Assembly: GCF_006345805.1 (NCBI RefSeq)
Contig: NC_043016.1
Location: forward strand, 2,542,001-2,606,000
DNA: 64,000 nt
Direction: 5' to 3'
Source: Octopus sinensis
Taxonomy: Eukaryota
The position numbers and the translations under genes were made by a program. Positions 1 through 64,000 of the stretch are shown here, one piece after another (position 1 is the first letter of the stretch; each line of letters starts with the position of its first letter). The notes under the pieces are model-generated. The model ran no database searches. It saw only the letters and a program-made list of their open reading frames with translations, and was not told the origin of the DNA.

Positions 1-13493: not shown

Positions 13494-13685
13494 AGCTGCT
13501 GGCAGTGTCGTTTATCACGTCGAGCAAAATGCTTAGCGGATATTACGTCATCTTCACATTCTGAGTTCAAATTCTACCTAGGTAATCTTTGCTTTTCATC
13601 CTTTCGAGGTCGATAGACTGAGTACGAGTTGAGCACCAGAACCGACGTAATCGACTCTATCGAAATTGCTGGCCTTGTTATTGTC
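13494..13685 (+). mobile_element. S-A SINE, diverged
   Basis: GCTGGCAG...AAATGCTTAGCGG...CTGAGTTCAAATTC...TTTCATCCTTTCGAGGTCGATA. Confidence 0.7.
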
Positions 13686-14029
13686 ATTTTGGTATTGGTC
13701 CAACCAAGACTATAAATTGCAGGAGTTTGGCCGATATGCAGTGGTGCAGGTCTCAATCAGGACGATGGTGTTGCGGGCAGAACACCGTAGCCACATAGCC
13801 TTTAGTGTGTTCTTGTGATTGCCGTTCGTATTCTTGTTGTTGTTGTTATTGTCGTTTATGCTCTTGTTTTTGCTGCAGTTGTTGCCGATCTTCACACTGA
13901 CAACATCGTAATTATCAACACGATCAAATATTTTCTCCATTATTATGTTATTGGAGCTACAAAAATAATATCTTTGACTTCGTAATGTTGCTGTTGAAGT
14001 ATATTCACGCGTACAAGTACATGCAGAGC

Positions 14030-14128
14030 TTGTACCTATATATATGTATCTGTGTGTATGTGTGTATATATGTATATCACGTTGTTGTGTAATATATACA
14101 ATTTTATCCATATACATTCAGTATGTCC

Positions 14129-14211
<83 letters not shown>

Positions 14212-15155
14212 AGCCATACATATAACGGGTATATATGTGTCTGTGCATGTATGCGCATAGTTCTATACGTACAACTAGTGTGTGTGCGTTTGTATGTATG
14301 TAAATGTATACAACACAAGCACACACACATAAAGGTAAATAAATAGATAACCGCATATTTGTTTTTTTATTCATTTTATTTACACTTACATATGTGTATG
14401 TGTGCATGTATGTATATATATATATATATATGTATATGTATATGTGCGAATTTATGTTTGCATGTATATTTGTAGATATTTATGTAAATTCATATTTACA
14501 GAAAGTGAAGAAGTGGGCAAAGAACCAGAGATAGAGGGTTAAACACTAGAGAGATGTATGTTTATATTATATATATAAAAGATATATATATATATATATA
14601 TATAAAAAAGATATATATATATATATACATATATACAAATATACATATATATATACGTATATACAAATATACATATATATATATACGTCTTCATTTAATC
14701 ATATGCCTGGGAATTACATGATTGGAAATATTTATTCAGATATTTACTCGGAAAGAGAAAGTTGGGGAGATAGAGAGTGGGAGAATGAAGGGCTGAAAGG
14801 GAGAGACAGAGTGGGGGGAGAGAAAACAAGAGAGGATAAAAATGTGAAAGTGAGGGAGAGAGAGAGTTGTTTTCCAATTTCTTATGAACATTACAAGGTG
14901 TCCTGGTTACAATGAAGAAGAAAAATATAGAATAAATAAAATAAAATAAAATAAAAAAAATAAAAAGAAAACAGAAAGCAAAAGCAAAAAGAAATGTAAA
15001 CAAAACAAATTGCATGGAAAGGTTTGGCTGTGCGGATCATATCATATCGAGTTCATTTCAACCTTAACTATCCCTTTCAACTCTTCCTCCAACCCTCTCC
15101 TCCCTACCTTTTCTCTCTCTTTCCTTCCCACTCTCTTTCTCCTACCTTCCCACCT

Positions 15156-15227
<72 letters not shown>

Positions 15228-16573
15228 TTATATCTTTCTTTCCTTCGGTTCTTTCTCTCTCTTTCTCTATTTCTCTCGGTTCTCTCTCTCTCTCTCTTCT
15301 CTCTTTCTCTCTCTCTCTCTCTCTCACCGGGGTTTTTATATAGGAAGACATCACCATTTGATGTATGAGATGAATAAGAGGAATGAAAAGGCTCTATTTC
15401 ATGTTTCACTAGATCGTGTCTGTCCACAGACTCGTAGGTTTTTGTAACGTTTTGTAGAAAGTCGTCAGAGCTTGGAAAACACCCTCTAAGGTTACTTCCG
15501 CCTCTGTAATGTCCAACACGTTTCACTCGTCTATATTGAGTGTAATATATTAAACACAATTGCTTTCAAGTTATTTGTTACAAGCTGTTCCTGAACTGCA
15601 GATTTTTCTAATATTATTTTTAGAATTATCTTTACATCTAAGTTGTAAATTATTTTCGTTCGTTACAAATAAAGCCCCCACCATCACCACCAACCTGCAC
15701 CCTCAACACAATGGAGATACTGACAGGAAGGCAATTTTGTTGATTTCGCTAATATGAGATATGTGTTTGGGTTGTTATTATTTTCTTTTCTTTTTTTTAT
15801 ATGTTTTAATATTTTTTTTTTCTCTCTCTTCGTTTCTGTTCGTGTGTGTTTGCCATGTATGTCCATGTTAGCGAATCTGAGTATGCCTATATGTGCAAAT
15901 AAAGCCATACATATATACAATATATAGATATAGATGCAGGTACCGAAATACCTAATTTTATAGATGTGTGTTATATATATATATATATATGTGTGTGGTG
16001 TGTATATGTGAGTGTGTATGTATGATACACACACACACACATATATATATATATATGTATGTATATATTTATATAATACATATGTATATTATGTATTAAT
16101 ATTATATATATATGCACAAAGCTTCATAGCTTCATTAACATTATGTAGTTGTTAATACACTCACAGAAATACACATATACATAAAACTATCTCTTATAAG
16201 TTTGTGTGTGTGTGTGTGTGTGTGTTTCTGTTCGTCTACATGCATATAATATCCAGTCATTACATGGGTCTACACAGTGAATAGCTATGTTATATGCATT
16301 TCAGTAAAGTAAATAACAAATGATGTAAATGATATATGCATCCTATTTTGCTGAACACATTAAACATACACTTATACACATAATGAGCACACGCGTACAC
16401 ACGTATATACAAAATACATGCATTTAAAAGCGTATGCTTATATATACACACTTATATATGTACATATATATGCATATACATATATATATATATCGGTTTG
16501 TATGCATATTATATATGTATATGTATGCATGTATGTATATTATATATGTTATGGTGTGTGCTTTCGTGCGTAG

Positions 16574-16606
<33 letters not shown>

Positions 16607-17650
16607 GGGGGCAAGGTATATATATATATATACATAAACATATATGTACACATAACATACATATATAACATACATATGTATGTATATATAATATATAGAT
16701 ATATAATATATATATATGTAGTATGTATGTATGTATGTATGTATGTATGTATGTATGTATGTATGTATGTATGTATGTATGTATGTATGCTTAGATTCAC
16801 AAACCACTTAAGATTGACTAACATGAACCGCACGCATCCTTTTGGTGTGAGGAAATAATCGGATTTACCAACATACATATTTGCATAATTTACGAACATA
16901 TGTGAGCATGTGGGTATTTAAGTATGTTGAATTGCATATAAATATGTACACACACACACATACACACACACACCACACAGACACATATATATATATATAT
17001 ATTATATATATATATATATATATCTTATATATTATATATGTATATATACATATATAATATACCTATATATATATGTATATGTATATATTCATATATATGT
17101 ATATTCATATGCTTTTGGATATATTGATAGAAATATGCATTCTTAACAAATACCTATAAGAAATTAATATAATATATATATATATATATCTATATATCTA
17201 TATATATATATATATGTGTGTTTTTGTGTGGGTGTGTACATACATAAATATGAACACACGTATGTATGCAAACATACATTAATATTTATGCCTATGTAAT
17301 ATGTATGTATATAGGTGTGTGTCTGTGTGTATATAGGTATGTATGCATGCACATATATATATCAATTGACATATACTATATAAATACTATATATAAATAT
17401 ATGTATGTGTATATATATATACATATAATATATATTACATATATACACATACACATACATATACATGTGCGGATATATGTGTATTTGTGTTCGTACACTT
17501 AAATACTACTCTCTTCCACTCTCCCACAAAAACATATACAGATATACATGCCCATGTTTTTTTCTTATATATATACACACTTATACACATTCAATGTGAA
17601 TGCGTCTGTACATGTTTAAGTATGTTCATACGCATGTTCATACATACATA
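14030..17650. repeat. Microsatellite-rich zone: (TA)n, (TATG)n, (CT)n, (CA)n
   Basis: Multiple visible tracts with short unique spacers. Confidence 0.9.
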
Positions 17651-18452
17651 TGTTAATTTCGAATTCTCATTTCATTAAATATTGGTATAAGTTAAGATGA
17701 AAGAAAATAACCCCAAGAAAACGATATGTTTTGGAAACACTACCATAGAACAAGTTGATAGGCAAATGAAGCATGAAATATGAATTTTTACACTCGCAAC
17801 TTATCGACAGATGCATTCAGTCCATAACATTTCAATAACGACTCGGAAAATTGCAATCCTGCATTCCAAACACTATTTTAACATGGAAATGAATAACAGG
17901 ATGGATTTTTTTTTAGTTATCATTATCATCGGGATTATTATTTTTGTTGTTGTTATTATCGTTAATTTTATTTATTTATTGTTATTATTAATACTATTTG
18001 TAATTATTGAATGAGGGTTAATGTGCAGACGGTGGATCTGCTTTCGAGGATAATTTGGATAAAGATGGGTGAGAACTGCAAGATTAGCCTTCAGGTGACA
18101 GATAAGCCTCCGCGTAATTTCAGCCTCTTGTTCGGAAAACAACACTATGTATGAGCACTCACAGTGGTCTTAGATTTGTAAGTCCCACTGAAATTTCACT
18201 TCTCAATCACCACCATTATCATTATCATCAGCATACTTTTTTTTTTTTTGTCTTTAGGGCATTGGATCTGCAAAATATGTTTCGCAATATTATTCCCACT
18301 CTTTGCTTACATTATTAGTGTAAGTACCGAACGGTAAGTCAACTTTATTTTAACATGTCTTCGAGGCCATGATGGTATTAACTTATGCTCTTCTATCCAA
18401 ACTGCTCCTTGGGCTCCTATCAGAAATTATTTATTATTATTATATTATTATG

Positions 18453-18505
<53 letters not shown>

Positions 18506-18684
18506 CATCTCATCATTATTATTATTATTATTATTATATTATTAGTATATTATTATTATTATTATTATTATTATCTGTTGTTGTGTTGTTGTTGTTGGTG
18601 TTATTATTATTATGTTATTATTAATATATTATTATTATCATCATCATCATCATTATTATTGTTATTATTATTATTATTATTATT

Positions 18685-20824
18685 CTATGTTTGACTTTTC
18701 TTTATGTTTGTATAAGTTGGATCCAAGTCTCACCCAGACACCTCAAGAGACAACAGTTTGGAAGTTCACGTTGTTGTTATGCCTAGTGTGCCATATATTT
18801 CGGGGTATTTTTTTGGTGTTGTACTAGTGAATGTCTAATACATAAATATAAAAAAAAAGTTTGTCTTAAACCTTGGGATTACATAGAGAGTATTTTGCGT
18901 AGGATATGAGCAGTTCCCATGAGCACTATCTTTGAATTTTTGCCATTTTAGGTTTCCTGTTTCCTTGGTATCTGAGTTAGGTAGCAATCAGTCCCTTTCG
19001 CTATCATTCCCAGGGCACCTATGACACAGGTATTGTTTTAGTCTTCAGTTCCACATTTTGCTGATTTCTATTTCAAGATCTTTATATTTGCTCAGTTTCT
19101 GGTAGGTCTAGACAGATACGTTTATATCGATTGGGACAGTCATATCAATGAGGAGGCATGTTCTTTGTCTGAAGTCTTTCAATATGATGTCTGGCCTATT
19201 TGCATCTATCTTTCTATCAGTTTGAATGGTGAAGTTCCAGAGGAGTGAGATGTGGTCATTTTCAAGCACTGGAGGTGGATTGTGTTCCCACCAGTTTTTT
19301 CATGGGGCAAATCCAGGTTTTTGCAGTGAATATATTGTGCAGTTCTATCATGCCTGTTGAGGTACTCTGTAGGCGCTAGAAGACTGCATTTGGAGACGAC
19401 ATTTTGTTTCATTTTGTTGTCGGCATACACGACATGTTTGGCTACTGCCCTTCTTTAATATGTTGGCCTGGTAGTTTCTTGTTGGTAGGCATTGATCTTG
19501 AGCTGCTATGATAAACCCTTCTGTTTCAGATTTTAAGCCAGAGGCCATTAGCCATTGATGGGTCAGGGCTTGTCAATATCTACATTATTCGCTCTCTTTG
19601 GGTATTTGCCATAGAGAGATTTTTCTTGCCATTTATTATCAGAATATCTAAGGCCGCAGTTTTGGCACGGGTTTTCATGCGCCTAGCTTTTCTGTGCTTG
19701 TTTCTTGTATGTTTATCTCTAATTCCGAAATTGGTTGTATCGGAATTCACTTAGATGTACCTTTGCCTGTTTGTCACTGAGTATGATGCTTTCGTGTTTT
19801 CATGTTTTGAAACAAGTTTTAACATCCAGTCCTCAGACTTTTTCAGGTAGGTGTCTAGGCCAATTGCAGCAATCTTCATCGTTATTGCCAGTTGCAAAAG
19901 ACCACGTCTTCCCTCTTTTCTTGGCAGATAAATTCGTTCTGTATCTGCCTTAGGGTGGTGCATTCTATGCATTGTCAACAGTTTTCTTATTTTTCCGTCG
20001 AGCTGACATATTTCAGTAATTGACCAGTTAACGATATTGAAACTGTAAGTCACGACTGGTATGGCTAATGCATTGATCGCTTCGATCCTGTTTCTTGCAT
20101 TCAGCTCTGTCTTGAGTATTGCTCTCACTCTTCGATAGCATTCTCTCCTGATCCTTTCCTTCATCTCTGAATGCCTTATTCCGTTCCCTTCAATTACTCC
20201 TAGGTACTTGTAGCTCTCCGCTGGGTCTAGTTCTTTTATGACATTCTGCTGGTCAATGTTAACGTTAGATGTTTCTGTCATTTTTCCTTTGATAAAGGGA
20301 GCTTTTGCACATTTATCGAGGCCGAATTGCATTCTGATGTCGTCACTGAATTTTTTTTACTATCGCTAGTAAGCCCTTGAGTTGTTGGTCATTTTTTGCA
20401 AAAAGCTTTAAATCATCCATGTAAATGAGATGATTTATATTTTTATCAAACATTTTATACCCGTACCGCGCGTCATTGAGCAATTTTGAGAGAGGCATTA
20501 AGGCTAAACAAAAGTGGAGTGGTGACAGTGAGTCACCCTGGAAAATGCCACACGAAATTTTTACATCACCAGCATTTAGGGATTCATTGTCACTCTTCAG
20601 AGTTAGTGTGGTTCTCCATGATCTCATACTTACAGTCAAAAAGTTTCGCAGAGTAGGTGCTATCTTATACATTTCCAGGCATTTCCTAATCCAGCTATGT
20701 GGTAGGCTATCAAAAGTCTTTTTATAGTCTATATAGGCTATTGATGAGTTTTTGTGTCGTTTGTGACAATCTTCTTAGATCATCTTATTGATGAGTGTAG
20801 TTGATCTTTACAGCCGTAGGATCC
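18685..20824 (-). mobile_element. 5'-truncated R4/Dong-like LINE (about 2.1 kb) with RT, CCHC knuckle and RLE domains
   Basis: GSYGCKDQL..IDYKKTFDSLPHSW, GIFQGDSLSPL, HLIYMDDLKLFAK, QFGLDKCAK, GLKSETEGFIIAAQDQ..CRVC and RPDIILKDF; (TAA)n lies on the element strand at both ends. Confidence 0.92.
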
Positions 20825-20901
20825 ATTATTATTATTATTATTGTTGTTGTTGCTGTTGTTTGTTGTTGTTATTATATTATTATTATTATATTATTATTAT
20901 G

Positions 20902-20938
<37 letters not shown>

Positions 20939-20967
20939 TATTATTATTATTATTATTATTATCATCG

Positions 20968-21822
20968 TCATTTACTTTTAATCTGCATGTTGATGCAATC
21001 ACCTGCCGGGGCACACCCAGCGCCCAGGCAAGTGAAGGTTAAGAGTTGTTGAAATATAGCTGAAAGCTTGGGGAGGGAAGTAGAGAAATATCTCCATGTA
21101 ATACAAACACAAACATTTACATTGAAGGGTTTTCTAAGGATGTGGGCAGTACTTGTTAGCACAATCTTTTGGATTTCTTGAGACATGGTTCTCCAGGGAT
21201 ATTTTCTAGGTTTTTCTGACATCCCTTTTTTATCATACCTAGGGCACCTACAATAACAGGAACATTTTTTGTTTTAAGATTCCACATCTTTTGTATTTCG
21301 ATTTCCAGGTCCTTATATTTACTAAGATTGTCAAATTCTTTACAGATACATTTTATCAGTGGGGACGCTTACCTCTATTAGTCTGCAGGTTTTTTCCTTC
21401 CCTGTCTTTAAACATTATGTCTGGTCGATTAGCCTTGATCATTCTGTCAGTGTTGACTGGAAAATCCCAGAGGATGGTGACATCTTTACCTTCAACAACT
21501 GGCTGAGGATGGTGTTCATACCAGTTAGCAGGAGTGTCGGATTTGTAGTGTTTACATATCTTCCAATGTATATACTGTCCTACCCTATCGTGGCGATTTT
21601 TGTATTCGTTTGTGTCAGCACAGGACATCCCGAAACGAGATGGTCTATTGTTTCGTCAAATGTGTCGCAGAATCTGCATTTAGGGTCAGTACGTTTCGGA
21701 GAACGTTAGCCTGGTAATTCTGGTAAACAAGCTTTGATCTTGTGCTGCCATTATGAAACCTTCAGTCTCTGCTTTCAATCCTGAATCTTCAGCCACTGAG
21801 GGTTGTTGCTTGGTCTACATCA

Positions 21823-21823
<1 letters not shown>
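20968..21823 (-). mobile_element. 5'-truncated R4/Dong-like LINE 3' fragment (knuckle, RLE, 3' UTR)
   Basis: GLKAETEGFIMAAQDQS, RHDRVGQYIHWKICKHY, WDFPVNTDRMIKANRPDI, QKIVLTSTAHILRK; flanked by (ATT)n tracts. Confidence 0.88.
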
Positions 21824-21861
<38 letters not shown>

Positions 21862-21946
21862 GTTGTTGTTGTGTTGTTGTTGTTGTTGTGTTGTGTTGTT
21901 GCTGCTGCTGTTGTTGTGTTGTTTAGTTGTTGTTGTATTATTATTA

Positions 21947-21977
<31 letters not shown>

Positions 21978-22063
21978 GTTATTACTATTATTATTATATT
22001 ATTATTATATTATTATTATTATTATTATTATTATATTATTATTATTTTATTATTATTTTAAAT

Positions 22064-22278
22064 AGGAGGCATGTAGGCAGAATTGTGAGCAAGCCGTTTA
22101 AAAATGCTTAGCGGCATATCTTCTGTTTTTACGTTCTGAGTTCAAATTTCTCCGAGATAGACTTTGCCTTCATCCTTTCAGGCTCGAGAAGATAGGTACC
22201 AGCTGAACACTGGAGTCGATGTATCGACTTAGCCTTTTCAGAAACTGCTGACCTTGTGCCAAAAATTTGAAATCAATA
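22064..22278 (+). mobile_element. S-A SINE, diverged, inside an (ATT)n tract
   Basis: GGCAGAATTGT...TGCTTAGCGG...TTCTGAGTTCAAATTTC...CTTCATCCTTTC. Confidence 0.7.
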
Positions 22279-22386
22279 TTATTATTGTGCCCGAAACAGA
22301 AATTATTATTACCATTATTAATATTGTTATTATTGTTATTATTAATATTATATATTATTATTATATTATTATTATTATTATTATTA

Positions 22387-22421
<35 letters not shown>

Positions 22422-22451
22422 TATATTATTATATTATTATTATTATTAATT

Positions 22452-22650
22452 TATGTTTGACTTTTGCTTTATATTTGTACAAGTGACACCAAGTCACCCA
22501 GAGAGACCTCAAGAGACAACAAGTTAGAGTTCAAGTTGTATTATGCTTAGAGTGCATACATTTGGTTTTGTACCTAGTATTGTTCTAGAGAATGCTTAAG
22601 AAACATAAGAAAATTGTAATGTTTTTAAAACTTGGGGGTTTCCTGGTATC
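22452..22650 (-). mobile_element. Short 3'-end fragment of the same R4/Dong-like subfamily as 18685-20824
   Basis: TATGTTTGACTTTT...CACCCAGAGAGACCTCAAGAGACAAC aligns by eye with 18686-18760; (ATT)n on both sides. Confidence 0.7.
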
Positions 22651-22742
22651 TAATATTATATTATTATTATTATTATTATTATATTATTATTATTTATTAT
22701 TATTATTATTATAATTATTATTATTATTATTATTATTATTAA

Positions 22743-22773
<31 letters not shown>

Positions 22774-22804
22774 GTTATTATTAGTATATATAATAATAAT
22801 AATA

Positions 22805-22845
<41 letters not shown>

Positions 22846-22957
22846 GTTACTATTATTATTATTATAATTATTATTTTATTATTATAATTATTATTATTAT
22901 TATTATTAATATTATTATTATTATATTATTATTATTATTATTTTATTATTATTATTA

Positions 22958-23157
22958 AGGCGGTGAGCTGCCAGAATTTTAGCACTCCGGACGAATGTTT
23001 AGCGGTATCGTCTGCCGCTACGTTTTTTGAATTCAAATCCGCCGGGGTCGACTTCGCCTTTCATCCTTTCAGATCTATAAAATAGGTAAACAGTTACGCA
23101 TTGGGTTCGATGTAATTGACTTAATCCCGCCCCACCAAAACTGACCTTGTTAGCAAA
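22958..23157 (+). mobile_element. S-A SINE inside an (ATT)n tract
   Basis: AAGGCGGTGAGCTGCCAGAA...GAATTCAAATCCGCCGGGGTCGACTTCGCCTTTCATCCTTTC. Confidence 0.8.
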
Positions 23158-23254
23158 AATTATTATTATTATTATTATTATTATCATTGTTGTTGTTGTT
23201 GTTGATGTATTATTATTATTTTATTATTATTATTTCTTATTATTATTTTTTTTT

Positions 23255-23698
23255 TTTCTTCTTTCAAATTTGCTTCCATTTTGCCGAGTGTCTTCCGACT
23301 CCTAGGGCAAGAGAAACTCATAGTGTACATTGGTAGGCCATAAACTAAACAAATGTCGTTCATTTTTTTAAGTTAAATTAAAATACATGAGCAGCAACAG
23401 TTCTCACACTCGACAATGCTCTTCTCAATACGTTGATGTACCAGTTAAGACAAATCTTTGCACTTCTTGCAGGGTGGTAAGCCAGGGATATTCTCATATA
23501 ATTTTCGGTTCCCTTTGATCATTCCTAGTGCTCCTACGATCACTGGTATTGTATCCGCCTTGAGATGCCACATTTTCTCATTTCAATGAGTAGGTCTTTA
23601 TATTTTCTGAGCTTGTCAAACTCTTTCGCTGAGATATTATGATCACAGGGGATGCTCATGTCAATCAATAAGCAAACTTTATTGTTTTGGTCTTTCAA
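23255..23698 (-). mobile_element. R4/Dong-like LINE 3' fragment (RLE C-terminus and 3' UTR)
   Basis: Minus strand encodes CLLIDMSIPCDHNISAKEFDKLRKYKDL..IPVIVGALGMIK; flanked by (ATT)n. Confidence 0.78.
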
Positions 23699-23727
23699 AT
23701 TATTATTATTATTTATTATTATTATTA

Positions 23728-23762
<35 letters not shown>

Positions 23763-23774
23763 TATTATATTATA

Positions 23775-24721
23775 ATTGCCTTTGCACAGTTTCTAACACT
23801 GGAGATGTACTATAGTGTCAGCTGTTCACTACCAGTGAACTAAGGTAACACCTCTTATTTTTTGTGCACCTTCCGGAATATTTGAGGGATTCCAAGCAGT
23901 GGTCTTTCTGAAGTGCTCACCCTTATTGCAGCCCCAATTCTTCCACGTACTTCTCGAGATTTTTGCTCACTGTTCCCAGGGCACCGACAGTTTTTGGTAC
24001 TACCGCTACCTTTTTCATCGACCTCAACTGCTTAACTTCCCAAGCTAACCTGTAACATATCTCGACTTTTCTTTCTACTTACTCGCATATCTCTTTGTCA
24101 GCTGGGCATGCTATGTTATGATCCAGCATAGCTTGTTTTCTTTCCTAATTAAGACTATGGCGGCTTCCTATTCTAAATATCATGGTCGCTCTGAATCATA
24201 AAATCCTATCGGATTTTATATTTCTATTTTCGACGATGCCTTCAGGTTTCTGGTCTACCAATTTTTTGCTCTGTCAAGTCCATATTGTTGCAAAGTGTCC
24301 AACGGACAAGCCTGGCACATTGTCGTGGCGTCTCTTATAATCTTATGGGCTAATGGGTACATTGGCTGGTAATATGCCATACGGTTTCACCGTTTTGTCC
24401 ACAGATTCTGCACTTAGAACTTTCTGATGTGTTGTCTATTCTGTATTTTTATAGTTTGTTCTTAGTGCTTGCTTGTGAGCAGCACAGATAGAGCCTCAGT
24501 TTCCGGTTTTAAATCCCTTTAGTCATCCACAGCCATCTTTTTCCTCTGTCTGTCTTATCTTCAACATCCCTATGAAATTGTCATGCATTCTTTTATTTAC
24601 CCATATATTTTCAGTTTTATTCATTTTCAATTTCTTGTACAATGTTTATCTTTGCAATCTTTCATCCTATACAAGCCTAAGTTTTACTTCTAATAACTGC
24701 GGGTTCTGTGGCATTTTTTAC
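23775..24721 (-). mobile_element. R4/Dong-like LINE 3' part of a distinct subfamily, running into the assembly gap
   Basis: Frameshifted RWLWMTKG..KPETEAL, CRICGQNGETVWHIT, RRHDNVARLV and VGALGTVSKNLEKYVEEL on the minus strand. Confidence 0.78.
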
Positions 24722-24821
24722 NNNNNNNNNNNNNNNNNNNNNNNNNNNNNNNNNNNNNNNNNNNNNNNNNNNNNNNNNNNNNNNNNNNNNNNNNNNNNNN
24801 NNNNNNNNNNNNNNNNNNNNN
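24722..24821. other. Scaffold gap (100 N)
   Basis: Exactly 100 N, typical of a placeholder of unknown size; distances across it are unreliable. Confidence 0.99.
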
Positions 24822-24996
24822 GAGAGAAAGAAGTGGCAAAGAGCTCGCCGTGCATCTTCTGTTTTACTTCATCACAACATATGAATGAAAAAGGAAGGGT
24901 GATGTTTGAATATTGAAGGAAAAGGTGAAAAAAAGTCAGTGTTTCAATTCTGTGTGAGTATATGTGTGTGTATGTAAAAGGGTGGTATGTAAATGC

Positions 24997-25057
<61 letters not shown>

Positions 25058-25206
25058 TGTTTGTGCAATGGAAATGGGATGGTGAATGTTCAACACTGTA
25101 AAGAAAAATCAAACAGCATTTCAACTCTGTGTGAGTGTATGTGTGTATGTGTGCATGTACAAGGGAAGTATGTGAATGTTTGTGTGATTATTATGTACCT
25201 TATTTT

Positions 25207-25240
<34 letters not shown>

Positions 25241-25445
25241 ACATATATATATATATATATATATATAAACATAATACTACGATTAGCTGTCATTTTGATG
25301 GTACAGGGTCAGCTAGTATGTATATATATATATATATATATATATAAACTTGTAAAACTCTGAGGATTCCACGGCTTTCACAAAAACAGAAAAGAACAGA
25401 ATTAACTTTTGTTACCTGTTGTTATTGTGATTATGGAACCGAATA

Positions 25446-26288
25446 CTAGGTGGTATCAAAAAGTTCCCGGACTAGTTCTGTAGCGCGTCCAATGTACGGC
25501 AGCAAACTGTTGCCTGCGCATTGAGAGATAGCACAGTGAACTTCATGCGGAAGTGTGCCGAGTGGCATCGCTGTTTGCTTCGCAAGTTATAAAATATGTT
25601 TTCTGATCACGTGTATGTTGTAGTCTGCAATTTTGTCATGGACAGGAACAAAGAGCCAACATGAAATTTTGTGTTAGACTTGCTACAGAGACATTGAACA
25701 TGATTTGGCAAGCTTACGGCGACGAAGCAGTGGGTCGTGTGCAGTGTTTCGAGTGACACGGTCGCTTCAAAAGCGGAAGAAGATGAACAATCTAGAAGAC
25801 CTTCCACGAGCGTCACCCCCGGAAATGTGATATTGTGTACCGAGAATTTGTGCCCTCAGGGCCAACCGCAAATCGAGAGGGCATTCAGTGAAAGCAACCG
25901 GATCTGTGGAGCGCGAAGAGTAAGTTTTTTTCTCGACGACAATGCACCCTGTTATCGACCTATTCTCACTCGTAAGTATCTCACCAAAAAGTAACATTGT
26001 TTCCCTTCCGTACCTGCCCTCTTCGCCAGATCTAACACATGCAGGTTTCCATCTCTTCCACAAAATGAAAATGCAGCTATTTGTAGAGATCTGGAGCGTA
26101 TCGCAGAAGGTCTTGGACTCGCTTACGGAAAACGACTTCTAGGCCGGATTCCAAAAGTGATAGGAAAGCTGGGACCGATGAATTGCTGCGCATGGAGACT
26201 ATTGCGAAGGAGGTTATGTCAAAACTTAGGTAAATAGATTATCTTTTATTAAACATAACTAGACCGGGAACCTTTTGATTCTACCTCG
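25446..26288 (+). mobile_element. Internally deleted mariner element with both terminal inverted repeats
   Basis: TA|CTAGGTGGTATCAAAAAGTTCCCGGACTA at the left and TAGACCGGGAACCTTTTGATTCTACCTCG|TA at the right; remnant peptides AYGDEAVGRVQCFE, DDNAPCYRP, PYLPSSPDLT. Confidence 0.88.
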
Positions 26289-27399
26289 TAGAAGAAAAGA
26301 GTCTGACAGATTCGGAGAGAAAATGATATAGGTCATCGAAGAAGAGAGAGAGAGAGAAATGGAGGGCAAATAAGTGTAAGTTGAGGTGCTAAAAGTGGAA
26401 GGGGAAGAAAAGGAGTAGGAGAGAAGCTCCGAAGAATGGATAGAGGCAAGGTTATCATCATACACATGCTCGTGCACACAAACATGCGTATGCATACGCA
26501 CCTACATACACACGAATGAACATATATGCATACATACACTGAGATTTGTTTAGGCGACGATGTTGGTGGAAATGTGCTTTTGTTTGTGCTTTTTTGTTAT
26601 TTGTTTTTGTTTTGTTTTGTTGTTTGTTCCGACAACGAATGAGTTATTTTTGTGAGCTAAAATTCTATTCAAAATTATTATACCTTATGATTCAACCCAT
26701 GCCCTTTATCGTAAATATCTGACATCGGGCGACGGGGTCTCCGCCACTAAAACTACTAACAAGAAACAACAGCAGAAAAGAAAATATCATCAACGCCACC
26801 ACAGCACCCATTTACCATTTCCAATCCTTATGTTTTATCTTTCCCTTTTCTCTGGTCTTCTTGTTCTTTCATTTGAGTTACTTACCTTAGCTTGACGCAG
26901 AAGATATATACATTGTAGTAATACATAGGTGTCACTCATTGAATTTAATACTCTATCTTTTCTTTAATAAGGTATTTGTAACTCACAACATTATTAAATA
27001 TGTTAATACAAACTTAACTATTGTCTTTCATATGGCTGTCGTCTTTCAGTAATTAACGCTCAGGATTTTTTATATATATATATAAATATTTCAGATACTC
27101 CTGCTCGCATCTACTTCCTTTCATCACTACTTCACCTCATACAGGGAAATGTATTTGCTGAAAAGTTCTAACAAGGCTGAAACAATTTAGGAGTTATCAA
27201 CAGTCGTCTCCCGTACATGCACGATGTCTATAAATGATAAAATTCATTGAACTAATCGTTAGTTTTTCGTCTTCACATTAAGGTTTCTAATTAGATCGTT
27301 TAATGTTTTTAAGTACTTTTACAGAGACATCCAATGTCTCTGCGAGTGACATCAACGTTATGTCAGACCCTCTTAATCTGTTTCATATAAAATATAGCA

Positions 27400-27594
27400 C
27401 AGATAACCGTTTAATAACCGTTTGGCTATGAATTTGCTTCGAACTCAGTCCCACTGATTGACACTTTGGGCAAGTTTCTTCTACTCTATAGCCCAAAACT
27501 GAATGATCTCTTGTGAGTGGATTTGGTAGATGTATACCGTGTAGAAGCCTGTTGTATGTGTACATATGTGTGGTATGCGTGTATTTGTATCTGT
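27400..27594 (-). mobile_element. S-B SINE head fragment
   Basis: CTCAGTCCCACTGATTGACACTTTGGGCAAGTTTCTTCTACT resembles the S-B head; orientation and extent are only roughly resolved. Confidence 0.5.
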
Positions 27595-28663
27595 GTCTGC
27601 TGATACAAAATAGCGGCAAAACACGAGCAAAGCAAAAAACTGTTCTCAGTATTTAAGGAAGCTGACAAATACAACAAGAAATCATACCACCTAATATATG
27701 AAGAAGAAGTAAGAAGAAGAAAGAAAAGAAGAAGAAGAAGAAGAAGAAGAAGAATACGAAGAAGAAGCAGAAGAAGAAGAAGAAGAAGAAGAAGAAGAAG
27801 AAGAAGAAGAAGCAACACAAGCTATAAAACAAATGAAATTCAAACTAAAAATAGAACAGCAACGAACAATGATAAAACAAGGCAAGAAAAGCCCCTTCAT
27901 GGTAAATACTGGACTAAACTAAACGCAAAAGAAATAGACAAAGAAAAAATCCCAGCAATGGTTGAGAAGCTCAGGACTCAAAGCAGAGACAGAGGGATTT
28001 TTAATTGCAGCACAAGATCAAAGCCTCCCCACCAAAATTACAAAAAACATGTAATGAAAAGAAATATTACAAGTAACTGCAGAATATGTGGAGATGGACA
28101 AGAAACAATAAATCATATTATCTCTGGCTGCCCAGTCCTGGCTAAGAAGGAATATATTCACAGACACGACAGAGTTTGGACCTACATACATTGGAAGCTA
28201 TGCCAACATTATGGAATAACAACAGAAAAAGATGGTATAGGCACACACCAGAAAAGGTCACAGAAAACGAGAAAGCAACCATACTCTGGGATATGCCGAT
28301 ACACACAGATAGAGAAATTAAGGCCAACAGACCAGATATAGTTGTCAGAGATCATGAAGAAAAAATGCTTTCTTAATTTGATGTATCAATACCGGCAGAT
28401 GTCAACGTTCTCTAAAAGAAATGGAGAAACTCTCAAAATACAAAGACCTGGAATAGAGGTAACTCGAATGTGGAATCTAAAAACAGAAACAATTCCTATC
28501 ATAGTAGGTGCATTAGGCATGATAAAAATATTCATACAAATACATAACAAAAACACGAGAACTTACAAACACATATAACATACAGAAAATTGCACTACTA
28601 GGCACTGCACACAGAGCTGCGCTCGTAGTGAAGTGAAAGCACGCTATAAAATAAAACTACTGA

Positions 28664-28670
<7 letters not shown>
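27595..28670 (+). mobile_element. R4/Dong-like LINE 3' part, plus strand, ending in (TAA)n
   Basis: PLHGKYW, GLKAETEG, CRICGDGQETINHIISGCPVLAKKEYIHRHD, WDMPIHTDREIKANRPDIVV and IPIIVGALGMIK; (TAA)n tail at 28670-28740. Confidence 0.9.
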
Positions 28671-28741
<71 letters not shown>

Positions 28742-28746
28742 TATTA

Positions 28747-28812
<66 letters not shown>

Positions 28813-30849
28813 CATTATTATTATTATTGTTGTTTGTTGTTGTTGCTGTTGTTGTTGTTATAAATTTCAGATGTAAGTTCACTGATTTTGAATGTAGTCG
28901 CTTACATCGAATCCTCTCCTCGCAGTATTTGTCTGATACATTATTTCATCGACTCTGATTAATGAATACCAATTGACATTGATAGAATTCGAACTCAGAA
29001 CTTTGCGAACCTGAAGGCTGTTTTCACTGATAGTTCTCAGGTGCACTATTTCACGTCAAAAAAGTATGAAAGAGGGGACACGAAGCTGCAGTAGGGTGGA
29101 GACAATTGAGTGGAGAGGGTTTGAGCTAAGGTGATACGTTCGTGTTTTGTCCTTTTTCTCTCAAGCAGCGCATTACAAATTTTAGAATATGATAATCTAA
29201 GTCAAGAAATTCCTTACTTATGTTTGAGTATCTTCAACAGCATTTTATTCATAAGTATGATTAATTAAATGGAACAATCAATAATTGTCGATAAATATTT
29301 TTCTTTAAAATGTTTGTTGTTGGTATTGCTAGTGTTGCTTAAATTTCTATGCGAGTGTGACAATCATTTTTCCTTTAATCGCAAGAGTGACGTGAAGAGA
29401 AAATTAATAAAGAACTAGATTAGCCTAAAAGAAGCAAGTGGAGGACACTGTTTTCAGGGTAGGAAGAAGAAAAAGGAAGAAGTTTCTCTTCTTAAAGAAA
29501 ATGTTGGCAAAGTCGCGTATATACGAGTAGAACTTCTCGATTTGTCAATTCAAAATCTCTTCATACAGCAATTACTTTGCCAACATGACCGTAGCGAGTG
29601 CAGACAAAGTGCAGATCGGGTCCTCGTGAGACGAATGGATAGCAACGGATGGCACAGCTCTGAATTGTTTGACGGAAGATTCTGTAATGAGTCATATCTG
29701 AAACATTATCTCTCATTACAAATAAATATATAGTATTTTTCTTTTCACTAGTGAAAAGGAAGTAAAGATAATCGAAACATATGTGAAGTGCAAGATTCCT
29801 TGTGTACCTTTCATTTATTTATTCATTATTTATTTTTATTTGGTCCTACAAATTTTGAAAGTTATTAGGTTATCAGAGTAGACTTGTTTTGTGATTTAAA
29901 AATAAACTGGCCTACTTCACTATCACGTACAGACAAGTATACGTAAGCATACGTATAAACATATTTATACACTTACACAACCATACGCGTTCACGCGCGC
30001 CTATTACATACACAGCCAAACATGAACAGCAGAAAAGCTTGTCCTTGTTCATATGGGTAAGATGTCACGTTCGTGTTCCAAAACATTTTCGCAAATTTGG
30101 TACCGAAATGCCGCACTTCTGCGACACTATAAAGATGGAATTTAGGAATTTAGTCATAATTTCATTTTTATATTTTTATATTTTATTTCATTATATTTCT
30201 TAATTTTTATTTATTTGTCTACTTTAGATGGAGAGTTCGCATTTAATTTTTTTCTTGTTTCATCTCCTTCCTCTTCCGTTCACAAATTTTTGATAGTTTT
30301 TTCTCTTTCTATCACTCTCTCCCTTACCCTCTCTCGCTCTCTTACTCTTTCTCTCTCTCTCTCTTACTCTTTCTCTCTCTCTCTCACTTTCCTCCTCTTT
30401 TTTTCACACAATTTTACTCCCTTTTTGTCTATCTCTTTTCTCGGTCGTTCTCTCTTACTCTTCTCCTTTAAGCATTTTCTATATCTTCTGCAGTTTATTT
30501 ACATTCATATGTCACCATATCTCCTCTCTTCGTTATATTTATATTTTTGAACTTTCTACCTAGTTCTCGCCCTGTCCTTCTTTTCCCGACATAGAATATA
30601 TTTATAATATACGAGCGTATACACATACATATATACATAGGTTCACGCATACACATATATATAAATACCTACATAAATACTTAAATATATGCATACATAC
30701 ATAAATACATACATAGATACATACACCTATTAATTATATTGATATTAACCCACACAAGCGCATACATTTATACAAGTCTATGGTCCGATATAAATATAAT
30801 GTGCATGTGTGTATGTTTGTATGTATGTGTGTGTGTATTTGTGTGTGTG

Positions 30850-31400
30850 TGTAGGAGCAACAATGATAAAAATAGTTAGAATAAAAATAATAAACCCCAT
30901 AACCACCTTAAATTTAGTAAAGGTAACACTCAGAACCATAATAACCCTATCAACCTTAATAGACCTAGCACTTTCCAACCAGCAAGTAATTCTCTACCGT
31001 TGCAAAATTTATGTGACTGTAGGAATAAAGATAATTGTGCCCTTAGAAATACCTGTAAAAGTAAAGATGTAATTTATCACTGCACTGTCACAACACAGTT
31101 TGGTAAAATAATATACATAGGAGCTACCCAAAATAAAATGAAACGAAGAGCCGTACTCCAACAGTCCTCTTTCAGAAATAGAAATAAGACTAACTCGAAC
31201 GGATTAAGTAAATATATTTGGGAACTTAAAGATAAAGATACCAGATTCACTTTAGAATGGAAAATCCTCGCCATCTTTGTATCGATGAAAATTTTTTCAT
31301 ACCAGCGGTACATGTATTACTTAACTTAAGGAAAGAGAAAAATTAGCCTGCTTGCACAAGAGTAAGTTTACCATCACTAAATATAAATAGCATTAGAGTC
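30850..31400 (+). mobile_element. Penelope-like element remnant: GIY-YIG endonuclease domain
   Basis: ORF 31000-31329: CDCRNKDNCAL..KDVIYHC..IIYIGATQNKMKRR..SFRNRNKTNSNGLSKYIWELKDK..LEWKIL. The C-x-C linker, xIY/YIG motifs and LSKYIWELK pattern are typical of PLE endonucleases. Confidence 0.8.
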
Positions 31401-31914
31401 CCTTTGCACCATCCCCACAAATAGCACCCAGAGCCATTCACCACAGAAATAGTAGTTCTCGATATTGAGTGAGGGCATATATTAACTCCTAAATTAAAGC
31501 TAGCTTAATAGTATTACATATTGGGTCCCTTATGGGAGATCCAAGAGTAATATCCCTTCACCAACATATCCGAGTTTAAATTCTACCACACCCATATCAA
31601 CTTAATATATAATGTTTATATTTAGTAAGCTATTTCTTCTTAATATAACCTCCTCACCCCCTTTAATAAAGCCAGTTCTTTCAACTATGAATCTAAGTTA
31701 GAATGCAGAGAGTATTAGTACTTAACCCCAATAAATAATCCCTCCCCATGAAAACCTGTACCCGGCATCTCATCTATGGCTGTATGTGTAACTAATTTTA
31801 CTTAACTGCACATTTTACACCATAGGTTAGTTTGTTTTTATCAGTTTTAATCCGGACCTAATTTTCAGCCATTTAGTGTGAACCCCATTAGACCTACCCA
31901 TTTAGAAACATCTC

Positions 31915-32597
31915 ATTTTGGCCTTCTTTTGAGCAGGTGAGGAGATGTGTATCCGCTACATCGATTGTCGCTTTGTCTCTGGTTAAAATTGATGAAGCCA
32001 ACAATTGTCCTGTGTTAGGAAACGTTCAAAGAAACCGTCTGGATCTGCCTCAAACAATGTCACATTTTCCCTTTATGTGATCATCCTGGTGCGCTTTTTA
32101 TCAGGTATCAGAAGGCGTGGCACCCACCGATCAGAAACCTTTGTTATGCCAAGTTCAGAATATCCTCAACTCTATCACGGGATATGCTAATAGCATTGGC
32201 TATTAGATTTATAATCAATCGCTGTCATCCATCACCATGTGGTAAATACGATCAATATTTTCCTCATTGGTGACAACTGCAGGACGTCCAGACCTTGGGA
32301 AATCTTCAAGACACTTCCTTGCCCTCCTAAATTCAGCTATCTGCTTTTGTAATGTTAATAAAGCTGGAGCGTCATCCCCTAATGAAGCAACCACGTTTAG
32401 CCCCGAAAGACATTTCGGGGCTAAACCTTTTTCTGCTGGTACTGATAACACCACGATTCCAAATTTTGTCCATTTTCTAAGAGAAGTCGCTACTAGTTAC
32501 TCTTGAAGTTCTTTTTGCCTGGAAAGAAAAAATGCAGTTATTAATAACAAGATTTGAAATTAATGCATGCAAGATGTCACAGCTTTAGCACTCTCGT
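31915..32597 (-). mobile_element. Mariner element, 5' half (HTH region through the first catalytic motif)
   Basis: KGLAPK..VASLGDDAPAL..AEFRRAR..LEDFPRSGRP..EENIDRIYHMVMDD, then VSDRWVPRLL and FLTQDNCWLH..PETKRQS. Confidence 0.82.
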
Positions 32598-34811
32598 GTG
32601 TGTGTGTGAATACATAATATATTATATATGTATGTATATATATATTATATATATATATATCTAAACACATACATATACATACACACATATACATGCATAC
32701 AAAGATACATACATACAAACATATATACATACATGCATACATATATACATATACACATGCATATATAGATACTCACCTGCTCACTGTACTTTTAACCACA
32801 CATTCATACTTAGGCACATACACGTACACACTATGCAGATATTTGGCATATTTCGCTCTTTTTGATAACCTTTCTCATATGAAAAAAAGTTGTTATCCCA
32901 CGCAGCCAAACATCTCATATCACAAATGGATTACTTCCAAGAAAAAAAAAGAAAAGAAATAAACTCCTGTGTAATTATATAAGAAATTTATTTCCTTCAA
33001 ACACAGTACTAAGACCATTCATCGTGAAAACTCATGTAATTGCACATACCTTCCTTACAAAATTATACTTAAATATTTACACTGCTTTTTTTTTCTTTGG
33101 ATGTTAAAACTCAGAATCCGCAAAAGAGGACAAATATCGATCATATATTTACGACCAACGCTGCATCACAAATGCCAGGCTTTTATGTCTTAAATATCAG
33201 AAATTAAAATAATTTAACATGAGCTCGTTACCAATTGAAAATATCCTTGAGATATATTTTAATCTGTAAGAAAGCCATTTTGAAAGGGAGGAAATTTCTT
33301 GTTGTAGACAAATAGTGGTAAAAATAGCAAGTAAGTTCGAATCGCTCTCTTACCAGATTTCGGAATAGTCATCTTCTCTTCAGAATTGAACACTGAAAAC
33401 AGAGACACCACAGACTATCAGCGAGAAATGAGGACTCTCTTACTACATGACAGTCAACATGCTGTGGCTGGTTGCTCTGATCGGCGGCCCGGCCGTAATA
33501 ATATACGGATTAAAAGCGCTAAGGAGTGACGTGCACATTTGTATTTATAAACTTGTTACCAGGAGGAGATAAGTACTCTGAAATTCATGCATCCATCGAT
33601 CTGGGCAGGAGACACTTCGAAATGATTTGCTGTGCTTACACCTATCTGTCGACAGCAGGAATAGTGAATGGTTTTCTCACAGTTTCGAATAAACCTCAAG
33701 CATATTTGAACAAGTAACAAGTTTATATTTATACACATCACGAACCTTTTCTAGTTGTCTGCACCTGTGTAAATTTTAAAGTTTAGTGAACATTTTAAAA
33801 TTTGATGCATTGATGTAATTTTTCACCCTGAATATCAGGAGGGAATTCACTGTTTCCAGAAAGTTCTTTTTTTAAAGTTACATAAGTTTGAACTTTGGTA
33901 AATTTCACCCAATCAGAAAACAGGATTTGGAAGATATCATTTTGGCGCAATCCTGCTTTACGCACGTCATATAAACCCTCATAATTTATAAAAAGAATTT
34001 GGAATTTTCGGGAAATTTTTGCGAGTTTGAATTCTACACACGGAAATTTATATGACTATACAAACACAAAAAGAAGCAAACATTTTGATGCGTGATTTAA
34101 GGCCGATTTAGCTGATATTTTTAGCACATCTTATACTGCATGTGTTATAAGCAGTTAATAGGCCGCAAAAAAGAATTCGTGGTAAGCAGCTTGGTAACTG
34201 TTTGGCTTGTTACTATGGAAACAGCCTTTCGATTGACTAAAATTACCCAAAATTTGCAAACTTTGAAAGCTATTAACATTTTATTTATTGCGTTATAGCG
34301 AAAGATAATTTGATGTCAATGATTACTTTACAAAACTACACCAATACACCAAATATAAAATTAATTGAAACAAAAATTGAGGAAATTCAAAAGTGGCAGC
34401 CAAACAAAAAAATATCTCACATCACTGCTTAACGCTCAGTCACCATTTCATCCCCTTATAACATCCATTCATTTTTCACGTACAACGTTTTTACGTTGAT
34501 CTTTTCACGTGCAAGTCATCTTTCTTTTCTTCTCTTTTCGTATTTTACAAAATAAGCGTTGACTCTCCTGAGTTATTCCACTCTTTGTAGGGTTTGGTGT
34601 CTCATCCTACCGGATGTCCAGCAATCACCCTCCTCACCAAGCAATCTTGATGGGGTTGCTGGTTTAGTCACCGATGGCCTGACCCTGCAACAGGTTGTAC
34701 TAGCTTACATGTTACCAGCAGCGCACAAAAGCCACCTGATTCTACTTCTACACATTTATGCTATATATGCAAATACATACATACATACATACATACATAC
34801 ATAGACACAGA

Positions 34812-35400
34812 TATGACAGAAGTAAATAGACACCCCAATAAAACATCGTTTTATGTTTAACTTGTAAAGATTTATATTTTTTATTGATATTTTTATGTTT
34901 CAGGTTCTGTATGTAACCGTTTAATCATGCCATGCACAAAAGAAGTTTCAGAATAGTCTGAACTTCAAAGACGCCGTATTGTGGGTCATTCTGAAGGTAG
35001 ACCTAGCATAAAATCGCAGAAACCCTTGGAATCCCGCTTTCTACAGTTAATAAAGTGATTGTGCAATTCATCAGAGTGGGAAAGGATTTCACATAACTTC
35101 GTCCAGATCAATCAGGGCCCTCTGACACGACCCTTCTCTTTGCTATGAAACGTGTAGAGGATAATCCTCGGTGCAAGGTGTCTGGCATAGCAGAACACGT
35201 TGACGTCAGTCCCAAGAGAGCCGTCAGGTATCTCCACAAACTTGGTAACTATAGCAGAGCTGCAAGAAGGAAGCCACTTCTTCAACCAGCCAACATCAGT
35301 CGGAAAAAAGACTGAACTAGTGAGATGGTGGAGAGGCCACTATCATCTGATGAAAACAGATTTGCTGTATTTCCTGAGAGTGGTTGAACGTGATCAAGAA
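34812..35400 (+). mobile_element. Tc1-family transposase, 5' half remnant
   Basis: SELQRRRIVG..IAETLGIPLSTVNKVI..RAARRKPLLQPANI..SSDENRF. Confidence 0.75.
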
Positions 35401-35414
35401 TTTGATGACAAAAG

Positions 35415-35485
35415 ATAGATAGTAGAGAGGCAAATAGACAGACAGGCAGATAGATTGATAGACAGATAGACATATAGATAGAAAA

Positions 35486-35554
<69 letters not shown>

Positions 35555-35564
35555 CAGATAGATG

Positions 35565-35658
<94 letters not shown>

Positions 35659-35670
35659 ATGATAGTTAGA
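35415..35670. repeat. (GATA)n tetranucleotide microsatellite
   Basis: Visible directly. Confidence 0.97.
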
Positions 35671-36462
35671 TAGACATTCATCTATTTAGAAAGCCACTGT
35701 CAAAAACCTAATTATTTCACATCACTCGAAGTCTGCAATCTTAGAACGTAAGCTTCTGTTGCTCCTTCGCCATTCTCAAAAATAGCGTTCCTAATACTTT
35801 ATCTCGTTCGGCTTAACAGCCCTTCTTTTCTTGTTATTCTCCTTGTCCTGTCTTTTACTGTTTATATTTTGTACTGTCGTTACTGTCTTGTTTTTGTTAC
35901 CATTTTTACCCCTCCGCAAAAAGATCTGAAATTTTATTTAATTTGCTTTTCGCGGGAAGGAAAGTTTCGATCGAAGATGCGTAACGACTTCTCCTTCGAA
36001 ACGCAGAGTAGATGAAACCATGGCGACTGAAGAAGGGAAATTTTCCTTGTGTTATTTGTCCTGTACTCTATTTATTCGTTGTTTAAGAAAAATGTCCAGT
36101 TCCTTAGTTTTGTGTTTATGTTTTCGTTTCTCATTGTGTTCGACGTTTTTTTGGTGTCCTGTATCCATATATGCATGTATATATACATGTAGAGGTAGGT
36201 ACATACATATATGTATGTATATATGCATATGTTTTATTTATTAAGCATAATTAAATCTCAGAATGAGATTGAAACAGTAATCGCTCGATAATGTAAAGTA
36301 TAGAAGCCATCTTATCATGGCTAACCACATTAGGGAGGGGGTGTTACTATAGCTTTATAGCCCCAAGAGATCTTCGTCTCAAGCTGGCTTTAGACACAAT
36401 ATCAGTGTCCTTGGAGTATTTGCAAAGGGAGGCCATCCCTTCCTCGCAAGCCTGAATGATAG

Positions 36463-36503
36463 GCTCGAACTAGTTTCGGGATTGTTGTCCCTCGTCAACG
36501 GGC
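36463..36503 (-). ncRNA. Type I hammerhead ribozyme, family A, minus-strand copy
   Basis: Reverse complement reads GCCCG UUGACGA GGGA CAACAA UCCC GAAA CUAG UU CGAGC. Confidence 0.75.
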
Positions 36504-36926
36504 GGTAACCACCAGGTAGCGATGAAAGTGAAGGCTTCTTTACAAATATATATAAGTTTTTCTGATGGCGTCTGCCACTGATGTCGAAAAACGAACAGTA
36601 AGCATGATTAAATCTCAGAATGAGATTGAAACAGTAATCGCTCGATAATGTAAAGTATAGAAGGACACTGATATTCTGTCTAAAGCCAGCTTGAGACGAA
36701 GATCTCTTGGGGCTATGAAGCTACAGTAACACCCCCTCCCCAATGTGGTTAGCCATGATAAGATGGCTTCTATACTTTACATTATCGAGCGATTACAGTT
36801 TCAATCTCATTCTGAGATTTAATTATGCTTACTGTTCGTTTTTCGACATCAGTGGCAGACGCCATTAGAAAAACTTATATATATTTGCAAAGAAGCCTTC
36901 ACTTTCATCGCTACCTGGTGGTTACC

Positions 36927-36967
36927 GCCCGTTGACGAGGGACAACAATCCCGAAACTAGTTCGAGC
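36927..36967 (+). ncRNA. Type I hammerhead ribozyme, family A, plus-strand copy
   Basis: Stem I GCCCG/CGAGC (4 of 5 pairs), core UUGACGA (U3.G8), stem II GGGA/UCCC, GAAA, palindromic ACUAGU stem III, GUU site after 36962; distal stem CCUGGUGGU/AUCAC(U)CAGG. Confidence 0.75.
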
Positions 36968-37197
36968 CTATCACTCAGGCTTGCGAGGAAGGGATGGCCT
37001 CCCTTTGCAAATACTCCAAGGACACTGATATTGTGTCTAAAGCCAGCTTGAGACGAAGATCTCTTGGGGCTATAAAGCTACAGTAACACCCCCTCCCCAA
37101 TGTCGCTAGCCATGATAAGATGGCTTCTATACTTTACATTTTATTTATTAATTTATTATATATATATATGTGTGTGTGTGTGTATGTATAAATATAT

Positions 37198-37228
<31 letters not shown>

Positions 37229-37771
37229 TATATATATGTATATGTATATATGTATATAAATATATATGTATATTTATATATATAATATATATATATACAT
37301 ATATTTATTATATATATTATATATATATACATTTATATATATATATATATAATATATATATATACATACACAATGACACGCGTACACACCATGCACACCA
37401 CCCACCCACACCCATCATGCAACAAGTAAATTTCCGTCAGGCATCCACACAGTTTCCGTTTATGAAATTATATATTTACGTACATATATATTATGTATGT
37501 AGTGATACATGTGTGTGTGTCTGTGTATTTGAATGTTTCACAAAATAGATTTCGTGTCGGTTAAGACAAACGTTCTATTTGTGTGATGCATATATACACA
37601 CATACACACATACAGATATACACATACACGCATATATACAGCACACATACACGAGTGATTCCATGATCAGAGATGTGTGATTGGGTTCAAGCAATTACAT
37701 TTTACACAAAACTGTTGGTCTTACAAACACAATCTTATATATATATATGTATTTATGTATATAGTGTGTGC

Positions 37772-37802
<31 letters not shown>

Positions 37803-37845
37803 ATATTATATATCATAATAATTATATAATATATATATAATATAT

Positions 37846-37888
<43 letters not shown>

Positions 37889-37900
37889 TATATTATATAT

Positions 37901-38189
37901 TTATTATATAGAAGAGCTTCTACAGGACTAGAGAAATCTTCAGGAAGCTAGTTAACAATTGTATTGGCATTTATACATTTAGGCAGGTTTAACGGGGTGT
38001 TGGTGGGGGACTTTTTGGGGGGGTAGGCATAGCGCAAAATATCATACTTGGGGGAGTGGTCAAGGAGTCAGTGTTAATTAGATAGAAGAATAAATAAAAA
38101 AATAAAAAATCAAAAATAAAAAAAAAAAAAATAAAATAAAAAAATAACCTTATATAAAAACCTATATATAAAAAAAAAGGGGGAATAGA
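37901..38189 (-). repeat. Left arm of a ~290 bp inverted-repeat pair (family C)
   Basis: Reverse complement of 40483-40781 with shared boundaries; carries a ~16 nt deletion through the HHR-like motif. Confidence 0.85.
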
Positions 38190-39026
38190 GTTTTAGGTAA
38201 ATAAGGAGATTCTCACTTATACCTATGCACACATGTATACATACATACACACACATACAAACATATATACATATACATACACACAACATACACACACATA
38301 TATATATACACATATATATACACTTACACATACACATACATATACATATCTACACATACACATATATGTATACATACACACACTCACATGCATACACGTA
38401 TACAACCATGTATATATACACACACACCTCACATACATATACGCACAGAAAAAAATATATACACATACACACACATACTCACATACACGCATACACACAC
38501 ATATCCACACACACACATGCACACACAGCACACTAGTCCCTATATACACATATATAACATACCAACATATACACACACATACATACATATACATACATGT
38601 ATTATATACATATGTGTCCTATGCAAACCTACACATACACACACATATATATAACATACAAATACAGACCCATTCCCTAATTTTAATTTTATTATCTTCG
38701 TTTATTACTTTTGTTATCTTTGGCCGCATGGTCACAAACATCTTGGCTATGACAGCCAGTCCATTTTCTATCTACTGGAAAACAGCACTCATTCACTCAC
38801 TCACGCACACTCTTTAGCACGTACTCTCACTCATTCGTACACTCATACACATACACGCACGCACGCGTTATTCATACATACATCCATCTACATACATTCA
38901 CGTATATACACATACGTACGCGTACCTACAGATTTATGTCTACACTCTTAGAAGGCTAGTCTATATATATACACCATAAATATAAATACACACACATACT
39001 ATACACCTACATACAAATACATACAT

Positions 39027-39076
<50 letters not shown>

Positions 39077-40174
39077 CATACATATATACACATATATACA
39101 CATATACACATATACCACACATACGCATACACACACATATACATATATATACACACTACACGCACATACACATGTACATGCGTACCCATACACACACACA
39201 CACACGCGCGCATCCATATATACACATAGTACAGTACACACATGCGTAAAGTATACATATATCTATGCTTACACACATCACACACACACACCGCGCCTCC
39301 TTATATTCATACTTACATGCATACTCCAAAAATAAGTAAGTAGTAAAATATATATACGCGCAGTTATTCGTACATGCATACTCAAAAAATAATAATAAAT
39401 ATTAAGTATATGTACGTGCAGTTACCTATTATATAGACGGATACATACATATAAACTTACCTTACACATATATAATATATATACATATACATACATATAT
39501 ACACATACACATACACATACATATATACATACATATATATATACACACCACACATCACATACATACATACATATATACATATATATACATACTTACACAC
39601 ATGTACATATAATACACACATAGATAACTCTACGTACCTACATATGCATAACACACCGAGCGTACGCGCATATGTACATATACACATACACATACACACG
39701 CATATATATACATACATACATACACATACACACATGTGTATACACACACACACATATATATATATATACATATATATATACATACATATACACACATATA
39801 TATATATATATACATATACATATACATATATATATACATATACACACATATACACATATATATACACACACACACATACATACACACATACATACACATA
39901 TACATACATATACACACACACATATACACATATACATATACATATACACATACACACACATATATACATGTGTGCAAACATACATACATACATACATACA
40001 TACATACATACATACATACAACATACATACATACATACATACTATATGCATACATACACACACAACACATACATATATATATATATACATACATACATAC
40101 ACATACACATACCCATACATTATATACACCATATACATATACACATGCACACACTTATATCTCTACATACTCGC

Positions 40175-40218
<44 letters not shown>

Positions 40219-40482
40219 TATTTACATATACACACACATACAATACCTATATACATGTATATATACACACACACACATATATACACATCTACAATTTGTA
40301 TCTACACTCACATACCTGCACATACACATAACTACATACCTACATATACATCGACATACTCGCGTACACTCATATATATACACATATATACATATACAAC
40401 ACACCCATACATATACATATACATATACATACATATACATAAACATACACATACATAATACACATATACACACACATACACA
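38190..40482. repeat. 2.3 kb compound (CA/TA/CATA)n microsatellite between the family C arms
   Basis: Visible directly; a short unique island lies at about 38665-38820. Confidence 0.92.
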
Positions 40483-40781
40483 TCTATTCCCCTTTTTTTT
40501 ATATATAGGTTTTTTATATATAGTTATTTTTTTTTTATTATTTTATTTTTAAAATTTTTTTTTTTTTTATTTATTCTTCTATCTAATTTAACACTGACTC
40601 CTTGACCACTCCCCCAAGTATGATATTTTGCGCTATGCCTACCCCCAAAAAGTCCCCACCAACACCCCGTTAAACCTGCCTAAATGTAATAAATGCCAAT
40701 ACAATTCTTGTTAACTAGCTTCCTGAAGATTTCTCTTGAATGAAACAGTTCTATCCCGTAGAAGCTCCTTCTATATAATAA
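40483..40781 (+). repeat. Right arm of the inverted-repeat pair (family C)
   Basis: TCTATTCCCC...CTTCTATATAATAA mirrors 37901-38189. Confidence 0.85.
40717..40766 (+). ncRNA. Candidate type I hammerhead ribozyme, family C (weak stem II)
   Basis: AGCUUC CUGAAGA U-UUC-UCUU-GAA-U GAAA CAG UUCUAUC CCG UA GAAGCU: perfect 6 bp stem I, canonical core and GUA site, but stem II has only 3 bp with a U.U at its base, and stem III has one mismatch (corrected in the left copy). Confidence 0.45.
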
Positions 40782-40855
40782 ATTAATTTTACTCTGCTAT
40801 GTATTGAGTACCTTATTTACTGTGGTTAACCCCGTATCAACCCGGGACCTACATA

Positions 40856-40894
<39 letters not shown>

Positions 40895-41110
40895 TAAAGA
40901 AAATAAGTTGGCTAGCAGCAAGCTGTTTCGCCTATACCGAAGGAATTAGAAATGGCAGTCAAAGACCGTTTTTTCCATTTCTATAAGTGGAGATTCCAAA
41001 AACGAAGGCCCTTGCGGCTCACATACACAAAACCGGAGTGGCAAATATACGAATTCAGTCACTTACCGTTAATAGCGAACACGGTGTTTCTGGATCACAA
41101 ACATATAAAA

Positions 41111-41169
<59 letters not shown>

Positions 41170-41180
41170 ATATATATATT

Positions 41181-41212
<32 letters not shown>

Positions 41213-41213
41213 A

Positions 41214-41268
<55 letters not shown>

Positions 41269-41914
41269 TACATACACACCACACACGTATACATATATAT
41301 ATTTACATACATATACATACATGTATTATGTATGTATGTATATTGTTTAAAATTAAATATTTTTTGAAATATATAATACATATTGGGTGTCATGACGTTT
41401 GGGTTTTTTTTTTTTACGAACATCTCTGGTTTGTTTACTTCCATTCTAAATTTCTGCGCTGCTCCACTTTACGGAAACTTATGAATGCTCTACTTTGCTC
41501 TAAGTAATATAATATCTGAGTAGCTTGAATATATAGGACGGAATTTTTATGGCTTATATATAATACATACATATACATACATAACGTTTTATATATATAT
41601 ATACTATATATATATAGATATATATTATATATAGTATTTTTTATATAAGCTTAAAGCTTATGGCGATCACCGTACAATGACTAAGAAATATAGTCTAATA
41701 AAGGGGCATATAAGCCCTCGACAGGAAAAAAGAAGGCTTTCCTATCCGCGTGGTATAGCCATTAACTTGAAGCTTATATAAAAATACCACAATTATTACT
41801 TACAGGATTGTAAAAACGGCGCCGAATAAAAAACCATTCACACCGAAAGCATATATATATATATATATATATATTGTATGTATGTATGTATGTATGTATG
41901 TATGTATGTATGTA

Positions 41915-41951
<37 letters not shown>

Positions 41952-42888
41952 GCTTATGAAAATCAGAGCACCAGACATTGTGGTATTTAAGTCCCAAAAT
42001 AGACGTGTGCTCTAAAGGTGGATATTTTGTGTATATTAGAATCGGTATAATTGAGCAAAATCTTTGAAGAACTGCAGAATATTTATGAAAGTACTAGAAG
42101 AATATTGTGTGTGTATGTGAGTGAGGTTCCAATTGCAGTCTGAAGCGCATAGTTCTACAACTGCACAAGCTCCTAACTAATCTGTGTATGAATATTAGTT
42201 TCAGGAAATGTCCGGACATGCGGAAGGTACGGAAGCAGTTGTTTAGCAAAACCTTTCATGCAACAATTTCATCTTATCTCTCAGCGCTGAAAGCTGGCAT
42301 TTATGGTGTTATTTTACCGAGAACATATCAGCTAGCTCTTATTCGCAGATGGAGAAATTTGGGGAAGCTAAGATTCATAAAGTACAACGATGCCTCTGCC
42401 ACAACTGTATTGCACTGAGCCGAGTTATTTGAGTATGGTATGTGAAGTATTCCGGACACTTTTCCGATGCGCTTTGGTACAAAGTAGCTATTCCTTCCGT
42501 CTGCTGTTCGTTCGCCGTCATTGCATAGCGCTCGCTTCTCCTAATCACTGTTGTTATTACGTATAGTGCGAATATATTCAGTCTTTCACTGCTTACTGTC
42601 CATTGTAACTTCCTGTAGGTCAATATTTTTCTTGTAAGTCAGCTTAAAGTGCAGGTAAAGATGTAATGGCTGCAGTTCATTGATGAATCCATTCTTTTAC
42701 ACAGTGCTGTCTCAACTATCACTTTTCAATAATTTTCTAAAGGATTTCATCGTGACAAAGCCAACGTTTAAGGAGATCTTAGCTTAACATATTACACACG
42801 TTAGATGTCTGTCGCAAGATTACCTCTACATGGCGAAAAGAAATATGGAATTAAAGAGAAATAAAAGGGAAGAACTTAAGGAAGCTCG

Positions 42889-43298
42889 AGGCGCAGGAGT
42901 GGCTGTGTGGTAAGTAGCTTGCTAACCAACCACACGGTTCCGGGTTCAGTCCCACTGCGTGGCATCTTGGGCAAGTGTCTTCTGCTATAGCCCCAGGCCG
43001 ACCAATGCCTTTTGAGTGGATTTGGTAGACGGAAACTGAAAGAAGCCTGTCGTATATATGTATATATATATAAGTGTGTGTGTCATAATGTTTGTGTGTC
43101 TGTGTTGTCCCCCTAGCATTGCTTGACAACCGATGCTGGTGTGTTTACGTCCCCGTCACTTAGCGGTTCGGCAAAAGAGACCGATAGAATAAGTAATGGG
43201 CTTACAAAGAATAAGTCCCGGGGTCGATTTGCTCGACTAAAGGCGGTGCTCCAGCATGGCCGCAGTCAAATGACTGAAACAAGTAAAAGAGTAAAGAG
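42889..43298 (+). mobile_element. S-B SINE, full-length reference copy
   Basis: tRNA-like head (GTGGCTGTGTGGTAAG; GGTTCAGTCCC), internal (TA)/(TG) tract, and tail CAAGTAAAAGAGTAAAGAG. Confidence 0.88.
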
Positions 43299-43345
43299 TA
43301 TGCCACCGAATCAAGATTCAGTTTAGAATATATGAATAATGAAAT

Positions 43346-43548
43346 TAACGAAGCGAGCTGGCAGAATCGTTAGCTTCCCGTAATAAAATAAGCGGCATTT
43401 CTTCTGAATTTACGTTCAAGTTCAAATGCTGCCGTGGTGTACTTTACCTCTCATCGTTTCGGGACTGATAAAATAAGTACCAGTCAGTGGAACCGACTTG
43501 AAACCTCCCCCACAATCGGTGCTCTTGTACCAAAATTTGAAACCCATG
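43346..43548 (+). mobile_element. S-A SINE, diverged
   Basis: GCGAGCTGGCAGAATCGTTAGC...AAGTTCAAATGC...GATAAAATAAGTACCAG. Confidence 0.7.
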
Positions 43549-43629
43549 CATGAATAACAAATTCTACTAAAATACCTTAAAGATGTTTTCTTACCTCTTG
43601 TTTGCATAAACAATCATGCATACACATGC

Positions 43630-43664
<35 letters not shown>

Positions 43665-43883
43665 CACATGCATACGTAAATATAAATGTATGTCTGTGTG
43701 TAATATATATACATACACACATATATATGTATAACTAACTAACTAACATATACGTTTTGTATATGTGAGCGATATATATATGTATGCATATATAGATATA
43801 TATACACATACATATATATATATGTATATATGTACATTCATGTATACGTATTATGTCTATATATACATATACATGTATAATCA

Positions 43884-43923
<40 letters not shown>

Positions 43924-43924
43924 C

Positions 43925-44016
<92 letters not shown>

Positions 44017-44203
44017 ATAAGTACCAGTTACGTACTGGGGTCGATATAATCGACTTAATCCGTTCGTCTGTCCTTGTTTGTCCCCTTTGTGTGTAGCCCC
44101 TTGTGGGCAGGAAAAAAAAAGTAAACCCCTTTTATATCTCTTGAATTCCATATTTCTTTTCTCCAAGTAGCGGTAATCTTGCGACAGGTATCTAGCGTGT
44201 TTA

Positions 44204-44284
<81 letters not shown>

Positions 44285-44429
44285 CTTGGAGAGAAGATTT
44301 TCCCTCAATAAGTTAAGATTGAGGAAAGAACCTTTTCTAAAAAGATTCTTTTCTCAATCATAACTCATTGAAAAAAAATCTTCTCTCCAAATATTATAAC
44401 TGTATCAAGACATTTCTAATACACTCCAA

Positions 44430-44466
<37 letters not shown>

Positions 44467-44643
44467 ATATAGGTATTTTGGTGCAAAGAGAAAAATAGAA
44501 GTCAAAATGAATGTATGAATATTTTTATATTATTATAGTAAGCAGAAGCAACACAGTGACACAAGAGCCAAGAATTTCATGCGTTGACACTTATCAAATA
44601 TATATTCGCCTATTTATGCATATAAGCACGTGCGTATATATAT

Positions 44644-44702
<59 letters not shown>

Positions 44703-44715
44703 TGTTGTTGTAGTT

Positions 44716-44761
<46 letters not shown>

Positions 44762-44908
44762 GCGTACTATAAGGGAACAATCAAGTTCCCTTTGGAACCA
44801 CTAGGTCCCTGGTTCCATCTCATAGTGTGCTGTTTTAGGCAAATGTCATTTTCCATAGTCTCTGGCCTAAATCTTGTGAGTAACGTTGAAGCAATTCATG
44901 TGCAATCT

Positions 44909-45028
44909 TATATGTATATAAGCGCAGACGTGGTTGTGTGGTAACAAACCTATTTCCCAAACACATAGTTCCGGGCTCAGTCCCATTGCGTGACAGCTTG
45001 GGCAAGTGTCTTCTACTATGGCTACAGG
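44909..45028 (+). repeat. 120 bp S-B SINE head fragment identical to the reverse complement of 46761-46880
   Basis: Compared base by base by eye; the ORF track shows the same peptide (SHSRRHLPKLSRNGTEPGTMCLGNRFVTTQPRLRLYTY) from both. Confidence 0.9.
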
Positions 45029-45239
45029 AAAGGAACACGTGCCTCCGGAATGCCCATTCATTCACTAGCAGGTAGTTCAGTTGGTTAGGCAACTGAAGTC
45101 TCTTCGCTGAACGACGGGGTTCCACTGTCACAACCACAAACACACACTTGCGCGCACGCACACACACACGCACACACACACACACACACACACATACATG
45201 TACACATAAATGCACGCACATAAGATACACTCACAAAGC

Positions 45240-45388
45240 AAGGTTCGCTACCGCCCCCTGCTGGAGCCTTGTGGGGCTTTATGTGTGTTCGCTGAATAAA
45301 CACTCACAACGCCCGGTCTGGGAATCGAAACCGCCCTCCCATGACCGCGAGTCTGCTGCCCTAACCACTGGGCCATTGCTCCCTCACA
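45240..45388 (-). mobile_element. S-C SINE head
   Basis: Reverse complement GTGAGGGAGCAATGGCCCAGTGGTTAGGGCAGCAGACTCGCGG...GGTTTCGATTCCC. Confidence 0.75.
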
Positions 45389-45406
45389 CACACACGCACA
45401 CACACG

Positions 45407-45454
<48 letters not shown>

Positions 45455-45529
45455 CATTGAGAGTGACATGGACAAAGAGAGACAGAGAGAAACAAGTAGA
45501 TATATATACACATTTATATATCTATAAAC

Positions 45530-45935
45530 AATACATATGGAGTGGCTGTGTGGTAAGTAGCTTGTTTACCAACCACATGGTTCCGGGTTCAGTCCCACTG
45601 CGTGGCACATTGGGCAAGTGTCTTCTACTATAGCCTCGGGCCGACCAAAGCCTTGTGATTTGGTAGACGGAAACTGAAAGAAGCCCGTCGTATATATGTA
45701 TATATTATATGCGTGTGTGTGTCTGTGTTTGTTCCCCTAGCATTGCTTGGCAACCGATGCTGGTGTGTTTATGTCCCCGTTACTTAGCGGTTCGGCAAAA
45801 GAGACCGATAGAATAATTACTGGGCTTACAAAAGAATAAGTCCCGGGGTCGAGTTGCTCGATTAAAGGCGGTGCTCCAGCATGGCCGCAGTCAAATGACT
45901 GAAACAAGTAAAAGATAAAAGAGTAAAAGAGTATA
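45530..45935 (+). mobile_element. S-B SINE, full length
   Basis: Collinear with 42889-43298. Confidence 0.88.
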
Positions 45936-46091
45936 TGCATGTTTAATATATATATTATATATATATATATATATCCGTAATAATGAAGGGTGAAATTAAT
46001 TAATTTGGAAAAATTATCAATTACACCAAGTAGTCTTCGGCATGTAAAAGCCTCATTCGAGGAAAACTCGTTGCTAAACCCTTATTGCTTA

Positions 46092-46133
<42 letters not shown>

Positions 46134-46154
46134 ATATATATATATATATATATA

Positions 46155-46228
<74 letters not shown>

Positions 46229-46255
46229 TCAGTATAATATGTGACAATTTTTCGG

Positions 46256-46330
46256 TTGCCATAATAAGACTCCAAGTTTCGGATGTCTGGGCGGAAAACT
46301 GCTACGGCATCTCGTCAGTTATCAAGGCAA
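46256..46330 (-). ncRNA. Solitary type I hammerhead ribozyme with canonical core
   Basis: UUGCCUUGAUAA CUGACGA GAUGCC-(18 nt)-GACAUCC GAAA CU UGG AG UC UUAUUAUGGCAA: stem I has 11 of 12 pairs, stem III 3 bp, GUC site between 46268 and 46267; stem II needs one bulged C. Confidence 0.7.
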
Positions 46331-46344
46331 TCAAATATTCTTTC

Positions 46345-46607
46345 CTTCTTTCATTTTTTTTATTGTTTCAATCATCTGACTGCGGTCATGCTGGAGCACC
46401 ACCTGTAGTCGAACAAATCGACTCCAGGACCTATTCTTTGTAATACTTGTAATTATTTTATTGGTTTTTTTGACGAACCGCTACGTTACGGGCAATAAAC
46501 CCACAAAGATCGGTTCTCAAGTGATGGTGGGAGGACAAATAGACACACAAACACACACACACACACACACACACAGGCGCGCGTGCACACACACACACAC
46601 ATACACA

Positions 46608-46705
<98 letters not shown>

Positions 46706-46880
46706 CGACGAGCTTCTTTCAATTTCAGTCTAACAAATCCACTCACAAGGCTTTGGTCGGCCTGTAGCCATAGTAGAAGACACTTGCCCAAGCTGTCACG
46801 CAATGGGACTGAGCCCGGAACTATGTGTTTGGGAAATAGGTTTGTTACCACACAACCACGTCTGCGCTTATATACATATA
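46345..46880 (-). mobile_element. S-B SINE, full length with an expanded internal (CA)n
   Basis: Reverse complement collinear with the S-B reference copy. Confidence 0.85.
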
Positions 46881-47449
46881 TTATTCTTAAGCAAGAATGT
46901 TGTTCACAGTGACTTCGAAGTTATGGTCAGCTAACCCATCATCAGATGATGTGTTAGATGGCCGAATCTTTCAAGTCACTGTAAACACCATTCTTGTTTG
47001 GAATTTCTACTCAACAAAATTATAGAGTAACCCATTAGATTACTGTCAAATTGTTTTTATTACAACTGAACATGGAAACAAGAATTATTATATACATATA
47101 TACAGAGAGAGGGAGAGAGAGAGAGGAGAGAGAGAGATACATACATACATACATACATACATACATACATACACATACAATACATGTGCATATAAACACA
47201 CACCACACACCACATATATGTATATATATATTATATATATATATATATATAATTATATATAGGGAGTATTCAGTAAAAAACAAAGACGAAGACAGGTGTG
47301 TAGAGAACAAATAGAGTATTAGTATACGCTCGGGAGTGAAAAAGTCTTTAACGGTTCGAGCCAAGCTCTTCTACAGAAGGGAACACAGGAAAAAACAAGT
47401 AGAGATAAAGAACGTGCAGTGGCTAATATAATATATATATATATAATTA

Positions 47450-47782
47450 GTGAAGGCGCATGGCTCAGTGTTAGAGCGTCGAGCTTACGATCGTGAGGTT
47501 GTGAGCTCGAATCCCGGACCGGGCTGCGTGTTGGTTCTTGAGCAAAGCACTTTATTTCACGTTGCTCCAGTTCACTCAGCTGTAGAAATGAGTTGCGACG
47601 TCACTGGTGCCAAGCTGTTATCGACCTTGTCTTTCCCTTGGATAACACTGGTGGCGTGGAGAGGGAGGGCTGGTATGCATGGGCGACTGCTGGTCTTCCA
47701 TAAACAACCTTGCCCGGACTTGTGTCTAGGAGGGAACTTTCTAGGTGCAATCCCATGGTCATTCATGACCGAAGGGGGTCAC
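47450..47782 (+). mobile_element. S-C tRNA-derived SINE
   Basis: A box TGGCTCAGTGTT, B-box-like AGCTCGAATCCC, and body TTGAGCAAAGCACTT...TTGCTCCAGTTCACTCAGCTGTAGAAATG; flanked by (TA)n. Confidence 0.85.
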
Positions 47783-48397
47783 AAATATATAATTAAGCAG
47801 TGTTACATTCTGCTTCAAATATTGCTGAATATTAAATATACAGTTACTCAAAAAGTTTATGGAAATGAATTAGAGAATAGAATGGGAGCAGATAAATTAA
47901 AATTATATATATAATATATAATATATATATATATATATACATACATATATATATAAAATTCTTCATAGCGTATCAGTCCTTACGTTTTATTAATAGCCTG
48001 ACATAGATTTAGTCATGTCTTGGTCACTGCCGAGATAAGTTATATCTCCTTTCTGTTTTATGACTAAGGCCACTGTCGGCCGAAATATTAGGCGTATACT
48101 TTCCAATATATATATTATATATATGTGTGTTGTGTGTGTTGGTGTGTGTGTGTGTATTTGCTTACATTTATAATTGCTGCTGAATAACTCGCAATAGGTA
48201 CATGCAAACATACATACACATATACATTACCACATGCATTCACACATGTATTCGCACATACAGGCACGCATACATACACATGCATGTATATATATATATG
48301 CAAATATTACATTTGTGTCTACAATTGAGTGTATAAGTTCATAAATCTACAAATATATGTATATCTTTGATTATCTATCTATTTATCTAGCTATCAT

Positions 48398-48464
<67 letters not shown>

Positions 48465-48551
48465 GATTACATGCAGATACATATAAATGCTTGCATTGCA
48501 CGTGCGCACAATACGTGCAGCGCAGACACACACACATAGACTTTTACGTAA

Positions 48552-48588
<37 letters not shown>

Positions 48589-48680
48589 TGTGCATACAAT
48601 TTGTCAGTTTTGAAACATAAATTTGAATCTTTACCACGTCTCCATTCCCAGCGAATTTTACATCTCTTTATACATCCACC

Positions 48681-48715
<35 letters not shown>

Positions 48716-49259
48716 TGTAGCTCTTTATATTGTTGTGTTCTTTTATTTTTCCTAACATCGAATGATAAAAATCAATACAGATTGTCGTGTCATTTCTAAT
48801 CAACGTATTCAGCGGTAAGTAATTAGAACAAAAGCCGTGTTTAAATCTCAATCATCGCTGTTTTCGAATGTTTTGCTTGAAAGTTTTAGTATTTATTTAA
48901 TTATTGCTAATACATAAAACCGTACCTAAACTTTCTTTTTTTTTTTTTTGTCTTTAATCTTTCGCGAAAATATACGAACAGAAACAAAAGAATAAAAGAA
49001 AAACGAAATTAAAAAAATAAAAAAGTTAAGAAAATTGGAAAGAAAAATGCATGAAAGAAATTATTGCATAGCATAAACAGTCTTTAGGACAGCTAATATT
49101 TTTCAACAGTAATTTTACAGATTTTCTTCTGTTGTAATTTTCGAAGTTCATCTCATATTCCATCTTTATTTTTTTTTTTGTTATTTATTCCTTTATTTAT
49201 TTATTTACATTTTCTTTTTACATTTCCTTGTTCATTTTTTCTTCTGTACTACTACAACC

Positions 49260-49420
49260 TCTTCTTCTTCCCCTTCTTCTTCTTCTTCTTCTTCTTCTTC
49301 TTCTTCTTCTTCTTCTTCTTCTTCTTCTTCTTCTTCTTCTTCTTCTTCTTCTTCTTCTTCTTCTTCTTCTTCTTCTTCTTCTTCTTCTTCTTCTTCTTCT
49401 TCTTCTTCTTCTTCTTCTAC
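49260..49420. repeat. (CTT)n microsatellite, nearly pure
   Basis: Visible directly. Confidence 0.97.
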
Positions 49421-50673
49421 AGCGTCTCAACCGAACCCACAAAAAAAGCGGCGCGCCTTCACTAACTTCAACACCACTATCACCAGCAGCAACGCCAGCA
49501 ACACCACCACCACCACCATCACTACCACCACCATCTACTACAACTACTACCAGCGCCTTAAATTGTATCCCCTCTTTTTTCTTTCTTACACTTCACATCC
49601 TAACCCCGTTACACACTTTACAAAATGACGAAAGATGGAAAAACCTTCCATTCTATGCCATAGATAGACAGTTTGGATCCTGTGATTGTAAACAATCTTA
49701 ATATATATATATAAGTAGCATGATGTGTGAAGGAACATATCAACAGGTGCGTTCTTAGATAACTGCCAAAAATATATATAATAATAAGTGGAAGGATAAA
49801 ATATCAGGAAGGCTGCATAGATGCAGATTTCAGATTATTTCTTTCTATTTCTTAATTTTCAAAGCTCTGAATGGTATCTGAAAAACTGATAAGAATTACT
49901 ATATAACAATTGCAAAAAGAAAAGGCACTCCTATCCTAAATTGTTATCTTTACAAAATATTGCTGTTTGCTGCCAGATATTAAACGCTCAATATCAACAT
50001 TTCCGCACACTGAATGCGTTATGCATTGTTCCCAAAGTGAAATAATTCCTTTTCCGATTTGCAGTCTCGGTTTCCGCTTACGATTTTCAAGACGACAGTT
50101 TTTGTGATACAACACCTCCCTCTCAACACCACTTATGTCCATTTGAACAATGATATTAACTCTGCTGTTTAACATTTATCTGCCACACTCGCCTTTTCCC
50201 TCCCACTCTGCTGCTGCTGTGATTCACACATGCCATGTGCTCTCACCCTCCCCACCTACCATCTCTCTCTCTGCCTATCTCTCTCTCTCCCTCCCTACCT
50301 CTCTCTCTCTCTCTCGTAACATTTTCCTACCATACGTAAAAAATAAAAAATAAAGAAAATGAAATCCCACATATTTCTATAAGTGTTTCGGATAATGGCC
50401 TCATAACGAGATGTATATAGCAACAACAACAACAAAAACTGTAATGATGCCGACGGCGACATTGATGGTAGTGACAATGACGAAGCAAACGTGAGAAGCG
50501 ATAGGTAGACGCTCGATCTACTAGAAATAACAACCAAAGTTTCACTAAAATCGAATCTGATTGTGTTTACAGATGTCATAAATATATTATAATAGAAGAT
50601 GGTCATTATTGGAATGTCTCCAATCATGTCTAATCGATCGGGTCTGACACTACCTAAACAACGACGAATGAAG

Positions 50674-50705
<32 letters not shown>

Positions 50706-50722
50706 GGTGGTGGTGGTGGTGA

Positions 50723-50756
<34 letters not shown>

Positions 50757-50774
50757 GATGGTGGTAAGGATAAT

Positions 50775-50953
50775 ATAGACACAACGCCTGAAATTTTGGT
50801 GGGAGAGAACTGGTCTTAAATTTATCGACTCCGAAAGGATGAAATCCAAAGTGGACCTTGGCAGAATTTAAACTCAGAACGTAAAAGACAGACGAAATGC
50901 TGCTAAACATTTTACACGGCGTGCTTAATGGTTCTGCCAGCTCGCTGCCTGAT
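50775..50953 (-). mobile_element. S-A SINE
   Basis: Reverse complement GGCAGCGAGCTGGCAGAACC...TTCTGAGTTTAAATTCTGCC...TTTCATCCTTTCGGAGTCGATAAA. Confidence 0.75.
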
Positions 50954-51129
50954 AATGATGATGATGATGATGACGACGACGACGACGATGACGATGATCA
51001 TGATGATTACGATAATAATAATAATGAACTCTCCCATCGAAGATGTCCTCTGAGTGTTCAGTCTTTTTGCTGAATGACCTGCACACAAATGATTTGTTTA
51101 TTGTAATCAAATGTATGTGTTGTACATTA

Positions 51130-51325
51130 GCTCACTCTCTCTCTCCCTCAAAACGACGTTACCTGAACAGGTGCAAGGTGTGCCATGTGTCAGGTGTCAA
51201 AGTGATTGCAGAGTAACATGAGATGAAGTGTTTTGCTCAAGGACACAATGCAAAACCTGGTCAAGCAATTGAAATCACGATCCCGTGATCATAAGTGCAA
51301 CACCCTGACCACTAAGCCGTGCATT
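51130..51325 (-). mobile_element. S-C-like SINE head and body
   Basis: Reverse complement ACGGCTTAGTGGTCAGGGTGTTGCAC...TGTGTCCTTGAGCAAAACACTT. Confidence 0.6.
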
Positions 51326-52192
51326 CTAATAATAATAGTGATGATGATGATTTCTTTTATAAGCCATTGAAGCATAGACGATGTAACATCACGAAGACAA
51401 TTAGTAATTTGAGGAGAAATAAAGAGGAAAATAGTGAAATGATACAGAAGTATACATAGCACAAAGTATGTGGTAACATGAATGATGCAGTCGTCTTGAT
51501 ACAGAAGAAACCCCATCTAGGACCAATTAAGGAACCCCACCGATCTAGGATTACCTTGACCACCAAAGGCACGAGTCCTATTCCAGATGTTGCTCTCCAA
51601 TCTAAAGGCGTACAATTCGCGGATGTCATTCAGTCTAACCTCTGTTTTGTCACAGTCGCTCATATTTTCCCAAATTCTCTGGGAGTTTGCATTTCCTTCT
51701 CCAGTTTAACTTACCTTTCCAAATGGATCATGAGAAAAGTCGATGAAGGCTTGACCGAAGAGGGCCGTGTCTTTCCTCGATGCTTTCAGCCACGTCCACC
51801 ACACAACCTCTTTCGCCAGAGTGGTTAAACATTGTCTGAATTGCCTGACGAAACGTGGGTGAGGAGGCGATACTCACGATAGATTCGGGTGATAGTTGGA
51901 TTTGCCTCACACGCGATTACAGCTCCTCGATATAGGAACAGCCTGCTCGTGAAATTAACGTGCAAGTGACTGACCAATCCACAGACACGTGTACACCTTA
52001 ACGTAATGTTGCCCGTGCTGCAGGTGGTGGCTACAAAAAAAAAAAAGAAAAAAGCTTGTAGGTGATTGTGAGTAAATACTTGTGACTTAGCCGGATTTTT
52101 TTTTTATTACTGTTCCTTATTAAAATATTGCGTAATGAAATCAGTCCATTCTTTGTGAATAACCCTGTATATATATATACACACATAGATAG

Positions 52193-52233
<41 letters not shown>

Positions 52234-53919
52234 AGCATGCATACATATATGTGTATACGTATGTATATATATGTATATATTCATACATACATATCAATGT
52301 GTGTGCGTGTCATTGTGCTTTTGTTTTTATCCCTCATCACACCCACCCATCCACCGGTATTGTTTTGTTTACGACTCCATATCAACTAAAATCTTTCAAA
52401 ATAATTCACTCTAGTTACTTTGTTACTTCTCAATGCAAATTACTTCGGTTCTGTTTCAAAAAGTAGGTCACTTCAATGTACAGTAGTATCTGCCCGCTGG
52501 TCAGCTTAAATGACAACTTATATGAGCCATTTCGAATCACCCGCCCAATCCCTCAAAGCTGTCCTTTCTCATCCCTTCAGCGTGTACTAACTGTGGTTCA
52601 CTGTCACAGAAACTTGAATTACTGAAGAACATCCAGTTGAAAACGGAACACGGAAGTGATGAGTTACAATTTGGAGACGATATTATCATAATGGAATTGG
52701 AGTTGGCTGGCATCATTGAAAAGGAATGAGTGGTGGTAATAGGAGTAAATTAAAACGAATAATTCGGTAAGCTCACAGCACCACAATATGCAAGTCTATG
52801 TGGTCAACGTTGAGTGGCACAGAATAACGATTCGAAAAGTTTGCTTGGGTTATGCATTGGTCGTTAACTAAATAGCAACTGGGGTGGTGTTAAAAGGAGG
52901 ATAGTCATTCTCATGAGAACACGAAAGACATTTCAGACAAATGTGATGATGCACTCGTGCATCACTTCGGTCGTCGTGTATTTTCGCCTTAAATTCTTCC
53001 TATACTCTCGCTTTCGTCTGTGCAAATTCGATACGTTCTATCGATCACATCACTCTTCAGCCGCTAACATCATATGCAGAGAGAACTTGGTGTTTTGTAA
53101 ATGAAAATGTATTAACACATTGTAATGCTGAGCACAAGCTGTGTCGTAGAACAGTGAACTAGTCCCCTCTCTTAAGTTCATCTCTACTACGGATCTGCAG
53201 TCCCGTGTCAAACGAAGATCAAGATATAAGAAATAGTATCAGGCGCATGCACAGCTCTCAGTCAAACTTCAAGTGGAGCTACAGGGACATTCATGTTTGC
53301 TTTCAATGACCAGCCTTCGTTATCATTCAAAACAGTCGTGAAGGCAGTTTTAATTGACTGAGGTAGAGATACATGAGCATGATGAGGTCACGAATGTCGA
53401 AAAGAAAAAAAACAAACGCCGGTGAACGAGTTAATTGTTTGATTGTGAAAACAAAGGAAGATAAACACGAATTACGTTAGAAACATATTTACATAGAGAA
53501 AGAGTAGACTGGCAAATGCATTTGCTGTTTTGTTCTTGAAAAGGGAGGCCACATTTACTGAAGTCGTAACTGATCACAAACCTTTGGCATCGTGCACATA
53601 TCACCTATGAATATTACGTAAATTTGACTTCTTGAAACAGCTGGTGAGATTAGACACTATATAAGGTTTTCCATTACACATTTTTTCCTTTATTATATAA
53701 CTTTTATTTTGCGATCCACGTAAAAACATGCCTCAAGCCTAATTATTTATCCCGCTTACAACCTCCATAACAGCTCGATATTGATTGGTCTTACAACAAC
53801 CTTCTATGCCATGGGCCTTGCCCTGGATGAAGACGTTGAAATTCAAGTTCGCATTCATTTGATCATTATTCTGTGATATCTATATAGTGCTTATTTTGCT
53901 CTCATCCACTCACTCTCCA

Positions 53920-54012
<93 letters not shown>

Positions 54013-54161
54013 GTCTACCTATCTTTCTGTCTGCCTGCCTGTCTATCTGTCTATTTATCGAACTATCAATCCGTATGTTTGTCTGCCTGTTTATCTATTT
54101 GTCTCTATATTTATCTACCTAACAATCTCTCTCTCTATATTTATATATATATATATAAATT
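53920..54161. repeat. (CTAT)n/(CTGT)n/(TA)n tract abutting the tandem array
   Basis: Visible directly. Confidence 0.92.
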
Positions 54162-54392
54162 ATAGAAATATTAAAATAACTAAGTCTCTCTCTAAAAGAG
54201 AACAGCGGCAGCGTTCCCGGAAAATAATAGTTATCGCCATACTAATATGGCATTCTTATAAAAATAAGAAAAAAGCTGTCCGCTTATTAGCTCCATGAGG
54301 CCATCGCCTTAAGTTAGCTATTTGATACACAAACTGTATCCATATAACCTTCGAACAAGGGAGGTCAGTCGCTCCACACTACTTGACCGGCA

Positions 54393-54434
54393 GCTACAGA
54401 CACGTTTCGGGGTATTGCCCCTTTTCAATGCAGC
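54393..54434 (-). ncRNA. Type I hammerhead ribozyme, family B (first of 22 copies)
   Basis: GCUGCA UUGAAAA GGGG CAAUA CCCC GAAA CGUG UC UGUAGC: 6 bp stem I, U3-A8 core, 4 bp stem II, minimal stem III, GUC site between 54399 and 54398. Stem I extends via GGCUGGC/GCCGGUC and CUACU/AGUAG (54376-54453). Confidence 0.88.
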
Positions 54435-57400
54435 GTAGCCAGCCAGTAGGTGTCGCTTCCGACAATCTCTGTTCGATGGTTTTATTTTTACCTAGTTTCG
54501 GTGGAATACATCCACTTGTTTTCAATAATAGAATATTAAAATAACTAAGTCTCTCTAAAAGAGAACAGCGGCAGCGTTCCCGAAAATAATAGTTATCGCC
54601 ATACTAATATGGCATTCTTATAAAAATAGAAAAAAAGCTGTCCGCTTATTAGCTCCATGAGGCCATCGCCTTAAGTTAGCTATTTGATACACAAACTGTA
54701 TCCATATAACCTTCGAACAGGGGAGGTCAGTCGTTCCACACTACTTGACCGGCAGCTACAGACGCGTTTCGGGGTATTGCCCCTTTTCAATGCAGCGTAG
54801 CCAGCCAGTAGGTGTCGCTTCCGACAATCTCTGTTCGATGGTTTTATTTACCTAGTTTCGGTGGAATACATCCACTTGTTTTCAATAATAGAAATATTAA
54901 AATAACTAAGTCTCTCTAAAAGAGAACAGCGGCAGCGTTCCCGGAAAATAATAGTTATCGCCATACTAATATGGCATTCTTATAAAAATAAGAAAAAAGC
55001 TGTCCGCTTATTAGCTCCATGAGGCCATCGCCTTAAGTTAGCTATTTGATACACAAACTGTATCCATAAACCTTCGAACAAGGGAGGTCAGACGCTCCAC
55101 ACTACTTGACCGGCAGCTACAGACGCGTTTCGGGGTATTGCCCCTTTTCAATGCAGCGTAGCCAGCCAGTAGGTGTCGCTTCCGACAATCTCTGTTCGAT
55201 GGTTTTATTTACCTAGTTTCGGTGGAATACATCCACTTGTTTTCAATAATAGAAATATTAAAGTAACTAAGTCTCTCTAAAAGAGAACAGCGGCAGCGTT
55301 CCCGGAAAATAATAGTTATCGCCATACTAATATGGCATTCTTATAAAAATAAGAAAAAAGCTGTCCGCTTATTAGCTCTATGAGGCCATCGCCTTAAGTT
55401 AGCTATTTGATACACAAACTGTATCCATATAACCTTCGAACAAGGGAGGTCAGTCGCTCCACACTACTTGACCGGCAGATACAGACGCGTTTCGGGGTAT
55501 GGCCCCTTTTCAATGCAGCGTAGCCAGCCAGTAGGTGTCGCTTCCGACAATCTCTGTTCGATGGTTTTATTTACCTAGTTTCGGTGGAATACATCCACTT
55601 GTTTTCAATAATAGAAATATTAAAATAACTAAGTCTCTCTAAAAGAGAACAGCGGCAGCGTTCCCGGAAAATAATAGTTATCGCCATACTAATATGGCAT
55701 TCTTATAAAAATAAGAAAAAAGCTGTCCGCTTATTAGCTCTATGAGGCCATCGCCTTAAGTTAGCTATTTGATACACAAACTGTATCCATATAACCTTCG
55801 AACAAGGAGGTCAGTCGCTCCACACTACTTGACCGGCAGATACAGACGCGTTTCGGGGTATGGCCCCTTTTCAATGCAGCGTAGCCAGCCAGTAGGTGTC
55901 GCTTCCGACAATCTCTGTTCGATGGTTTTATTTACCTAGTTTCGGTGGAATACATCCACTTGTTTTCAATAATAGAAATATTAAAATAACTAAGTCTCTC
56001 TAAAAGAGAACAGCGGCAGCGTTCCCGGAAAATAATAGTTATCGCCATACTAATATGGCATTCTTATAAAAATAAGAAAAAAGCTGTCCGCTTATTAGCT
56101 CCATGAGGCCATCGCCTTAAGTTAGCTATTTGATACACAAACTGTATCCATATAACCTTCGAACAAGGGAGGTCAGACGCTCCACACTACTTGACCGGCA
56201 GCTACAGACGCGTTTCGGGGTATTGCCCCTTTTCAATGCAGCGTAGCCAGCCAGTAGGTGTCGCTTCCGACAATCTCTGATCGATGGTTTTATTTACCTA
56301 GTTTCGTGGAATACATCCACTTGTTTTCAATAATAGAAATATTAAAATAACTAAGTCTCTCTAAAAGAGAACAGCGGCAGCGTTCCCGGAATATAATAGT
56401 TATCGCCATACTAATATGGCATTCTTATAAAAATAAGAAAAAAGCTATCCGCTTATTAGCTCCATGAGGCCATCGCCTTAAGTTAGCTATTTGATACACA
56501 AACTGTATCCATATAACCTTCGAACAAGGGAGGTCAGACGCTCCACACTACTTGACCGGCAGCTACAGACGCGTTTCGGGGTATTGCCCCTTTTCAATGC
56601 AGCGTAGCCAGCCAGTAGGTGTCGCTTCCGACAATCTCTGTTCGATGGTTTTATTTACCTAGTTTCGGTGGAATACATCCACTTGTTTTCAATAATAGAA
56701 ATATTAAAATAACTAAGTCTCTCTAAAAGAGAACAGCGGCAGCGTTCTCGGAAAATAATAGTTATCGCCATACTAATATGGCATTCTTATAAAAATAAGA
56801 AAAAAGCTGTCCGCTTATTAGCTCCATGAGGCATCGCCTTAAGTTAGCTATTTGATACACAAACTGTATCCATATAACCTTCGAACAAGGGAGGTCAGTC
56901 GCTCCACACTACTTGACCGGCAGCTACAGACACGTTTCGGGGTATTGCCCCTTTTCAATGCAGCGTAGCCAGCCAGTAGGTGTCGCTTCCGACAATCTCT
57001 GTTCGATGGTTTTATTTACCTAGTTTCGGTGGAATACACCCACTTGTTTTCAATAATAGAAATATTAAAATAACTAAGTCTCTCTAAAAGAGAACAGCGG
57101 CAGCTTTCCCGGAAAATAATAGTTATCGCCATACTAATATGGCATTCTTATAAAAATAAGAAAAAAGCTGTCCGCTTATTAGCTCCATGAGGCCATCGCC
57201 TTAAGTTAGCTATTTGATACACAAACTGTATCCATATAACCTTCGAACAAGGGAGGTCAGTCGCTCCACACTACTTGACCGGCAGCTACAGACACGTTTC
57301 GGGGTATTGCCCCTTTTCAATGCAGCGTAGCCAGCCAGTAGGTGTCGCTTCCGACAATCTCTGTTCGATGGTTTTATTTACCTAGTTTCGGTGGAATACA

Positions 57401-60400
57401 CCCACTTGTTTTCAATAATAGAAATATTAAAATAACTAAGTCTCTCTAAAAGAGAACAGCGGCAGCTTTCCCGGAAAATAATAGTTATCGCCATACTAAT
57501 ATGGCATTCTTATAAAAATAAGAAAAAAGCTGTCCGCTTATTAGCTCCATGAGGCCATCGCCTTAAGTTAGCTATTTGATACACAAACTGTATCCATATA
57601 CCTTCGAACAAGGGAGGTCAGACGCTCCACACTACTTGACCGGCAGCTACAGACGCGTTTCGGGGTATTGCCCCTTTTCAATGCAGCGTAGCCAGCCAGT
57701 AGGTGTCGCTTCCGACAATCTCTGATCGATGGTTTTATTTACCTAGTTTCGGTGGAATACATCCACTTGTTTTCAATAATAGAAATATTAAAATAACTAA
57801 GTCTCTCTAAAAGAAACAGCGGCAGCTTTCCCGGAAAATAATAGTTATCGCCATACTAATATGGCATTCTTATAAAAATAAGAAAAAAGCTGTCCGCTTA
57901 TTAGCTCCATGAGGCCATCGCCTTAAGTTAGCTATTTGATACACAACTGTATCCATATAACCTTCGAACAAGGGAGGTCAGTCGCTCCACACTACTTGAC
58001 CGCAGCTACAGACACGTTCGGGTATTGCCCCTTTTCAATGCAGCGTAGCCAGCCAGTAGGTGTCGCTTCCGACAATCTCTGTTCGATGGTTTTATTTACC
58101 TAGTTTCGGTGGAATACACCCACTTGTTTTCAATAATAGAAATATTAAAATAACTAAGTCTCTCTAAAAGAGAACAGCGGCAGCTTTCCGGAAAATAATA
58201 GTTATCGCCATACTAATATGGCATTCTTATAAAAATAAGAAAAAAGCTGTCCGCTTATTAGCTCCATGAGGCCATCGCCTTAAGTTAGCTATTTGATACA
58301 CAAACTGTATCCATATAACCTTCGAACAAGGGAGGTCAGACGCTCCACACTACTTGACCGGCAGCTACAGACGCGTTTCGGGGTATTGCCCCTTTTCAAT
58401 GCAGCGTAGCAGCCAGTAGGTGTCGCTTCGACAATCTCTGATCGATGGTTTTATTTACCTAGTTTCGGTGGAATACATCCACTTGTTTTCAATAATAGAA
58501 ATATTAAAATAACTAAGTCTCTCTAAAAGAGAACAGCGGCAGCGTTCCCGGAAAATAATAGTTATCGCCATACTAATATGGCATTCTTATAAAATAAGAA
58601 AAAAGCTGTCCGCTTATTAGCTCCATGAGGCCATCGCCTTAAGTTAGCTATTTGATACACAAACTGTATCCATATAACCTTCGAACAAGGGAGGTCAGTC
58701 GCTCCACACTACTTGACCGGCAGCTACAGACGCGTTTCGGGGTATTGCCCCTTTTCAATGCAGCGTAGCCAGCCAGTAGGTGTCGCTTCCGACAATCTCT
58801 GTTCGATGGTTTTATTTACCTAGTTTCGGTGGAATACATCCACTTGTTTTCAATAATAGAAATATTAAAATAACTAAGTCTCTCTAAAAGAGAACAGCGG
58901 CAGCGTTCTCGGAAAATAATAGTTATCGCCATACTAATATGGCATTCTTATAAAAATAAGAAAAAAGCTGTCCGCTTATTAGCTCCATGAGGCCATCGCC
59001 TTAAGTTAGCTATTTGATACACAAACTGTATCCATATAACCTTCGAACAAGGGACCAGGAGGTCAGTCGCTCCACACTACTTGACCGCAGCTACAGACAC
59101 GTTTCGGGGTATTGCCCCTTTTCAATGCAGCGTAGCCAGCCAGTAGGTGTCGCTTCCGACAATCTCTGTTCGATGGTTTTATTTACCTAGTTTCGGTGGA
59201 ATACACCCACTTGTTTTCAATAATAGAAATATTAAAATAACTAAGTCTCTCTAAAAGAGAACAGCGGCAGCTTTCCCGGAAAATAATAGTTATCGCCATA
59301 CTAATATGGCATTCTTATAAAAATAAGAAAAAAGCTGTCCGCTTATTAGCTCCATGAGGCCATCGCCTTAAGTTAGCTATTTGATACACAAACTGTATCC
59401 ATATAACCTTCGAACAAGGGAGGTCAGACGCTCCACACTACTTGACCGGCAGCTACAGACGCGTTTCGGGGTATTGCCCCTTTTCAATGCAGCGTAGCCA
59501 GCCAGTAGGTGTCGCTTCCGACAATCTCTGATCGATGGTTTTATTTACCTAGTTTCGGTGGAATACATCCACTTGTTTTCAATAATAGAAATATTAAAAT
59601 AACTAAGTCTCTCTAAAAGAGAACAGCGGCAGCGTTCCCGGAATATAATAGTTATCGCCATACTAATATGGCATTCTATAAAAATAAGAAAAAAGCTGTC
59701 CGCTTATTAGCTCCATGAGGCCATCGCCTTAAGTTAGCTATTTGATACACAACTGTATCCATATAACCTTCGAACAAGGGAGGTCAGACGCTCCACACTA
59801 CTTGACCGCAGCTACAGACGCGTTTCGGGGTATAGCCCCTTTTCAATGCAGCGTAGCCAGCCAGTAGGTGTCGCTTCCGACAATCTCTGATCGATGGTTT
59901 TATTTACCTAGTTTCGGTGGAATACATCCACTTGTTTTCAATAATAGAAATATTAAAATAACTAAGTCTCTCTAAAAGAGAACAGCGGCAGCGTTCCCGG
60001 AAATTAATAGTTATCGCCATACTAATATGGCATTCTTATAAAAATAAGAAAAAAGCTGTCCGCTTATTAGCTCCATGAGGCCATCGCCTTAAGTTAGCTA
60101 TTTGATACACAAACTGTATCCATATAACCTTCGAACAAGGGAGGTCAGACGCTCCACACTACTTGACCGGCAGCTACAGACGCGTTTCGGGGTATTGCCC
60201 CTTTTCAATGCAGCGTAGCCAGCCAGTAGGTGTCGCTTCCGACAATCTCTGTTCGATGGTTTTATTTACCTAGTTTCGGTGGAATACATCCACTTGTTTT
60301 CAATAATAGAAATATTAAAATAACTAAGTCTCTCTAAAAGAGAACAGCGGCAGCGTTCTCGGAAAATAATAGTTATCGCCATACTAATATGGCATTCTTA

Positions 60401-61981
60401 TAAAAATAAGAAAAAAGCTGTCCGCTTATTAGCTCCATGAGGCCATCGCCTTAAGTTAGCTATTTGATACACAAACTGTATCCATATAACCTTCGAACAA
60501 GGGAGGTCAGTCGCTCCACACTACTTGACCGGCAGCTACAGACACGTTTCGGGGTATTGCCCCTTTTCAATGCAGCGTAGCCAGCCAGTAGGTGTCGCTT
60601 CCGACAATCTCTGTTCGATGGTTTTATTTACCTAGTTTCGGTGGAATACACCCACTTGTTTTCAATAATAGAAATATTAAAATAACTAAGTCTCTCTAAA
60701 AGAGAACAGCGGCAGCTTTCCCGGAAAATAATAGTTATCGCCATACTAATATGGCATTCTTATAAAAATAAGAAAAAAGCTGTCCGCTTATTAGCTCCAT
60801 GAGGCCATCGCCTTAAGTTAGCTATTTGATACACAAACTGTATCCATATAACCTTCGAACAAGGGAGGTCAGACGCTCCACACTACTTGACCGGCAGCTA
60901 CAGACGCGTTTCGGGGTATTGCCCCTTTTCAATGCAGCGTAGCCAGCCAGTAGGTGTCGCTTCCGACAATCTCTGATCGATGGTTTTATTTACCTAGTTT
61001 CGGTGGAATACATCCACTTGTTTTCAATAATAGAAATATTAAAATAACTAAGTCTCTCTAAAAGAGAACAGCGGCAGCGTTCCCGGAATATAATAGTTAT
61101 CGCCATACTAATATGGCATTCTTATAAAAATAAGAAAAAAGCTGTCCGCTTATTAGCTCCATGAGGCCATCGCCTTAAGTTAGCTATTTGATACACAAAC
61201 TGTATCCATATAACCTTCGAACAAGGGAGGTCAGACGCTCCACACTACTTGACCGGCAGCTACAGACGCGTTTCGGGGTATAGCCCCTTTTCAATGCAGC
61301 GTAGCCAGCCAGTAGGTGTCGCTTCCGACAATCTCTGATCGATGGTTTTATTTACCTAGTTTCGGTGGAATACATCCACTTGTTTTCAATAATAGAAATA
61401 TTAAAATAACTAAGTCTCTCTAAAAGAGAACAGCGGCAGCGTTCCCGGAAAATAATAGTTATCGCCATACTAATATGGCATTCTTATAAAAATAAGAAAA
61501 AAGCTGTCCGCTTATTAGCTCCATGAGGCCATCGCCTTAAGTTAGCTATTGATACACAAACTGTATCCATATAACCTTCGAACAAGGGAGGTCAGACGCT
61601 CCACACTACTTGACCGGCAGCTACAGACGCGTTTCGGGGTATTGCCCCTTTTCAATGCAGCGTAGCCAGCCAGTAGGTGTCGCTTCCGACAATCTCTGTT
61701 CGATGGTTTTATTTACCTAGTTTCGTGGAATACATCCACTTGTTTTCAATAATAGAAATATTAAAATAACTAAGTCTCTCTAAAAGAGAACAGCGGCAGC
61801 GTTCCGGAAAATAATAGTTATCGCCATACTAAATGGCATTCTTATAAAAAATAAGGAAAAAAAGCTGTCCGCTTATTAGCTCCATGAGGCCATCGCCTTA
61901 AGTTAGCTATTTGATACACAAACTGTATCCATATAACCTTCGAACAAGGGAGGTCAGTCGCTCCACACTACTTGACCGGCA

Positions 61982-62023
61982 GCTACAGACGCGTTTCGGG
62001 GTATTGCCCCTTTTCAATGCAGC
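61982..62023 (-). ncRNA. Type I hammerhead ribozyme, family B (last of 22 copies)
   Basis: Same motif with stem III ACGCGU. Confidence 0.88.
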
Positions 62024-62334
62024 GTAGCCAGCCAGTAGGTGTCGCTTCCGACAATCTCTGTTCCATGGTTTTACTTACCTAGTTTCGGTGGAATACATTC
62101 ACTTGTTTTCAATAATAGAGATATTAAAATAACTAAGTCTCTCTAAAAGAGAACAGCGGCAGCGTTCCCGGAAAATAATAGTTATCGCCATACTAATATG
62201 GCATTCTTATAAAAATAAGAAAAAAGCTGTCCGCTTATTAGCTCCATGAGGCCATCGCCTTAAGTTAGCTATTTGATACACAAACTGTATCCATATAATT
62301 ATATATATCCATATAATTATATATATAATTATAA

Positions 62335-62458
62335 CGAGGGGTCAGCGTTATGCTTCGCCACATACTGATTACAAATAGACGCTGTCTATTTTTTTTCGAT
62401 ACCATAAAATCTTCGAGAAATAATACACTTTTAATGTAGGCAAAAAGCTGACCCCTTG
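62335..62458. mobile_element. Possible ~125 bp MITE with mariner-like ends
   Basis: CGAGGGGTCAGC and GCTGACCCCTTG form an 11/12 inverted match; the TA target duplication is not clean. Confidence 0.35.
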
Positions 62459-62579
62459 ATATAATTATGTATATAAGTATAAAATACTTTGTAAAATTTA
62501 CGTAAAAGCTTTTTATTTCCGTACTAGCTACCTGGTAAAATTATTATTGATTATACCCTAAATTATTAATATGTATATA

Positions 62580-62850
62580 TCATCATCATCATCATCATCG
62601 TTTAACGTACGCTTCCCATGCTTGCATGGGTTGGACGGCTTGTCTGAGGATTAGTGAGCCAGAGGCTGCACTAGGCTTAATTTGATCTGGCAAAGTTTCT
62701 ACAGCTGGATGCCCTTCCTAACTCCAACCACTCCGAGAGTGTTGTGGGTGCGTTTACGTACCACCGGCACAAGGGCCAGTCAGGTGGTTCTGGCAACGAC
62801 CACGCTCCAAAGGTGTTTTTATGTGCTACCTGCATGGGATCAGCCGAAAT
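62580..62850 (-). mobile_element. RTE-type 3' end (LINE or SINE tail) with a (GAT)n tail
   Basis: (CAT)n followed by CGTTTAACGT...GGATGCCCTTCCTAACTCCAACC, a pattern I recognise from RTE 3' ends; clade not verified. Confidence 0.55.
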
Positions 62851-62980
62851 TGCGAGGATGATCCGGTTCTTGACTGAAGATTGAAGGCTTCGAATGTCCC
62901 GTCCGTGTTTTTTGTATCGTCTTCTAAATGTTTTGCGTTCTTGTCCCAGTTTGTATTTTTTTACGCATACACACACACAC

Positions 62981-63094
<114 letters not shown>

Positions 63095-63174
63095 GACTTA
63101 GATAAACTTAGATATGTTTCAACCAAAGATTGGTCGAGACCATGTCTAACTAATAGCACCACCTGATAGGATTA

Positions 63175-63620
63175 TCTAAATCCTGTTTAAGTCAAGTTTT
63201 GTTTATGGTCCATTCCAGTAGTGAGTTCTTGTTGGGTGAGTTGTATACAATTATGGGTGGCTTATCCGGTATTCCTTGAAGAAATCTATCCAGACTCTGT
63301 TTAAAGTTGATGGGATCCTTTTTCCGCTTTGATCTCTTTCGAGACAATGTTAAACAGGGCAGGCCCTATTGAGGAAAAGGCTTTAATCAAAGAACAAATT
63401 GAACGTCTCCAAGATACACATGGTTCCAGAGGATCACTACCAAAAACTATTCATAATGTTCTATGTTCACACTGCCTGTCACGCTGCAGTTAAATTTGGT
63501 AATATGTCTTAACACTGTAAGGATTTGATGCAGATGCTGCTAAAATGTAAACTACCATTTCAATGTGCTCATGGGCGCCCATCTCTGATTCCTCTGCTTA
63601 ATCTTCAATATTTTTAAAAT
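63175..63620 (-). mobile_element. Non-LTR retrotransposon ORF2 C-terminal remnant (CR1/Jockey-like, clade uncertain)
   Basis: Minus-strand frameshifted SSIGPALFNIVSKEIKAEKDPINFKQSLDRFLQGIPDKPP..NKNSLLEW*. Confidence 0.55.
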
Positions 63621-64000
63621 AGCCTTGAAAAATCGAGGTTCCGTAAAATAAACCTGCAAAAACTACGAGAATATCTTATAGAGCAACAACAAGGATTACA
63701 TCAAAAGGAGGAGAACTTGTAATATTTTCTTAAAATTAGTTTAATAACTTTTTTTCTTTCACCAAAATTTCAGATGGATTTCTTTCTTCAGGAAGCTGTT
63801 TATTTTTTTGCCATTCTAAATTTTGATGATGTCGGATATTTTGATTGTGAACAAAAGAGTGGCAGAAATGGTACTAGTAACAGACTAAATGCTTCGTGGG
63901 GTATTTTTTAATTGATTTATTTCTTTACGTTTCCTTAATGTTGTGAGTCCAAATCTTTTTGGACATTCTGAGTTCAAATACTGCCATAGCCAACTTTGCT

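What the first reader, a model, noticed from the sequence alone, without database searches (positions are those of the whole stretch)
54162..62298. 8.1 kb satellite is an array of 22 hammerhead ribozymes (retrozyme-like locus)
Seen: every full 362 bp unit carries a minus-strand type I hammerhead (GCUGCA UUGAAAA GGGG-CAAUA-CCCC GAAA CGYG UC UGUAGC). The core is intact in 21 of 22 copies; only the copy near 58003-58045 loses bases in GAAA and stem II. Established: HHR-bearing tandem repeats (newt satellite 2, Schistosoma Sm-alpha, metazoan non-LTR retrozymes) are transcribed as multimers, self-cleave to monomers and can circularise. Inference: minus-strand transcription would release ~362 nt linear and circular RNAs from a young, homogeneous, protein-free retroelement array. 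Whether this family is already described I cannot tell.
Basis: partly seen in the sequence, partly recalled or inferred. Interest (0 to 1): 0.95.

Follow-up and report, generated by a model that had tools for sequence, protein, structure and literature searches.

The report
Hammerhead-ribozyme retrozyme array, variant core
An 8.1 kb tandem repeat in an animal genome carries a self-cleaving hammerhead RNA motif in each 362 bp unit, which makes it a new member of the known "retrozyme" class of small circular-RNA retroelements, with a rare paired change in the catalytic core that hides it from standard detection.

Summary
Positions 54158-62298 hold 22.5 copies of a 362 bp unit at 97% identity. 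Each of the 22 full units has the stated minus-strand motif, and only the copy at 58005-58044 has lost core bases.

Rfam finds no hammerhead, even at E<=10, because the core reads UUGAAAA instead of CUGANGA. This is the known, active U3-A8 covariation. A covariance model built only from four published, experimentally cleaving animal retrozyme hammerheads recovers all 22 copies full-length (19 of them at about 32-33 bits, E about 3e-7 to 8e-7).

The architecture is the canonical animal type I: helix I of 6 bp, helix II of 4 bp, and helix III of one A-U pair plus a palindromic CGCG loop. It therefore probably cleaves as a dimer in multimeric transcripts.

I also found a diverged relative at 36242-37141. 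Its unit is 357 bp and 58% identical, in the same phase. It lies as two head-to-head partial tandems between perfect 13 bp target-site duplications, which is a Penelope-like insertion signature. Its hammerhead keeps the core and shows compensatory changes in the helices.

Verdict: a real new member of the animal non-LTR retrozyme / hammerhead satellite class. Expression and cleavage are untested, and the host is unidentified.

The parts
54158..62298 (-). Array A: 22.5 tandem units of 362 bp. The sense strand (the one carrying the ribozyme) is the minus strand. The sense 5' end lies at about unit position 53 (62298) and the sense 3' end at about unit position 235 (54158).
   Evidence: TRF. Monomer slicing and alignment. 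nhmmer.
54393..54434 (-). Hammerhead copy 1 (CGUG loop 3); cleavage between 54399 and 54398
   Evidence: R1 33.2 bits, E 2.7e-7
54755..54796 (-). Hammerhead copy 2
   Evidence: R1 32 bits, E 6e-7
55116..55157 (-). Hammerhead copy 3
   Evidence: R1 32 bits
55478..55519 (-). Hammerhead copy 4. The core is intact, but helix I has a C x U mismatch (UGUAUC) and loop 2 reads CCAUA.
   Evidence: R1 21.7 bits, E 6.5e-4
55839..55880 (-). Hammerhead copy 5, the same weakened variant as copy 4
   Evidence: R1 21.7 bits
56201..56242 (-). Hammerhead copy 6
   Evidence: R1 32 bits
56562..56603 (-). Hammerhead copy 7
   Evidence: R1 32 bits
56923..56964 (-). Hammerhead copy 8 (CGUG)
   Evidence: R1 33.2 bits
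57285..57326 (-). Hammerhead copy 9 (CGUG)
   Evidence: R1 33.2 bits
57646..57687 (-). Hammerhead copy 10
   Evidence: R1 32 bits
58005..58044 (-). Hammerhead copy 11, damaged: helix II 3' strand is CCC and GAAA is reduced to GAA. Predicted inactive.
   Evidence: R1 17.4 bits, E 0.012
58364..58405 (-). Hammerhead copy 12
   Evidence: R1 32 bits
58723..58764 (-). Hammerhead copy 13
   Evidence: R1 32 bits
59090..59131 (-). Hammerhead copy 14 (CGUG)
   Evidence: R1 33.2 bits
59452..59493 (-). Hammerhead copy 15
   Evidence: R1 32 bits
59811..59852 (-). Hammerhead copy 16 (loop 2 CUAUA)
   Evidence: R1 31.6 bits
60173..60214 (-). Hammerhead copy 17
   Evidence: R1 32 bits
60535..60576 (-). Hammerhead copy 18 (CGUG)
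   Evidence: R1 33.2 bits
60897..60938 (-). Hammerhead copy 19
   Evidence: R1 32 bits
61259..61300 (-). Hammerhead copy 20 (loop 2 CUAUA)
   Evidence: R1 31.6 bits
61620..61661 (-). Hammerhead copy 21
   Evidence: R1 32 bits
61982..62023 (-). Hammerhead copy 22
   Evidence: R1 32 bits
59096..61987 (.). Higher-order duplication inside array A. The four-unit block 59096-60540 is repeated as 60541-61987; units four apart differ by 0, 3, 2 and 11 positions. This marks DNA-level amplification by unequal exchange.
   Evidence: Pairwise difference matrix
62288..62326 (.). 18 bp tandem duplication (TATCCATATAATTATATA x 2.2) that straddles the right junction of array A
   Evidence: TRF; sequence
53920..54157 (.). 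Microsatellite-rich left flank of array A: (TATC)38, then a TA run up to the junction. The TA-rich similarity to the right flank is a weak candidate target-site duplication.
   Evidence: TRF; flank alignment, (score 29 against 13.9 +/- 3.0 in shuffles, but the sequence is low-complexity)
36242..37141 (.). Element B: a diverged relative of the array unit (357 bp unit, 58% identical, same phase), inserted as two head-to-head partial tandems
   Evidence: nhmmer E 1e-78 to 7e-44 with the two-sequence profile; rotation control peaks at phase 0
36242..36663 (-). Element B left arm, minus sense, unit positions 162 to 357 then 1 to 226 (1.18 units). It reads through the ribozyme cleavage junction uninterrupted.
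36661..37141 (+). Element B right arm, plus sense, unit positions 56 to 357 then 1 to 179 (1.35 units). Its 5' end meets the left arm at a 3 nt overlap (AAG).
36463..36503 (-). Element B hammerhead-like motif, left arm: CGCCCG UUGACGA GGGA CAACAA UCCC GAAA CUAG UU|CGAGCC. U17 is at 36468.
   Evidence: R1 11.1 bits
36927..36967 (+). Element B hammerhead-like motif, right arm. U17 is at 36962.
   Evidence: R1 11.1 bits
36232..36244 (+). Left target-site duplication of element B: TTTTATTTATTAA
   Evidence: only two occurrences in the window; 0.06 expected
37139..37151 (+). Right target-site duplication of element B: TTTTATTTATTAA

Best explanation
Array A is a tandem locus of an animal non-LTR retrozyme, also called a hammerhead satellite. 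Its 362 nt unit encodes a type I hammerhead ribozyme on the minus strand, with a U3-A8 covariant core.

Proposed mechanism (steps 1-5 are inferred from the published family, not shown here):
1. The minus strand is transcribed as a multimer. Pol II or read-through transcription is most likely, because the sense strand contains T6 and T5 runs that would stop Pol III.
2. Helix III of a single copy is only an A-U pair closing a CGCG tetraloop. Two ribozymes in one multimer therefore pair their palindromic ACGYGU segments into a 6 bp shared helix III (a double hammerhead) and cut after GUC.
3. [quoted passage not shown] They fold into a branched rod closed by helix I and are circularised by an RtcB-type tRNA ligase.
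4. In the circle the lone ribozyme is poorly active, so the circle is stable.
5. Circles or multimers are copied by a retroelement reverse transcriptase, most likely from a Penelope-like element, and inserted near microsatellites.

Element B in the same window looks like such an insertion. It consists of two arms, each longer than one unit, joined head-to-head and flanked by a 13 bp target-site duplication. After insertion, array A has also grown or been homogenised at the DNA level by unequal exchange.
For: What the tools show:
- 22 motifs in register with a 362 bp repeat.
- All 22 are recovered full-length by model R1, which was built only from coral, mussel and two axolotl retrozyme ribozymes with mapped cleavage sites.
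- The architecture matches those four segment by segment: helix I 6 bp, helix II 4 bp, loop 2 of 5-6 nt, GAAA, a self-complementary helix III segment, and UH.
- The 3 nt / 1 nt internal loop (UAC/U) six pairs from the core, followed by GGC/GCC, is the same layout as in the axolotl sequences.
- Two ribozyme domains cofold at -40.7 kcal/mol against 2 x -17.3, using the 6 bp ACGCGU duplex. A 2 bp helix with a 2 nt loop is sterically impossible in one copy.
- The monomer RNA folds at -127.9 kcal/mol, z = -7.1, with 64% of bases paired as a circle.
- GC is 42% and no ORF exceeds 58 aa.

Comparative evidence from element B:
- 58% identity over the whole unit, z = 8 against shuffles, and maximal only in the phase set by the two predicted cleavage sites.
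- All fixed core bases are kept.
- Compensatory changes occur in three helix I pairs, one helix II pair, the palindromic loop 3 (CGCG to CUAG) and three pairs of the helix I extension. Position 3/8 changes from U-A to U.G.
- In helix I plus its extension, 91% of cells are paired with 6 compensatory pairs, against 18-51% paired and 0-1 compensatory pairs in slid controls.

Mobility evidence:
- A perfect 13 bp duplication sits exactly at both ends of element B and nowhere else in the window.
- Both arms are longer than one unit and read through the cleavage junction.
- Their sense 3' ends point outward.
- Both elements lie next to microsatellites.

Published knowledge:
- U3-A8 occurs in nature and such cores cleave in vitro (PMC3088659; PMC4209133).
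- Short-helix-III type I ribozymes cleave poorly as monomers and well as dimers, and RtcB circularises the product (PMC7229834).
- Penelope-like elements make partial-tandem plus inverted 5'-truncated insertions with a microsatellite bias (PMC8557442).
- Animal retrozymes have been proposed to be non-autonomous derivatives of Penelope-like elements.
Against: - No RNA data of any kind are available. Transcription, cleavage and circles are all inferred.
- No Rfam hammerhead model matches, even at E<=10.
- The U3-A8 core and the minimal helix III could mean low activity.
- Within the array the ribozyme is no less variable than the rest of the unit: 3 of 42 variable columns against 33 of 320, p = 0.78.
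- The four-unit duplication shows that DNA-level amplification contributed to the array.
- Array A itself has only a low-complexity, doubtful target-site duplication.
- Element B's own ribozyme has two broken helix I pairs and a U.G at 3/8, and scores only 11.1 bits. It may be dead.
- No reverse transcriptase or GIY-YIG gene of a Penelope-like element was seen in the window, only LINE-type fragments.
- No relatives were found outside the window, so the comparative evidence rests on two lineages.
Confidence: 0.78

Rival explanations
1. Relic satellite. The repeat descends from a ribozyme-bearing retroelement but is now ordinary satellite DNA, amplified and homogenised by unequal crossing-over. 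It is silent or transcribed only incidentally, and the hammerhead persists because the array is young, not because it works.
For: - A four-unit block is duplicated inside the array and the edge units are the most divergent, as is typical of satellite dynamics.
- The ribozyme is no less variable than the rest of the unit within the array.
- One copy is dead and two are weakened.
- Array A has no clean target-site duplication.
Against: - Between the two diverged lineages the core is kept and the helices change by compensation, which implies selection on the fold at family level.
- 19 of 22 copies are fully intact.
- All published arrays of this kind that were tested are heavily transcribed (PMC7229834).
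Confidence: 0.15
2. Part of an autonomous Penelope-like element. The repeats are pseudo-LTR tandems of a coding element rather than a separate non-autonomous family.
For: Penelope-like pseudo-LTRs carry hammerheads, form tandem and inverted structures, and prefer microsatellites. U3-A8 cores were first seen in Penelope-like elements of Schistosoma.
Against: - 22.5 uniform units with no ORF above 58 aa.
- nhmmer finds no other homologous sequence in the window.
- No reverse transcriptase or GIY-YIG domain lies next to either element.
- The ribozyme has the canonical architecture (helix I 6 bp, helix II 4 bp, loop 1 and loop 2), not the minimal Penelope-type one.
Confidence: 0.05
3. Chance resemblance. 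A GC-rich hairpin next to GAAA in a repeat happens to look like a hammerhead.
For: No Rfam hit, and the core differs from CUGANGA at two positions.
Against: - E about 3e-7 to 8e-7 per copy with an independent model over 128 kb of searched sequence.
- The two core differences are the one known compensating pair.
- The layout is identical to validated ribozymes.
- The motif is conserved with covariation in a 58%-identical relative.
Confidence: 0.01

Closest known systems
Animal non-LTR retrozymes (Acropora, Mytilus, Ambystoma; Cervera & de la Pena 2020, PMC7229834)
   Same: - Tandem units of 150-450 bp, each with one type I hammerhead.
- GC below 50%, with no ORF, LTR, primer-binding site or polypurine tract.
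- Highly self-paired monomer RNA closed by helix I.
- Ribozyme layout identical segment by segment.
   Different: - The core is UUGAAAA (U3-A8) instead of CUGANGA.
- The unit sequence is unrelated to the published ones.
- Rfam, and descriptors that require CUGANGA, do not detect it.
- Expression is not shown here.
Newt satellite 2 / axolotl HHR_Amex1 (Rtz_331)
   Same: - Helix III is reduced to one A-U pair closing a palindromic tetraloop (CAUG there, CGYG here).
- The same 3 nt / 1 nt internal loop sits in helix I.
- Unit size is similar (330 vs 362 bp).
- The published ribozyme cleaves about 6% as a monomer and efficiently as a dimer, so the same behaviour is predicted here.
   Different: The host is unidentified; its microsatellite-rich sequence made me suspect a decapod crustacean, but that is only a guess. 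The 3/8 core pair differs, and loop 2 is CAAUA rather than CAAAAA.
U3-A8 hammerheads (Perreault et al. 2011, PMC3088659; Cercyon Penelope-like elements of Schistosoma, PMC4209133)
   Same: The same covariation of the C3-G8 core pair to U3-A8. It is reported as natural, and such cores cleave in vitro.
   Different: The Schistosoma cases are minimal, mostly single, heterogeneous motifs in pseudo-LTRs. Here the variant sits in a canonical full-architecture type I ribozyme fixed across a 22-unit array, with a relative carrying U3.G8.
Penelope-like elements (pseudo-LTR hammerheads and insertion architecture; PMC8557442, PMC4209133)
   Same: Element B shows a partial tandem plus an adjacent inverted 5'-truncated copy. 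Both elements sit next to microsatellites. Both carry type I hammerheads with a small palindromic helix III.
   Different: There is no reverse transcriptase / GIY-YIG ORF here, the units are only about 360 bp, and no 30-40 bp tail was recognised.
Dolichopoda cave-cricket pDo500 satellite and Schistosoma Sm-alpha
   Same: Arthropod and flatworm repetitive DNAs whose transcripts carry a hammerhead.
   Different: The unit sequences are unrelated. Sm-alpha is a SINE-like element; no tRNA-like gene was detected in this window.
Plant LTR retrozymes
   Same: Non-autonomous retroelements propagated through ribozyme-processed circular RNA.
   Different: They have type III hammerheads within LTRs, a primer-binding site and polypurine tract, 4 bp target-site duplications, 600-1000 nt circles, and Gypsy-mediated mobilisation.

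Membership tests
Hammerhead ribozyme, type I | Conserved catalytic core: C3 U4 G5 A6 N7 G8 A9 / G12 A13 A14 / A15.1-U16.1, H17 | tested here: met
   U4, G5, A6, A9, G12, A13, A14, A15.1, U16.1 and C17 are all present in 21 of 22 copies. Positions 3 and 8 are U and A, the documented Watson-Crick covariation of the C3-G8 pair. The feature is met only if that covariation is accepted.
Hammerhead ribozyme, type I | Three helices around the core, with helix I open and helices II and III closed by loops | tested here: met
   Helix I is 6 bp and opens onto the rest of the unit. Helix II is GGGG/CCCC with a 5 nt loop. Helix III is an A-U pair plus a CGYG loop.
Hammerhead ribozyme, type I | Match to the curated Rfam hammerhead covariance models | tested here: not met
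   No match at gathering score over the whole window and none at E<=10 in 53500-64000. The likely cause is the two core substitutions together with the near-absent helix III.
Hammerhead ribozyme, type I | Match to a model of experimentally validated animal type I ribozymes | tested here: met
   R1 was built from four published cleaving ribozymes. All 22 copies match over positions 1-44 of 44 at 17.4-33.2 bits. The best unrelated hit in the window scores 18.2 bits.
Hammerhead ribozyme, type I | Helices supported by covariation | tested here: met
   Array A against element B shows compensatory changes in 3 helix I pairs, 1 helix II pair, the loop 3 palindrome and 3 extension pairs. Slid controls give 0-1. 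Only two lineages are available.
Hammerhead ribozyme, type I | Site-specific self-cleavage giving 2',3'-cyclic phosphate and 5'-OH ends | not testable with these tools
   This needs in vitro transcription of monomer and dimer constructs.
Animal non-LTR retrozyme | Tandem repeat of 150-450 bp with at least two consecutive units carrying a complete type I hammerhead | tested here: met
   362 bp x 22.5 with 22 motifs. This meets the operational criterion of Li et al. 2026. The ribozyme domain folds at -17.3 kcal/mol, below their -5 threshold. Their CUGANGA-type descriptors would probably miss it.
Animal non-LTR retrozyme | Non-coding, no LTR / primer-binding site / polypurine tract, GC below 50% | tested here: met
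   The longest ORF is 58 aa, GC is 41.7%, and the unit has no internal long repeats.
Animal non-LTR retrozyme | Monomer RNA predicted to be highly self-paired, with the ribozyme free to fold | tested here: met
   MFE is -127.9 kcal/mol with z = -7.1. The circular fold is -122.9 kcal/mol with 64% of bases paired, and helices I and II of the ribozyme are present in the MFE structure.
Animal non-LTR retrozyme | Signs of retrotransposition: target-site duplications longer than 4 bp and dispersed copies | tested here: met
   Element B has a perfect 13 bp duplication at both ends and arms longer than one unit. For array A itself the flank similarity is low-complexity and inconclusive.
Animal non-LTR retrozyme | Expressed as linear and circular monomer RNAs | not testable with these tools
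   No transcript data could be reached. Exact-protein and six-frame look-ups in public assemblies found nothing.
Animal non-LTR retrozyme | Co-existence with autonomous Penelope-like elements in the genome | tested here: inconclusive
   Only LINE-type reverse-transcriptase fragments were seen in this 64 kb window. The window was not searched exhaustively, and the rest of the genome is not available.
Penelope-like element (autonomous) | ORF with a telomerase-like reverse transcriptase and a GIY-YIG endonuclease between pseudo-LTRs | tested here: not met
   There is no ORF above 58 aa in array A and none in or beside element B.
Sm-alpha-like SINE | tRNA-derived 5' region with a Pol III internal promoter | tested here: not met
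   ARAGORN finds no tRNA-like gene in the window. T6 and T5 runs in the sense strand would terminate Pol III inside each unit. Promoter boxes were not modelled formally.

The most novel reading that the evidence does not exclude
This is a previously unrecognised retrozyme lineage whose hammerhead core has moved along the classic covariation path, from C3-G8 through U3.G8 (element B) to U3-A8 (array A), while keeping full type I architecture. Such lineages would be invisible to Rfam and to CUGANGA-based descriptors, so retrozyme content in microsatellite-rich invertebrate genomes would be underestimated. Element B, with two arms each longer than one unit joined head-to-head inside one 13 bp target-site duplication, would be a direct genomic footprint of reverse transcription of a circular or multimeric ribozyme RNA primed from both ends of a staggered break, in the manner of a Penelope-like element.
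Probability: 0.3. Interest if true: 0.65.

Novelty: new member of a known kind. Interest (0 to 1): 0.5.

Why it matters
- It adds a well-defined hammerhead retrozyme family with a naturally fixed U3-A8 core in 21 intact copies, and a U3.G8 relative. This gives a natural series for testing how much the 3/8 pair matters in a full-length, tertiary-stabilised ribozyme that works as a dimer.
- It shows concretely that curated covariance models and consensus descriptors miss real members of this class.
- The second element offers sequence-level support for two proposals: that these RNAs are copied as circles or multimers, and that they are inserted with the tandem/inverted, microsatellite-biased signature of Penelope-like elements. 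Both have been argued so far mostly from co-occurrence and pseudo-LTR similarity.
- It does not reveal a new kind of system.

Tried and rejected
- **Rfam.** The gathering scan of the whole window and the E<=10 scan of 53.5-64 kb gave no hammerhead or other ribozyme on either strand. I read this as a sensitivity failure, not as evidence against the motif, because a model built from validated ribozymes finds all copies.
- **Relatives elsewhere.** Nothing was found by any route, so all comparative evidence is internal to the window:
  - exact-protein look-ups for an array ORF and for the LINE fragment;
  - two degenerate ribozyme patterns scanned against metagenome, viral and prokaryotic genome collections;
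  - a six-frame pseudo-protein of the unit trimer searched against 5.8 billion proteins.
- **Host identification.** The LINE reverse-transcriptase fragment has hits of only about 60% identity, from fish to sea anemone. The MLH3-like peptide shares no words with the database. Literature searches for a hammerhead or retrozyme in decapods were uninformative. The very high microsatellite content made me suspect a decapod crustacean, but this is a guess.
- **Continuation of the array.** I suspected that the array continued past 62298 as a decayed unit. The alignment score equals that of shuffles and genomic controls, so I rejected this.
- **Target-site duplication of array A.** The TA-rich similarity is low-complexity and not convincing.
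- **Selection within the array.** The ribozyme is not significantly less variable than the rest of the unit.
- **MAFFT alignment of short ribozyme domains.** It misaligned the 3' ends, so I replaced it with an explicit segment parse.
- **Other R1 hits.** The hit at 47598-47657 lacks the core and was dismissed. The hit at 40717-40766 is kept only as a passing note.
- **tRNA-like or SINE origin.** ARAGORN finds nothing.
- **Pfam scan of ten window ORFs.** Only a weak zf-RVT match was found, and no Penelope-like domains.

Full report
**1.

Tandem Repeats Finder reports one array at 54158-62298 with period 362, 22.5 copies, 97% matches and score 15570. There are none on the plus strand or elsewhere in the window.

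- Seventeen copies read GCUGCA UUGAAAA GGGG CAAUA CCCC GAAA CG(C/U)G UC UGUAGC exactly.
- Two copies (59811, 61259) have loop 2 CUAUA.
- Two copies (55478, 55839) have loop 2 CCAUA and also a G-to-U change that breaks one pair of helix I.
- One copy (58005-58044) has lost a C of helix II and an A of GAAA.

The predicted scissile bond lies between plus-strand 54399 and 54398, and at the equivalent site in each unit. The array has no ORF longer than 58 aa. The consensus unit is 41.7% GC. No further copy of the unit lies outside the array by blastn.

**2. Is it really a hammerhead?**

Rfam says no. There is no family at gathering score in the window and no hammerhead even at E<=10 in 53500-64000.

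The reason is visible in the sequence. The core strand is UUGAAAA rather than CUGANGA, so position 3 is U and position 8 is A. Only four bases (CGYG) lie between GAAA and UC.

Both features are documented in the literature.
[quoted passage not shown] - The same variant occurs about 1,300 times in the genome of Schistosoma mansoni, where it was first noticed in Cercyon, a Penelope-like element (PMC4209133).
- That paper also defines the canonical animal type I ribozyme: helix I of 6 bp, helix II of 4 bp, and helix III of 1-2 bp capped by a 2-4 nt palindromic loop, working as a dimer. This is exactly what is seen here.

For an independent test I took the four retrozyme constructs with marked cleavage sites from the supplement of PMC7229834 (coral Amil224, mussel Mg353, axolotl Ax353 and Ax330). 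I aligned their ribozymes (A1) and built covariance model R1 with helices I, II and III only, leaving out the 3/8 pair. I then scanned the whole window with filters off.

- All 22 copies are recovered on the minus strand over model positions 1-44 of 44.
- Nineteen score 31.6-33.2 bits (E 2.7e-7 to 7.9e-7).
- The two helix I variants score 21.7 bits and the damaged copy 17.4 bits.
- The best unrelated hit in 128 kb of searched sequence scores 18.2 bits.

A segment-by-segment parse shows the same layout in the four validated ribozymes and in this one, including a self-complementary helix III segment of 6-10 nt. Helix I is followed by a 3 nt / 1 nt internal loop (UAC/U) and then GGC/GCC. This is the same arrangement as UGC/U and UUC/U in the two axolotl sequences.

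**3. Predicted mode of action**

A 2 bp helix III with a 2 nt loop cannot form in a single copy. In effect there is one A-U pair closing a CGCG tetraloop, as in axolotl HHR_Amex1. That ribozyme cleaves 6% in an hour as a monomer and efficiently as a dimer (PMC7229834).

ACGCGU is a palindrome, and the ACGUGU variant still self-pairs through G.U. Two ribozyme domains cofold at -40.7 kcal/mol against 2 x -17.3, using the 6 bp shared helix.

The 362 nt minus-strand RNA folds into a branched rod closed by helix I. Its MFE is -127.9 kcal/mol with z = -7.1. As a circle it folds at -122.9 kcal/mol with 64% of bases paired, and helices I and II of the ribozyme are present in the MFE structure. The plus strand is also structured (z = -6.2) but carries no ribozyme.

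The sense strand contains T6 and T5 runs. Multimeric Pol III transcripts are therefore unlikely. That conclusion is my inference.

**4. A relative in the same window**

Two equal, weak R1 hits on opposite strands (36463-36503 minus and 36927-36967 plus, 11.1 bits each) led to an 899 bp element at 36242-37141.

- It is built from a 357 bp unit. Direct repeats are spaced 357 bp apart, and the inverted arms of 374 nt are 98% complementary.
- The left arm is minus sense and covers unit positions 162-357 then 1-226 (1.18 units).
- The right arm is plus sense and covers 56-357 then 1-179 (1.35 units).
- The sense 5' ends meet in the middle with a 3 nt overlap, and the 3' ends face outward.
- The element is bounded by a perfect 13 bp direct repeat, TTTTATTTATTAA, at 36232-36244 and 37139-37151. 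These are the only two occurrences in the window, where 0.06 are expected.

I started both units at their predicted cleavage sites and aligned the 357 nt unit to the array consensus. There are 220 identities over 382 columns (58%), z = 8 against shuffles. A rotation control peaks at phase 0, scoring 218 against 90-204 at other phases and 145 at best for the reverse complement. A two-sequence nhmmer profile finds only these two elements in the window.

The two elements are therefore diverged members of one family with the ribozyme at the homologous position. Element B's motif reads CGCCCG UUGACGA GGGA CAACAA UCCC GAAA CUAG UU|CGAGCC. Compared with array A:

- All fixed core bases are kept.
- Position 3/8 is U.G instead of U-A.
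- Three helix I pairs change on both sides and stay paired. Two are broken.
- The fourth helix II pair changes from G-C to A-U.
- The loop 3 palindrome changes from CGCG to CUAG, which is a G-C to U-A exchange in the dimer helix.
- The UAC/U internal loop is kept.
- The extension of helix I shows three further compensatory pairs.

In helix I plus its extension, 91% of cells are paired with 6 compensatory pairs, against 18-51% paired and 0-1 compensatory pairs in slid controls. The interior of the rod is only modestly conserved: 62 of 108 array-MFE pairs are kept in element B, against 37-47 in slid controls.

Variable stems with compensation around an invariant core are the expected signature of a selected ribozyme fold. 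The evidence rests on only two lineages.

**5. What the insertions say about mechanism**

Both arms of element B read straight through the cleavage junction and exceed one unit. The template was therefore an uncleaved multimer or a religated circle.

A partial tandem with an adjacent inverted 5'-truncated copy, and a preference for microsatellites, are described as hallmarks of insertion by Penelope-like elements. They distinguish such insertions from LINE target-primed reverse transcription (PMC8557442). Both elements here abut microsatellites.

This fits two published proposals: that animal retrozymes are mobilised by Penelope-like elements (PMC7229834) and that they derive from them (2026 preprint).

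Array A itself gives weaker evidence of retrotransposition.
- Its flanks share only TA-rich similarity.
- An 18 bp duplication straddles the right junction.
- The array does not continue as a decayed unit beyond 62298.
- The four-unit block 59096-60540 is repeated at 60541-61987, with 0, 3 and 2 differences between the first three matching units. Edge units are the most divergent. Unequal exchange has therefore shaped the array.
- Within the array the ribozyme is not less variable than the rest of the unit (3 of 42 against 33 of 320 variable columns, p = 0.78). This is uninformative at 97% identity.

**6. Comparison, limits and verdict**

The locus meets the structural definition of an animal non-LTR retrozyme, historically called a hammerhead satellite, as in newt satellite 2. 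It also meets the operational criterion of Li et al. 2026: a TRF array with at least two consecutive complete hammerheads and a ribozyme MFE below -5 kcal/mol.

It differs in its U3-A8 core and in escaping Rfam. It would probably also escape descriptors that require CUGANGA.

Limits:
- I could not identify the host.
- I found no relative outside the window.
- I had no access to RNA data.
- No ORF of a Penelope-like element was seen in the window.

I classify the locus as a new member of a known kind. The hammerhead-retrozyme identity is well supported. Activity as a dimer, circular-RNA formation and mobilisation by a Penelope-like element are inferred from the family and from element B. Interest is moderate. 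The finding is real and tidy, with a useful natural core variant and an informative second insertion, but it is not a new kind of system.

Noticed in passing
window 36242-37141 (target-site duplications at 36232-36244 and 37139-37151): A second, diverged member of the same ribozyme-bearing repeat family: 357 bp unit, 58% identical. It is inserted as two head-to-head partial tandems (1.18 and 1.35 units) between perfect 13 bp target-site duplications. Its hammerhead-like motif has U3.G8 and two broken helix I pairs.
   Followed up: yes
window 40717-40766 (+): A single hammerhead-like motif with a canonical core: AGCUUC CUGAAGA UUUC-UCUU-GAAU GAAA C...G UA|GAAGCU. Helix I is a perfect 6 bp, helix II is weak, and helix III is a long unpaired segment. 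R1 scores it 18.2 bits, E 0.007 (rough). It is not in a tandem repeat and is not related to the array unit. It could be a chance match or a decayed solitary ribozyme.
   Followed up: partly
window 63423-63617 (+); in-frame TAA at 63510-63512: A fragment encoding the C-terminal endonuclease motif region of an MLH3-like MutL homologue (ACHAAVKFG...FQCAHGRPSLIPL). It matches yeast MLH3 structures at E 2.5e-8. It is interrupted by an in-frame stop, and a frame change appears to lie upstream, so it is probably a pseudogene or an assembly error. It lies about 1.1 kb from the array on the strand opposite to the ribozyme.
   Followed up: partly
window 19751-20332 (-) and 27958-28341 (+): Decayed LINE-type retrotransposon fragments. 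One is a reverse-transcriptase C-terminal region whose best database relatives are only about 60% identical and range from fish to sea anemone. The other has a weak zf-RVT zinc-binding motif. No Penelope-like domains were seen.
   Followed up: partly
whole window, e.g. 1-1045 (CCA)n, 18426-18684 and 22654-22957 (ATT)n, 35413-35674 (AGAT)n, 39441-40483 (ATAC)n: Microsatellite density is extremely high: 161 TRF rows, and about 10% of bases lie in perfect repeats of 12 bp or more. This is a eukaryotic genome, and I suspected a decapod crustacean, but that is a guess and the host was not identified.
   Followed up: no
window 24722-24821: A run of 100 N, which is an assembly gap.
   Followed up: no
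window 62288-62326: An 18 bp tandem duplication (TATCCATATAATTATATA x 2.2) made of the last 11 bases of the array plus 7 flank bases. It could be a junction repair scar or a tail-like extension; it is unexplained.
   Followed up: partly
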